Of a stretch of 64,000 nt of DNA, positions 1 through 64,000 are shown piece by piece. The stretch lies in IMG/VR virus record IMGVR_UViG_3300024297_000001; one strand, 5' to 3'. Origin of the DNA: a virus. Lineage: Duplodnaviria > Caudoviricetes. Position numbers and translations under genes: made by a program. The notes under the pieces are model-generated. The model searched no databases. It saw nothing but the letters and a program-made list of their open reading frames with translations, and was not told the DNA's origin. Within the stretch, counting starts at the first letter, position 1. Every line of letters starts with the position of its first letter.

Positions 1-497
1 TCGTCAAGTGCATCTTCTAAATCAACAACACGGTCTTCCATATCTTCGTCGCCCTTGTCGTCGTCACCTTCTTCGCCATCTGCATCTGCTTCGATATCAG
101 CCATCATGTCGTCTGCTGGATCGCCGCCCATGTCATCATCTGCTTCTGGTGTAATTTCTGCAAAGTTTTCGTCAACTTCTTCGTCCTTAGACTCATCAGT
201 TTTTTCGTCTTCGTCTTTTGCTTCGTCAACGTTTTCATCTTTAGACTCATCTGTTTTTTCATCTTCGTCTTTTGCTTCGTCAACTTCTTCGTCTTTTGAA
301 GATTCATCAACTTCTTCGTCAGTTGCTTCGTTAGTGTCTTCGTCTTTAGACTCGTCTGCTAACTCATCTTCTAATAAATTTTCATAAATTGTTCTTGATT
401 TTTCAACGACGATTTCATGGAACAGTTCTTCTGCACCTTTCTTATCTTCGTTAACTAATTTTTCAAGCATTTGCTCGAATTTGTTACGGTCTGCCAT
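1..497 (-). CDS. Acidic prohead core/scaffolding protein (T4 gp67/gp22-like), 3'-truncated by window edge
   Basis: Not in the ORF track because it runs off the edge. ATG at 497 with AGGAGG SD at 505-510. Reads MADRNKFEQMLEKLVNEDKKGAEELFHEIVVEKSRTIYENLLEDE, then a very D/E-rich region and EDRVVDLEDALD. Lies two genes downstream of the portal. Confidence 0.6.
   Translation of the reverse strand, partial: MADRNKFEQMLEKLVNEDKKGAEELFHEIVVEKSRTIYENLLEDELADESKDEDTNEATDEEVDESSKDEEVDEAKDEDEKTDESKDENVDEAKDEDEKTDESKDEEVDENFAEITPEADDDMGGDPADDMMADIEADADGEEGDDDKGDEDMEDRVVDLEDALD
187..294. repeat. 54-bp tandem repeat (2 copies, 18 aa) inside the scaffold gene
   Basis: TTAGACTCATC(A/T)GTTTTTTC(G/A)TCTTCGTCTTTTGCTTCGTCAAC starts at 187 and again at 241; encodes VDEAKDEDEKTDESKDE twice on the minus strand. 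Confidence 0.9.
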
Positions 498-541
498 TGT
501 AGTACCTCCTATAAGTTTACGTTTGGTAAGGCTGTCAATAA

Positions 542-547
542 TATTTA
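542..547 (-). promoter_or_regulatory. T4-type late promoter core TAAATA upstream of the scaffold gene
   Basis: TAAATA on the minus strand in the 498-611 intergenic gap; the window encodes a gp55-like sigma factor. Confidence 0.55.
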
Positions 548-611
548 CATATAATAGGGAAAATACGTGGAATATAGGCTCAAAACGCAGGATTTTGAAA
601 CCTTAATGAAA

Positions 612-1208
612 TTAACCGAAGATTTTCTGAAATTCTTCGATATTTACATGGGATAAATTTGTAAAGTTTTTTAGACTTCCTGGTAGGAATTTATCTCCTT
701 CTGCTACTACTCTTATATATCTCTTTCTATGATTTCTTTGGCATATTATGCCTACTTGACGCTCCCAGTTACCAAAATATGTTGCAGGGTCGTTTTCTCG
801 CTTGTAATTAAATGTACCAGCGTATAAGTTGTTTACCTTATCATCGCCTTTTCCGGTGCCTGTAGTGCCTTTAAAGTCAAATCCTAACAAATATATAGGA
901 TCGTGTCCGTGGTCTGAAGCAAGATCTAATGCTGTAGGACCACTACTCCAGCCTTTACTGGGGTTTAAAATGTTGAGTCCTTGTATGTCGTTTAACTGTT
1001 TATTGTGATTAGTGTATACTTTGTTGTGCTTTTGCCAGCCTGTTTTGCAAATTTCAAGCACCATCTTGGCATCTACTGCTACAAGATAGTCTGGCCTAAA
1101 GTCTCTATAAACTGCGTTACAGGCATAGATAGGACCGTACTGTTTTAATGCTTCTAAACTTATGGGTTTGCGACTTGTGCCGTTACCAACAACGAATGCT
1201 GTTGACAT
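612..1208 (-). CDS. DUF115/MptE-like or GT29 (sialyltransferase)-like Rossmann-fold protein
   Basis: N-terminal AFVVGNGTSR...IYACNAVY...PDYLVAVD and later SSGPTAL...IYLLGFD resemble the DUF115/sialyltransferase-like motif layout. Confidence 0.5.
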   Translation of the reverse strand: MSTAFVVGNGTSRKPISLEALKQYGPIYACNAVYRDFRPDYLVAVDAKMVLEICKTGWQKHNKVYTNHNKQLNDIQGLNILNPSKGWSSGPTALDLASDHGHDPIYLLGFDFKGTTGTGKGDDKVNNLYAGTFNYKRENDPATYFGNWERQVGIICQRNHRKRYIRVVAEGDKFLPGSLKNFTNLSHVNIEEFQKIFG

Positions 1209-1216
1209 ATCATCTC

Positions 1217-1456
1217 CTATGCTTCAGGTTGTGATGCCAATCCGTACATCTGTCTTACAAAATGTAACTCTTTCTGTTGTTCTTCGTTATGAAATTCGCC
1301 AGCTCTACGTGCTTTGTTGATTTGACGTAGGCTTAGTCTTGTTTTTCTTGTGTCGTCTCTTGATACAACACCTTCATCGTCAGCAGAATCATATGACTTG
1401 TCTTCTGTTGGTTCAAGTGTTTCTTTGTCAAAATAAAATAATTCTCTTAGTATCAT
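1217..1456 (-). CDS. Small hypothetical head-associated protein (79 aa)
   Basis: Clean ORF between portal and scaffold region; starts MILRELF; TAAATA lies 5 nt upstream of the ATG. Confidence 0.6.
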   Translation of the reverse strand: MILRELFYFDKETLEPTEDKSYDSADDEGVVSRDDTRKTRLSLRQINKARRAGEFHNEEQQKELHFVRQMYGLASQPEA

Positions 1457-1461
1457 GTAAC

Positions 1462-1467
1462 TATTTA
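1462..1467 (-). promoter_or_regulatory. Late promoter TAAATA, 5 nt before ATG (1456)
   Basis: Minus strand reads GAA-TAAATA-GTTAC-ATG. Confidence 0.6.
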
Positions 1468-1471
1468 TTCC

Positions 1472-3235
1472 TTATGCTGGTGGTACTTCAGGAGCAGGTG
1501 CTCCGCCTGCGCCACCGCCTGTTGTTGTGTCAGGTGCTGTCGCTTCTCCTCCTGCAACTGGATCAGGCTCTGCATTAGGATCAATGTCTTCTGCTCCGCC
1601 TATGTCTGCATCCATTGCCGCGCCACTAATACCTACGCCACGCATTTCACCTGCGGCGTCTGTTGGTGGTGGAGTAATATTTTCATCATTCTCTTCTTTC
1701 CAATAACGTTCATTCTCAGCCATGTCTTCTTCACTTAATCCTAAGAAACGTTTCATTGCATATCTGTTACTAATGAATGGCACAGCCATAATTTGTGTAA
1801 ACGTTGGAATTCTTACATTGTCAAGTTCTGATTGTCTGTAACTTGCAAAGTTCATTGGTGGTTCAAGTTTTAAATCAAACATTGAAACATCAAGATTCAT
1901 ACCTTTTTCTAATAGGTAACGTTTAAACTCTTGATTAAATTCTTCTGTTACAAGTGCTTGTAAACGTTCACAGTACTTGTTAAAGCGTAGTTCTTGTATG
2001 TATGCAGTACCTACTCTACCATCGTTGCTTTGTGTTTGTGCATCATCTTGTGCCGCTGTTGGCAAGTAACTACTTGGAATACGTAAACCTCTAATAAGTT
2101 TATTAGTAAAGTATTTTAAGTCGTCAATCTCACCTAAGTTAGTACCGCCTGGTAATGTTTCAACTTTAGATCCACGTCCTTCTGCTGTTTGCGGAAAGAA
2201 GTAATCTTCATTTGTTGATAATGGATTGTATGCACTATCAATAACGCTTGTTGATCCACCTGTTGCACTTGGAATACGTCTTTGGTGTATTTCTGTTTTT
2301 ACACGCTCAACAAATTGCATTGCAAGGTGTGATGGCATATTACCTACGTCAATGTAAAACACTCTACGTTCAGGTGCTCTTTGCGTTCTGTAAATAATAA
2401 TTGCGTCTTCTAATAATTCTTTTTGCTTGTATACTTTAAATATACTTTCTAACAAACTATTACCAAATGGATAGTTGTTGTCTAATCCTTCACTTAAACT
2501 TAAATGTACAACATGTTCTGCATTAATAGCAACTTCTCTATTGTTTACATTAAATCTTGAACCTGATTGTGATGTTCCTGTGTTACCAACTGCACCTTGT
2601 GCGCCACCTGATTGATAACCTTGTGAACCTGACGATGTTCCACCGCCTGTAATATTTCCGCTTGTAATATGCGGATCAGTAATAATTTGATCTCTAAAAT
2701 TAAAGTTAATATCTTTAATAATATATTGTTCTGGCTTTTTGCCTTCTGATTCGTTTACAATAATACGTACAACTTTTGCAGGATCAATGTAAAACCATTT
2801 TTTAGTTTCAGGATCTCTTACAAAAAATGCGTCACCATACTTAAATGTATTACGCACAATTTTAAACATTTTAGTTTCAAACTTTTGTAGTTTAGACCAT
2901 TGCTTTAGGTATTGTCCTAAAATGTTAACTTCACTGTTTGTTGCTGTTTTATTAAAATGTAAATTAAATGATGTTCTGTTACGTGCATTTTGTTGTGAAC
3001 AAAATTCTGCTAAAATGTCTAACGCCGCATTTACTTCTGAGTCGTTGTCCATAGTATTGTATTGACCATAACGCTCTACTCTATTTGGAGAGCCTACATA
3101 TACGTCTGGTAGATATGAAGAATAATTAGATCTTGCCGGACCCGGTTCGTTTCCGCCACGTCCACTGAACGGGCTCATGTTACCACCGTCGTTGTTACCT
3201 ACAGGCGCATTTGTAAAATATCTTTTCCAGCTCAT
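1472..3235 (-). CDS. gp20: Portal vertex protein (T4 gp20-like)
   Basis: 587 aa with T4 portal motifs: DSEVNAALDI, LLEDAIIIYRTQRAPERRVFYIDVGNMP, EDYFFP...GRGSKVETLPGG.NLGEIDDLKYF..KL.RGLRIPSS, ELRFNKY. Confidence 0.95.
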   Translation of the reverse strand: MSWKRYFTNAPVGNNDGGNMSPFSGRGGNEPGPARSNYSSYLPDVYVGSPNRVERYGQYNTMDNDSEVNAALDILAEFCSQQNARNRTSFNLHFNKTATNSEVNILGQYLKQWSKLQKFETKMFKIVRNTFKYGDAFFVRDPETKKWFYIDPAKVVRIIVNESEGKKPEQYIIKDINFNFRDQIITDPHITSGNITGGGTSSGSQGYQSGGAQGAVGNTGTSQSGSRFNVNNREVAINAEHVVHLSLSEGLDNNYPFGNSLLESIFKVYKQKELLEDAIIIYRTQRAPERRVFYIDVGNMPSHLAMQFVERVKTEIHQRRIPSATGGSTSVIDSAYNPLSTNEDYFFPQTAEGRGSKVETLPGGTNLGEIDDLKYFTNKLIRGLRIPSSYLPTAAQDDAQTQSNDGRVGTAYIQELRFNKYCERLQALVTEEFNQEFKRYLLEKGMNLDVSMFDLKLEPPMNFASYRQSELDNVRIPTFTQIMAVPFISNRYAMKRFLGLSEEDMAENERYWKEENDENITPPPTDAAGEMRGVGISGAAMDADIGGAEDIDPNAEPDPVAGGEATAPDTTTGGGAGGAPAPEVPPA

Positions 3236-3238
3236 GTG

Positions 3239-5488
3239 TTACGCAGTTCCTTTCAACATATTCCCCTGTAACCCGTTTGTTGCACGGAGAATCTGTTTTA
3301 AAATTTTATTTTGCTCTACCAAAGTAGCAGTTGCTAAATCTGTGCTATTTGTATTTACCGCGGCTTCGCTCTCTTGGAGTTTCTTTGTGACTCCAGAGTC
3401 GGCAACAATTTTGGTTGTATCAATTTCTGGTGTTGTAACTGTTGGCATTTCATAGTCTGGCATTACACCTGCGTTGGCTATTTTGATTTTTGGATCTTCA
3501 ATTTCTGTCTTTTTCAAATTCTCGGCGATCTTTTGATTTGGATCGTCTTCTTCGTCATCTCCACCAAACCAACTAAACGGATTAAGTTTTTTAAGTTTAT
3601 CAACTAAGCCAGTAAAGATTTTCCCAATAAACTCAAACATTGTAGAGAATACATCAAGAATCGGTTGTACCCAACTTTTAATTTTTTCCCAACCAAATAT
3701 AGCAAGTAGTGCCACTCCAATTGCAAGGAATGGTGCAATAATTGGACCAAGTATGATTCCAAATATTGTTGGTAATAATGATGTTATAAATCCTGTAAGT
3801 AGTAGTCCTGCAAGTCCGCCAAGTACACCAACAATTAATGTTCCAATATGTTCTTTAAAGAAAGCACCAAACCAAGCACCAAATATTTCTCCAACTTTAT
3901 CAAATCCTTTTTTAATCATAGGTTTAAATTTTTTATCCCAAACTTCGCTAAAGAATTTACCTAAGTCGCCTCCTGCCGCTTCCCAGGTATCTTTTAAGAA
4001 CTTGGCCATCTCTTCACCGTACTTTAGGATTCCGTCTAAGAAACCATCTAATTTTGACACGCCATCTTTACCTGTGGAAGTAAACCATTCTGTAAATGTA
4101 CCAATACCTTCCATGAACATATCAAACAATCCACTGTCAAGAATAGTTGTTTTAATCTTGTTACGCATTTCAGTCATTGCTACTTCAAAAGCGGCCGTTG
4201 TTTTAGTAGTCTTATCTCTTTCTTGTTGTTCTGCTTTCATTGCCGCAATATCTGCATCAGTGTATTTTGCTGACATCTTTTTGTATTCAGCCAAGCCACT
4301 GGTTAATCCTTCAAAGCCTTCTTTACCCATCAATGATTGTACCATTGCAGGATCCATGCTTTTAATAAACGCATCCATCTCTGGACCAAAGCCTGCCATC
4401 TGCTTAATGTATTCTTCTTGACTGATAGCACCATCACCAAGTTGTTTCTGTAATTCTGCAAAGCCTGGTATAGTTGCCGCAAGTTTTTGTGCTAATGGAG
4501 TTTGTGCAACACCGTCTGCTAAGTCTTTAATAGCACCACTAAATCCTGGTAATTCTGAATCAACAAATGCAAGTCCGTCTTGGAAGTTAGTTAATGCTTC
4601 TCCTGACAATCTACTTGCCATAACCATAACGTTTGCTTCTGAGGCTTGTTTCTTTAATAATGCTTCTGCTTCTTTACGTGATTTACCTGTTACTTTAGCA
4701 AGTCTATCAATCTGCATTAAGTATTGTTCTGAACCTGCACGTAATGATGCTTGACTTCTTCCAGCAAGTTTACCTTGCATTGCTTGTAGTTCAATGTAAC
4801 CTGCTGTATGTTCTGCAAGAGATTCCATAGTAAAACCCATTCCCATAAGTTCTTCTCTTGGTAAACTTTTAGTTAATCTTCCAAATGCCTTAGCACCTTC
4901 TGTTGTTGTGCCTCCTAATAGCATCATGTTCTGTGCGTTGCTACCAACAAACTCAGCAAACTGTTCCATGCTTAATCCTGCATCAGCCGCCGCCAAATTC
5001 ATTTCAACAATGTTGTTACCGAAAGAAGCACCTACTTCAGATAGACTTCTAAATGTTTGAACGTTTTCTTCAACCATTCCTAATATACTACTGAGTGCAC
5101 CACCTACTAATGGTAAGTGTGATGCAAAGTCACTCATCTTAACACTTGTGCCTAAGAATTCAGTTGCTAATCCCATAGCAGTATCTGTGACCATACCTAA
5201 ACCTTTGGTCACCATACCGGTCATCATGCTTAGACCTCTACCAAAATCTCCAAGTACAGAAGTGGTGTTTTGTATCTCATCACCAAATTTACCCAATTTA
5301 TTTGATGTTTTATTAAGAACACCTTCCATACCACCAGCAGGTCCACCAGCACCTCCGGCTCCGCCACCAGAACCACCACCTTTTGCGCCTTTTTTCAAGG
5401 CATCAAGGATTTTCTTTAGTGTAGCCTCCGATGCGGCATCTTCGGCTTGTACTTTACCAATTCCTGGAATATCAACTGTTACTGCCAT
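3239..5488 (-). CDS. Tape measure protein-like
   Basis: 749 aa, Ala/Gly/Leu-rich helical protein with a C-terminal hydrophobic stretch (IGTLIVGVLGGLAGLLLTG...FLAIGVALLAIFGW); divergent from a hub/tail chaperone gene. Confidence 0.7.
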   Translation of the reverse strand: MAVTVDIPGIGKVQAEDAASEATLKKILDALKKGAKGGGSGGGAGGAGGPAGGMEGVLNKTSNKLGKFGDEIQNTTSVLGDFGRGLSMMTGMVTKGLGMVTDTAMGLATEFLGTSVKMSDFASHLPLVGGALSSILGMVEENVQTFRSLSEVGASFGNNIVEMNLAAADAGLSMEQFAEFVGSNAQNMMLLGGTTTEGAKAFGRLTKSLPREELMGMGFTMESLAEHTAGYIELQAMQGKLAGRSQASLRAGSEQYLMQIDRLAKVTGKSRKEAEALLKKQASEANVMVMASRLSGEALTNFQDGLAFVDSELPGFSGAIKDLADGVAQTPLAQKLAATIPGFAELQKQLGDGAISQEEYIKQMAGFGPEMDAFIKSMDPAMVQSLMGKEGFEGLTSGLAEYKKMSAKYTDADIAAMKAEQQERDKTTKTTAAFEVAMTEMRNKIKTTILDSGLFDMFMEGIGTFTEWFTSTGKDGVSKLDGFLDGILKYGEEMAKFLKDTWEAAGGDLGKFFSEVWDKKFKPMIKKGFDKVGEIFGAWFGAFFKEHIGTLIVGVLGGLAGLLLTGFITSLLPTIFGIILGPIIAPFLAIGVALLAIFGWEKIKSWVQPILDVFSTMFEFIGKIFTGLVDKLKKLNPFSWFGGDDEEDDPNQKIAENLKKTEIEDPKIKIANAGVMPDYEMPTVTTPEIDTTKIVADSGVTKKLQESEAAVNTNSTDLATATLVEQNKILKQILRATNGLQGNMLKGTA

Positions 5489-5515
5489 TTATTATATACT
5501 CACTTTATTGCAACT

Positions 5516-5523
5516 TATAAATA
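5516..5523 (+). promoter_or_regulatory. Late promoter TATAAATA for the gp26-like gene
   Basis: Exact T4 late consensus in the 68-bp divergent gap; AGGAG SD precedes ATG 5557. Confidence 0.75.
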
Positions 5524-5537
5524 CTTGTGCTATAACT

Positions 5538-5543
5538 TATTTA
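5538..5543 (-). promoter_or_regulatory. Late promoter TAAATA for the tape measure-portal operon
   Basis: TAAATA on the minus strand in the same gap, pointing toward 5488. Confidence 0.55.
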
Positions 5544-5556
5544 GCAGGAGAAAAAT

Positions 5557-6495
5557 ATGTCAGAAAATAACATTCCAGCAGGCGGTATACCAATGATGCC
5601 AACTGGGCCAGTACCGGGTACTCCAGTACAACCGGTCAAGGCGAATCCGCTAACGAAGCATTTTCGACAGCCAAAACTGTACTTAAAACTTCCGTCAGCC
5701 GGACAATATTGGCCAAAAGGATCTATAGACTTACCGGAAAACGGTGAAGTAGCAGTTTATCCAATGACTGCAAAGGACGAGTTAGTTTTAAAAACACCAG
5801 ACGCACTTCTTAATGGCGAATCAACTGTAACAATGATGCAAAGTTGTATTCCAGCAATTAGAGATGCGTACCATTGTCCAAGTTTAGATCTTGATGCAAT
5901 TTTAATTGCAGTTAGAATTGCAACTTACGGAGAAACACTTACAATTACAGCACCGGTTCCAAATACTAAACCGGAGATGACGAAGGATATGTCCGTTGAT
6001 TTAATTCAATTATTGGATACAGTTCAAGGCAGAGGATATGATCCTTTATATAAACATAACCAATTTACATTTTATATTAGTCCTTTAAACTACAAAAAGT
6101 TTACAGAGTTAGCATTAAAGGCATTTGAAGAACAACGCATGATGCAAACTCTTGCAGATTCAAATCTTGACGAAGAACAAAAAATGGCGAAGTTTAATCA
6201 GAGTTTTAGTAAACTAACTGATATGACTTTGTCAAGTGTAGTTGATCAAATTGAATGGGTTCAATTCGGTGGCGAAGAACAAGTTACTGATAAGAAACAT
6301 ATTCAAGAATTTTTTGAACAAACATCAGGTGATATCTTTGATGGTGTTAAAAGTGCTATTGAGAAAAAGAGAAATGAATATGCTCTTAAACCGTTAATTG
6401 CACAAGCATCGGAAGATGAGAAGAAGGCAGGCGCTCCGGACTCATGGGAAGTACCAATAGCGTTTGATCAATCAAATTTTTTCGTACGCAAATAG
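5557..6495 (+). CDS. Baseplate hub/tail assembly chaperone (T4 gp26/gp51 family-like)
   Basis: 312 aa; NPLTKHFRQPKLYLKLPS.G..., VYPMTAKDELVLKTPDALLNG, D.DAILIAVRIATYGE match T4 gp26-like hub assembly proteins; ends ...FDQSNFFVRK. Confidence 0.75.
   Translation: MSENNIPAGGIPMMPTGPVPGTPVQPVKANPLTKHFRQPKLYLKLPSAGQYWPKGSIDLPENGEVAVYPMTAKDELVLKTPDALLNGESTVTMMQSCIPAIRDAYHCPSLDLDAILIAVRIATYGETLTITAPVPNTKPEMTKDMSVDLIQLLDTVQGRGYDPLYKHNQFTFYISPLNYKKFTELALKAFEEQRMMQTLADSNLDEEQKMAKFNQSFSKLTDMTLSSVVDQIEWVQFGGEEQVTDKKHIQEFFEQTSGDIFDGVKSAIEKKRNEYALKPLIAQASEDEKKAGAPDSWEVPIAFDQSNFFVRK
6477..6483 (+). promoter_or_regulatory. Putative -1 programmed frameshift heptamer T TTT TTC
   Basis: In-frame AAT TTT TTC three codons before the TAG stop; the -1 frame is open from 6468 to TAA at 6711-6713. 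Confidence 0.7.
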
Positions 6496-6713
6496 CACAA
6501 TGGCCTCTTGACAAAATACAGTCCGAAGTTAAAAAACTTGAGGGCGATGCTAAAGAACTTAAACACAATATCCTAAAACTTGTTTGGTATATGCGGGGAG
6601 GAGTAACTCTCAATGAAGCATATGATATGGGTCCTGAAGATCGAGACATGGTCAAGAAGATCGTAGAGGATCATATGGAAACCACTAAGAAGTCTGGGTT
6701 ACCTTTCTTTTAA
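6480..6713 (+). CDS. -1 frame extension of the chaperone (G-T-like 'T' part; fusion about 385 aa)
   Basis: Reads FRTQIAQWPLDKIQSEVKKLEGDAKELKHNILKLVWYMRGGVTLNEAYDMGPEDRDMVKKIVEDHMETTKKSGLPFF*. No ATG/GTG/TTG until 6591. Fills the gap exactly up to the convergent stop at 6716. Confidence 0.7.
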   Translation, partial: FRTQIAQWPLDKIQSEVKKLEGDAKELKHNILKLVWYMRGGVTLNEAYDMGPEDRDMVKKIVEDHMETTKKSGLPFF

Positions 6714-6715
6714 AT

Positions 6716-14794: not shown

Positions 14795-15688
14795 CTACCT
14801 TGGTGCTTTGGCTTTGACTGTTGGTGGAACAAAAGATTTCTTAGATGCTTTTTCGGCTTCTTGCTTTGCCATAAGTTTTCTTTGGTCTTCAACTTGTCTC
14901 TCCCATTCGCCCTGTTGCTGTCTTGTAAAGGACGGAGTCATATCATTCATTTCTAAAATATCATCTCTAATATTTTGATTGCGTTTTTCGATATTAATAA
15001 CTCTAACAAATGAATTAGTTACTGCCGCAGTATAATATGCAAACGGATTTTGTGATTTACTTTCATCAAACTGCAATCCAATCTGTGTTAATTGTAAGAT
15101 TGCTTGTCCACGCATTTCATCATTATAAGTGTAACCACGTACATTACCACGTGTTGCATATCTATCACATAACTTCATCCACATACGAGCAAGTTTTTCT
15201 GTAGTCTTGCCATGCTTCAAACTAAAGTTACCGTTAGACATACCGCCTTCCCAATGTGATTTACCTACAACTTGTAGTTCATCATTTTCATCAAACTTGT
15301 AATGTTGGAATGGTGGAAAGTTTAATTTAACTCTTGTGTCTGCTACTGTCTTTGGATTCTTTTTACGACCCTTTTCTTCTGGAATATGATCAAATGTCAT
15401 AATACGGAAGATTAGTTCTTCTTTTGTAATTTTTCTGTAATCAATAGCACATTCGGCTTGTTTTACTTTTTCACCGTTTGCCTTACGTGCTTCATAGTCT
15501 GCTGTACCTAATTTTTTTGCTTTGTTCCTTTTTGCTTCTGCTATAGTTCTTACGTTAATTTTGTCAATACTTGGTAGAATAATATCAAAGTCAGCATACG
15601 TGTCGTCTGTATAACTACAATACGTGCTTTTTGACTTATGTATTTCCTTTAACAAGTCCTTATTGTTTAAATAATTTACTTTTTTCAA
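14795..15688 (-). CDS. gp55: Late transcription sigma factor (T4 gp55-like)
   Basis: NYLNNKDLL at the N-terminus; RGYTYNDEMRGQAILQL...FDESKSQNPFAYYT...SFVRVINIEKR match the gp55 core; next to gp47/gp46 as in T4; TTG start with AGGAG SD. Confidence 0.85.
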   Translation of the reverse strand: MKKVNYLNNKDLLKEIHKSKSTYCSYTDDTYADFDIILPSIDKINVRTIAEAKRNKAKKLGTADYEARKANGEKVKQAECAIDYRKITKEELIFRIMTFDHIPEEKGRKKNPKTVADTRVKLNFPPFQHYKFDENDELQVVGKSHWEGGMSNGNFSLKHGKTTEKLARMWMKLCDRYATRGNVRGYTYNDEMRGQAILQLTQIGLQFDESKSQNPFAYYTAAVTNSFVRVINIEKRNQNIRDDILEMNDMTPSFTRQQQGEWERQVEDQRKLMAKQEAEKASKKSFVPPTVKAKAPR

Positions 15689-15711
15689 TGAATTCTCCTA
15701 TTTGAACTCTT

Positions 15712-15740
15712 ATTATAAACTACTCTGATAAAAAAGTCAA
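15712..15740 (-). promoter_or_regulatory. sigma70-type promoter TTGACT-N17-TATAAT for gp55
   Basis: -35 at 15740-15735, -10 at 15717-15712, 17-nt spacer. Confidence 0.85.
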
Positions 15741-15746
15741 TAAATA
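15741..15746 (+). promoter_or_regulatory. Late promoter TAAATA for the baseplate operon
   Basis: TAAATA directly abuts the opposite-strand -35 box; AGGA SD then ATG 15773. Confidence 0.6.
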
Positions 15747-15772
15747 CTTTATAGTTAGGACACCAAAATAAT

Positions 15773-16618
15773 ATGAGCGTTGATAATAAGAAAGATGGAA
15801 ATATAGTCAATACAGCCGTGAACTTGGCTCGTGACAGTGTACAAAGTTTTAAAGACTCTGCTGAAGGGTTTATGAAAGGTATACGTTCACGAACAATTCC
15901 AGTTGATGGGGAAGCCGATGACCAAATATCGGTTAGTAGTGCTAAATGGGCGACAGACCCAAATGGTAAAGATTGGCGTGTAAAATTAAGTATTCCTAAC
16001 ATTCCTTCTTTTCAAAAAAGTTCACTGCTTAAACCGTTAGTTGACACAGGCGGTCTTGCGTTTCCATATACACCAACAATTATTATGAGTCATGCCGCAT
16101 CTTATAGTGCTATAACCCCTGTACATAGTAATTATCCGTTCTTTGCGTACCAGAACTCACAAGTGGACGCAATGACACTAACAGGTCAGTTTTATGCTCA
16201 AAACTCTACAGAAGGTATGTATTGGCTTGGTGCATTACATTATTTGAGATCAATTACAAAAATGTTTTACGGTGAAGGTTCTAATCAAGGTGCTCCACCT
16301 CCAGTAGTAAAATTAAATGGTTATGGAGATTATGTATTCAAAGATGTTCCTGTGATCGTAACAAACTTTACACTTGATATGCCTACTGATGTTGACTACA
16401 TTGCAGTTGATATGGCAGACCTTGGAGAAAAATATGAAGACGACGAAGCCGAAGAGCAGTATTCTACAACAGACGGTGAAAAATCATATGTTCCAACAGA
16501 GAGTCAGATGACGGTAACCATACAACCAATCTACTCAAGAGCACTTGTTGAGAAATTTAGTTTAGACAAATTTGCTAAAGGCGGATACCTTGGCTCAAAC
16601 AATAAAGGATTTATCTAA
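15773..16618 (+). CDS. Baseplate tail-tube initiator/cap (gp48/gp54 or P2 gpU-like)
   Basis: FPYTPTI, YQNSQVDAMTLTGQF, GAPPPVVKLNGYG.YVFKDVPVIVTNF.LDMP.DVDY motif typical of tube initiators; precedes the LysM, hub and spike genes. Confidence 0.65.
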   Translation: MSVDNKKDGNIVNTAVNLARDSVQSFKDSAEGFMKGIRSRTIPVDGEADDQISVSSAKWATDPNGKDWRVKLSIPNIPSFQKSSLLKPLVDTGGLAFPYTPTIIMSHAASYSAITPVHSNYPFFAYQNSQVDAMTLTGQFYAQNSTEGMYWLGALHYLRSITKMFYGEGSNQGAPPPVVKLNGYGDYVFKDVPVIVTNFTLDMPTDVDYIAVDMADLGEKYEDDEAEEQYSTTDGEKSYVPTESQMTVTIQPIYSRALVEKFSLDKFAKGGYLGSNNKGFI

Positions 16619-16917
16619 TGGCAGTTACAAGTTCACCTTGGGGTAAAACAGGAATTAATAGAAGTGGAAAATATTTAAACATTCTAAATATTAGACCAGT
16701 GCCAGCAGATCCAGATGATGTGGTGTATGAAATACAATCACAGTATCATCAACGTCCGGACTTACTTGCATATGACATGTATGGTAATCCAAAGTTGTGG
16801 TGGGTTTATGCACAACGTAACATGGACATTCTAAAAGATCCAGTATTTGATTTTAGAGTTGGTACTGAGATACGTGTTCCAAAGGGTAGTAGATTACGAA
16901 CGTTGTTAGGGATTTAA
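16618..16917 (+). CDS. LysM-like baseplate wedge protein (gp53/P2 gpX-like)
   Basis: YHQRPDLLAYDMYGNPKLWWVYAQRN...DPVFDF..G..IRVP. Confidence 0.8.
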   Translation: MAVTSSPWGKTGINRSGKYLNILNIRPVPADPDDVVYEIQSQYHQRPDLLAYDMYGNPKLWWVYAQRNMDILKDPVFDFRVGTEIRVPKGSRLRTLLGI

Positions 16918-16920
16918 TCC

Positions 16921-19551
16921 ATGGCTAAACCAACAGCACCTCCAGGTAAAGACGCAACCGCGTTAATGAAGGAATACACAGCAGAGAACAAAGACGAACT
17001 CAATGCCAATGCGGCAGGTTCATCTGAGAATGAAGGCACGGAAGTAATTCAAGATACAAATGTTGATACCAATGCTTCATCAACTGACACCACTAAAGAT
17101 AAAGAAAAAGAAAATACTGCAACATCTAATCCCGACAATGATGCAATGAATAACAGGGCGAAGTATGCCACAGCAGACAAATACACTGCAAGAACAGCGG
17201 ATGGTAGAACTTTACAATTACCATTGCACAATTCATTAAGAAACTATTCAAGTTTTAATTACAAGATTGGTTTGTATGCATTAACCAATGACGAACTTAA
17301 TAATCCTGATGAATCATACAAAATTAAAAAACCTCAATTTGCTATTTTACAAAGTGGCGGTGGATTAGGCGCCAAAAAAGTTTTAACAGCATATGAAACT
17401 GCAAACAAAAAAGCAGAATACTTTATTAATGCATTAGAGATCGAAACAGTTATTGCACCTACACGTAAAAAAGGTTCAACTAATGCTGTAGGTTTTAGAC
17501 TTGAAATTACAGAACCTTACAGCATGGGATTGTTTTTACAAACATTGCAAATGGCGTCATACCAAGCAGGACATGAAAACTATTTAGAATCTCCGTTCTT
17601 GCTTACTATTGATTTTATAGGATACGACGATAACGGAAAAGTTTATGTGGTTCCTGAAGCATCTAAAAATATGCCATTTAAACTTGTTGGTAGTGATTTA
17701 AGTGTAACAGCAGGAGGAAGTTCTTATGTTGTTGAAGGTGTTGCATATAACGAAGGTGCATTAATGGATGAAACACAGCGTATTCCAGTTGATGTTACAC
17801 TAATGGGTAGAACGTTAGAAGAAATGTTACAAAGTAACATAAAAAGTTTATCCAATGAACTTAACAAACACGAAGGTAAAAAAGCACAAGACAAACAAGT
17901 TTATACAGCAGATCAATATTTTGTAGTATTTCCAAAAGAACGTGCAAGTAAAGGAAAATTAAGCAGTAGCGGCGCCGCTGGCCAAAGTGCCACTGATGCA
18001 GGTAACGACTCAGAATCAATAGGTGTAACAACAACTTCAAAAGGAAAAACTGCGGCACAAGAAGCAAGTCTTGACGAACTATATGCACAGGTTGCCGCGA
18101 TGGGTGATGTCAACGTAGATGAAGCGGTATTTGAAGCATGGGTTGAGCAAGTTAAAAGTTTAATTACACAAACAGCACTTGGCGAAGAAATCAAAGCAAA
18201 GCAAACAGGCGAAAGTAATAGTAATGTAATAGGACTTTCGAAAATGTTTGCTCTTGAAAAACTTGGTACAAACAATCAACCGTTTGGTGATGCGTCATTT
18301 ACATATGACAAGGATAAAAAAGTTTGGCACAGAGCAAACGGACAATTACAAATTGATCCAGGACTTGGTGCAATTAAATTTATTCAAGGAACAAGGATAC
18401 AGGATATTATTGAAGAACTTGTAATCCTAAGCGAATACGGTAGAAACATTATTAGTGCACCAGCAGAAAAAGGTATGCGTCCTTGGTTTAAAATTGATAC
18501 ACAAGTTTTTAATATCACAGATAGAAAAACAGAAAAGAAATTAGGTAGACCTCCAAGAATTTATGTGTTTAGAATTTTACCATACATGGTACACGAAAGT
18601 AAATTTATTGCACCAGACGAAACACCATACGGTCTAAGAGAACTTAAAAAACAATGTGTAAAACGTTACAATTACATTTACAGTGGCGCAAACGAAGATA
18701 TATTAGATCTTGAAATTAATCTTGATAACACATTCTTTAAAAGCATGAGTCCAGGTACACTGCCAAAGAATAACTTGGCAGACGGTTCTAAAGAAGGAGA
18801 AGATCCAAAACAAAAAATTAAAGCAACAGCAGTAAACAATGATTCGCAGGTTAGCAACAAAGCAGGAATAGTACAAAAGAACAATGCCAAAGCCGCAGGT
18901 GCGGTTAGTCTTGATGACATGCAGGTTGAAATTGCACGTAGATTTAATGAAGCAATCGTAAACAGTGATGCTGACTTGCTAACACTTGACATGACAATCA
19001 TGGGCGATCCTTATTATATTGCTGACAGTGGTGTAGGTAACTATAACTCAGAGAACACACAATATATTAACATTGATGCAGACGGCACGATAGATTACCA
19101 ATACGGTGAAGTGGATGTTGAAGTATTATTTAGAACACCAATAGATTATAGAGAAAACGGTATCATGGGATTCCCTAATGATACTGTGCCAGTTGATTTC
19201 TTTAGCGGATTATATATGGTAATTACTGTTAAGAACGAGTTTGCTTCAGGGGAATTTAAACAAACACTTGAACTTGTAAGACGTCCGCAACAGTCACCTA
19301 AGCCAACAGCACAGGCAGGTGAAAAAGGCAACCAAGAAATTGTTGATGAGAAAGCAGACGTAAACAAACAGGATGATGTAAAAAATTCTGGTATAGGCGG
19401 CGAGGACGACGCGGCGGCGAACCAGGCGGCATTTGAAAAGAATATTGCAGATGCAGAAGCCGCAGACGCCGCAGAAGCAAAAGCAAAAAATCAAAAAGAC
19501 GTTAATAACAGATTAGCGGCTCGTAACCAAGGTGCAAACATAGGATTTTAA
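16921..19551 (+). CDS. Baseplate hub protein (gp27/late-control-D-like)
   Basis: 876 aa between LysM and spike genes; C-terminal LDMTIMGDPYY...FSGLYMVITVKNEFASGEFKQTLELVR is typical of hub proteins. Confidence 0.65.
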   Translation: MAKPTAPPGKDATALMKEYTAENKDELNANAAGSSENEGTEVIQDTNVDTNASSTDTTKDKEKENTATSNPDNDAMNNRAKYATADKYTARTADGRTLQLPLHNSLRNYSSFNYKIGLYALTNDELNNPDESYKIKKPQFAILQSGGGLGAKKVLTAYETANKKAEYFINALEIETVIAPTRKKGSTNAVGFRLEITEPYSMGLFLQTLQMASYQAGHENYLESPFLLTIDFIGYDDNGKVYVVPEASKNMPFKLVGSDLSVTAGGSSYVVEGVAYNEGALMDETQRIPVDVTLMGRTLEEMLQSNIKSLSNELNKHEGKKAQDKQVYTADQYFVVFPKERASKGKLSSSGAAGQSATDAGNDSESIGVTTTSKGKTAAQEASLDELYAQVAAMGDVNVDEAVFEAWVEQVKSLITQTALGEEIKAKQTGESNSNVIGLSKMFALEKLGTNNQPFGDASFTYDKDKKVWHRANGQLQIDPGLGAIKFIQGTRIQDIIEELVILSEYGRNIISAPAEKGMRPWFKIDTQVFNITDRKTEKKLGRPPRIYVFRILPYMVHESKFIAPDETPYGLRELKKQCVKRYNYIYSGANEDILDLEINLDNTFFKSMSPGTLPKNNLADGSKEGEDPKQKIKATAVNNDSQVSNKAGIVQKNNAKAAGAVSLDDMQVEIARRFNEAIVNSDADLLTLDMTIMGDPYYIADSGVGNYNSENTQYINIDADGTIDYQYGEVDVEVLFRTPIDYRENGIMGFPNDTVPVDFFSGLYMVITVKNEFASGEFKQTLELVRRPQQSPKPTAQAGEKGNQEIVDEKADVNKQDDVKNSGIGGEDDAAANQAAFEKNIADAEAADAAEAKAKNQKDVNNRLAARNQGANIGF

Positions 19552-21081
19552 ATGGCTAACGAAAAAAGAACGGTAGGACAAGAAGCATTAATGGACGCAG
19601 GTCCATACGTTGGACGTGTGGTTGGCCATCTTGATCCAAACTATATGGGTGCATTGGAAGTACAACTGCTCAAAGGCACAACAGGTAACAATGACGACAG
19701 TGAAGGTCAAACGTTCAAGGTAAGTTATGCAAGTCCATTCTGGGGACAAACACCAGTTAATGGTATCAGTGCAAACACAGACTTTGCATACACACAATCC
19801 GCTTATGGTATGTGGATGACACCGCCGGACGTTGGCAGTAGAGTAATTGTTGTGTTTGCGGAAGGCGCGGCCAACATGGGTTTCTGGATTGGTTGTATAC
19901 CTGACAACTATGTTAACCTAAACGTACCAGACAAGGTTGCATCAACTTTCTTTACAGGTAGTCCCAAAGGCGAAGGTGCCAAGGAAGCCAAGAAGCGTAC
20001 TGGTAAGGTTGTTGTTGGAGAAATTAACAAAAAGAATCTCGCAGACAACAAAGGTAACGACCCTACAAAATTTAAAAAGCCTATCAATGAAGAATGGATG
20101 GACTTACTGCACAAAGCAGGACTTGCCTCAGATGGCACAAGAGCATTAACAACAAGCAGTGCAAGGCGTGAACTGCCAAGCATGGTGTTTGGTATAAACA
20201 CACCTGGACCTTATGACAAGCGTCCTGGTAGTCCTAAAGCAGGATACGGACCGGGCGGTACAGCGGCACAGGTTCCTTTCAATAGACTTGGCGGCACTGT
20301 GTTTGTAATGGACGACGGAGATGACAAGATTTTACGTAAAGGTCCGGCGTCAACTACAAAGAAAGAATATGTCAATGTTGAAAAGGGTGAAAAGGGTGGA
20401 GATGTAACGCTACCACACAACGAACTTATGCGTATCAGAACACGCACAGGACATCAAATATTATTCCATAACACGGAAGACTTGGTACGTATAGATCATG
20501 GCAGTGGTAACAGTTGGATAGAAATGACTGCTAATGGTAAAATTGATGTGTATTCAAAAGACAGTATTAGTATGCACACTGAAAACGATTTCAATCTGAC
20601 AGCGGATAGAGACATTAACCTAAACGCAGGACGCAACTTTAACGTGTTATCAAAAGAAGACATACAAGTTGAAACTAATGCAAACATGACAACATACGTT
20701 GCAATGAACAATCAAGTTACAACACTGTTAGATTATGATGTAAACACAACTGGAGCAAACAAGTTTACAGCAGGAGGCACAACGGACATCAACTCAGGAG
20801 GCAACCATACAGAAACTGCTCCACAGATCCATATGAATGGACCGCAGGCGGCCACCGCTACCGCAGTAACTCCGTTATACACACACGTCTTGCCCGGCGC
20901 TACCGCTACCGCTACAACTTCGTTGCATCGACGCTTGCCACAGCATGAGCCGTGGTCACATCACGAAAACGTTGACCCTGAAGTGTATACACCAATTAAA
21001 ACTGATAGGAACCTTGAATTAATAATGACGTCAGCATTTGATTATGATAATGCTCCAGATACGTTCAAGAAAGGTGTATAA
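19552..21081 (+). CDS. Central spike protein (gp5/VgrG-like)
   Basis: OB-fold GPYVGRVVGHLDPNYMG.LEV, SPFWG, PPDVGSRVIVVF; beta-helix repeats after RTRTGHQILF; C-terminal PQHEPWSHHE. Confidence 0.8.
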   Translation: MANEKRTVGQEALMDAGPYVGRVVGHLDPNYMGALEVQLLKGTTGNNDDSEGQTFKVSYASPFWGQTPVNGISANTDFAYTQSAYGMWMTPPDVGSRVIVVFAEGAANMGFWIGCIPDNYVNLNVPDKVASTFFTGSPKGEGAKEAKKRTGKVVVGEINKKNLADNKGNDPTKFKKPINEEWMDLLHKAGLASDGTRALTTSSARRELPSMVFGINTPGPYDKRPGSPKAGYGPGGTAAQVPFNRLGGTVFVMDDGDDKILRKGPASTTKKEYVNVEKGEKGGDVTLPHNELMRIRTRTGHQILFHNTEDLVRIDHGSGNSWIEMTANGKIDVYSKDSISMHTENDFNLTADRDINLNAGRNFNVLSKEDIQVETNANMTTYVAMNNQVTTLLDYDVNTTGANKFTAGGTTDINSGGNHTETAPQIHMNGPQAATATAVTPLYTHVLPGATATATTSLHRRLPQHEPWSHHENVDPEVYTPIKTDRNLELIMTSAFDYDNAPDTFKKGV

Positions 21082-21084
21082 ATA
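21077..21084 (+). promoter_or_regulatory. Late promoter TATAAATA, 5 nt before ATG (21090)
   Basis: TATAAATA-TTGAT-ATG; overlaps the spike stop codon. Confidence 0.7.
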
Positions 21085-21089
21085 TTGAT

Positions 21090-21536
21090 ATGAGCAGTTT
21101 AGAAAAAAATACAGTAAGAAATGTTAAAGTATCATCAAACGTCAAAGAAAGACCTCCTGTAAAAAGCAGAGCATACAAAGGTCTTAGCACAGTCAATTCT
21201 GACAATACTTCTTATGCATTGTATGACATTGGCTTGATTAAACAAGATTTACTGAATCACTTTCATATTAGACAAGGCGAAAAACTTGAAAATCCTGAGT
21301 TTGGGACTATCATTTGGGACGTTTTGTTTGAGCCTATGACTGATTCATTAAAAGAAGCAATTATAAACAATGTAACAGAGATTGTAAACGGTGATCCAAG
21401 AGTAACTGCATCCGCAATAGTTGTTGACCAGTATGAAAGTGGTATTCAAATTGAGTGCGAACTTACGTACTTGCCATACAACATATCTGAGAAACTGAAG
21501 TTTGAATTCGATCAGAACTCAGGCTTTGGCGTGTAA
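21090..21536 (+). CDS. gp25: Baseplate wedge/sheath initiator (gp25-like)
   Basis: IKQDLLNHFHIRQGEKLENPEFGTIIWDVLFEP...DPRV. Confidence 0.9.
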   Translation: MSSLEKNTVRNVKVSSNVKERPPVKSRAYKGLSTVNSDNTSYALYDIGLIKQDLLNHFHIRQGEKLENPEFGTIIWDVLFEPMTDSLKEAIINNVTEIVNGDPRVTASAIVVDQYESGIQIECELTYLPYNISEKLKFEFDQNSGFGV

Positions 21537-21563
21537 CAGAATTAAGTACTCAGATATCTCGTT

Positions 21564-21573
21564 TAAATAAATA
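21564..21573 (+). promoter_or_regulatory. Tandem TAAATA late promoter upstream of gp6
   Basis: TAAATAAATA in a 56-bp gap, GAGG SD, ATG 21593. Confidence 0.55.
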
Positions 21574-21592
21574 CATTGTAAGAGGAAAATAG

Positions 21593-24500
21593 ATGTCAAC
21601 AACGGATAGACAAAATAGATTATTACTTGCTGAAGATTGGAAGCGAGTATATCAAACATTTAAAACTGCGGACTTCAAATCGTATGATTTTGATAGTTTA
21701 CGTAGAACTATGATCTCATATTTGCGTGAGAACTATCCTGAAGACTTTAACGATTACATTGAAAGTTCAGAGTATCTTGCACTAATTGATCTTATTGCAT
21801 ATCTTGGACAAAACATGGCATTCCGTGTTGACCTAAATGCACGTGAAAACTTCCTTGAATTAGCAGAACGTAGAGAAAGCGTATTACGTTTAGCACGTTT
21901 ACTTTCTTATAATCCAAAGCGTAATCAAGCGGCAAACGGATTATTAAAATTTGAAAGTGTGCAAACTACAGAACAAATTAATGACACTAACGGTGTTAAC
22001 TTATCAGGACAAACTATTTTATGGAATGATCCTTCAAATCCTGATTGGGCAGAACAGTTTAGAAAAATTTTAAATGCGGCTTTACCAGAAGCCAGTATTG
22101 TAGGTAAGCCGGTAAAGAAAGAAACTATTGCAGGTATTACAACTGAGCAATATCGTTTCAATGCATCAAACTCAAACTTACCTATCTACAGTTTTAATAA
22201 AAACGTAGGAGAAAAAAATATTGTATTTGAAATAACAAGTGCAACTATTGATGCTGACAAGATTTTTGAAGAAGATCCGTTACCAGGAAATAGTTTAGGA
22301 TTTTTATACAGAGAAGATGGTAAAGGTGCAGGTAGTTCAAACTCAGGTTACTTTGTACACTTTAGACAAGGTGTAATGGACACAGGTAATTTTAGCATTG
22401 ACAATCCTACAACTAATCAAGCAGTTGCTATTGACACAACAAATATTAACAACTCAGATGTTTGGCTTTACAGATTAGACAGCAACGGAAACGAACAACA
22501 GTTATGGACTAAGGTTGATGCAGTTGAAGGTAACAATGTTATCTACAATAGTGTTAGCAAATCAAACAGAAGTTTGTATGCTGTACAATCACGTATTGAT
22601 GACAGAATTAGTTTATTATTTGCAGACGGAACATTTGGTGATTTACCTAAAGGAAACTTTAGATGTTACTTTAGAAAAGGACTTGGTACAAAGTTTACAA
22701 TCAATCCTGAAGATTTAACAAACGTAACTATTAGTGTACCATATACAAGTAGAGCAGGAACAGCAGAAACATTTACATTTGTTGCTTCACTAAAATACAC
22801 AGTTGATAATGCAAGTGGTCCTGAAACTAATAAGAGCATTAAAGAAAATGCTCCAAGTACATATTATACACAAAACAGAATGATTACTGGTGAGGACTAT
22901 AATGTTGCACCAAGATCAGTTAGCCAAGAAGTAGTTAAAGTAAAAAGTATTAATAGAACAAGTTCAGGTATTTCAAGATACTTTGACTTGATTGATTCAA
23001 CAGGAAAATATTCAAGCACAAACATCTTTGGTAACGATGGCGCTATCTATAAAGATGTATTTGATAAAAAAGTTAGTTTTAGTTTTACTACAAAAACAGA
23101 TGTAGAAGGCAAGATTCAAAATATAGTTACACCGTTACTTTCAGACAGTGTAGTTAAAAACTTTTTCTTAAATCAGTTTCCTAAAATATCAACAGCAGAT
23201 TTACAAGCAGACTGGACACAGGTTGCAAAACAAACTAATAACTCCAGCGGTTATATTGCGGACACATTAGATATTAAATTAACAGTAGGTGCATTTACTG
23301 GTAGCACACTAAAATATTTAGAACCAGGTGCTATTGTTAAATTTGTTGCACCTCCAGGCAAACATTTTATGAAAGATAACAGTCATGCGTTAATGGACGG
23401 TGATGCTGATCATCCATCAGCAACAAAATATCTTTGGACTAAAGTTATTAGAGTAAATGAAAAAGGCACTGAAAATTATGAGGACGGACAAGGTCCTATT
23501 ATCTTTAATGATGTTGTTCCAACAGGTGCATTATTAGATGAAATTAAACCTAAGTTTGCAACAAACTTAACAACAGATGTTACAACGCAAATGATTGATC
23601 AAATTTTTGCTTATAAAACATTTGGTTTACGTTACAGTACTGTAGATAGAGAATGGCGTGTAATTCTTAATAACAATTTAAGTATTGGTAATCCATTTAA
23701 TATGGGTAAGACAGGTGACGTATCAGGACAGAACTTAGATTCAAGTTGGTTAATGTTATTTGAAACAGACGGTGAAAAGTATACTATTACTTACAGAGGT
23801 GTTAGATACATTTTTGAAAGTAACCAAGAAGTTAAGTTTTACTTTGATGAAACAGATAAAATTTACGATAGTAGAACAGGACAAATTGTTAGAGATAAAA
23901 TTAACATAATGTCAATCAATAAGAAACCAGATTCAAGTTTACCTGAAACTGTTGATTATCCTTGGCAAGTTACTAAAGAGTTTAGAGATGACGAAGGATA
24001 TGTTAATAGTAAAAAAGTAGAAGTAGGTTTCTTTGACAGCGATGGCGATGGTGTTGTTGATAATCCAGACTTGTTTGATGCGTTTGTTGCACAGGATACA
24101 AATCCTTTAACAAAATATATTTTCTTAAAAGAAAGAATTTCAAACAACCAATCTACAAACTATGATTATGTAGATGCCGGCGTAGAAAATATTAGAACGT
24201 TTTTATCAGAAACATCAACAGGTGCATTATCACAATATGACGATGGTACATTATTTTACTTTACAGATGCAGATGTGTTTAAAGTATATAATAAAGCAAA
24301 TGCAAACTTAACATTAAAAACAGGTTACAAAGCATATCAAGGTAGAGATAAACTTGTGTTCCAATATGTACACAGTGCAGATGAGAATAACAGATTAGAT
24401 CCAAGTAGTTCAAACATTGTTGACACATACTTGTTAACTAAAACGTATGACAAATCATTTAGACAATACTTGGCAGATACAATACCTAATAAACCTTTAC

Positions 24501-25120
24501 CACCAAGTTCAGACGAATTATTCCAGAACTTTGGTGCAGAAATTAATAAGATTAAATCAATTAGTGATGAAGTAATTTATCACCCAGTTAATTACAAAAT
24601 TTTATTTGGTAATAAAGCAGACCCAGATCTACAAGCAACATTTAAAGTTGTTAAGAATCCAGAAGTAATTAGTAATGATAATGATATTAAGTTAAGAATT
24701 ATCCAAGCAATTAATGAATTCTTTAGTTTAGAGTTTTGGGATTTTGGAGATAAGTTTAGTTTTACAGAACTGTCTACATATATTATTAATTCTTTGGCGC
24801 CGGATATTACAACACTTGTATTGGTTCCGAACCAAACAGAAAAAGCATTTGGAAGTTTATATGAAATTTCAACTGAGAATGATGAAATTTTTATTAGTGG
24901 TGCAACAGTAGATGATGTTGAAATTATTGACAGCATTACAGCATCAAGATTAAAAACATCAGGTACTGTAGTAACTACAGCATCAACAGAAAACGCAGGG
25001 ATTACATCAAGTGCAAATACAGTTTCAACAACAACTACAACTTCAACATCAACAAGTTCGAGTTCATCGAGTTCAAGTTCTTCAGGTAACTCAGGTTCAG
25101 GCAATAGCGGAGGTTACTAA
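21593..25120 (+). CDS. gp6: Baseplate wedge subunit (gp6/baseplate J-like)
   Basis: DFDSLR..MISYLRENYPEDFNDYIESSE.LALIDLIAY...ENFLELAERRESVLRLARLLSYNPKR; later QNRMITGEDY. Confidence 0.9.
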   Translation: MSTTDRQNRLLLAEDWKRVYQTFKTADFKSYDFDSLRRTMISYLRENYPEDFNDYIESSEYLALIDLIAYLGQNMAFRVDLNARENFLELAERRESVLRLARLLSYNPKRNQAANGLLKFESVQTTEQINDTNGVNLSGQTILWNDPSNPDWAEQFRKILNAALPEASIVGKPVKKETIAGITTEQYRFNASNSNLPIYSFNKNVGEKNIVFEITSATIDADKIFEEDPLPGNSLGFLYREDGKGAGSSNSGYFVHFRQGVMDTGNFSIDNPTTNQAVAIDTTNINNSDVWLYRLDSNGNEQQLWTKVDAVEGNNVIYNSVSKSNRSLYAVQSRIDDRISLLFADGTFGDLPKGNFRCYFRKGLGTKFTINPEDLTNVTISVPYTSRAGTAETFTFVASLKYTVDNASGPETNKSIKENAPSTYYTQNRMITGEDYNVAPRSVSQEVVKVKSINRTSSGISRYFDLIDSTGKYSSTNIFGNDGAIYKDVFDKKVSFSFTTKTDVEGKIQNIVTPLLSDSVVKNFFLNQFPKISTADLQADWTQVAKQTNNSSGYIADTLDIKLTVGAFTGSTLKYLEPGAIVKFVAPPGKHFMKDNSHALMDGDADHPSATKYLWTKVIRVNEKGTENYEDGQGPIIFNDVVPTGALLDEIKPKFATNLTTDVTTQMIDQIFAYKTFGLRYSTVDREWRVILNNNLSIGNPFNMGKTGDVSGQNLDSSWLMLFETDGEKYTITYRGVRYIFESNQEVKFYFDETDKIYDSRTGQIVRDKINIMSINKKPDSSLPETVDYPWQVTKEFRDDEGYVNSKKVEVGFFDSDGDGVVDNPDLFDAFVAQDTNPLTKYIFLKERISNNQSTNYDYVDAGVENIRTFLSETSTGALSQYDDGTLFYFTDADVFKVYNKANANLTLKTGYKAYQGRDKLVFQYVHSADENNRLDPSSSNIVDTYLLTKTYDKSFRQYLADTIPNKPLPPSSDELFQNFGAEINKIKSISDEVIYHPVNYKILFGNKADPDLQATFKVVKNPEVISNDNDIKLRIIQAINEFFSLEFWDFGDKFSFTELSTYIINSLAPDITTLVLVPNQTEKAFGSLYEISTENDEIFISGATVDDVEIIDSITASRLKTSGTVVTTASTENAGITSSANTVSTTTTTSTSTSSSSSSSSSSGNSGSGNSGGY

Positions 25121-28100
25121 TGGCGTATGATAACGACCAGAATGATCTTCCAATTGGACCAGGTGAAGACGAAAATAGAACAAGTCTAAGTCACTTACCT
25201 AAATATTTCAGAACACCTGCAAATAAAAAGTTTTTAACAAGTACTCTGGATCAGTTAACAAATCCAGGAGAAGTTGAAAAACTTAATTCATATTATGGTC
25301 GTAGAGATGCAAAGGCGTTAACAGCAGATGACAACTATGTTGCAGATGTTACAAAACAAAGAGAAGACTACCAAGTAGAACCAGCAGTTGTTTTAAAAGA
25401 CGACGCAGACAATGTTGACTTCTACAAAGACTATAATGATTACATTAACCAACTAAGGGCGTTTGGTAATAAAACTCCTGATCATAGTAAAATAAACGCA
25501 CAAGAATATTATGCGTGGCAACCACATATTGATTGGGACAAGTTTGTAAACTTTAGAGAATACTATTGGCTACCAGCAGGACCACAAGTATTACCTATCT
25601 TTGGTCAAAACAAAGAAATAGTTTCTACATTTAAAGTATCCTTGGAGGAAAATGATGACAACGTAGCGTATAAATTTACCCCAACAGGTTTAACACAAAA
25701 CCCTACATTAAAACTTTACAAAGGTCAAACTTACATATTCGAGATTGATACTCCTGGACACCCTATTGCTTTTGCAACCAATAGAGCATTTACTCCAGGA
25801 CAGGCGATTATAACTGAGACAGTTGAAGGTGTGTTGGCATCTGGTAAGTTTGAAGCAGAATTATATGACACCGATGGCTATGACACAGGTGACTACATAG
25901 TAGAACCTGTTGAAGGCGGTATTACAGGATTCAAGGACGGAGATAATATCTCTACAATATATACCGACGGTGTTGAATCAGCAACAGTGTATGTAGAAAA
26001 AGGCACACTTAAATTTACAGTGCCACTTGATGCACCAGATACATTATTTTATATCAGTCAAAATGACGTAAACACATCAGGTTTAGTTACACTTTATAAT
26101 ATATTAGAAAATACAGAAATTGATGTAGAAAAAGAAATTCTACAAAAAGTAACTTACACAACAAGAACTGACACTGACTTATCCAATGGTATGTTAGTAG
26201 AATTCTTAGGTGATGTTACACCAGCAAAATATTCAGAAGGATATTGGTATGTTGAAGGTGTTGGCGAATCAATACAATTAATCAACAAATCCGATCTTGA
26301 GATCACAGGAGCATACAGTTCAAATATATTTGTACCATTTGATACAGAAAACTTTGATAAGTTACCATTTGGACAAGCACTAAATTATCCTAAAGAACAA
26401 GACTATATTACAATCAATAGAGCAAGTATTGACGGTAACCAATGGAGTAGACACAATCGTTGGTTCCACAAAGACACTATTGAAAGAACAGCGTTGGCAA
26501 ATGGCACAGAGGTTGAAATAGATCAATTACAACGTGCTTCAAGACCTATTATTGAATTTAATCCAGGGTTACGTTTATATAACTTTGGTAGTGAGAAAAA
26601 AGCAAATGTTGATCTAATTGATGATTTTACTATTGATGTTTTTAGTACCATTGAAGGTAGCACAGGTTATAATGTTGATGGTGTTGAACTTACTGAAGGA
26701 CTGCGTGTATTGTTTACAGCAGATCCAGACATAAGAGTCAATGGTAGAATTTACAAAGTAAAATTTATTACACACAACGGTGTAAGACAAGTTGCATTAC
26801 AAGAAGAAACAGATACAGAGCCATTAACAGATCAAACAGTATTAGTTACAGGTGGTACAGTAAACTCGGGTAAGATTTACTGGTACAATGGATCCAAGTG
26901 GATCAAAGCACAAGATAAAACAAAAGCAAATCAAAAACCTAAATTTAATCTTTATGATATTACTGATGTAGGGTTTGACACTTATACATCAAATACATTT
27001 ACGGGTACTGATTTGTTTAGTTACAAACAAGGTACTGGCGCTAATGATACAGTATTAGGTTTTCCTTTAAGTTATAGAAACATTGAAAACAGTGGAGACA
27101 TTGTTTTTAACTTTGACTTGTTAACTGATTCATTTAATTACCAACTTAACCAAACAGACTACACAGTAAAAACTGATTCATCAACTTTAAGAAAGTATAC
27201 AGGACTTAACACTTATACAAATGTAAGTGGTTGGGAGAAAGTAGATACTGACAGTAAACAAAAAGTTATTAGACAGTATATTGTATCTGGACAAAAGAAC
27301 GACTTTGCAGTTGATGTGTATGACAGAAGCGGTGACTTAAATCAATTAGACGTAAAAGTTTTCGTAAACAACACAAGACAAACAGCATGGACATTGAATA
27401 GAATTAATGGTATTGCATACGTAAGATTTACAACAGATTTAAAAAATGACGACATTTTAATTTTACATTGTACAAGTGAAGCAGATAAAAATGCAAATGG
27501 AAAATACGAGTTTCCAATTAACTTACAAAACAATCCATTGAATGAAAACATTGCAGACTTTACATATGGTGAAGTAACAGATCATGTGCAATCAATTATT
27601 TCCAATGCTACAGGATTTACAGGAAGTTTTCCAGGACCAAGTAATTTACGTAACTTAGGTGGACTTGCAAAACTTGGTACAAAGTTTGTACAACATTCTG
27701 GTGCAATACCTTTAGCATCATATCACATTACAAATAAAGAATACAACATTGTAAAAGCATTAAGATTTGCAAGAAAAGAATATGCAAAATTTAAAAGAGC
27801 AGTTGTTGACATTGCAGATAATTTAGGTGTTGACGGTACAGCACCATTCTTAGCAGATAAAGTAATTGAAAAATGGCAGTCTGAAAAATCAAAACAAACA
27901 GCATTTTACTGGACAGACATGATTGGTTCAGGTGCTAATAACAAGCGTGAATTTACTGTTACAGATGTTGGCAATAAGTTTTACAGTTTAACAACTCCGT
28001 TTTCATTATCAACTATTAGTGCTAATGCAGTTTATGTATATCACAACGGTATACAATTATTACACGGACAAGATTATACATTTACAAGCGAAGGCTTTGT

Positions 28101-31100
28101 ACAGATTGCTAACGATTACGTTCTTGCTGTAGATGATACAGTTACAATTTACGAATACGAATCAACTGATGCTTCGTACATTCCACCTACTCCAACAAAG
28201 TTAGGTTTGTATCCTTTACACAAGCCAATAAAATTTACTGACAATACATATCAAGAACCACGTGTGCTTATCAAAGGACATGACGGCAGTGTTGTTAAAG
28301 CATACAATGATTATCGAGATGATATTATTTTAGAGATTGAAAAAAGAATCTACAATAATGTTAAAGTAAGTTACGATTCTACAATATTTGATATTGATGC
28401 TTTCCTTGGACACCCTTCAAGAGATACAGGATTTACAAGAGAAGATTCAGAGAACGTTACTATTACTGATTTTGTTGAATGGTTAAGCATTGCAGGTGAT
28501 CCTGATTACACAGATATTTCATTCTATGACAGAGCAGATCCATTTACTTGGAACTATTCTAAACTTGCTGATCCAGATGGATTACCTTTACCAGGTTTCT
28601 GGAGAGGAATTTATAATAGATATTTAGGCACAGATACTCCGCATACAACGCCATGGAAGGTTTTAGGTTACATTGATCAACCAACTTGGTGGGAAACAGT
28701 TTATGGTCCAGCACCATACACAGCAGAAAATTTAATTCTTTGGGGAGACCTTGAAAAAGGTTTAGTGCGTGAGCCTAACAAACCTATTAGATATAAAACA
28801 AATTATAAAAGAAAAGATTTAACAAAATACATTCCTGTTAACACACAGGGTAATTTAATAAGTCCATATGACAGCGGATATGCACAAGGACTTATTGTAC
28901 CTGAAACAGATAACTCATTTGTGTTTGGTGATGAGTCACCAGTTGAAACAGCATGGCGTAGAAGTTCGGAATGGCCTTTTGCATTATTACTTGCATATCT
29001 AATTCATCAACCTGCTAAGGTAATGGGTGTAGGATTTGATAGAGCAAGAATTATACGTAATCCAGCAGGTGGAATTGTTTATTCAGAAAACAACAAACGT
29101 TTAGAACCAAAGAATATTGTATTCCCTAATACAGTAGAAGACACTACACGTATAACTACAGCAGGTCTTGTTAACTATATTTTCAATTATATTAATGCAG
29201 ACGTAACAAAACTAAACAAAGCATATAGTGAAAGTGTTAAAGGTCTTGAAGTACAACTTGGATTTAAGGTTGGCGGATTTACTACAAAAGATAAGTTTAG
29301 ATTATTACTTGATTCAAGAACACCTAATAACAAGGGTAATGTTTTTATTCCAGATGAAAACTATAAAATATTCTTAAACACAAGTTCACCTATTGACACA
29401 GTTTCTTACAGTGGTGTAATTGTTGAAAAACGTCCAGCAGGATTTGTTGTTAAAGGTTATGACAAAAGCAAACCTTACTTTGATTATTTCCAACATATTG
29501 AACGTGCCGCTGACCCAGTTGTTAATGTAGGTGGTGTTAGTGAAAACTTCTTAGAGTGGACACCAGGTGAACGTTATGTTGAAGGACAAATTATACGTAC
29601 TGGCACAAGTTTTTATCGTGTAAAGACTACAGGAATATTTGCAACTATCACAGATGACAACTTTATTAAACTTGCAGAGTTACCAATTGAAGGTGGTAGA
29701 GAAGGTATCCTTAGAAGAGAGTTTGAATCAACTACTTCTAAACTAAACTACGGTACAATGTTAAGAACTACACAAGAAGTTATTGACTTTTTGTTAGGCT
29801 ATGAGCAATACTTAATTAAACAAGGATTTGACTTTAGTGCATTTAACAGAGAACTTGAAACTATTGAGAACTGGGAATTAAGTGCAAGAGAGTTTTTATT
29901 CTGGACTACACAAAACTGGAGTGAAGGTGCATTATTAACACTTTCTCCAAGTGCTATTAATTTAAACTTTAGAAGAGAATATGCAGTAGTTGACAATATC
30001 TTTGATAACTTTTATGATTACACATTATTAAAAGCAGACGGTCAAAAACTTAAAGAAGAATTTACAAATACGTTGCGTAGTAGTCAAAACAGTTTTGGCT
30101 TACAACTTAAAAATACTGCTGACGGAATATACTTTTTAAAATTACCGCTTGTACAAAAAGAGCATGTTTGTTTACTTGATAACAAAACAGTATTCAATGA
30201 TACAATTTACAATCCGGCACCAGGATATAGACAAGCAAGAATTAAGATATTAGGTTACAGAACTACAGACTGGAACGGTGGTTTACATATTCCAGGATTT
30301 ACTTACGATGGTGTTACAGTAAAAGATTGGCAAGAAAATAAAGATTATGATATTGCTGATGTTGTACAATATAAAACTTTTTATTATAGTGCAAAATATA
30401 AAATTCAAGGTAGCACAAACTTCTTTGAAGACGATTGGTATAAACTACCTGCAAAACCTAAATCAGAACTTGTACCAAACTTAGATTACAAAGCAAATCA
30501 GTTTGCAGACTTTTATGATTTAGACACAGATAACTTTGACAGTGAACAGCAACGTATGGCACAACACTTAACAGGTTATCAGAAACGTAAGTATATTGAA
30601 AATATTATTAATGATGATGTTTCACAGTATAAATTTTATCAAGGATATATTCAAGATAAAGGTACAACTAATTCATTAAAGAAATTATTTGATGCATTAT
30701 CTAATACAGAAAATTCAAGTTTAGAGTTTTTTGAGGAATGGGCATTTAAGGTTGGACAGTATGGAGCCAATGGAGGCTTTGAAGAAATTGAGTATAAACT
30801 TGACGAAGGTAAATTTAGATTAAGTCCTCAACCATTCCAATTGGTACAAAACATTGATCCGTTAGCAACAGATCTTGTTTACAGATATGTACCATCAGAT
30901 GCTTACAGCAAACCAGCAGATTATAATCATGCTCCTTTCCCAACAAAATATATTCCGGAAGATGAGTCATATATTAAGACAGCAGGATATGTTGCAGAAG
31001 CAGACATTGATTTCAAAGTTACAAATTATGATGATATACTTGCACTTGATCCTAATACAATTGATGTAGGAAAATATATTTGGGTCGCTAAAAAGTCGCA

Positions 31101-34100
31101 AACATGGGACGTTTTACGTCAAACAGAAACACCATTCAAAGTAAGTGCTATTGTAAACTCGGATAGTTCGGGCATGATAGAAATTACAACAGGTAAAGCA
31201 CCTGCGTTTGTTAAAGATGATATTATTAGTATACTTGGTACAGGTGATACTGACAGGTTTTATAAAGTACAAAGAACAAGTCTTAATACAATCTATGCTA
31301 CAACGTCTGGAGAACAAAAAGACTTACCAGAGATTTCAGCATTCATTACACAATTAATTAGTGTAAGGGTTGACGACCTTAATGGTGTTAATACAAAAAT
31401 TACAAGAGACAATGTTAGCAACAACGAAAGAGTATGGGTTGATCATGATGAAAACAATAGATGGGCAGTTGTAGAAAACAGAAACAAATATGATTTAAAA
31501 CAGCAAACCTTTAGTAACAGCATTGAAGGTATATTAGGAACTGATACTAATAACTTTGGAACAAGTATTAGTGCAAATGCAACTAACAGCATTATTCCAG
31601 TTGGTGTACCAGGTGAAACTGAAAACGGTAGAGTAGACATTTACTTTAGAGCATCAGAAAACCTTAAGGCTGTACAATCACAAATACTTGATATGCCAGA
31701 TGGGTATATGAGTAGTGGCGAAAATAGTTTTGGTCAAAGCACAAATATATCAACAGATGGCAAATGGTTAATTGTTGGTATACCGTATGCTTCGAATGTT
31801 AAGTCTTTTTATAAAGGAGACTTTAATAGTGCTTCAACTTACACACAAGAAGATATTGTAAAATACACTAATCAATACTGGAAAGCAAAAACTACAGTTG
31901 AGCCACAAGATCCAGATTTAGAATATCAAACATTTGACTCTCATGTACAGGCACTTGTTAGTACAAGAGAAAATAATGCATATAGTAACTTACAATTTAT
32001 ATTAAGAGGTAATTTTAGTTTCCCTGAAGAACTTACAGACCATGTATTGATCAGAGCACCTAAAACACAGTACTCCGGAACAGAAGTAGGCGACAAGTTA
32101 CAGTTATTATGGAATGACATTAACACAAGATATCCAAGTGGTATAGCACCTTTCAATAATGACCCGTTAATGACTAAGGCATACTTCGACGGTGAACATG
32201 CTATTGTACAAAAAATTGATGATATACTTTTAATTGATAATACAAAAGCAATTCCAAGTGTAGGAGAAACAATTAGTAGTGCAACAGCAGTGGCAGAAGT
32301 TACTTATGTACATACTACAGGTGATAACAGAAGTTTAATTTATGTTAAAGATGCTAATGGATTGTTTGAAACAACAGGTACATTATTTGTTGGTGACATT
32401 GAGATTGGTGTATTTGAAAGAGCAGTACAACAAGATGAGAATTACTTAGGTGGTTGGTGGCAAATTGCTGGACCAAATGCAAGTTTCACTTCAACAGTTA
32501 CTATTGAAACTAAACCATATCTTGTTATTCAAGACATTATTAAAACAGGCGTATCACGTAGTATAAAATATTATGAAAATGCACTAAGAATCCAGGATAA
32601 TTTAACAGACCAGAATCCTACAATAACAAGTTACATTGAAACTTTATCATTCTTAGGTGATAGTGGTAACGTACTTTCAGACAAATGGGTATTTAGAGCA
32701 CCAGCAACTTTAACAAGTAATCTTGTAGTAGGAAATACATTTAATTTTTACTTTAGTGAATATGCAACTGCTGATAATTTAATTCAAGATCCAGGTGTAA
32801 TAAGTCCTGAACTAACACACGACTATCTAAACAGAACAGAACATACTATTAATGATATTTGGAACGGTTGGATTGAAGTAAATCTTACAGCATTTGATGA
32901 TAGAGGTTCACCAACACCAAGTGATCCAGACTACAATCCTAATTATGGTCAACCTTTTATTCCTGTTGTTGGAGATACAGTACAAGATAACGACACACTT
33001 GCAACGGCAGAAGTTGCAGGAGTAGAAAAACTGTTTAATACTTTAAGACTATGGGTTAAAAATGTTAATGGTACTTGGAAGTTTGGTTCACAGAACAGCG
33101 ACATTTCAAGTTTAAGTATTAACGGTGGTTCACAAGGCGCAGGCGTTGTAAGACTTGTTGGTACAATTAACACAAGACATTTAGAATCAGATACAGCAGG
33201 CCCGATTATTGTTGTAGATAGAGGAACAAACTTAACAGTAGGTTCAACAAGAACATTACAAGGATTTGAATACTGGATTTATGACAGTGTAGAACAGTCA
33301 GGTATCGCAAGAGATGCAAATCCACCAAGTAATACTAATAATGATTGGCAAAGAGTTTACAATATTACTGCAAACAATGCCGGTGTTGCAAGTGCATTTA
33401 CAAGACAAGGTGCATACGCAATTTTCGAAAGAAATACAAGTAACTTCTACAACTTGCATAACATTTATATTATGCCTGATGCACAAAGCAGTAGACACTT
33501 AGGTGCAAAAGTTGAAATGGTTACACACAATGACGGAACTTATACTGCATACTTGTTAAGCAAAGGTAACGGAACGTTTAATCAACCAGGCAGAATCAAT
33601 GTTATAAAATATGACAGAATTAACGGTTGGATTTTAGGACAAGATGTAGATTACAAAGGCGACTTTAGTGAAACTGTAACATACAGACAAGGCGAATATG
33701 TAAAATACCTTGGATTAATTTATCAAGCACAAACAAATATTATTGCAAGTGCATGGAACGAATCAAATTGGACAGTAGTTACAGAAGGTCTTGATCTAAA
33801 TGGTTACTTGCCAAACGATACAGGATTTATTATTGGTGATGATAGTGCAATTCAAAACAACAACTTATATGAGTTTGGTACAGAATACGGAATTAGCAGT
33901 GATGGAGAAGTATTAGCAACTATTGTTAAGTATGGTGATGCTATAGATAGTTCCATTAATACACCGAAGTTAGCAATTTACAGAAAAGTATTAGGACACT
34001 TCCTGTTTAGTCAAGTAATTGATGCTTATGCGGCAGACATTGGCTTTGGAAGTTCTGTAACAGTTTCCAATGATGGTAGATTTGTTGCAGTAGGTGCTCC

Positions 34101-37100
34101 TAAATATAGCAATCAATATGTAAATCAAGGTACAGTATTCATTTACGAAAGCATTAACGGCACATTCGAAATGGTACAACACCTAACTGGACCTAAAGGA
34201 ATTGCAAATGAGAAGTTTGGTACTGTTGTTAAGTACGGAACTGATAGACTTGCAGTACATTCAGCAGGTGGTGACCTTACAAGTATTACAGAATTTGATG
34301 GAGGCATAACAGCATTTGATAATGGAACTACATTATTCAATACATCATTAATTGATACTGGTGAAGTTTTTGTTTACGAACTGTTAGGTAACAGATATGT
34401 GTATGCAGACAAGTTAGAATTTGCAGATAGCAAAGCATTATACTTTGGTAAGACAATGTTTATTAATGGTAACCACATTTATGTTGGTATACCTTCTTAC
34501 AAGAGAGATGATAACAACAGTAGAGGAACTTTATTAGATTATAGATCAACTCCTAATACTAAATTATGGGAAAAAATTAGATCTGCAAGACCATTAGTTG
34601 ACCTAAGTAGATTCAAAGGTATTAGTTTATACAATAAAAATACAAATCAAGTTACAGAATATATTGACTACATTGATCCTGCACAAGGAAAAATTGCAGG
34701 AACGGCTGAAACTGAACTATCATTCAAAACAACTTATGATCCGTGTACATATAATATAGCAACTGATACAACAGTTGTAAAAGATGAAACAATGTTTAAC
34801 ACAACTGACAATGTTGGTAAGTTATGGTGGGATATTGACGCTGTAAGATTTTTAAATCCATACAGCAATACAGGAAACATCTTTACTACAAGTAACACAA
34901 TGAACGAAGTGTTCCCAGGAACAGAAGTTGAAGTTTATGAATGGGTTGAAAGCACATTACTTCCAAGTGAGTGGGACGAAGAAGCAGATACAGAAACTGC
35001 TTTGGCACAAGGTATTAGTGGTAAATCTAAATACGGTGACAATGCATACAGTACAAGACGTGTATATGATGAAGAAGCACAGAAGTTTACAACTTTCTAC
35101 TACTACTGGGTAAGAAATAAGAAAACTACTCCAGATGCACCAGGCAGAACTTTAAGTGCCGCAGACGTACAAGAATTAATTAGAGATCCATCAGGTGCAG
35201 GACTAAAATTTGCAACTATGCTTGATAAGAATGAGTGGACTTTACATAACTTACAAAGTTCTATCACAGGAGATGATACAGTTCTTAAGTTTGCGTATTG
35301 GAATATTAATGAAACTGATAAAAATGTACATAATCAATACAAAATTATTACAGACGGGTTAGCAACAAGTCTTCCTAAAACAGATTTAGAATTAAAATGG
35401 TTTGACAGTTTAATTGGCTTTGATAACCAAGGTAGACCTGTTCCAGATAGACAATTAACTGAAAGAGATAGGTATGGTATTTTAAATGATCCAAGACAAT
35501 CTATCTTTGTAAACAGAATTGAAGCATTAAAACAACTTGTTGAAAGAACAAACAGTGTTCTTAAGGAAAATATCTTAATTGATGACTTTGATCTAAGTGA
35601 TTTCCAAAGCAATGATGCTATTCCAACTTTAGCATCAAGAAGATTTGACACAGAGATTGATAGTGATAGCGAATTAAGTTTTGTACCAGTAGGTAGATTA
35701 AAACAAGCAACTATTAATTTAACTATTCAAGACGGTAAAATCCTAAGAGCAGATGTTATTGAACAGGGTTACGGTTATAAAACAGTACCAACAACACAAA
35801 TCACAACAAACACAGGTGAAGGTGCTGTTATTGAACTTACAATGAACAATGTAGGACAGATACAAACAGCAACAGTTGTTAAGAGTGGTAGTAACTATGC
35901 ACAAACAGATACAATCAGAGTTAGACCGTTTACAGTTCTTACAACAATAGATGCAAGTTACGCCAACAAGTGGTCATTATACGAATATGTAGGTGGCGAA
36001 CAAACTTGGAATAGAATTAAGAGTCAAAGATATGACGTAAAACCTTATTGGTCATATGTTGATTGGTATGCAACAGGTTACAATGAACTAACAAAAGCAG
36101 ACTTTGTAATTAATGAAACGTATGAGTTAGAATCATTAGAGGATTCATTCAACAGTATTGTTAAAATTAACAATGTAGGATCAGGCGGTTGGTTATTATT
36201 ACAAAAAATTGACGATCAAGCAGATGTAGACTATACAATAAATTACAGAACTATTGGTAGACAAAATGCAACAATACAATTATCAAAATCATTGTATGAT
36301 TACAGTGAAGACTTAATTGGTTATGACTCATATGGTTATGATGACAGTGCATTTGATATACAACCAATTGATGAAATGCGTATTATCTTAACAGCATTAA
36401 GAGATAAAATATTTGTTGACGAACTTGCTATTGAATATAACAAATTATTCTTTGCACAAATGCGTTATATTTTATCAGAACAAAAATTTGTAGACTGGAT
36501 GTTTAAAACTTCATTCATCAAAGCAAAACATAATCTTGGTAAACTAAGAAAAGACATTACATTTAATAATGACTTCTTAGAAAGTTATGAGGAGTATGTA
36601 AAAGAAGTCAAACCATACAAATCTAAAATTAGAGAATACCTAAGTACATACGAAGGTGATGAGAAATCAGAAAACATGGTTACTGACTTTGACTTACCAC
36701 CATTCTACAGCGACACAGCAGGAAGAATTGTACCACAAACAGTTAGAGTTGTTAATGATGAAATAGTAACATCATCTAACATTACAAGTTATCCAAGCAA
36801 ACATTGGGTAGACAATGCAAGTTTCCAAATTAAACAGGTTGATGTTTTTGATGCAGGTAGTGGTTATGAAAATGCACCAGGAGTAGAATTTGTAGGCGGT
36901 GGCGGAACAGGAGCCAAGGCAACAGCGTATGTTGGCGGTGGAAAAATTACAGAGATTAAAATAGACAATCCAGGAACAGGTTATGTGTCTGCACCAACAG
37001 TAGTGCTTAACGGCGCAGTAGCAGATGGCGGCAAGACTGGTAGAGCAAGTGCAATCATAGGTAATACAAATTTAAGAACTACACACATGAATGTTAAGTT

Positions 37101-39972
37101 TGATAGAGTAACGGGAACGTTCTTTATTACAACACTTGCTGAAACAGAAACGTTTGTAGGTACAGGCGGCAAATATAACTTTAAGTTAAAATGGCCAATG
37201 GATATTAAGAGCGACCAAGTAACAATTACAGTTGCTGGATCAGAAGTATTACAAAGCGGATACACAGTTTCAAACATTGACGACAGTGTAGGTAGAACAC
37301 ATGGACGTAAAATAGGACAAGTTACATTTACAAATCCTCCTGCAAATAACAGTGCAATATCAGTTTCGTATAGAAAAGATATTTCAATGTTAACTGCACA
37401 GGATAGAATTAACTTATTCTACAATCCAACTACAGGAATGTTAGCAAATGACCTTGGACAATTATTAGACGGTATTGACTACGGTGGAGTTCAAGTTAAG
37501 AGTTTTGACTTTGGCGGTGGTTCAGGTTGGAGTGCAGAAGGTTGGTTTACAGGTGCATATGATTCATATGATAATACATACGAAGATGAAGTAATACGTT
37601 TAGACGGAAGTACAATTAGTGTAACACTTTCTAAGCCATTAGAAAATGGTGTTGAATATAATGTTTACTTGAATGGCACAAGAATTGATGATCCAAACTT
37701 CCCAGGTAGTCCAACTAATCCAAATGCAAGATGTACTACACTTACTGGTGACGGTACAACAACAACTATATTCCTTGATAATGATGGATTAGATATTAAT
37801 GGTGCTAATAGTCCAAGCAATGGCGATGTCTTAATATTTAGAAAAAATACAAGTGACGGTTCTTTTGTTCCTGATCCAAGAGCATATGACACATTAGTTA
37901 CAGGCGGCGACTTGGCATACTCAAGTGCAACAGGTATTAATCCAGAAGATATTAATATTGACGGTGACGGATTTGTAACACAATTAACAAGTAAAGGTCC
38001 GGAAGAACAAGTTCCAGGACAGGTACTTGATACTCTTGATATGAAAATTTATGATAGAGTAGGAAGTGGTGCAAGTATTATAGAAAGCACATCATACATT
38101 GGTGATGGTGGAAAAACAGTATTCAAGTACAACGGTCAACCGCAAAGCAAAGATGCATTAATTGTTAAGATTAATAATATCATTCAATTACAATCTGCAT
38201 ACACAGTTGATTACAAAAACAAAACTATTACAATGACTGCACCGGCATTGAACGCAAGAGTAAACATTATTACAATGAGTGGTAACGGTGATAAGATTCT
38301 TGACTTAGATACATTTACAGGTGACGGATCAACAATACAGTTTGTTACAAATGTTGACTGGAGAGAAGACATTAATAGTATTGTAACTGTTAACGGAGAG
38401 AAACCTTCTTACGTATTAGAAACTACAGACAGTTCATACGATACTGCCAACAAAGCAGTAATTACATTTGGTGCGGCACCGGCGGCTGGGGCAGTAATTA
38501 ACTTCGGAATATATGCAAGTGAGGCTCAAACATTTAGTGAAATTAAAACAGACAACTTGGTTGCAGATGGAAGTAGTGCATCATACGAATTAAGTGTAAC
38601 ACCATTCAGTAGTTTACCTGCAAGTCATAATATAATTGTTAGGGTTGGTGACAACATTCTAAACGCAGGTTACAATGAATCATTTATAATTGACAATAGA
38701 GTAGAATATCAATTACGTAACTGGCAACAACCAGGAGGTACATTAGGTGCTGATGATATTATTGTATTACTAAATGGTAATCAATTAACATATACTTCGG
38801 ACTTTATTTTCCGTCCAGCAAACTCAAGTATTGAAATATTTGAGAACGTTGCAATCCCAGGTGCTAAACTTGATATATTTGTAACAACAGATGGTGAATA
38901 TACTGTTAGCGGTAACGTTATAACATTAGATACTGTTCCAGCAATAGATACTAAGATTAAAGTTACACACTTTAGTAAACATGACGTACAACAGATTGAT
39001 CGTAAGAACTTTGATATTGTTACAAGAACTACTATTGACTTTGAAAGTGCGGCAGACATTGAGTACAATCACTTACTTGCAGGATTAATTAGACTTGAAA
39101 GACAAACAGTTGATGCTGAATATGTATGGATTGTTGTAAACGGCAAGTTACAAACACCAAGTGTTGATTACAAAGTTACAGATGATCAGTTATTTGTAAG
39201 AATGGCTAACCCATTAAATGCAAATGATGTTGTTGAGATTATACAGTTTGCTGAAACAGGACCAACAGTTAGCAAGTTTGGTTGGAGAGTATTCAAAGAT
39301 ATGCTCAATAGAACAGTATATAAACGTCTTGGAGATAACAATAAATATAGACTAATACAAGATCTTAAGCCGTTTGATAAAGAAATTAAAGTAGATAACC
39401 CAGATAGTATGTTTATTCCAGATAAAACTACCAATACTCCAGGTGTTATTTTCCTTAATGGTGAACGTATTGAGTATATGGTTAAGGACGGAAACAGTTT
39501 AACACAGTTACGTAGAGGTACTTTTGGTACTGGTGTTAAAGATTTACACGAAACAGGTGCTGAGATCTTCGATCAAGGCTTCCAACAAACTGTTCCATAC
39601 CAGGATCAGACACTGGTAAACACATATATTGGTGATGGAAGTACAACAGATTACTTGTTAGATTGGACACCAAACAAGGGTGTTGATGAGTTTGAAGTAT
39701 TTGCAGGCGGAAAACGTCTGAGAAAACGTAGTATTGCTATGTTTGACCCAACAGTTGGTCAAGATAGTCCAGAAGGTGATATTACAGCACAAGCAGAATT
39801 TAGTGTTTCTGGTAACACATTAACATTAAATACAGCACCAGCGGACGGTGTTAGGGTAACAGTAATCAGAAAAGTTGGAAAAACTTGGAATGATAAAGGA
39901 AAAACATTAGGAAAGACAAAAAATGCAATAGCACAGTTCTTAAGAGCTGAAGAGGTTGACTTACCTAAATAA
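25120..39972 (+). CDS. Giant 4,950-aa baseplate/tail structural protein (gp7-position, multidomain adhesin-like)
   Basis: Uninterrupted 14.85-kb ORF coupled to the gp6 stop; N-terminal LPKYFRT..NKKFL..TLDQL; contains FG-x-S...G(A/I)P propeller-like repeats, W-x5-Y-x4-V-x-Y motifs and GDG-x-T-x-x-F repeats. Confidence 0.75.
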   Translation: MAYDNDQNDLPIGPGEDENRTSLSHLPKYFRTPANKKFLTSTLDQLTNPGEVEKLNSYYGRRDAKALTADDNYVADVTKQREDYQVEPAVVLKDDADNVDFYKDYNDYINQLRAFGNKTPDHSKINAQEYYAWQPHIDWDKFVNFREYYWLPAGPQVLPIFGQNKEIVSTFKVSLEENDDNVAYKFTPTGLTQNPTLKLYKGQTYIFEIDTPGHPIAFATNRAFTPGQAIITETVEGVLASGKFEAELYDTDGYDTGDYIVEPVEGGITGFKDGDNISTIYTDGVESATVYVEKGTLKFTVPLDAPDTLFYISQNDVNTSGLVTLYNILENTEIDVEKEILQKVTYTTRTDTDLSNGMLVEFLGDVTPAKYSEGYWYVEGVGESIQLINKSDLEITGAYSSNIFVPFDTENFDKLPFGQALNYPKEQDYITINRASIDGNQWSRHNRWFHKDTIERTALANGTEVEIDQLQRASRPIIEFNPGLRLYNFGSEKKANVDLIDDFTIDVFSTIEGSTGYNVDGVELTEGLRVLFTADPDIRVNGRIYKVKFITHNGVRQVALQEETDTEPLTDQTVLVTGGTVNSGKIYWYNGSKWIKAQDKTKANQKPKFNLYDITDVGFDTYTSNTFTGTDLFSYKQGTGANDTVLGFPLSYRNIENSGDIVFNFDLLTDSFNYQLNQTDYTVKTDSSTLRKYTGLNTYTNVSGWEKVDTDSKQKVIRQYIVSGQKNDFAVDVYDRSGDLNQLDVKVFVNNTRQTAWTLNRINGIAYVRFTTDLKNDDILILHCTSEADKNANGKYEFPINLQNNPLNENIADFTYGEVTDHVQSIISNATGFTGSFPGPSNLRNLGGLAKLGTKFVQHSGAIPLASYHITNKEYNIVKALRFARKEYAKFKRAVVDIADNLGVDGTAPFLADKVIEKWQSEKSKQTAFYWTDMIGSGANNKREFTVTDVGNKFYSLTTPFSLSTISANAVYVYHNGIQLLHGQDYTFTSEGFVQIANDYVLAVDDTVTIYEYESTDASYIPPTPTKLGLYPLHKPIKFTDNTYQEPRVLIKGHDGSVVKAYNDYRDDIILEIEKRIYNNVKVSYDSTIFDIDAFLGHPSRDTGFTREDSENVTITDFVEWLSIAGDPDYTDISFYDRADPFTWNYSKLADPDGLPLPGFWRGIYNRYLGTDTPHTTPWKVLGYIDQPTWWETVYGPAPYTAENLILWGDLEKGLVREPNKPIRYKTNYKRKDLTKYIPVNTQGNLISPYDSGYAQGLIVPETDNSFVFGDESPVETAWRRSSEWPFALLLAYLIHQPAKVMGVGFDRARIIRNPAGGIVYSENNKRLEPKNIVFPNTVEDTTRITTAGLVNYIFNYINADVTKLNKAYSESVKGLEVQLGFKVGGFTTKDKFRLLLDSRTPNNKGNVFIPDENYKIFLNTSSPIDTVSYSGVIVEKRPAGFVVKGYDKSKPYFDYFQHIERAADPVVNVGGVSENFLEWTPGERYVEGQIIRTGTSFYRVKTTGIFATITDDNFIKLAELPIEGGREGILRREFESTTSKLNYGTMLRTTQEVIDFLLGYEQYLIKQGFDFSAFNRELETIENWELSAREFLFWTTQNWSEGALLTLSPSAINLNFRREYAVVDNIFDNFYDYTLLKADGQKLKEEFTNTLRSSQNSFGLQLKNTADGIYFLKLPLVQKEHVCLLDNKTVFNDTIYNPAPGYRQARIKILGYRTTDWNGGLHIPGFTYDGVTVKDWQENKDYDIADVVQYKTFYYSAKYKIQGSTNFFEDDWYKLPAKPKSELVPNLDYKANQFADFYDLDTDNFDSEQQRMAQHLTGYQKRKYIENIINDDVSQYKFYQGYIQDKGTTNSLKKLFDALSNTENSSLEFFEEWAFKVGQYGANGGFEEIEYKLDEGKFRLSPQPFQLVQNIDPLATDLVYRYVPSDAYSKPADYNHAPFPTKYIPEDESYIKTAGYVAEADIDFKVTNYDDILALDPNTIDVGKYIWVAKKSQTWDVLRQTETPFKVSAIVNSDSSGMIEITTGKAPAFVKDDIISILGTGDTDRFYKVQRTSLNTIYATTSGEQKDLPEISAFITQLISVRVDDLNGVNTKITRDNVSNNERVWVDHDENNRWAVVENRNKYDLKQQTFSNSIEGILGTDTNNFGTSISANATNSIIPVGVPGETENGRVDIYFRASENLKAVQSQILDMPDGYMSSGENSFGQSTNISTDGKWLIVGIPYASNVKSFYKGDFNSASTYTQEDIVKYTNQYWKAKTTVEPQDPDLEYQTFDSHVQALVSTRENNAYSNLQFILRGNFSFPEELTDHVLIRAPKTQYSGTEVGDKLQLLWNDINTRYPSGIAPFNNDPLMTKAYFDGEHAIVQKIDDILLIDNTKAIPSVGETISSATAVAEVTYVHTTGDNRSLIYVKDANGLFETTGTLFVGDIEIGVFERAVQQDENYLGGWWQIAGPNASFTSTVTIETKPYLVIQDIIKTGVSRSIKYYENALRIQDNLTDQNPTITSYIETLSFLGDSGNVLSDKWVFRAPATLTSNLVVGNTFNFYFSEYATADNLIQDPGVISPELTHDYLNRTEHTINDIWNGWIEVNLTAFDDRGSPTPSDPDYNPNYGQPFIPVVGDTVQDNDTLATAEVAGVEKLFNTLRLWVKNVNGTWKFGSQNSDISSLSINGGSQGAGVVRLVGTINTRHLESDTAGPIIVVDRGTNLTVGSTRTLQGFEYWIYDSVEQSGIARDANPPSNTNNDWQRVYNITANNAGVASAFTRQGAYAIFERNTSNFYNLHNIYIMPDAQSSRHLGAKVEMVTHNDGTYTAYLLSKGNGTFNQPGRINVIKYDRINGWILGQDVDYKGDFSETVTYRQGEYVKYLGLIYQAQTNIIASAWNESNWTVVTEGLDLNGYLPNDTGFIIGDDSAIQNNNLYEFGTEYGISSDGEVLATIVKYGDAIDSSINTPKLAIYRKVLGHFLFSQVIDAYAADIGFGSSVTVSNDGRFVAVGAPKYSNQYVNQGTVFIYESINGTFEMVQHLTGPKGIANEKFGTVVKYGTDRLAVHSAGGDLTSITEFDGGITAFDNGTTLFNTSLIDTGEVFVYELLGNRYVYADKLEFADSKALYFGKTMFINGNHIYVGIPSYKRDDNNSRGTLLDYRSTPNTKLWEKIRSARPLVDLSRFKGISLYNKNTNQVTEYIDYIDPAQGKIAGTAETELSFKTTYDPCTYNIATDTTVVKDETMFNTTDNVGKLWWDIDAVRFLNPYSNTGNIFTTSNTMNEVFPGTEVEVYEWVESTLLPSEWDEEADTETALAQGISGKSKYGDNAYSTRRVYDEEAQKFTTFYYYWVRNKKTTPDAPGRTLSAADVQELIRDPSGAGLKFATMLDKNEWTLHNLQSSITGDDTVLKFAYWNINETDKNVHNQYKIITDGLATSLPKTDLELKWFDSLIGFDNQGRPVPDRQLTERDRYGILNDPRQSIFVNRIEALKQLVERTNSVLKENILIDDFDLSDFQSNDAIPTLASRRFDTEIDSDSELSFVPVGRLKQATINLTIQDGKILRADVIEQGYGYKTVPTTQITTNTGEGAVIELTMNNVGQIQTATVVKSGSNYAQTDTIRVRPFTVLTTIDASYANKWSLYEYVGGEQTWNRIKSQRYDVKPYWSYVDWYATGYNELTKADFVINETYELESLEDSFNSIVKINNVGSGGWLLLQKIDDQADVDYTINYRTIGRQNATIQLSKSLYDYSEDLIGYDSYGYDDSAFDIQPIDEMRIILTALRDKIFVDELAIEYNKLFFAQMRYILSEQKFVDWMFKTSFIKAKHNLGKLRKDITFNNDFLESYEEYVKEVKPYKSKIREYLSTYEGDEKSENMVTDFDLPPFYSDTAGRIVPQTVRVVNDEIVTSSNITSYPSKHWVDNASFQIKQVDVFDAGSGYENAPGVEFVGGGGTGAKATAYVGGGKITEIKIDNPGTGYVSAPTVVLNGAVADGGKTGRASAIIGNTNLRTTHMNVKFDRVTGTFFITTLAETETFVGTGGKYNFKLKWPMDIKSDQVTITVAGSEVLQSGYTVSNIDDSVGRTHGRKIGQVTFTNPPANNSAISVSYRKDISMLTAQDRINLFYNPTTGMLANDLGQLLDGIDYGGVQVKSFDFGGGSGWSAEGWFTGAYDSYDNTYEDEVIRLDGSTISVTLSKPLENGVEYNVYLNGTRIDDPNFPGSPTNPNARCTTLTGDGTTTTIFLDNDGLDINGANSPSNGDVLIFRKNTSDGSFVPDPRAYDTLVTGGDLAYSSATGINPEDINIDGDGFVTQLTSKGPEEQVPGQVLDTLDMKIYDRVGSGASIIESTSYIGDGGKTVFKYNGQPQSKDALIVKINNIIQLQSAYTVDYKNKTITMTAPALNARVNIITMSGNGDKILDLDTFTGDGSTIQFVTNVDWREDINSIVTVNGEKPSYVLETTDSSYDTANKAVITFGAAPAAGAVINFGIYASEAQTFSEIKTDNLVADGSSASYELSVTPFSSLPASHNIIVRVGDNILNAGYNESFIIDNRVEYQLRNWQQPGGTLGADDIIVLLNGNQLTYTSDFIFRPANSSIEIFENVAIPGAKLDIFVTTDGEYTVSGNVITLDTVPAIDTKIKVTHFSKHDVQQIDRKNFDIVTRTTIDFESAADIEYNHLLAGLIRLERQTVDAEYVWIVVNGKLQTPSVDYKVTDDQLFVRMANPLNANDVVEIIQFAETGPTVSKFGWRVFKDMLNRTVYKRLGDNNKYRLIQDLKPFDKEIKVDNPDSMFIPDKTTNTPGVIFLNGERIEYMVKDGNSLTQLRRGTFGTGVKDLHETGAEIFDQGFQQTVPYQDQTLVNTYIGDGSTTDYLLDWTPNKGVDEFEVFAGGKRLRKRSIAMFDPTVGQDSPEGDITAQAEFSVSGNTLTLNTAPADGVRVTVIRKVGKTWNDKGKTLGKTKNAIAQFLRAEEVDLPK

Positions 39973-39975
39973 ATA
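39966..39975 (+). promoter_or_regulatory. Tandem TAAATA late promoter
   Basis: TAAATAAATA overlapping the giant-gene stop; AGGA SD, ATG 39994. Confidence 0.5.
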
Positions 39976-39993
39976 CAAATGTAGGAAACATAA

Positions 39994-40608
39994 ATGACAG
40001 ATAACATATTAGACAAAAACGGAGTGTTAGTGCAAGGTCACATTAAGATCTTTAACCCCGAAACGGACGAAATTTTCATTGATAAACGCAATGCAATTCA
40101 CTATGAGAATATGAGTATTGCTTTGGCAGAATCCCTTGCAAACGCAGGACAGGGATTTGTGTACGAAATGGCGTTTGGAAATGGTGGTACAAGTGTTGAT
40201 CCTACAGGCATTATTACATACCTAACTCCAAATAGCACAGGTACAAACGCAAGTTTATACAACCAAACATATAAGAAGATTGTTGATGATCAAAGCGTAA
40301 ACAACGTTGATCCAAACAGAAACAAAATTGAAACAAGGCACGTTACTGGTACTAACTACACAGACATTATTGTACAGTGTTTGTTAGACTACGGTGAGCC
40401 AAGTGGACAAGAAGCAAATGACACAGCAACAGATACTGAAAACCAGTATGTGTTTGACGAATTAGGATTATTAAGTTACAGTCCAACAGGACAAGGTAGA
40501 TTATTAACTCACGTTGTATTCCACCCTGTACAAAAATCATTGAATAGATTAATTCAAATTGATTATACTGTTAGAGTACAAAGTTTAACTGGTTACAACG
40601 AGGGATAA
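39994..40608 (+). CDS. Baseplate/tail-fibre attachment protein (gp8-position)
   Basis: 204 aa; MAFGNGG, YVFDELGL, LLTHVVFHPVQKSLNR.IQIDYTVRV resemble fibre-anchoring baseplate subunits; position between wedge and fibre genes. Confidence 0.55.
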   Translation: MTDNILDKNGVLVQGHIKIFNPETDEIFIDKRNAIHYENMSIALAESLANAGQGFVYEMAFGNGGTSVDPTGIITYLTPNSTGTNASLYNQTYKKIVDDQSVNNVDPNRNKIETRHVTGTNYTDIIVQCLLDYGEPSGQEANDTATDTENQYVFDELGLLSYSPTGQGRLLTHVVFHPVQKSLNRLIQIDYTVRVQSLTGYNEG

Positions 40609-40611
40609 TAG

Positions 40612-42675
40612 ATGGCATATACTATTAACTATACCGACATTACTAATAAGGGTAGTATTGCTATCGAGGATAACACTACTGATACATCTACTTCATTACA
40701 GATTCCAGGTAGGTTTACAACAGATTACGGTGCGTTAATTGGTCAAAACTTTTTACAACTATTAGAAAACTTTAGTAATAGTTCAGCACCAGCAAGACCA
40801 GTTGAAGGTCAACTATGGTATGATACTTCCATAGGTATTAACATTCTTAAAATTTATGATGGTACTAACTGGATTGAAGCCGGCGGATTAAAACGTGGCG
40901 ACTCAGCACCAGACGTAGCAAATTCAGTTGCAGGTGACTTATGGACAGATACAGATAACCAACAGTTATATTTGTTTACAGGTTCAGGTTGGATCTTAGT
41001 AGGTCCAGAATTTAGTGATGGATTAGCGGCAGGTGTAAGACCAGCAACTATCACAGGTACTGACAATATTAATTACACAGCATTGAAAGTTGAGATTGGC
41101 GGTAAGGTTGTTGCAATTTATGCCACAAGTGCATTTACTCCAAAGGCAACCATTGCAGGCTTTTCAACAGTAAATCCAGGATTTAATTTAAGTTCAGCAG
41201 ATATTACAGGTGCAGGCGTAGGAAAATATTACGGTGTATCAGAGAAAGCAGAAAACTTAATTGTAGGTTCAACTACAGTAGCGGCATCAAACTTTTTAAG
41301 AGGTGATGTTGCAAGTATTTCAAATGCAAGTTTACAAATTAAAAATAACACAGGTGTTAGCATTGGTAGTGATGCTGTTGTTCAAATAGGTATTGAAGGA
41401 CAGAATGCTATTATTTCAAATAACACATCAGGTGCAAACATTGATTTAAGAGTTAACAATGCAGGAAACTTACAACCTGTATTAAGAATTGACTCAACAC
41501 AAAAAGTTGGTATTAACAACTTATCGCCAGCAGAAGCATTAGACGTAACAGGTAATGCTATTGTATCAAACAATCTTGTTATTAATGGTATTGCAGAAGC
41601 AGTTAACACTGGAACAGGTGCAATTACTACAACAGGTGGTATTGGTATTGCAAAGAGTGCGAGAATAGGAAACAGTTTAGAAGTAGGTGGTACAACTACA
41701 TTAGGTGATACAGTATTACCAGACACTTCAAACACAGTTAACATTGGTAGTTCAACATTAAAGTTTGCAGAAATTAATGCAAACACTGTAAAAGCAAACT
41801 TGGTAGGTAACGTAACTGGTACAGTTACAGGACGTTCAGGAAGTTCAGATAAACTTGCTTCAAGAACAACATTCCAAATTTCAGGTGATGTTACAGCACC
41901 GCCAGTTATTTTTGACGGACAATATAGTGCGCCAGGCGAAACTACACTTGTTAAAGAATTTGATATTAGTATCAACAGTACATTTATTACAAACAAAGAA
42001 TCAGTACCAACATCAAGATTTGATGACGAATTCCTTGTTAACAGAGTTAACGATGAAAACGGTAGTGGAACAGGTATTAAGAAACTTTCAAGAAGTAACT
42101 TGTTTAGTGCTTTACCAGTTAACCCAGTTGGACTTATTACACCATATGCAGGTAATGCCGCAACAGTGGCATTATTAAATGGTTGGTTGTTATGTGATGG
42201 TAGTGAAGTGTTTATTGTTGATTGGCCAGAACTTTATGATGTTATTGGTACATCATTCAAGGCTAATCCTGCATTAGGTAAATTTGCGTTACCAGACTTA
42301 CGTGGTAGATTCCCACTTGGTATGGATAACATGGGTACAACAGCAGGACCGGCAAACAGAGTTACAGATGAAAACGCTGATACGATTGGTGGAACAGCAG
42401 GTGTTGAGAAGAAACAAATTCAAGTTGACGAACTACCAGAACACGAACACGATATGCGTGGACCAAGTGGAACACAATATTACGCAACAAGAGATGTACA
42501 AGGTGCACCAGTAGATGCAGATGCTACAGTGGCAGACGCACCGCAAGGTACAGATGCAGGACAAAAGTTTCCATTCTCAGGTGGAGTGGTAAGCAACACA
42601 GCAGTTGGGCAAGACTTTAATGTAATGAACCCGTACTTGGCAATTAACTATCTAATTTATGCGGGGGCAAAATAA
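40612..42675 (+). CDS. Tail fibre/short tail fibre with tail-collar domain (gp10/gp12-like)
   Basis: C-terminal PVGLITPYAG...GWLLCDGSEV....PELYDVIG...FALPDLRGRFPLG and LPEHEHDM His motif. Confidence 0.85.
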   Translation: MAYTINYTDITNKGSIAIEDNTTDTSTSLQIPGRFTTDYGALIGQNFLQLLENFSNSSAPARPVEGQLWYDTSIGINILKIYDGTNWIEAGGLKRGDSAPDVANSVAGDLWTDTDNQQLYLFTGSGWILVGPEFSDGLAAGVRPATITGTDNINYTALKVEIGGKVVAIYATSAFTPKATIAGFSTVNPGFNLSSADITGAGVGKYYGVSEKAENLIVGSTTVAASNFLRGDVASISNASLQIKNNTGVSIGSDAVVQIGIEGQNAIISNNTSGANIDLRVNNAGNLQPVLRIDSTQKVGINNLSPAEALDVTGNAIVSNNLVINGIAEAVNTGTGAITTTGGIGIAKSARIGNSLEVGGTTTLGDTVLPDTSNTVNIGSSTLKFAEINANTVKANLVGNVTGTVTGRSGSSDKLASRTTFQISGDVTAPPVIFDGQYSAPGETTLVKEFDISINSTFITNKESVPTSRFDDEFLVNRVNDENGSGTGIKKLSRSNLFSALPVNPVGLITPYAGNAATVALLNGWLLCDGSEVFIVDWPELYDVIGTSFKANPALGKFALPDLRGRFPLGMDNMGTTAGPANRVTDENADTIGGTAGVEKKQIQVDELPEHEHDMRGPSGTQYYATRDVQGAPVDADATVADAPQGTDAGQKFPFSGGVVSNTAVGQDFNVMNPYLAINYLIYAGAK

Positions 42676-44759
42676 TGGCATATCAGATTAATAAAACAAA
42701 CGGCGACTTACTTGTAAATCTTGTAGACGGACAAGTAAACACACAAACAACTGATATTTCATTAATTGGTAGAAACTATTCAGGATTCGGTGAAAGCATT
42801 AACGAAAACTTCGTTAAGATGCTTGAGAACTTTACTAACACACAAGCACCAGCAACTCCGCTAACAGGACAGTTATGGTATGACAGTGGCGAAGCAAGAT
42901 TAAAATTATATGATGGCGCACAATTTAAAAGTGCAGGCGGTCCAATTGTAAGTCCTACACAACCACAAATGGTTACAGGTGATCTTTGGATTGACAATCA
43001 AAACAATAAATTATATTTTTACGATGGAACAGATTTAGTACTTGTTGGTCCTGACTTTTCATCATCAGAAGGAACTTCAGGTTTTACAACTGAAACAGTT
43101 TTAGATACAACGCAGTCAAACAGAACACTTGTTAACTTAAACGTTGGTGGACAAAAAGAAGCAATACTTTCAAATATTAGATTTACACCTAATTCAGCAA
43201 ATCCTATTACAGGAATTGTTGGAGCAGTTGAAAAAGGTATTAATGTAATTGATGATGACTTTAAGTTTCACGGAACAGCAACTTCGGCAGATACAATTAT
43301 TAACGCACAAGGCGTTAAGAAAAACGCATCACAGTTTATGCCTACAGATGCTAACGCAACTTCAAATGGTACTATCAGCACAATTAACAACGGTGGTATT
43401 ACAGTAGGACCAGAAGATAATATTAACATTGGTATTGTTGCAAATCAAACAATAATTGCAAACCAAGTTAGAGATAGAAACTTAGATATCCAAGTAAGAA
43501 AAGCAAGTGGTGCAACTTCAGCAATTAAAGTTGACACAGCAAATAGTTACTTAGGTATTTTCAAAGCATCACCTACAGCAACACTTGACGTTGGCGGTAG
43601 CGTAAAAATTGATGGCGACTTAACAGTTAGTGGTAACACTTTTAGTACAGACGTTGATAACTTAAGAATTAAAGATAAAAATATTGAACTTGCTATTACA
43701 AGTGATAGTACAGTATTACCAGATGCAGATGTTAATGACGCAGGTATTATTGTTAAAGCAAATCCAGACGATAAAGAATTTATTTGGAAACTGGCAACAA
43801 ACGCATTTACATCAAACGTATTCTTTGATTCAACAGCAGGTTATAAGATTAACGGCAACACAGTTATATCAGGTACAACATTAGGAACAATTACAAGTGC
43901 TCCACAAATGCAAACACTTGGTACACTTACAGCATTAGGTGTTGACAACGTTGAAGTTGATGGACAGAAAGTTTCATCAAACGTAGGTAACTTGCAACTT
44001 GAAGCCGCAACAGGCGTAATTGAAATACTTAACACTAATAAGATTTCAGGATTAGGCGAACCAGTTGCAGGATCAGATGCGGCAACTAAAAATTATGTAG
44101 ATACTGCTATTGACGGCGAAGGCGTTGCAATGGCACTTGATATCACAGGCATGGGTTACAATCCAGGTGCAGGAGGCGGAGCGCCTTTTGGTGCTAAACT
44201 TGTTACACTGCTTGAGGAGATTGTTCCATCAAGTACAAAAGTAAACGGAACACAAGCAAAAATTCATGCAACTGACCAAACATCAGCAAGTGCTACATTG
44301 ACAGCAAGTGCGTTGAATACAGGGTTAGATGAAACTACAGTAGCAGTTGATAAAACAGTTACAGTAGCAACAAGAACAGTTGCGTCTATTACTAAAGGTA
44401 CATTAACTATCTTAACATTAGATGCAGTTCATGGATATGATGCAGGCCGTAATGTAACAATTTCGGGTGCATTAGGAGTTACAGCAATTAATGGTACATA
44501 CGCTATTAATAGGATTGTAAGTTCAACAGAAATAGAGATAAACTTAGATACAAGCAGTGAAGTTGGTACATATACAGCGGATAGTGCGAGTGTATCGAGG
44601 GTAACAGAAACAGGGCAGGAAAACGAGACCGTACTAAAAGATGTACAGTTTAGTGACGTAACAGGATCGGTTTCACTAACAGTTAACAGATACGTATTAA
44701 CATGTACTGTAACTGCTGGTGCCTGGGTTTATACCAGCGGAGTAAGTTCGACGGTATAA
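42675..44759 (+). CDS. Tail fibre protein (paralog 2)
   Basis: Shares the N-terminal module MAYQINKTNG...GRNYSGFGE..NENFVKMLENF...GQLWYD; has a GSDAATKNYVD fibre motif. Confidence 0.75.
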   Translation: MAYQINKTNGDLLVNLVDGQVNTQTTDISLIGRNYSGFGESINENFVKMLENFTNTQAPATPLTGQLWYDSGEARLKLYDGAQFKSAGGPIVSPTQPQMVTGDLWIDNQNNKLYFYDGTDLVLVGPDFSSSEGTSGFTTETVLDTTQSNRTLVNLNVGGQKEAILSNIRFTPNSANPITGIVGAVEKGINVIDDDFKFHGTATSADTIINAQGVKKNASQFMPTDANATSNGTISTINNGGITVGPEDNINIGIVANQTIIANQVRDRNLDIQVRKASGATSAIKVDTANSYLGIFKASPTATLDVGGSVKIDGDLTVSGNTFSTDVDNLRIKDKNIELAITSDSTVLPDADVNDAGIIVKANPDDKEFIWKLATNAFTSNVFFDSTAGYKINGNTVISGTTLGTITSAPQMQTLGTLTALGVDNVEVDGQKVSSNVGNLQLEAATGVIEILNTNKISGLGEPVAGSDAATKNYVDTAIDGEGVAMALDITGMGYNPGAGGGAPFGAKLVTLLEEIVPSSTKVNGTQAKIHATDQTSASATLTASALNTGLDETTVAVDKTVTVATRTVASITKGTLTILTLDAVHGYDAGRNVTISGALGVTAINGTYAINRIVSSTEIEINLDTSSEVGTYTADSASVSRVTETGQENETVLKDVQFSDVTGSVSLTVNRYVLTCTVTAGAWVYTSGVSSTV

Positions 44760-44762
44760 CGA

Positions 44763-44768
44763 TAAATA
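44763..44768 (+). promoter_or_regulatory. Late promoter TAAATA
   Basis: In the 33-bp gap before ATG 44793. Confidence 0.5.
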
Positions 44769-44792
44769 CTAACAATGAAGGGGTAATATACT

Positions 44793-46271
44793 ATGGCATA
44801 CATTATTAACAAAACCGACGGTAGCCAGATTGCAGTAGTTGAAGACGGTACAGTCAATCAAACTACTGATCTTAAACTTGTTGGTAAAAATTACGCTGGT
44901 TATGGCGAGATTCAGAACGAAAACTTCGTTCATTTGCTTGAGAATTTCTCAAGTGCGAATGCTCCGTCCAGAGCAATCAGCGGACAACTTTGGTTTGACT
45001 CAGGAACGAGCAAATTAAAGTTCTATGACGGAACAAAATTTAGAACAACTGGTGGAGCAGAAGTAAGTGCAAGTCAACCATCAGGACTAACTGAAGGTGA
45101 CTTTTGGTGGGATAACGCAAACAATCAGTTGTATGCGAACACTGGTGCAGGCTTTGTACTAATTGGTCCACAATCACAAGGCGCTACAGTTACATCATTT
45201 GTAACTGATTCAGTAACAGACATTGCAAATGTACAAAGAACAGTAATCAAAGGTACTATCAATGATGAAGTAGTAGTGGTATTAAGTGCCGCTGACTTTA
45301 CAATCGACGGAACTGTCCCTAACAATGCCATAACAGGGTTCGACGTTATTCATCAGGGTATGACTTTAAAGAATACTACTAATGCACAACAAGGTGTTAC
45401 TTCAACAGGACATAGATTCTGGGGTACAGCAACAAACGCAGATAAATTAGGCGGACGTTCAGCAAGTGAATATGTTGTATCAATTCCAGGACAAGAAAGT
45501 TCATTTAACGAAGTTGTAAGATTTGCAGATGCAGGATTTACAGTTGGTGATTCAAATGACTTATCAGTTAAAATTGAAAACGGTAACCAAGCAGTTATTA
45601 GTAACGATGTTGGTACTGTAATTAGATTTAAAGTTGATAATGCATCAGCACAATCAACAGAGCCAGTACAGTTTAAAGCAGAGGGTATTTTCCCAGGTGC
45701 TAATACAACTTTTGACATTGGTTCAAGTGCATTAAAATTTAGCAACATGTGGGCAACTACATTTAACGGTACGGCAACTTCTGCTAACGCAATGGTTGTT
45801 GGATCTAATAACAGAACAGCAAGTACTTCAGCAACTAACGACACAGTAGCAGTTAGAGATTCAAGCGGTGACTTGTTTGCTAACAACTTCCAAGGTGTTG
45901 CAAGTTCGGCAAAATACGCTGACTTGGCAGAGAAATATACTACAGACGATCAGTATCCAGTAGGAACTATTATGACAATTGGTACAGATGAAGGTAGTGA
46001 AGCAACTTGGTGCCCAATGACAGAGATGCCAATTGGTGTTATTAGTACTAAACCAGCATACTTAATGAATGCAGACGCAGAAGGACAAGCGATTGCACTT
46101 AAAGGTAGAGTACCAGTAAGAGTTATAGGACCTGTTAACAAAGGTGACAAACTATACGTAGGTGCTAACGGTACTGCACAAAAAGCAGACGAAGGCGACT
46201 TGGTTGGTATTGCTTTAGAATCAAATGATAGACACGAAGAAAAATTAGTTGAAGCGTTCTTGAAAGTATAA
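44793..46271 (+). CDS. Tail fibre protein (paralog 3) with C-terminal chaperone-like domain
   Basis: Same N-terminal module; C-terminal AKYADLAEKY...GVISTKPAYLMN...IALKGRVPVRVIGPVNKGD common to phage fibre ends. Confidence 0.75.
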   Translation: MAYIINKTDGSQIAVVEDGTVNQTTDLKLVGKNYAGYGEIQNENFVHLLENFSSANAPSRAISGQLWFDSGTSKLKFYDGTKFRTTGGAEVSASQPSGLTEGDFWWDNANNQLYANTGAGFVLIGPQSQGATVTSFVTDSVTDIANVQRTVIKGTINDEVVVVLSAADFTIDGTVPNNAITGFDVIHQGMTLKNTTNAQQGVTSTGHRFWGTATNADKLGGRSASEYVVSIPGQESSFNEVVRFADAGFTVGDSNDLSVKIENGNQAVISNDVGTVIRFKVDNASAQSTEPVQFKAEGIFPGANTTFDIGSSALKFSNMWATTFNGTATSANAMVVGSNNRTASTSATNDTVAVRDSSGDLFANNFQGVASSAKYADLAEKYTTDDQYPVGTIMTIGTDEGSEATWCPMTEMPIGVISTKPAYLMNADAEGQAIALKGRVPVRVIGPVNKGDKLYVGANGTAQKADEGDLVGIALESNDRHEEKLVEAFLKV

Positions 46272-46284
46272 GAGGAAGTAACAA

Positions 46285-47205
46285 ATGGCAATAATTACAG
46301 CGGCAAGATATAACTCGTTACAAGCAACAGTTGAAAACATAATGGGTAATGGTGCGGGTCAGTTCGGTTATGGACAGACTTTAGCGTCATCACAGGTTGC
46401 GGCGGACACTGTAATTGATTCAGGACACATGTCCACACTTTACACAGATTTAATTAATGCAAGAGTACACCAAGTAGGTAGTGTTCCTAATTCAGTTGCA
46501 ACGGTAAGTGCAGGTGATGTTATTGAGGAAGATGCTACAGACACAGGTACTGCAAGAGGTATTTTACAATACGAAGATTTAGCAAGTACTGTTGAAACTG
46601 ACAAAGCATTAATTTATACTGCTGATACTTCACAAAGTACAATCACTGCAAACAAAACAAACAGTTCATCAACTAATGCATGGGCAGGAGTACGTGACCA
46701 TATTGTTACAGTAACGTTTGCAACAGCAGATGCACGTAGACACTTTTTTAATGCAGGTGGTGAAATTAGATTTACTGCTGACTTAGATCCAGCGGCTTCA
46801 AATGGTAAGAACAACGATTGGAACTCATTGTTAGCAAACATGGGAACAGTTACATTTAAATCAAATAACTGTCCATCATTAGGTTCAAGTCCAGGAACAA
46901 GTTTCAATATTGGTAACTTTGACATGACTGCTACAGACCAACTTGTATTCCAAAAAGATGGTACAGGTGTATATGCAGAAAACGATTACAATATTAAAGC
47001 AAAAGAACTTAATTCAACTACAATACAGTTTACTATTCAATTTAGAGATGATGACGTAGGTGATGACACAAACAACGATGGTGCATTCAACCCACAAGAT
47101 GAATCAGTAACAGGTACATTACAAAGTGTGGTTGGAGAAAGACTACCTACAGGGTCAAGAGTTTCTTTAACTTCCCCAACATTTAATACCACAAATACTC
47201 TTTAA
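46285..47205 (+). CDS. Virion structural/fibre-associated protein
   Basis: 306 aa Thr/Ser/Asn-rich; GYGQ and RHFFNAGGEIRF motifs; GAGG SD; follows the fibre genes. Confidence 0.55.
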   Translation: MAIITAARYNSLQATVENIMGNGAGQFGYGQTLASSQVAADTVIDSGHMSTLYTDLINARVHQVGSVPNSVATVSAGDVIEEDATDTGTARGILQYEDLASTVETDKALIYTADTSQSTITANKTNSSSTNAWAGVRDHIVTVTFATADARRHFFNAGGEIRFTADLDPAASNGKNNDWNSLLANMGTVTFKSNNCPSLGSSPGTSFNIGNFDMTATDQLVFQKDGTGVYAENDYNIKAKELNSTTIQFTIQFRDDDVGDDTNNDGAFNPQDESVTGTLQSVVGERLPTGSRVSLTSPTFNTTNTL

Positions 47206-47220
47206 TACCTTAGTACGTAG

Positions 47221-47226
47221 TAAATA
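47221..47226 (+). promoter_or_regulatory. Late promoter TAAATA, 5 nt before ATG (47232)
   Basis: TAAATA-TTACT-ATG; no SD. Confidence 0.6.
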
Positions 47227-47231
47227 TTACT

Positions 47232-47576
47232 ATGGACGAGAAACTATCAAAAGCCTTAGAATTTGGAAACTATTCTGCAACTCTTAATAACCAAAGAAGA
47301 ATGTTGAAAGAAAAGTTTGCTACAGAGTCAATGTATTTCTTTGCAGGTGGACAATTTACAATTACTAAAGAGTTGATTAACTATGTTTACACATTAAAAT
47401 CAACAGAGCAAGATTCATTTGTATTAATTGATGATACAGATACTCCGATCTTAATTGAAGACATATCAGACTTTTACAATAATATTACAGACAAATACTA
47501 TGTTGCACTAAACAACTATCACAAAGATTACAGCAAACTTGAAAAAAGTAGATCTGTAGACGGATTGGTGGAATGA
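47232..47576 (+). CDS. Hypothetical protein (114 aa)
   Basis: Clean ORF heading the modification island; ATGA-coupled to the next gene. Confidence 0.6.
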   Translation: MDEKLSKALEFGNYSATLNNQRRMLKEKFATESMYFFAGGQFTITKELINYVYTLKSTEQDSFVLIDDTDTPILIEDISDFYNNITDKYYVALNNYHKDYSKLEKSRSVDGLVE

Positions 47577-48394
47577 GCAGTGGAGTACTATTATTTGCAT
47601 TTAATAATGAGCAAGTGGATTATGTATCACAGGCTCAGTACCTTGCAAAAAGAATACGCAAATATTTAGACTTACCAACTACACTTGTAACAGATGATGT
47701 AGAACGTGTTGTAAAATTTTACAACGGAAAAGAAGTGTTTGACGAAATTCTTTCTTCGTCTATAGAACAAAAAAATCACAAAACATATCACGACGGAAGT
47801 TTATCTAAAAAAGTATTAGAGTTTAAGAACTTTAATAGAAGTGATAGTTACGATATAAGTCCTTATGATAGAACTCTTGTGTTAGATACGGACTACATTA
47901 TAAGTAACGACTTACTTGCACAAGCAATGAAGTTACCACATGAACTAATGATGTATAAAGACAGTATGGATATTAGTGGTTGGCGTGATACAAGTGAGTT
48001 TAAATTAATTAGTGAAACATCAATAGACTTTTGGTGGGCAACTTGTATTATATTTGACAAGTCAGAACGTAATAATGCTTTCTTTGATCTTGTAAAACAT
48101 ATAAAGAAAAATTACGAACACTATCGTAATCTATATCAAGTTACAACAACAGTATTTAGAAATGATATTGCATTTAGTATTGCAAATAACATCATGGGTT
48201 ATACAAAAGAACTGCCGGGCAAAATGGTTTATAGCACAGGCAAAGATATATTACAAGAAATTAAAGACGATGAATTAACTTTACTTGTTGAAAAACAAGA
48301 TCGTGTAGGAGAATATACACTAATAAAGTCAAAAGGTATAAATTTGCATGTAATGAATAAGTTTAGTTTAGGAAGGGAGATTACAAATGCCTAA
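47573..48394 (+). CDS. GT-A fold glycosyltransferase-like (GT8-like)
   Basis: SPYDRTLVLDTDYII DxD motif; WWAT.IIFDK; RNDIAFSIA; HVMNK. Confidence 0.65.
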   Translation: MSSGVLLFAFNNEQVDYVSQAQYLAKRIRKYLDLPTTLVTDDVERVVKFYNGKEVFDEILSSSIEQKNHKTYHDGSLSKKVLEFKNFNRSDSYDISPYDRTLVLDTDYIISNDLLAQAMKLPHELMMYKDSMDISGWRDTSEFKLISETSIDFWWATCIIFDKSERNNAFFDLVKHIKKNYEHYRNLYQVTTTVFRNDIAFSIANNIMGYTKELPGKMVYSTGKDILQEIKDDELTLLVEKQDRVGEYTLIKSKGINLHVMNKFSLGREITNA

Positions 48395-49202
48395 TTTTAC
48401 CTTCCTTGCACAAAACAGCGAATACAATTACATACGTCAAGCAGAACTATTAGCATTAAGCATTAGGAAAACTAATCCAGATAGTAAAATTTGTTTAATT
48501 ACCAACGATGATGTAGAACAAAAAGAATTGTTTGATGACATTGTACCTATACCATGGGAAGATAAAGCAGAAGAACACAAGTGGAAAGTACAAAACCGTT
48601 GGAAGATTTACCATGCTTGTCCATATGATGAAACTTTTGTATTAGACACAGACATGATTGTATGTCATGACCTAACACACTGGTGGAACCTAATGCAAAA
48701 TTACGAAGTTTTTTACACAACAAACGTTACAGATTATAAACAAAGTAAACTTAATGTAACATATTATAGAAAAATGTTTGAAGCAAACAACTTACCAGAC
48801 ATTTATGTTGCACTACACTATTTTAAGAAGTCTGACTTTGCAAAAAAGTTTTATGAAGCGTTAGAATACACAATGAAAAATTGGGAAGAGTGTTATACAA
48901 AGTATGCACCAAAGAAAATGCAAAAGATTGCCAGTGTAGATGTGTGTACAAGTATTGCAATTAAGATGTTAGGTGTAGAAAACAAAGTTACAAACAAGAC
49001 TTTAGCATTTCCTACGTTCGTTCATATGAAGCCTTATGCACAAACTTGGAATACACAAACAAAGAAGTGGCAAGATCGTGTAGGTTGTTTTGTTAATGAC
49101 GATGCACAGTTAAGAGTAGGCGGGCATTTACAAGACACAGTGTTTCATTATACTGAAAAAGATTTTACGGATAGATTTTATGACAGATATGCACAAAGAT
49201 GA
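48387..49202 (+). CDS. GT-A fold glycosyltransferase-like (GT8-like), paralog
   Basis: CPYDETFVLDTDMIV DxD motif; YFKKS; FVHMKP; FHY. Confidence 0.65.
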   Translation: MPNFTFLAQNSEYNYIRQAELLALSIRKTNPDSKICLITNDDVEQKELFDDIVPIPWEDKAEEHKWKVQNRWKIYHACPYDETFVLDTDMIVCHDLTHWWNLMQNYEVFYTTNVTDYKQSKLNVTYYRKMFEANNLPDIYVALHYFKKSDFAKKFYEALEYTMKNWEECYTKYAPKKMQKIASVDVCTSIAIKMLGVENKVTNKTLAFPTFVHMKPYAQTWNTQTKKWQDRVGCFVNDDAQLRVGGHLQDTVFHYTEKDFTDRFYDRYAQR

Positions 49203-49743
49203 AGTACAAACATATATAGAGTTTGATCCTAAGACAGGAAACATTCAAACTATTACCTCCTATCCTCAGAACCAACACATAGAAGTTAATCCTGATGATG
49301 TAAAAGGATTATTAGATGGCTCAGAAAACTTCTTACACTACAAAGTACAGTTCAACCCAACTTCAACCATGTATGAACTTGTCAATGTGTATGATGAAGA
49401 ACGTTTCGAATACAATGTACACAACAGCATATACAAAGTACCTACAGATATTGAAGCAGACATTAATATTATAAAAAATTACAAAACAAAAACATGGCAA
49501 CTACAGTTTGGCAAACTATTTTCCAAAACATTAGAAAAGAATAGTGTAACATTACAAACTGTTAAAAATTTTAGCGTAGTTGCTAAGAACGATCCTTATA
49601 AACTACATAGAACATTACGATTTAATTTAGCAGATACAAATTTAGACTTGCAATTTGATCAAGATGATGCTATAATAACACAATACGACTTATATACTAA
49701 CAAGTTGTTCAACAGTTACAGCACAGGAGTCATTAATGATTAA
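49180..49743 (+). CDS. Hypothetical protein (187 aa)
   Basis: Clean overlapping ORF within the operon. Confidence 0.55.
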   Translation: MTDMHKDEVQTYIEFDPKTGNIQTITSYPQNQHIEVNPDDVKGLLDGSENFLHYKVQFNPTSTMYELVNVYDEERFEYNVHNSIYKVPTDIEADINIIKNYKTKTWQLQFGKLFSKTLEKNSVTLQTVKNFSVVAKNDPYKLHRTLRFNLADTNLDLQFDQDDAIITQYDLYTNKLFNSYSTGVIND

Positions 49744-50623
49744 GATTGCAGAACAAGATATTATTTTTTTAAGTTACGATGAGCCTAATGCTGAAGAAAA
49801 CTGGGCAGACTTAAAAAGAAAAGTGCCGTGGGCAAAACGTGTACATGGTGTAGAAGGTAGTGATGCCGCACACAAGGCATGTGCAGACTTATCAGAAACT
49901 AAACACTTCGTTACAGTTGACGGAGACACTATTGTTGATCCTAAATTTATAGAAGTAGTATTAGACTTAGACAAGTTAGGTGTAGATGACGACTATCAGT
50001 TTAGTTGGTGTGGTAAGATTGACGTCAACGGACTAATGTATGGTAACGGTAGTTTAAAAATGTGGACTAAAGAGTTTGTTAAGAATATGAAAACTCATGA
50101 AAACACAGATGGTTCTGATGATACACAAATAGAATTCTGTTACTTTGACAACTATTATCAACTCAACGAAAATTATAGTAAAAGTATTATTACTGCTACT
50201 CCACACCAAGCATGGCGAGCAGGATTTAGAGAAGGTGTTAAGATGTCATTGGATAGAGGAACACCTATTAATGACTTGAAAGAGTTATGGTGGCAGAATT
50301 ATCATAGATTGTTAGTCTGGATGATGGTAGGTGCAGATGTTGAAAACGGTTTATATAGTATTCTTGGTGCAAGACAAGGTTGTTATAAAACAATGTGTAC
50401 CGAATGGGATCATACGCAAACAAGAGATTTTTTATACTTAAATAAACTGTGGGAAGAAAGCGATTTTCACAGTGGTAATGTTGTGGATCGTATTACAGAT
50501 ATAGGAACTTTAATTAGAAATGAATTAGATGTTCCTCTTGCAGTACATCCATATGATAATGAACAAAGTGAATTTTTTAAAACTGTTTACAAAAATAGTG
50601 ATAGGGTGATTAGACGAAAATGA
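49736..50623 (+). CDS. Glycosyltransferase-like (GT-A/GT2-like)
   Basis: DIIFLSYDEPNAEENW...AAHKACA...FVTVDGD (DxD); AWRAGFREGVKM. Confidence 0.55.
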   Translation: MIKIAEQDIIFLSYDEPNAEENWADLKRKVPWAKRVHGVEGSDAAHKACADLSETKHFVTVDGDTIVDPKFIEVVLDLDKLGVDDDYQFSWCGKIDVNGLMYGNGSLKMWTKEFVKNMKTHENTDGSDDTQIEFCYFDNYYQLNENYSKSIITATPHQAWRAGFREGVKMSLDRGTPINDLKELWWQNYHRLLVWMMVGADVENGLYSILGARQGCYKTMCTEWDHTQTRDFLYLNKLWEESDFHSGNVVDRITDIGTLIRNELDVPLAVHPYDNEQSEFFKTVYKNSDRVIRRK

Positions 50624-50865
50624 AAATTAGGTACTATCGAAATATCAAGGGGTGGCGTTGGTTAGGATTTTTTCTTGCCATGGCATCTGCTTATATTTTA
50701 AGTAGTGGTAATCCTGACTACCAAGTTATGGGTTGGAGTGTTGCATGTTTTAGTTGTGGCATTTGGATTTACATGGGTTGGAAAGACGGAGATACACCAC
50801 GTGCATTGATGGAACTGTTTTATTTGGTACTTGCTATACGTGGAATTATTAACTGGATTCAATGA
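50620..50865 (+). CDS. Small 3-TM membrane protein
   Basis: 81 aa with three hydrophobic helices (WLGFFLAMASAYIL; VMGWSVACFSCGIWIY; LMELFYLVLAIRGII). Confidence 0.6.
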   Translation: MKIRYYRNIKGWRWLGFFLAMASAYILSSGNPDYQVMGWSVACFSCGIWIYMGWKDGDTPRALMELFYLVLAIRGIINWIQ

Positions 50866-52229
50866 GCGAAGTAGAAAGAATAAAGCAGATAATGCCAGAG
50901 GTCGACAAGATCTCTCCTACCTTCTGCTTGGCTAAATGGCACCACGTAACAATATATTTGCAAACAGGCGAAACACACAGTTGTTATCACCCAGCACCAC
51001 ATAAGATTCCACTTGAAGGATTAATTGACAATCCAAGTCAACTACACAATACACCGCAAAAGAAACAAGAACGTAAACAAATGCTTGAAGGCGAAAAGCC
51101 AAGCGGTTGTCAATACTGTTGGAATATTGAATGTATGGGTAAAGACTATATTAGTGATAGGCATATTAAAACAGCAAGTATATACACACCTAAACGTATT
51201 GAAGAAATAAAAAGTAATCCATGGGATTATAATATTAATCCAGAATACATTGAAATAAATTTTAGTAATGAATGTAATTTTAAATGCGGTTACTGCCATC
51301 CTAAGTTTAGCAGTAGATACTATAACGAAATTAAAAAAGAAGGTCCATATACAGATGTATCTGCACACCGTAATGACATTGATTGGTTTGAATTATATGA
51401 AGAAGAAACTAATCCTTATGTAGAAGCATGGTGGAAGTGGTGGCCAGAAGTTAGTAAGACACTAAACATCTTACGTGTTACAGGCGGCGAACCTTTAATG
51501 CACAAAAGTACTTGGCGTTTGTTTGACGAACTTGAAGCAAATCCTAAACCACATATTCAAATTGAAGTAAACAGTAACATGGGTGTTAAGGAATCTCTTG
51601 TACACAAACTTGTAGAACGTGTAAAAGAACTTAAAGCAAAGAACTGTATAAGAAGTTTCAAATTATACACAAGCATAGATACTTGGGGACCTAAAGCAGA
51701 ATACACAAGACGTGGATTAGATATTGAACTATGGGAAAAGAATTTAGATTACTATCTAACAGAACTTGGTTATCCTGTAACGTTTATGATTACATTTAAC
51801 TTGTTTGCTGTAACGAGTTTTGATTTATTGCTTAATAAAATACTTGAATGGCGTAAGAAGTACACAAGATCTAATGCAGGTGTACAATGGCAAAACATTA
51901 GATTTGATACTCCTTATCTAAAAGAGCCAATACAGTTTGACATGAACATATTACCTAAGGATCAGTTTGTTCCGTACATGACAAGGCACCTACAGTTCAT
52001 CGGAGACAACGTTGATGACAATGACCGCCATAAGTTTAGTTTGTTGGAGTATGAGCGTTTTAGACGTGTTGTAGACTATATGCGTACAACTACTTACGAT
52101 GATAAGAAGTTAGCAATAGGACACAAAACTTTTTATAATTGGTTTACGCAATATGATAAACGTAGTGGTAGTAGTATTGTTAAAACGTTTCCGGAACTTA
52201 AAGAATTTTATGATTCTTGTAGATCTTAG
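50862..52229 (+). CDS. Radical SAM protein with N-terminal twitch/SPASM-like Cys cluster
   Basis: CNFKCGYC; GGEPLM; N-terminal FCLAKW...SCYH...GCQYCW. Confidence 0.9.
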   Translation: MSEVERIKQIMPEVDKISPTFCLAKWHHVTIYLQTGETHSCYHPAPHKIPLEGLIDNPSQLHNTPQKKQERKQMLEGEKPSGCQYCWNIECMGKDYISDRHIKTASIYTPKRIEEIKSNPWDYNINPEYIEINFSNECNFKCGYCHPKFSSRYYNEIKKEGPYTDVSAHRNDIDWFELYEEETNPYVEAWWKWWPEVSKTLNILRVTGGEPLMHKSTWRLFDELEANPKPHIQIEVNSNMGVKESLVHKLVERVKELKAKNCIRSFKLYTSIDTWGPKAEYTRRGLDIELWEKNLDYYLTELGYPVTFMITFNLFAVTSFDLLLNKILEWRKKYTRSNAGVQWQNIRFDTPYLKEPIQFDMNILPKDQFVPYMTRHLQFIGDNVDDNDRHKFSLLEYERFRRVVDYMRTTTYDDKKLAIGHKTFYNWFTQYDKRSGSSIVKTFPELKEFYDSCRS

Positions 52230-53217
52230 AAGCAAGAATTTGATTGTGTGTTAACACAGCATTCATTTCATTTAACATTTCTTTACAGTCATCAATACTT
52301 AATAACTTAATGCTATCTAACAAGTAACGTATTTTGTTCATACGTTTTGTATGATCTTCTTCAGTATCGTAACTTTCGTCCCAAGTAAATGTTTTAAATC
52401 CTAACTCACGAATGTATTCTAATGTATAAGGTGGTGCAACGCAAACAAAAGGACGTTTATGTATCATTGCGTTAACAGTTTTCTCACTAAAGTTTCCTGT
52501 AGGCTGATAGAAACGTGTTTCGTTTGCTACAACGCAAAAACTTTTTTCATAGTAAGCAGATAAACTTGCTGGACCGTTTAGTTGTCCTATAGGCCATTTT
52601 TTATGTGCAGGGTCTATACTTTGTAATTCTGTATCAATGCTTAATGCTGGATCACTAAATGCCCAACTATAGTAACCTGGTGTATCTTGTAAGTGTTCTA
52701 TTATTAAACGTCTGTGTAAACTATAACGCCAATTAGGACAAATAAAGTGTTTATCAATATTGTTGTTAACATTAACAATACCGCCGTTGAATTGATTGCG
52801 TAAAAATATATCAAAGCATTTAAGTTCAAACGGATAGTAGTCTATATGTTTGTTTACATTGTAATCACAAGTGTATACAGTAATTTCTGCATTTAATTTT
52901 TTACTAAATTCTAAAATACTATCTAATTCATCAGCACGTAATTTTTCTCCGCCTTGAAATTCGCTAAAGAAATCTCTGTTATGCTTTTTACCATCTTCGT
53001 ATAATGTTAATGGTTCGTACAAATATATGTTAAGTTTTTTAAGTTTCTTTAACATTTTAGGAGTAAGAGGAAACTTATCAAAGTCTATATTATTTGTACC
53101 TGTGTATATAATAAAAGGATCTTTAGGAAACCAATGTTCAAATAGTTCAGTAAACATTGAACCTAACTTTGTAGATTTTACAGGAAGGTTACCCCAGAAT
53201 ATATCTTGTTTGAACAT
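52198..53217 (-). CDS. Glycosyltransferase-like (GT-B; GT10/exostosin-like C-terminal motif)
   Basis: FCVVANET...FSEKTVNAMIHKRPFV...LEYIRELGFKTF..DESYD; convergent 32-bp overlap with the radical SAM gene. Confidence 0.45.
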   Translation of the reverse strand: MFKQDIFWGNLPVKSTKLGSMFTELFEHWFPKDPFIIYTGTNNIDFDKFPLTPKMLKKLKKLNIYLYEPLTLYEDGKKHNRDFFSEFQGGEKLRADELDSILEFSKKLNAEITVYTCDYNVNKHIDYYPFELKCFDIFLRNQFNGGIVNVNNNIDKHFICPNWRYSLHRRLIIEHLQDTPGYYSWAFSDPALSIDTELQSIDPAHKKWPIGQLNGPASLSAYYEKSFCVVANETRFYQPTGNFSEKTVNAMIHKRPFVCVAPPYTLEYIRELGFKTFTWDESYDTEEDHTKRMNKIRYLLDSIKLLSIDDCKEMLNEMNAVLTHNQILASKIYKNHKIL

Positions 53218-53711
53218 TACCAGTAAGTGCCGGTGATTTGTAAAGTGTATCTTGGATCAACTCCAATGTTGCTGGCCGCATGTGGAGTATCAGGTTGCCA
53301 TAAAACATATTCACCTGCTTTCCAATTTACAAATGCTTTGCTATCTACTTCAAAGTAGTGTCCTGGTTTCCAGTCTTCTAAGAAAACAATAGCACGTCTT
53401 ACTTCGTTACGTTCTTTGTTAAACACTTTACAATATGTATTATAATGATCAACGTGTGTAGGCATGATATCTAACGTATCCATTTTGTAAAATACAAAAC
53501 CAGGATTATGTAAATTAAGTAATTGTGCTACTTGAATTGCATAGTCAGGCATTGTATTACGACTGTCATACATTTTGCCTGTTGTATTTTCATGCGTATA
53601 GCCTTGCTTACGCCAAGCGTCAGACTCAGCACCTGTAATAGGTTGTCTAACGTAATTGAAGTATTTGTATCCTTCGTCCCATAATACAGGACATTTACCT
53701 TTAGTCCACAT
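53217..53711 (-). CDS. 2OG-Fe(II) oxygenase-like (cupin)
   Basis: MPTHVD (HxD), WKAGE..LW....PHAASN.G..PRYTLQITG. Confidence 0.75.
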   Translation of the reverse strand: MWTKGKCPVLWDEGYKYFNYVRQPITGAESDAWRKQGYTHENTTGKMYDSRNTMPDYAIQVAQLLNLHNPGFVFYKMDTLDIMPTHVDHYNTYCKVFNKERNEVRRAIVFLEDWKPGHYFEVDSKAFVNWKAGEYVLWQPDTPHAASNIGVDPRYTLQITGTYW

Positions 53712-54669
53712 CTCTTTTTGTATCCAATGTTACGCAGTGAAATCCACCGCCAAGTGTACGTTGATGTCGCATTGGTAACATAGCACACTCTATTCCTTGG
53801 TGCTCAAGAAGGTGTCTTAGATCCTCTTGGTGTTCTTCTAATGCAACTAACTTTGTATTTACACTAAACAAGTTCATGTTAATCCACGTACTTGCATTAC
53901 ACCATTTAGGATAGTGGCCAATGTCTACAGGTTCAGGACACCATATAATATCCCAATTTCTAAATGGCTCAGGTAAATCTTCTCTTACTTTTATTCTACT
54001 TGGATTAACAAGTAATAACCCTTCACGTAAAAATGCAACAGTACTGTCAATATGCATGTAACTATAAACATTTTGTAATAGGTTTACTTTAGCAGTAGCA
54101 CCTAAGGCACCTTGTAATAAATTTGCACCTAACTTGTTTGCACTATTACTAACCAAGTATAACAGTTGGTCGTTTGCACGAATTATATTCGCGGCATCAA
54201 AAGCAGGACTGTATTCATTAAGTGCTAAAATATCTTTATTGCCAATACATTCTTTATTGTATAATTGACTTTCGTTGAAGCAACGTATTTCTTTTGGGTT
54301 ATCTAAATGATCTTCAAATGCTCTCCACTCGCCTTTTCTTGCACGTATAGGCATTGGTGTAGCAAGTGTTAGGTTACCATGTATAAACACACTGTCTCGA
54401 GGACAGTAATTATAGTAATGACAATCTGTTTTCTCTGGACGTACAACTTCTACACTTTCTGCTTGTAAAAATTTTACAAATGTTTCTAAGTCTTCATTTG
54501 CTTCTTCAATAACTTTACTTGGGTAAGGACCTTTGATAATTTCTGTTTCGTCTTTTTTATCTGCAAAATTAACACAACGTAAACTAATATCTATATCATA
54601 AGGTATCTTGGCTTTGTCTGCAATGCCAACAATTACTTTTCTAAGTTGTCCCCATTCGTTTGTGTTCAT
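53701..54669 (-). CDS. Amidinotransferase (glycine/inosamine-phosphate amidinotransferase family)
   Basis: NEWGQLRKVIVG, CPRD, FDAAN, MHIDST (His/Asp), LGGGFHCVTLD (catalytic Cys). Confidence 0.9.
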   Translation of the reverse strand: MNTNEWGQLRKVIVGIADKAKIPYDIDISLRCVNFADKKDETEIIKGPYPSKVIEEANEDLETFVKFLQAESVEVVRPEKTDCHYYNYCPRDSVFIHGNLTLATPMPIRARKGEWRAFEDHLDNPKEIRCFNESQLYNKECIGNKDILALNEYSPAFDAANIIRANDQLLYLVSNSANKLGANLLQGALGATAKVNLLQNVYSYMHIDSTVAFLREGLLLVNPSRIKVREDLPEPFRNWDIIWCPEPVDIGHYPKWCNASTWINMNLFSVNTKLVALEEHQEDLRHLLEHQGIECAMLPMRHQRTLGGGFHCVTLDTKRDVD

Positions 54670-55250
54670 TTAAAAACCTTCATGTCTGGAAGATATGGAT
54701 AATCATTACTGCTCCATTCCTTTGTTGGTTCAGTAACGTTTTCTAATTTTTCAATACCAAGTTGTGCAGTTTCTGGAGTCATATAATAATGATATCCTAT
54801 GTATTGAATGTCTTGTTCGCCCCATGGCTTATCATCTGTTCTACCATCATGTGCCATTGCTTTTAATACTGCATAGTCTGTTTCATTAGGACATAATATT
54901 GCACCGCCTCTACCTAAACTTAACATTTTCTTATGTTGAAAACTCAAACACTTATAGGTGTTAGGCATGTAACTATTACGTTTGAAACTAACAGCACCGT
55001 CTATAATTCTTGTACCACCTAATACATATTCTTCATTCCAAGAAGCATCAACAAACTCCCAATCAATGTTTAACTTCATTAATGTAAATGGAATACTAAT
55101 ATACGTTCTTGTAGGTATCTTTACGTGGTTAGGCTTTAGATATCGTAAACAAAGTTCAATAGAATGGGTACAACTATCCGTTGCAACGGCAAATGGTGCA
55201 TTATAATACTCTGCAATGCGTTTTTCGAACTCTTTCACGGTTTCAAACAT
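54666..55250 (-). CDS. DegT/DnrJ/EryC1/StrS-family PLP aminotransferase (short)
   Basis: AVATDSCTHSIEL, IIDGAV, CLSFQHKKML.LGRGGAIL (PLP Lys), GYHYYM. Start placed at 55250 because the 55256 ATG lies inside the promoter box. Confidence 0.85.
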   Translation of the reverse strand: MFETVKEFEKRIAEYYNAPFAVATDSCTHSIELCLRYLKPNHVKIPTRTYISIPFTLMKLNIDWEFVDASWNEEYVLGGTRIIDGAVSFKRNSYMPNTYKCLSFQHKKMLSLGRGGAILCPNETDYAVLKAMAHDGRTDDKPWGEQDIQYIGYHYYMTPETAQLGIEKLENVTEPTKEWSSNDYPYLPDMKVFK

Positions 55251-55255
55251 ACACA

Positions 55256-55263
55256 TATTTATA
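55256..55263 (-). promoter_or_regulatory. Late promoter TATAAATA, 5 nt before ATG (55250)
   Basis: Minus strand reads TATAAATA-TGTGT-ATG; no SD. Confidence 0.7.
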
Positions 55264-55274
55264 TGCGTAGTTAA

Positions 55275-55280
55275 TAAGTA
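55275..55280 (+). promoter_or_regulatory. Late promoter variant TAAGTA for the rightward operon
   Basis: In the divergent gap, back to back with the minus-strand TATAAATA. Confidence 0.4.
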
Positions 55281-55347
55281 ATAGTGTGAGTGAAATTATT
55301 AAATTATCCGTATGGTCTGAAAAATATCAAAATATTGGAGAGAACGC

Positions 55348-56532
55348 ATGAATATAGGATTTTTAGGAGTCGGTAAACTCGGTATACCATGTGCAGAAGA
55401 AATAGTCAAAAAAGGTCATACAGTTTTTGGTTATGATACTGCTAAAATTACCAGCGAATTAATTATACAAAAGCCTACAATCAAAGATGCAGTAACTGGT
55501 GCAGACATTGTGTTTGTTGCAGTACCAACACCGCATCACGAAGATTATGACGGTAAACGTCCTACAAGTCATTTACCACCAAAAGATTTTAATTACGATA
55601 TTGTAAATGATGTTCTTGAAGAAGCAGACATGCATATGACAAAGGATCAATTGCTTGTTCTTATCAGTACAGTATTACCAGGTACAACACGTAGAGAATT
55701 TGTACCACGTGTTACACATACACGTTTTGTATATAACCCATATCTAATTGCAATGGGTACTGTGGGTTGGGATATGATTAATCCTGAGATGGTAATGATA
55801 GGAACTGACGATGGTAGCGAAACAGGTGATGCAAAACAATTAAAAGAATTTTATCAAAGCATTATGGAAAATGACCCACGCTATGTTATAGGAACATATG
55901 ACGAGTGCGAATGTATCAAAGTGTTTTACAATACATTTATTTCTACTAAATTAAGTTTTGTTAACATGATTCAAGATGTTGCACAACGTCAAGGTAACAT
56001 TAATGTTGACGTAGTAACAAAAGCCTTAGCAGAAAGTACACAACGTATAATGAGTCCTGCATATATGACAGCAGGCATGGGTGATGGTGGTAGTTGTCAC
56101 CCAAGAGATAATATTGCTTTACGTTACATGGCAAAAGAATTAAATTTAGAATATGATATTTTTGATAACATTATGAAAGCAAGAGAAATACAAGCAAAAA
56201 ATCTTGCAAAGTTTGTTGTTGAAACAAAAAAGAAATATGGCGGAAGTATTTTCTTAAATGGTATATCATACAAACCAGGCGTACCTTACATTGACGGAAG
56301 TTATGCACTACTTGTTGATCACTATGTTAAGGAACTTGGACACAGTATGATTTACATTGATCCACTTGCAAGTGAAATGCCAAGTAGTCAAGTAAGCCTT
56401 GGAGGTATTATTTTACTTGCACACCCAACCCCGTACTTAGAATACTCAACAGACTCAGTGTTTATTGATCCGTGGAGAAAAATGAAACCTAATTCTAAGT
56501 ATCTTGTCATACAATACGGAAACACAAGATAA
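55348..56532 (+). CDS. UDP-glucose/GDP-mannose 6-dehydrogenase family
   Basis: GFLGVGKLG, VFVAVPTP, STVLPGTT, YNPYLI, KVFYNTF, GGSCHPRD, SYKPG. Confidence 0.9.
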   Translation: MNIGFLGVGKLGIPCAEEIVKKGHTVFGYDTAKITSELIIQKPTIKDAVTGADIVFVAVPTPHHEDYDGKRPTSHLPPKDFNYDIVNDVLEEADMHMTKDQLLVLISTVLPGTTRREFVPRVTHTRFVYNPYLIAMGTVGWDMINPEMVMIGTDDGSETGDAKQLKEFYQSIMENDPRYVIGTYDECECIKVFYNTFISTKLSFVNMIQDVAQRQGNINVDVVTKALAESTQRIMSPAYMTAGMGDGGSCHPRDNIALRYMAKELNLEYDIFDNIMKAREIQAKNLAKFVVETKKKYGGSIFLNGISYKPGVPYIDGSYALLVDHYVKELGHSMIYIDPLASEMPSSQVSLGGIILLAHPTPYLEYSTDSVFIDPWRKMKPNSKYLVIQYGNTR

Positions 56533-57344
56533 TGTTTTACACTAAGGATCATCCGTTATTATATTTTCCTGAAATAGCAGGTAAAAGTTTACAATGGTAT
56601 TGTGGTGACGATTTAGAAAACTACAATCAGTACAACAAAGAAGGTTGGGAGTATCATAATACTGCTGATAAGTTAGAATACAACTTTAACAGTCTTGGAT
56701 ATCGTACAAAAGAATTAACGGGTCTTAATAACGATTATATTTTAGTGTTCGGGTGCAGTTATACTGAAGGCGTAGGTTTATACGAAGAACAAATATGGTG
56801 TAATAAAATTAGCAAGATGTATGATATAGACGTAATAAACTTAGCCAAAGCAGGTACAGGACCTGATATTGTTGCGTTAAATACACAATTATTCATAAAG
56901 AACAAATTTGTACTTCCTAAATGCGTCTTAATTCAATGGCCACAATCGTCACGAAAAAGTTTTGCATACACTGAAAAGAAATTGTTTACTAATCAAATAA
57001 GATTAGAAGATAGGAATATTATGTTCCTTCCAGACGGAACTGAAGAAGAATACGAAATGATGGACTCAGTTTGGTACCACAAACGTTGGGTTCATGAACA
57101 AGGACAAATGAATTATGAGAATTTGTATCATCTAAATAGTGTAAACAATATATGGAACGCACTTGGTGTGCCTGTACATAATTGGACATTCCAAGCAGAC
57201 TTTAAAACAAAGTATGACAAAGATATGGTACAAACAGTAAAAACAAAGATGACTGGTCGTGCAAGAGATGAGGCCCATGACGGAGAAAGCATACACGACC
57301 AAGTTGTCGCACAAATAAAGGATAAAGTAAAATGTATGATATAG
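56532..57344 (+). CDS. SGNH/GDSL hydrolase-like (acyl-transfer/esterase) protein
   Basis: FNSLGYR...ILVFGCSYTEG (block I), INLAKAGTG (block II), C-terminal D..H.G..H. Confidence 0.55.
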   Translation: MFYTKDHPLLYFPEIAGKSLQWYCGDDLENYNQYNKEGWEYHNTADKLEYNFNSLGYRTKELTGLNNDYILVFGCSYTEGVGLYEEQIWCNKISKMYDIDVINLAKAGTGPDIVALNTQLFIKNKFVLPKCVLIQWPQSSRKSFAYTEKKLFTNQIRLEDRNIMFLPDGTEEEYEMMDSVWYHKRWVHEQGQMNYENLYHLNSVNNIWNALGVPVHNWTFQADFKTKYDKDMVQTVKTKMTGRARDEAHDGESIHDQVVAQIKDKVKCMI

Positions 57345-58021
57345 TCTTCATAAGTTACGGCGAACCAAACGCTGATGAAAACTGGAAACATATTAAGCAA
57401 ATGTTTCCTATGGCGAAACGTGTAAAAGATGTTAAAGGTTTACATCAAGCACACATTGCCGCGGCTAAAAAATGTTTTACAAAAATGTTCTGGGTTATTG
57501 ATGCTGATGCAGAGTTAATGCCAGACTTTGATTTTAATTTTGAGGTTTCCGAGTGGGATTTAGAAACAGTGCATGTATGGCGAAGTATAAATCCGATCAA
57601 CGACTTGGAATACGGGTATGGAGGTGTAAAGTTATTACCGCGATCACTCACACTGAACATGGACACTTCCATGCCCGACATGACTACAAGTATCAGTGAT
57701 AAGTTCAAAGCAATGCCAGAGATAAGTTGCGTAACAGGATTTAACACTGATCCTTTGAGTACTTGGCGTGGAGCATTTAGAGAATGTGCAAAATTAGCAA
57801 GTAAAACTATTCCAGGACAAGTAGATGAAGAAACAGAGAAGCGTTTGGAAACATGGCTTACTGTTGGTGCTGAAAGACAGTACGGAAAGATTGCAATGCA
57901 CGGAGCGGCATGTGGTAAGCAATTTGGAGAACACTATAGAGGCAATGTAGAAGCACTTGCAATGTTAAATGATTTTGATTATTTAGAAGAGGAGTTTAAT
58001 GAACACAAAGATTCCTTTTAA
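57332..58021 (+). CDS. Glycosyltransferase-like, paralog of 49736-50623
   Basis: DIVFISYGEPNADENW...QAHIAAA...FWVIDAD; YGYGGVKL; TWRGAFRECAKL. Confidence 0.55.
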   Translation: MYDIVFISYGEPNADENWKHIKQMFPMAKRVKDVKGLHQAHIAAAKKCFTKMFWVIDADAELMPDFDFNFEVSEWDLETVHVWRSINPINDLEYGYGGVKLLPRSLTLNMDTSMPDMTTSISDKFKAMPEISCVTGFNTDPLSTWRGAFRECAKLASKTIPGQVDEETEKRLETWLTVGAERQYGKIAMHGAACGKQFGEHYRGNVEALAMLNDFDYLEEEFNEHKDSF

Positions 58022-58958
58022 GGATATTGTCAGCCTTGGACAAAAGACAATGCTGGATACTAATCTATTCAGCGTTAGTTGGATCCTCGGCAGGTTTTGT
58101 AATTACAAGTGTAGTTACTGTTGGCCTTATGCTAACACTGACAAGCCAGACTATCAGGAATTAGAAATCTATAAAACATCTATTGATGAAATTAAGAAAC
58201 AAGCAAAAGCAAATGGCTTTGACAAGTTTCATTTTAGTTTTAGTGGAGGAGAGCCTACAGCATACAAAGGCTTTTTAGATTTAGTTAATCACTATGAAGA
58301 TTATGAAAGTGAATACCTAAGCATACACATGACAAGTAATTGTAGTCCAGCAAAGAAATGGTGGAAGAAGTTTTTAGATGTTACAGATGTTATGGACAGA
58401 AGAAGTATTACAGCAAGTTTTCATGCAGAATTTGCAAATGAAAAAGAATTCGGAGATAAACTTTTATATCTCCAAGACGAAGGTGTACTTGTAACTATTA
58501 ATCAAGTTATGGTACCCGAACTATGGGAGGAATATTATGCCAGAAGTAAAAGATTTATTGAACGGGGTTTACACGTTACTCTTAAGCCTCAGTCTGATCC
58601 TACCGCTTCTTTTGTGGTTGATGGTTATACCGAGGAACAAAAAGAAATATTGCGTACCGAAAGCGAACAATCGGTCCATCAAGTATCGCTCAAAGATGTT
58701 AATGGAGTAGAATACAGTATTGACCAAGCAGAAAGATTAAATGCTTTTGGTTTTAATAAATTTAAAGGTTGGGAATGTAATAGCGGATATCAAAGTTGTA
58801 TAATTAGAAACAATGAAGTTAAACGTAGTTACAGTTGCCATGATACACCATTAGGAACATTAACTGAAGGGTTCAGTTTGTTTGATAAGCCAATGCCTTG
58901 TATTACACCAAGTTGTGTAAGCAGTGCAGATAGTAAAATACCAAAGAGAAAAATATGA
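57999..58958 (+). CDS. Radical SAM protein with SPASM/twitch
   Basis: CNYKCSYC, SGGEPT, C-terminal WECNSG...SCH...CITPSC. Confidence 0.9.
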   Translation: MNTKIPFKDIVSLGQKTMLDTNLFSVSWILGRFCNYKCSYCWPYANTDKPDYQELEIYKTSIDEIKKQAKANGFDKFHFSFSGGEPTAYKGFLDLVNHYEDYESEYLSIHMTSNCSPAKKWWKKFLDVTDVMDRRSITASFHAEFANEKEFGDKLLYLQDEGVLVTINQVMVPELWEEYYARSKRFIERGLHVTLKPQSDPTASFVVDGYTEEQKEILRTESEQSVHQVSLKDVNGVEYSIDQAERLNAFGFNKFKGWECNSGYQSCIIRNNEVKRSYSCHDTPLGTLTEGFSLFDKPMPCITPSCVSSADSKIPKRKI

Positions 58959-59707
58959 AAATAGGAATAGCAGGATACGGATATGTCGGTAAAGCCATTG
59001 CCGAATCTATGAAAGACAAATACGAAGTGCTAATTAACGATCCAGCACTTGGTCATAAAGCAAGTTTTAAAGAAGTACAGGCACTTATAGTGTGTGTAAG
59101 CACACCAAGAAGTTCAGCAGGTTATTGTGTAATGGATAATGTGTATCAGGTAATAGAAAAAGCATCTAATGAGATTCCTATACTAATTAAAAGCACAATT
59201 AGTCTTGAAGGTTGGCGTATGCTTAAAGATACGTTTCCTGAAAAGGAAATAACATTCAGTCCAGAGTTTTTAACTGCCGCAAATGCAAACTCAGACTTTG
59301 CAAACACGCAACAAATTTTACTTGGTGGAGATAATACACAGTTTTGGTCAGGATTTTTTGTAGACTTACTTGGTACTGTTGATGTAAAGATTGCAGATCC
59401 AGAAGATCTTGTAATAGCCAAGTATGTACGTAACAGTTATCTTGCATTAAAGGTTACATATTTTAATCAGTTGTATGATTTCTGTGAAAAAGCAGGTGTA
59501 GACTTTGAACAAGTAAGGAAATATGTTGCAGATGACTCTCGTATAGGATACAGTCATACTAATGTAACAAAAGAACGTGGATTTGGTGGGCATTGTTTTC
59601 CTAAAGACGTAGATGCGTTCTTACATCAAGCAAAAGGATATAATACTGAACTTTCACTGCTTGAAGAAGCAGTTAAATATAATAGTAAGATTAGAAATGA
59701 AAATTGA
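58955..59707 (+). CDS. Short UDP-glucose 6-dehydrogenase-like (lacks C-terminal domain)
   Basis: GIAGYGYVG, CVSTP, IKSTI, SPEFL, KYVRNSYLA, GFGGHCFPKD; only 250 aa. Confidence 0.85.
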   Translation: MKIGIAGYGYVGKAIAESMKDKYEVLINDPALGHKASFKEVQALIVCVSTPRSSAGYCVMDNVYQVIEKASNEIPILIKSTISLEGWRMLKDTFPEKEITFSPEFLTAANANSDFANTQQILLGGDNTQFWSGFFVDLLGTVDVKIADPEDLVIAKYVRNSYLALKVTYFNQLYDFCEKAGVDFEQVRKYVADDSRIGYSHTNVTKERGFGGHCFPKDVDAFLHQAKGYNTELSLLEEAVKYNSKIRNEN

Positions 59708-60305
59708 TATTCAAGATATTAAGTTCTGGATGGACGCAATTCGCAATAGCGAAGATAAAGATCGTACATTAGAAACTTTCTGGGGTGGTCAAATACAATC
59801 CAAGTTATGGTTGATTGAAACTGTCGCTGAAAAAAACAAAATGATCCGAAATGCTGAAATTGTTATACATGGAGGTTGGAATGGATTGTTAGCAAGTATG
59901 CTATTCAACAGTGAAATAGGTATTAAGAAAGTTGTAAGTGTTGATGTTGATCCTGTATGCAAAGAAATTGCAACTACAGTAAACAAGAGATACGAAATGG
60001 AAGGTAAGTTTGAAGCAGTAACCTGCGATATGGTAGATTACGAATACACAGCAGAACCATACATTGTAATTAATACAAGTTGCGAACATATTACACAAGA
60101 CAAATACAAAAAGTGGTTAGCAAAAGTTCCTGATTCAGCACAAGTTGTTGTACAAAGTAATGACTACTATGAATTAGAAGAACATATTAACTGTTGTAAG
60201 AACTTAGAACAGTTTGCAAGACGAAGTTTGTTAGATGTAGATATTAAAGACGAAATAGAATTACCCAAATATAAACGTTTTATGGTTATAGGAAAGAAAA
60301 AATGA
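59697..60305 (+). CDS. Class I SAM-dependent methyltransferase-like
   Basis: IVIHGGWNGLL (motif I variant), VVSVDVDPVC, VINTSCEH. Start moved to ATG 59697, overlapping the upstream stop. Confidence 0.7.
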   Translation: MKIDIQDIKFWMDAIRNSEDKDRTLETFWGGQIQSKLWLIETVAEKNKMIRNAEIVIHGGWNGLLASMLFNSEIGIKKVVSVDVDPVCKEIATTVNKRYEMEGKFEAVTCDMVDYEYTAEPYIVINTSCEHITQDKYKKWLAKVPDSAQVVVQSNDYYELEEHINCCKNLEQFARRSLLDVDIKDEIELPKYKRFMVIGKKK

Positions 60306-60919
60306 TTCACAGACTTACACAATACGGTCAACTTATAGAATTAGACATCACAACAGATGCTGAGGCAATGATTGCTTGGGCAAATGAATTTGATTGGGTA
60401 AAATATAATCCACGTAAGGATATTAATCGTTGGGGTTTAAGTATTACAAGTTTAGATGGCGGTATTACAGGTGTACCAGACTTAGATAGTTTGTATGAAT
60501 ATAACAAAGAAAACAAAACAGGATATAACGAAAAAGATTTTAATGTGCCTACACCAGTTCTAAACAAACAAATAGAAGAAGTGTTAGAACCTTGGAAGGA
60601 CAATTACTATAGAACACACTTTTTAAAGTTTGGTCCAGGCGGATTCTTTCCTCCACATAGAGATTGGAACTACAGTTCAGGTAGAGCAGACAGTTTTAGA
60701 TTGATAATGCCTTTGCGTAATGTTAATCCACCTTATTTTAATTTTGTATTAGAAGATAAAATGCTACATTGGGAAGTAGGTAGACTATACTTTGTAGATA
60801 CTTTAAAAATGCACTACCTATTCAATAGTGGCTTTAATGATAGTTACTGGTTAATTGTAAATGTTGATCTAAATCCAGACACTGTTAATGCTACACTTGG
60901 GAGATTAAATCAAAAGTAA
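60302..60919 (+). CDS. 2OG-Fe(II) oxygenase (Asp/Asn beta-hydroxylase-like)
   Basis: GGFFPPHRD (HxD), WEVGRLYFVDT.KMH.LFN. Confidence 0.7.
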   Translation: MIHRLTQYGQLIELDITTDAEAMIAWANEFDWVKYNPRKDINRWGLSITSLDGGITGVPDLDSLYEYNKENKTGYNEKDFNVPTPVLNKQIEEVLEPWKDNYYRTHFLKFGPGGFFPPHRDWNYSSGRADSFRLIMPLRNVNPPYFNFVLEDKMLHWEVGRLYFVDTLKMHYLFNSGFNDSYWLIVNVDLNPDTVNATLGRLNQK

Positions 60920-61917
60920 TGTATAACTACGAAGATATTACATCAATACATTTAGAAGTAACTTCTAAGTGCCAAGCAAGATGTCCTATGTGTCCAAGAC
61001 GATTACATGGCGGACCGTTACTTGAAGGCTTAGACTTGGAAGAAATATCTATTGACACTTTTAAGGAATGGTTTCCTGTAAGTTTTGTACAACAATTAAA
61101 GTTTCTTAATATGTGTGGTAACTTGGGCGATCCTATTGTTGCAAAAGACACATTAGAAATTTTTAGATATCTACGTGAAAACAATTCAGAAATGACATTG
61201 CAAATGCACACTAACGGAAGTGGTAGAACTAAAGAGTGGTGGCGCGGACTTGCAGAACTAAAAGTAAAAGTTGTGTTTGGCATTGACGGACTTGGAGATA
61301 CTCATGCACTATACAGAATAAACACTAACTGGGAAAAGATTATTAACAATGCATCACAGTTTATACACGTAGGCGGAGATGCACGTTGGGACATGCTTGT
61401 ATTCAAACATAACGAACACCAAGTTGATACTTGTGAAAAGATGAGCAAGGAGTTAGGATTCAAAGGATTTAGTATTAAACATACAACAAGATTCAAAGAC
61501 GGTAGGTTTGATGTGCTTGATGACAACTACAAAATCACACATACCTTATTGCCGTCAAGTAAGAGTCTTGAAATGATTGCTCCGGCAAAAGAAGCACAAC
61601 AAGAAAAGTTGCCTTTAATTACTTGCAAAGCAAAACAAGATAATCAAATGTACATAAGTGCAAATGGTAATGTTAGTCCTTGCTGTTGGTTAGACTTAGA
61701 ATGGTTACCACAGCACAGTGGTAGTAGAATAGATTACATGGTAAAGATTGGTAAGTTTCCTAACTTGCATAAACAATCATTTAAAGAAATATTTGACAGC
61801 AACTTCTTTAGTAGTATTAGTGGTTGTTGGACTTCAACAGGACTTGCAGAATGTTCTAAACAGTGTGGAAAGTTTGACAAACTAAATGCACAGTTTGAAA
61901 GGAAGGAACATGTCTAA
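60919..61917 (+). CDS. Radical SAM protein with SPASM domain
   Basis: CQARCPMC, CGNLGDP, HTNG, FGIDG; C-terminal C...YISANGNVSPCCW...CSKQC. Confidence 0.9.
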   Translation: MYNYEDITSIHLEVTSKCQARCPMCPRRLHGGPLLEGLDLEEISIDTFKEWFPVSFVQQLKFLNMCGNLGDPIVAKDTLEIFRYLRENNSEMTLQMHTNGSGRTKEWWRGLAELKVKVVFGIDGLGDTHALYRINTNWEKIINNASQFIHVGGDARWDMLVFKHNEHQVDTCEKMSKELGFKGFSIKHTTRFKDGRFDVLDDNYKITHTLLPSSKSLEMIAPAKEAQQEKLPLITCKAKQDNQMYISANGNVSPCCWLDLEWLPQHSGSRIDYMVKIGKFPNLHKQSFKEIFDSNFFSSISGCWTSTGLAECSKQCGKFDKLNAQFERKEHV

Positions 61918-63214
61918 AACATTTTGTCCTTTACCTTGGATACATTTAGCAACAAGACCTAACGGCGATGTTAGAGTTTGTTGTACTGCTAATGCATCAG
62001 GTGCAGGAGTTGAAGATGACAAGACAGCAGGACTTGTTAAGAAAGACGGAGTAAGCATGAACTTGCGTGAACACACTATTGAAGAAGTATGGAATAGTGA
62101 ACACATGCGTCGAACAAGATTGCAAATGTTAAATGATGAGATACCAGCAAGTTGTCGTAAATGTTTTGCAGAAGAAAGCAAAGGTATTGTTAGCAAACGT
62201 CAATGGGAAACAGAAGTATGGAAACAACGTTTAGACATAGATAGTATTGTAGCAAAAACAGGAGAACAAGGTGACTTACCTGTAAATGTTCCTTACTTTG
62301 ATTTACGTTTAGGTAATGTATGTCAACTTAAATGTGTTATGTGTAGTCCACATGATTCAAGTAGTTGGATTAAGGAATGGAAACTAAATCATCCTAAGTA
62401 TACAAACAAAGATTTAATTAACGATCAAAGTTGGAATGAAGACTTTGATTACACTTGGTATAAGAAAGGATCGTTTCTTGATTCTATGAAAGACCAAGCA
62501 CAGCACATCAAAGAATTATATTTTGCAGGTGGCGAGCCTCTAATGATTCCTGAACACTATAACATATTACAATTTATGGTTGATGAAGGACATGCTGAAA
62601 ATTGTTGTATTAGATATAACAGTAATGGACTTGTATTGAAACCTGAACTGTTTGTGTTATGGCAACACTTTAAAGAAGTAACATTTAACTTTAGTATTGA
62701 TGCATATGGTGAAAAGAATGATTACATACGTCACCCAAGCAAATGGGCAGACATTGAAAAGAATATAAAAATACTTGATTCAAGTAATGCAAATATTAAT
62801 ATTAACATAGCGTCAGCAGTACAGATGTTTAATGTAGCACATCTTGATGAACTTGCTGAATGGAAACTTGATCAAAAGTTTAGTAAAGTAAATGCACAAA
62901 CACAAGGCGGTATGATTAGTACACACCTTGTATACTTTCCGTCTTACTTAAATGTACGAGTGTTACCAGAAGAGTATAAACAGTTTGCTAAAAAACGCAT
63001 TGAAGCATTTATAGAAAGACAAAAATTTAACACACAATGGATTCAACACCCAATGGGCCAAGTACGTTGGGAAGGTTTAATAAAATATATGATGGAAGAA
63101 GACTGGTCAGCAAAGTTACCTCAAACACTTGATTACATAAGAGTACTTGATGAACAACGTGGATTAGACTACACTAAAATATTTCCTGAACTTGGAGAGG
63201 CTTTATGCAAGTAG
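61910..63214 (+). CDS. Radical SAM protein with N-terminal twitch-like cluster
   Basis: MSKTFCPLPW...VRVCC...SCRKCF; CQLKCVMC; AGGEPLM; FSIDA. Start moved to ATG 61910 (GGAAGG SD). Confidence 0.9.
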   Translation: MSKTFCPLPWIHLATRPNGDVRVCCTANASGAGVEDDKTAGLVKKDGVSMNLREHTIEEVWNSEHMRRTRLQMLNDEIPASCRKCFAEESKGIVSKRQWETEVWKQRLDIDSIVAKTGEQGDLPVNVPYFDLRLGNVCQLKCVMCSPHDSSSWIKEWKLNHPKYTNKDLINDQSWNEDFDYTWYKKGSFLDSMKDQAQHIKELYFAGGEPLMIPEHYNILQFMVDEGHAENCCIRYNSNGLVLKPELFVLWQHFKEVTFNFSIDAYGEKNDYIRHPSKWADIEKNIKILDSSNANININIASAVQMFNVAHLDELAEWKLDQKFSKVNAQTQGGMISTHLVYFPSYLNVRVLPEEYKQFAKKRIEAFIERQKFNTQWIQHPMGQVRWEGLIKYMMEEDWSAKLPQTLDYIRVLDEQRGLDYTKIFPELGEALCK

Positions 63215-63795
63215 GATTAACAGGACACAAAGCAGGAATTGGAAAAGCATTTTACGAATTATACAAACATGATTATGTTTGGGTACTGCTTGACAGAAAT
63301 GAAGAATGGGCATGTGATGTAAGAGATACTGGAAAAGCATTTGATCATTTACGTGATGTTGATATCTTTATTAACAATGTTTACTGTGAAAATACACAAA
63401 GTACACTGTTTGATATGTGGAGTGTGTTTAATCAAGACAAAGACAAGTTATGTGTAAACATAGGATCAGTTGTTGCAAATACTACAAATGATATTTTCTT
63501 TGAAGAAGATTATTACAAAAACAAATTAGAACTACACACAAAAACACATCAATGGAATAGTTTAAGACCTGAGTGTAAAGCAAGTCTTGTTGTTCCTGCA
63601 TTTTGTGATACAGACTTTGCAGGCAAAGATGTTTATAAAAGCAAAGAAGTATTAGAAGAACTAAGAACAAAGTTTCATTATTTTAAAAAACAACACAAAT
63701 TATTAAAACCAGAATCAGTTGCAAAAGTAATTAAGTTTATAATTGATGAATGGGAAAGTGGAAACCATATCAATACATTAGAGATGAGAAATTGA
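63205..63795 (+). CDS. Short-chain dehydrogenase/reductase-like
   Basis: GLTGHKAGIGKA, DIFINN, VNIGS, Y..NK (YxxxK-like). Confidence 0.75.
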   Translation: MQVGLTGHKAGIGKAFYELYKHDYVWVLLDRNEEWACDVRDTGKAFDHLRDVDIFINNVYCENTQSTLFDMWSVFNQDKDKLCVNIGSVVANTTNDIFFEEDYYKNKLELHTKTHQWNSLRPECKASLVVPAFCDTDFAGKDVYKSKEVLEELRTKFHYFKKQHKLLKPESVAKVIKFIIDEWESGNHINTLEMRN

Positions 63796-64000
63796 AATTA
63801 GAATATGTAGACATAACGAAAAAAGATTGGTTCCTTGTTAGTTGGACTCTCAGCAACAAGTGTAACTATCGTTGTGAATACTGTCCAGACATTTTACATA
63901 ACGGAAGTACAGGACAACCTAAATGGGAAACTGTAAAAAACTTTGTTGAAAAATTAAAAGTACCTAAGACAATGTGTTACAGAATAAGTGGTGGAGAACC
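63792..64000 (+). CDS. Radical SAM protein, 5' part (runs off the right edge)
   Basis: TTG 63792 overlapping the upstream TGA; MKLEYVDITKKDWFLVSWTLSNKCNYRCEYC...ISGGE. Confidence 0.85.
   Translation, partial: MKLEYVDITKKDWFLVSWTLSNKCNYRCEYCPDILHNGSTGQPKWETVKNFVEKLKVPKTMCYRISGGE

Follow-up and report, generated by a model that had tools for sequence, protein, structure and literature searches.

What would a phage make with an aminotransferase, an amidinotransferase, an oxygenase and a glycosyltransferase encoded together? This question is raised by four genes in DNA from an uncultured marine giant phage, of which a stretch of 64,000 nucleotides (hereafter the window) was analysed. The original prediction read the four genes as a pathway to a guanidinylated sugar or cyclitol that is transferred to a virion or host-surface acceptor. 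The organization of the locus, the identity of its products and its distribution among viruses are considered below in order to judge that reading against its alternatives.

Organization of the locus

The four genes, named A to D, were taken from the list of open reading frames (ORFs). Together with their surroundings they are:

50862..52229, plus strand: radical SAM gene, N-terminal-twitch type (NCBIfam NF033640, 309.5 bits), convergent with the cassette
52198..53217, minus strand: gene D, predicted 339-aa GT-B-fold glycosyltransferase, family unassigned, with GT10-like features
53217..53711, minus strand: gene C, predicted 164-aa cupin, HxD...H, PF05118-related
53701..54669, minus strand: gene B, predicted 322-aa amidinotransferase
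54666..55256, minus strand: gene A, predicted 196-aa mini-DegT protein, alternative start 55250
55256..55263, minus strand: TATAAATA box immediately upstream of A, probable late-type promoter element
55257..55347, no strand: divergent intergenic region of 91 bp between A (minus) and the nucleotide-sugar dehydrogenase gene (plus)
55348..56532, plus strand: divergent nucleotide-sugar dehydrogenase gene, UDP-glucose/GDP-mannose dehydrogenase family (Pfam PF00984 and PF03721)

The overlaps are 4 nt (A/B), 11 nt (B/C) and 1 nt (C/D). All other long ORFs from position 15773 to 64000 are on the plus strand, the cassette being inverted within a plus-strand island, and the GC/AT skew changes sign at 52–56 kb only. 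On the minus strand, TATAAATA at 55263-55256 is followed by TGTGT and then ATG. The ORFs, the skew and the position of the box thus confirm the predicted arrangement of four overlapping, inverted genes after TATAAATA-N5-ATG. A second, earlier in-frame ATG shares the final A of the box, so that A starts at either 55256 or 55250.

The cassette is located behind fibre and baseplate genes, including an ORF of 4950 aa. The radical SAM gene shares 32 nt with the 3' end of D, a position that is kept in relatives. The dehydrogenase gene also stays beside the cassette in relatives; its product, which matches NCBIfam TIGR03026 with 155.6 bits and PHROG 9148 with an E-value of 2e-91, is the likely supplier of the sugar substrate.

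The number of TATAAATA copies in the window (three observed versus 7.4 expected) is unremarkable alone. All three, together with eight of the ten ATAAATA copies, are found at most 60 nt upstream of gene starts on the same strand, against a background of about 2% of positions. The cassette is probably expressed late, alongside the structural genes, because the gene starts marked by ATAAATA across the window include those of baseplate and fibre genes; such timing makes a virion fibre or baseplate protein plausible as the target. The box occupies the same spot in relatives L003-L018, in the form [C/T/A]ATAAATA, and a block of about 45 nt in the intergenic region is kept in relatives despite diverged flanks. 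RNA libraries of two studies yielded contigs that span all four genes; these records tell nothing about strand or timing, and they may stem from carried-over DNA.

Identity of the four gene products

Judged by its sequence, B is a genuine amidinotransferase whose Asp/His/Cys triad is intact, in agreement with the arginine-type enzyme that had been claimed. A phmmer search against the PDB found StrB1 (1bwd) with an E-value of 2e-57 over residues 4-319, besides HsvA (3e-34), AGAT (1e-28) and SxtG (2e-25). When a profile of B was used instead, the matches were amidinotransferases only, of which StrB1 scored 250.6 bits, AGAT and HsvA about 149 and SxtG 125. Among the enzymes with which a comparison had been suggested, B is therefore nearest to StrB1 by bit score, and StrB1 is by far its closest solved relative. 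The triad residues D158 (FDAAN), H206 (MHID) and C312 (GGGFHC) align to the StrB1 and AGAT motifs and are invariant in ten divergent viral homologues. The identity of B to StrB1-like proteins is about 30-40%, and all 51 viral B sequences group apart from two actinobacterial ones.

The aminotransferase claim stands for the type of the A protein and not for its size: A carries the marks of a DegT/StrS-type PLP protein (PF01041, PLP lysine and aspartate) in only 196 aa. The Pfam match reaches 60.1 bits (cut-off 19.8) and covers profile positions 24-93 and ~187-260 only. In alignments with sugar aminotransferases K110 falls in the region of the PLP lysine, and it is invariant, along with W73, D86, S105, F106, G117 and G118, among 42 family members. 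At E<=1e-10 the family comprises 436 representatives, almost all of them about 200 aa long. The AF2 model of A (pLDDT 96.8) matches in Foldseek DegT-type enzymes only, including WbpE, PglE, PseC and ArnB, with a TM-score of about 0.7 on the query and 0.38 on the target. The two-domain architecture of ~360-400 aa was not found in A, as the model covers the large domain only. Sequence and model indicate that A corresponds to the large, PLP-binding domain of a sugar aminotransferase and lacks the C-terminal one. In full-length DegT-family enzymes the C-terminal domain helps to build the active site; therefore, the activity of A may differ, which counts against the formation of a guanidino sugar. 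Phages that are not related to this one also have the A family in plain glycan clusters. The mini-DegT gene of Flavobacterium phage immuto is followed by a gene annotated as 'pilin glycosylation protein' and lies by an NDP-sugar epimerase gene, and in huge phage LR756502 the family is placed among genes for a UGDH homologue, an epimerase and GT11.

For C no Pfam match of its own was obtained, and its assignment goes through a fused homologue. Along its whole length it shares 43% identity with the N-terminal part of the fusion protein P0193, which matches PF05118 with 35.5 bits (cut-off 22.6). The motif P-x-H-x-D ... H ... N ... RY.LQ is invariant in 16 homologues, fused forms included, with H86, D88 and H144 as the HxD...H residues; R154, ten residues past H144, is conserved, which is suggestive only. 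The nearest Atlas clusters score 0.98, and about 20% of their members carry PF05118. We thus read C as a cupin of the HxD...H kind, akin to the Asp/Arg hydroxylase family PF05118, and probably an Fe(II)/2-oxoglutarate oxygenase, in line with the oxygenase that had been proposed. The PF05118 family is best known for hydroxylation of proteins and lipid A, a point against the guanidino-sugar reading.

The transferase, D, becomes visible as a GT-B glycosyltransferase by structure prediction only, since it has no match among Pfam families or PDB sequences. Its AF2 model (pLDDT 87.8, pTM 0.87) is predicted to have the GT-B fold. Foldseek gives 18 matches at E<=1e-3, and the top matches listed, which include the phage HY126 glycosyltransferase, T4 BGT, SdgB and GtfC, are all GT-B enzymes with low TM-scores of 0.3-0.45. 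VIA-align gives Z values of 11.2 for FUT11, 10.8 for Gtf3, 10.5 for T4 BGT and 10.2 for FUT9, all GT-B families being tied at Z 9-11 over residues ~5-338; the fold also resembles that of H. pylori FucT. The residues E233, R235, S244, E245 and K246 are invariant. An Atlas lead to GT10 scored 0.80. Assignment of D to GT10 by sequence was rejected: none of 35 family members matches PF00852, even at E<=1, and hhalign with a phage protein annotated as GT10 was not significant, with only NFSEK aligned to YFTEK.

Distribution, co-occurrence and gene fusions

The cassette was found again in 17 related viral contigs. The order and the inverted orientation of the four genes are unchanged in L003-L020, and the genes co-occur in every sufficiently long relative of the window clade. 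All four are under purifying selection, with dN/dS of 0.06-0.19 (0.08-0.18 for A and 0.06-0.12 for B).

Beyond this clade, a further set of 47 viral loci was compared. B and C are neighbours in 46 of them, A is near B in 38, D is present in 14 and GT25-like paralogues in 32. The expected co-occurrence is therefore found, for all four genes in the long relatives and for B, C, usually A and glycosyltransferases in the further loci. B is always among glycosyltransferases, and its neighbourhood persists even where the sequences are widely divergent and the genes are arranged in several different orders. The glycan genes beside it comprise tandem GT25-like genes, GT2 and a carbamoyltransferase (in L031), and the 4-6 glycosyltransferases that stand in tandem in related loci suggest an oligosaccharide. 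A nucleotide-sugar dehydrogenase homologue is found near A or B in L029, L059 and L070-72, as well as in huge phage LR756502.

Relatives encode fusions of A with C (P0249), A with D (P0243, P0255, P0302) and C with D (P0193 and others), besides one of GT1, a methyltransferase and A (P0376). Because A, C and D are fused pairwise, we think that the three proteins probably act as a complex. A fusion of B to A, C or D was never found, and eight loci with B, C and D have no A within 7 kb; both observations count against a guanidino sugar.

Proposed pathway and alternative explanations

We give about even odds that the cassette tailors and transfers a sugar, as a module of a larger phage glycan island, and that a guanidino sugar is made in this way. 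This is the explanation that best fits the evidence, from which we infer what the enzymes act on and in which order, what they make and what it is attached to. A nucleotide sugar, possibly derived from the product of the adjacent dehydrogenase, would be converted to a keto form, which A would aminate. B would then load its active-site cysteine with the amidino group of L-arginine and hand this group on to the sugar amine, giving the guanidino sugar. C, the most constant neighbour of B, would hydroxylate the sugar or its acceptor, and D would move the finished unit onto the acceptor, either a fibre or baseplate protein of the virion or, alternatively, a host envelope glycan. Two further points count against this scheme: no enzyme forming the keto intermediate was identified, and we know of no amidinotransferase that acts on a nucleotide sugar. 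That phages decorate a fibre or a host-surface glycan with a guanidino sugar by means of a half-size PLP aminotransferase, a StrB1-like B and a cupin is a more tentative proposal, which we hold at rather less than even odds. If it is true, many marine and freshwater phages make a positively charged type of sugar that is not known from any glycoconjugate, and a StrB1-like enzyme of the B type acts on a sugar and not on a cyclitol phosphate.

Cyclitol phosphates are the natural point of departure for another reading, since StrB1, by far the nearest solved relative of B, has a phosphorylated aminocyclitol as its acceptor. The module would then make a streptidine-like guanidino-cyclitol: a radical SAM enzyme or other dehydrogenase would oxidise an inositol-type ring, A would aminate it like StsC or BtrS, a kinase would phosphorylate it, B would amidinate it like StrB1, and D would glycosylate or attach it. 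We consider this route unlikely. A does match the inosose aminotransferase BtrR/BtrS, both in sequence and fold; radical SAM genes flank the cassette, lie between A, C and B in loci of the L021 and S-SCSM2R types, and surround the amidinotransferase of Campylobacter phages, where one is annotated as 'BtrN protein'. However, the best PDB match of the small radical SAM protein found beside B in marine loci is not BtrN, and inositol-phosphate synthase, deoxy-inosose synthase and a clear kinase are all absent in or beside the cassette. An actinobacterial APH-amidinotransferase fusion does exist, and relatives have a weak APH-like ORF about 12 kb away, but its match falls under the family cut-off. 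Moreover, the dehydrogenase and the many glycosyltransferases in the neighbourhood point to nucleotide-sugar chemistry. It is also quite improbable, in our opinion, that the targets are proteins, with C hydroxylating a phage structural protein in the manner of Asp/Asn beta-hydroxylases, D O-glycosylating it, and B converting a lysine or other amine on protein or glycan into a guanidino group. The relation of C to PF05118, the position of the cassette behind fibre and baseplate genes with the ATAAATA box common to both, and the many top fold matches of D that glycosylate proteins (SdgB, GtfA/B, Gtf3, GtfC, OGT) agree with this idea. Nevertheless, the fold matches are tied over all GT-B families, to our knowledge no amidinotransferase acts on proteins, and no role is left for the sugar-aminotransferase-like A, which relatives fuse to C or D.

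The lack of fusions of B to the other three proteins would suit a stand-alone metabolic gene with unrelated neighbours, making guanidinoacetate, homoarginine or an amidinated polyamine from arginine, like AGAT or HsvA. Both of these enzymes are significant matches, and the source databases label the family of B 'glycine amidinotransferase'. We see only a slim chance for such a role, as the profile of B favours StrB1 over AGAT and HsvA by some 100 bits, translation of B in the window is coupled to that of A and C, and the association of B with C and with glycosyltransferases in the further loci persists through divergent sequences and several gene orders. Finally, D might put the modified sugar on a modified base of the phage DNA. 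The models for this are T4 beta-glucosyltransferase and the arabinosyltransferase of phage HY126 (PMC13326640), DNA-modifying GT-B enzymes that are among the top Foldseek matches of D. Those matches have the low TM-scores given above, and VIA-align places fucosyltransferases equal or higher; the tandem glycosyltransferases of related loci speak for an oligosaccharide rather than DNA. Genes for DNA modification are usually early, whereas the cassette has the box of the structural genes, and decoration of DNA seems very unlikely to us.

Comparison with known systems

The streptidine branch of streptomycin biosynthesis has the same logic as the cassette, with StsC (a DegT/StrS aminotransferase) followed by StrB1, converting keto to amino to guanidino. 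It differs in that the cassette has a half-size aminotransferase, neither a cyclitol-forming enzyme nor a clear kinase, an additional cupin oxygenase and glycosyltransferase, and the context of a phage glycan island. The pairs PglE/PglD and WbpE/WbpD resemble A and B in joining a DegT-family aminotransferase to an N-modifying enzyme. Their second enzyme, however, is an acetyltransferase that gives an acetamido group, whereas the amidinotransferase of the cassette would give a guanidino group. We know of no description of a guanidino group on a nucleotide sugar.

The original prediction was right that no phage example has been characterised, although the genes themselves had already been named in print; the published work gives names only (PMC12801897, PMC2853527). 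The 'antibiotic synthesis genes' reported in 2025 for Synechococcus phage S-SCSM2R comprise ORF305 (AHBA_syn-like), ORF306 (radical SAM), ORF308 (2OG-Fe oxygenase) and ORF309 (inosamine amidinotransferase), with a guess at antibiotic production and no experiment (PMC12801897). This phage, the sole cultured one with the module among those found, has homologues of A (53%), B (62%) and C (38%, C-terminal half) in one cluster among glycosyltransferases. Its order is different (A, radical SAM, GT, C, B, GT2), the genes run in the direction of their neighbours, and D is missing. Campylobacter phages CP220 and CPt10 have a module of radical SAM genes and a 'glycine amidinotransferase' (Timms et al. 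2010, PMC2853527). As in the marine loci, radical SAM genes surround the amidinotransferase; an aminotransferase is encoded close by, and one ORF of the neighbourhood shares 24-26% identity with the small radical SAM protein beside B in those loci. The amidinotransferase is only 25% identical to B, and no homologues of the mini-DegT, C or D were found in that module.

The closest parallel for the surroundings of the cassette is the host-recognition cluster of pelagimyophages and cyanomyophages, a variable island by the tail-fibre genes in which radical SAM cassettes are found along with genes for UDP-glucose dehydrogenase and glycosyltransferases (Zaragoza-Solas et al. 2020, PMC7029224). An amidinotransferase is not mentioned in that paper. 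The baseplate hub of the window is nearest to those of PA5oct-type jumbo phages, and the lineage may therefore differ from pelagimyophages and cyanomyophages. The layout of the host-recognition cluster, for which an altered host O-chain that blocks co-infection has been proposed (PMC7029224), is that of the window from 47 to 64 kb.

Organization of the Cassette

The four genes of the cassette lie on the minus strand between two plus-strand neighbours.

Genes of the cassette and its neighbours in the window
50862..52229, plus strand, twitch radical SAM gene
52198..53217, minus strand, gene D, predicted GT-B fold, 339 aa ORF
53217..53711, minus strand, gene C, cupin with an HxD...H motif, 164 aa ORF
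53701..54669, minus strand, gene B, amidinotransferase, 322 aa ORF
54666..55256, minus strand, gene A, mini-DegT, 196 aa ORF
55348..56532, plus strand, nucleotide-sugar dehydrogenase gene, divergent from A

The ORFs overlap by 4 (A/B), 11 (B/C), and 1 nt (C/D), every other long ORF from 15773 to the window end is on the plus strand, and the sign flip of GC and AT skew is confined to the 52–56 kb bins. This confirms the original prediction of four overlapping minus-strand genes inverted within a plus-strand island. The predicted N5-ATG start behind a box is also there, the minus strand upstream of A reading TATAAATA TGTGT ATG. The last A of the box is shared with an earlier in-frame ATG, so that A starts at either 55256 or 55250. 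At the other end, D and the radical SAM gene converge and share 32 nt at their 3′ ends (52198–52229), which leaves no space for a terminator between them; this overlap is kept in relatives.

Two paralogues of no recognised family (49736–50623 and 57332–58021, ~32% identical), both containing a D-x-D-like motif, lie to either side of the cassette region and are also kept in relatives. Upstream of the glycan island, a single ORF of 4950 aa (25120–39972) is a possible modification target.

The Encoded Enzymes

The assignment of B as an amidinotransferase is well borne out. Over its whole length it matches the solved enzymes StrB1 of the streptomycin pathway (PDB 1bwd, E 2e-57), HsvA (3e-34), AGAT (1e-28), and SxtG (2e-25), and the Asp of FDAAN, the His of MHID, and the Cys of GGGFHC, all invariant, correspond to the catalytic motifs. 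When ten divergent viral homologues were combined in a profile, it gave 250.6 bits with StrB1, ~149 with AGAT and HsvA, and 125 with SxtG, and matched no other fold family. Neither Pfam nor NCBIfam gave a match for B, which reflects model coverage and is no argument against membership. The family comprises 7870 proteins at E≤1e-10, the best 120 of which are 64–94% identical and ~320 aa long. In a quick IQ-TREE tree, built without characterised amidinotransferases and unrooted with respect to them, all 51 viral sequences are set apart from two actinobacterial StrB1-like ones. Scanning genome contigs with patterns specific to the viral clade returned only two actinobacterial loci, which does not imply absence from cells. 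Long forms of B, sought for a fusion partner that could name the acceptor, were not found in the viral clade; all are actinobacterial, fused to aaRS-like, APH, or TauD domains. The cassette had no megablast match among GenBank phages.

Gene A matches PF01041 with 60 bits, at profile positions 24–93 and ~187–260 only. The DegT/StrS-type family originally proposed is thus correct, but A is truncated, the C-terminal domain being absent. A full-library search gave 436 representatives at E≤1e-10, nearly all of ~200 aa, so A is not a broken gene. Seven residues are invariant in 42 representatives (W73, D86, S105, F106, K110, G117, and G118), K110 aligning with the PLP lysine of sugar aminotransferases, and the AlphaFold model (pLDDT 96.8) superposes on the large PLP domain of perosamine synthase, ArnB, WbpE, PglE, PseC, AHBA synthase, and BtrR (TM ~0.7, query). 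Because of the partial profile match, the invariant lysine, and this overlay, A is described as a predicted minimal PLP domain of the sugar-aminotransferase type, with putative transamination activity. Its relatives point to nucleotide-sugar chemistry. In Flavobacterium phage immuto, the mini-DegT has a mannosyltransferase on one side and a gene with the annotation 'pilin glycosylation protein' on the other, with an NDP-sugar epimerase and more glycosyltransferases next to them. That of the 642-kb phage LR756502 is found among NAD synthase, a homologue of the window dehydrogenase, a methyltransferase, an epimerase/acyltransferase, and three GT11 genes. B, downstream of A, can modify the amine that A would make.

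For C itself, Pfam gave no match and a PDB sequence search no meaningful one. The whole of C aligns with the N-terminal region of proteins of 540–590 aa such as P0193, at 43% identity, and this region exceeds the threshold of PF05118 (Asp/Arg hydroxylase), which is also found on about one fifth of the members of the Atlas clusters nearest to C. P-x-H-x-D is invariant among sixteen aligned homologues, which also share a second His and an RY.LQ motif. The homologue passing PF05118 and these invariant residues make C a probable oxygenase, as originally predicted. In one lineage (L017:4437-5431), the single C is replaced by a tandem pair of C-like cupin paralogues of 172 and 159 aa, with an additional 201-aa ORF between them and D.

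D has no sequence match in Pfam, in the PDB, or, by tblastn, among GenBank phages. Its structural model (pLDDT 87.8, pTM 0.87) retrieved the phage HY126 glycosyltransferase, T4 beta-glucosyltransferase (BGT), SdgB, and GtfC with Foldseek, and FUT11 (Z 11.2), Gtf3 (10.8), T4 BGT (10.5), and FUT9 (10.2) with VIA-align. These two independent aligners support the predicted transferase as a GT-B glycosyltransferase, as judged from the model. Assignment to GT10 was rejected, the hhalign comparison with a GT10-annotated phage protein being not significant, with an NFSEK motif as sole aligned segment; D is therefore filed as GT-B without a family.

Conservation and Gene Fusions

Co-occurrence of the four genes had been named as a check of the original prediction, and the four are indeed found together. 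When 20 window proteins were compared by tblastn with 19 viral loci found with B, every sufficiently long locus, at B identities between 100% and 66%, contained A-B-C-D in unchanged order and inverted against the same flanking genes, the cassette standing between the dehydrogenase and the twitch radical SAM gene. Another 47 viral loci came from a second scan that started from a 66%-identical homologue. Of these, 46 contain C, 38 contain A, and 14 contain D; 32 have tandem GT25-like paralogues, 13 a small radical SAM gene, and 6 the dehydrogenase.

Gene arrangements in viral loci
A-B-C-D
(GT25-like)n-A-C-B-GT25-like, once followed by a carbamoyltransferase (L031)
(GT25-like)n-A-C-radical SAM-B, the type of Synechococcus phage S-SCSM2R
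B-C-D, A not found within 7 kb

In the tree of B, the arrangements rich in glycosyltransferases form single clades and A-B-C-D is spread over several deep lineages. From the counts, the arrangements, and the tree, B and C form the constant core, which nearly always includes A as well and in every case lies amid glycosyltransferases. All four genes have dN/dS values of 0.06–0.19 against four relatives.

Fusions of cassette genes in relatives
P0249, A and C
P0243, P0255, and P0302, A and the C-terminal half of D
P0193 and many others, C and D
P0376, GT1, FkbM methyltransferase, and A

As relatives fuse A, C, and D pairwise, their products probably act on one substrate or within one complex. The only tie between these three and B is constant adjacency.

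Further genes were observed in individual loci. The O-carbamoyltransferase of L031 (8814-10394; NodU/CmcH type, PF16861 and PF02543), which immediately follows the A-C-B-GT25-like block, gives that cluster a second nitrogen-rich sugar-tailoring enzyme. Two loci (L076, G003:C1:61221-61421; L077, G002:C1:16896-17039) have an ORF of ~156 aa, ~12 kb from B amid radical SAM genes, with a weak match to an APH-type kinase catalytic loop (15.7–17 bits, under the cut-off).

Promoter Box and Expression

The number of TATAAATA copies in the window proves nothing, because 3 are present and 7.4 are expected by chance. As to placement, all 3 copies and 8 of the 10 ATAAATA copies precede the start of a same-strand gene by at most 60 nt, a condition for which only ~2% of strand positions qualify.

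ATAAATA copies at gene starts
5516, 15740, 21077, 21567, 39969, and 44762, plus strand, ≤60 nt upstream
10587 and 55263, minus strand, ≤60 nt upstream of a same-strand start

The box-marked genes at 5557, 15773, 21593, 39994, and 44793 are taken by position as baseplate or fibre genes, and that at 21090 comes directly after a baseplate-hub-like gene. The N5-ATG spacing is common to the 21077 copy and the cassette copy; with a T4-like transcription start, it would leave the mRNA with almost no leader. In the relatives L003–L018 the box stands before A at the same position, within a conserved block of ~45 nt whose flanks diverge. This conservation, with a placement matching that of structural genes, supports co-expression of the cassette with the latter, which would mean late expression. 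RNA-library contigs from two marine studies span all four genes at full identity, which indicates presence only, as strand, ends, and timing are not readable and DNA carry-over is possible.

Proposed Pathway and Alternatives

We give about an even chance to a pathway leading to a guanidino sugar, in which A would convert a keto sugar into an amino sugar, B would amidinate this product with arginine as donor, C would hydroxylate the sugar or its acceptor, and D would transfer the finished unit. The neighbouring dehydrogenase probably supplies the pathway, and expression would be late. The observation from which this pathway was originally proposed is confirmed, while its interpretation is supported in part only. 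Its weak points are the truncation of A, the keto step, for which no oxidising enzyme was identified, and the family nearest to C, which mostly hydroxylates proteins or lipid A. Moreover, we know of no amidinotransferase acting on a nucleotide sugar.

A streptidine-like cyclitol could be the product instead, given that StrB1 is the closest solved relative of B, but BtrN likeness, sought by sequence in the PDB for both the twitch radical SAM protein of the window and the small one beside B in related loci, was not found, and we think this product unlikely. Protein modification appears more doubtful still, as does, to the same degree, a stand-alone arginine-derived metabolite. The modelled resemblance of D to T4 BGT and to the HY126 enzyme (PMC13326640) would suit decoration of DNA, which we hold to be the least probable of these alternatives.

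A guanidino sugar, should it be the product, would be a new building block for glycobiology and a new substrate class for amidinotransferases, as well as a first biochemical handle on the large islands of glycosyltransferase and radical SAM genes beside tail-fibre genes in abundant ocean phages. A permanently cationic glycan on the virion or the infected cell could alter adsorption, superinfection exclusion, or recognition by host defence. The mini-DegT family, with hundreds of 50%-identity clusters nearly all of ~200 aa, represents a minimal PLP enzyme that has yet to be studied. With S-SCSM2R, one carrier is in culture, which makes the module testable.

Comparison with Known Systems

The baseplate-hub/lysozyme-like protein of the window (19552–21081) has its best GenBank phage matches, ~31% identical, in jumbo myoviruses, among them PA5oct-type Pseudomonas phages, rather than in cultured T4-like cyanophages. 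Hence, the phage, which is uncultured, is not regarded as a T4-like cyanomyovirus, the hub indicating instead distant kinship with PA5oct-type jumbo phages. Two literature candidates were set aside: the 'amidinotransferase' of deazaguanine papers is ArcS, unrelated to B, and the gene discussed in an ocean AMG paper is GAMT, different from B.

Streptidine formation by StsC and StrB1 is the known chemistry closest to the cassette. The closest genes in print are ORF305, 306, 308, and 309 of S-SCSM2R, called 'antibiotic synthesis genes' by the authors, without experiments (PMC12801897). The same phage has a second, distant amidinotransferase paralogue, ORF266 (L025:17354-18247), 25% identical to the C-terminal half of B and with a GGLHC motif, which adjoins KdsA/KdsB and 2OG oxygenase genes and was reported in the virion proteome (PMC12801897). 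Campylobacter phages have an amidinotransferase 25% identical to B, set among radical SAM genes, a combination noted in 2010 (PMC2853527) and never explained; one of its neighbouring ORFs is similar to the small radical SAM gene found in the marine loci. Overall, the island of the window resembles the host-recognition cluster of pelagimyophages and cyanomyophages (PMC7029224).
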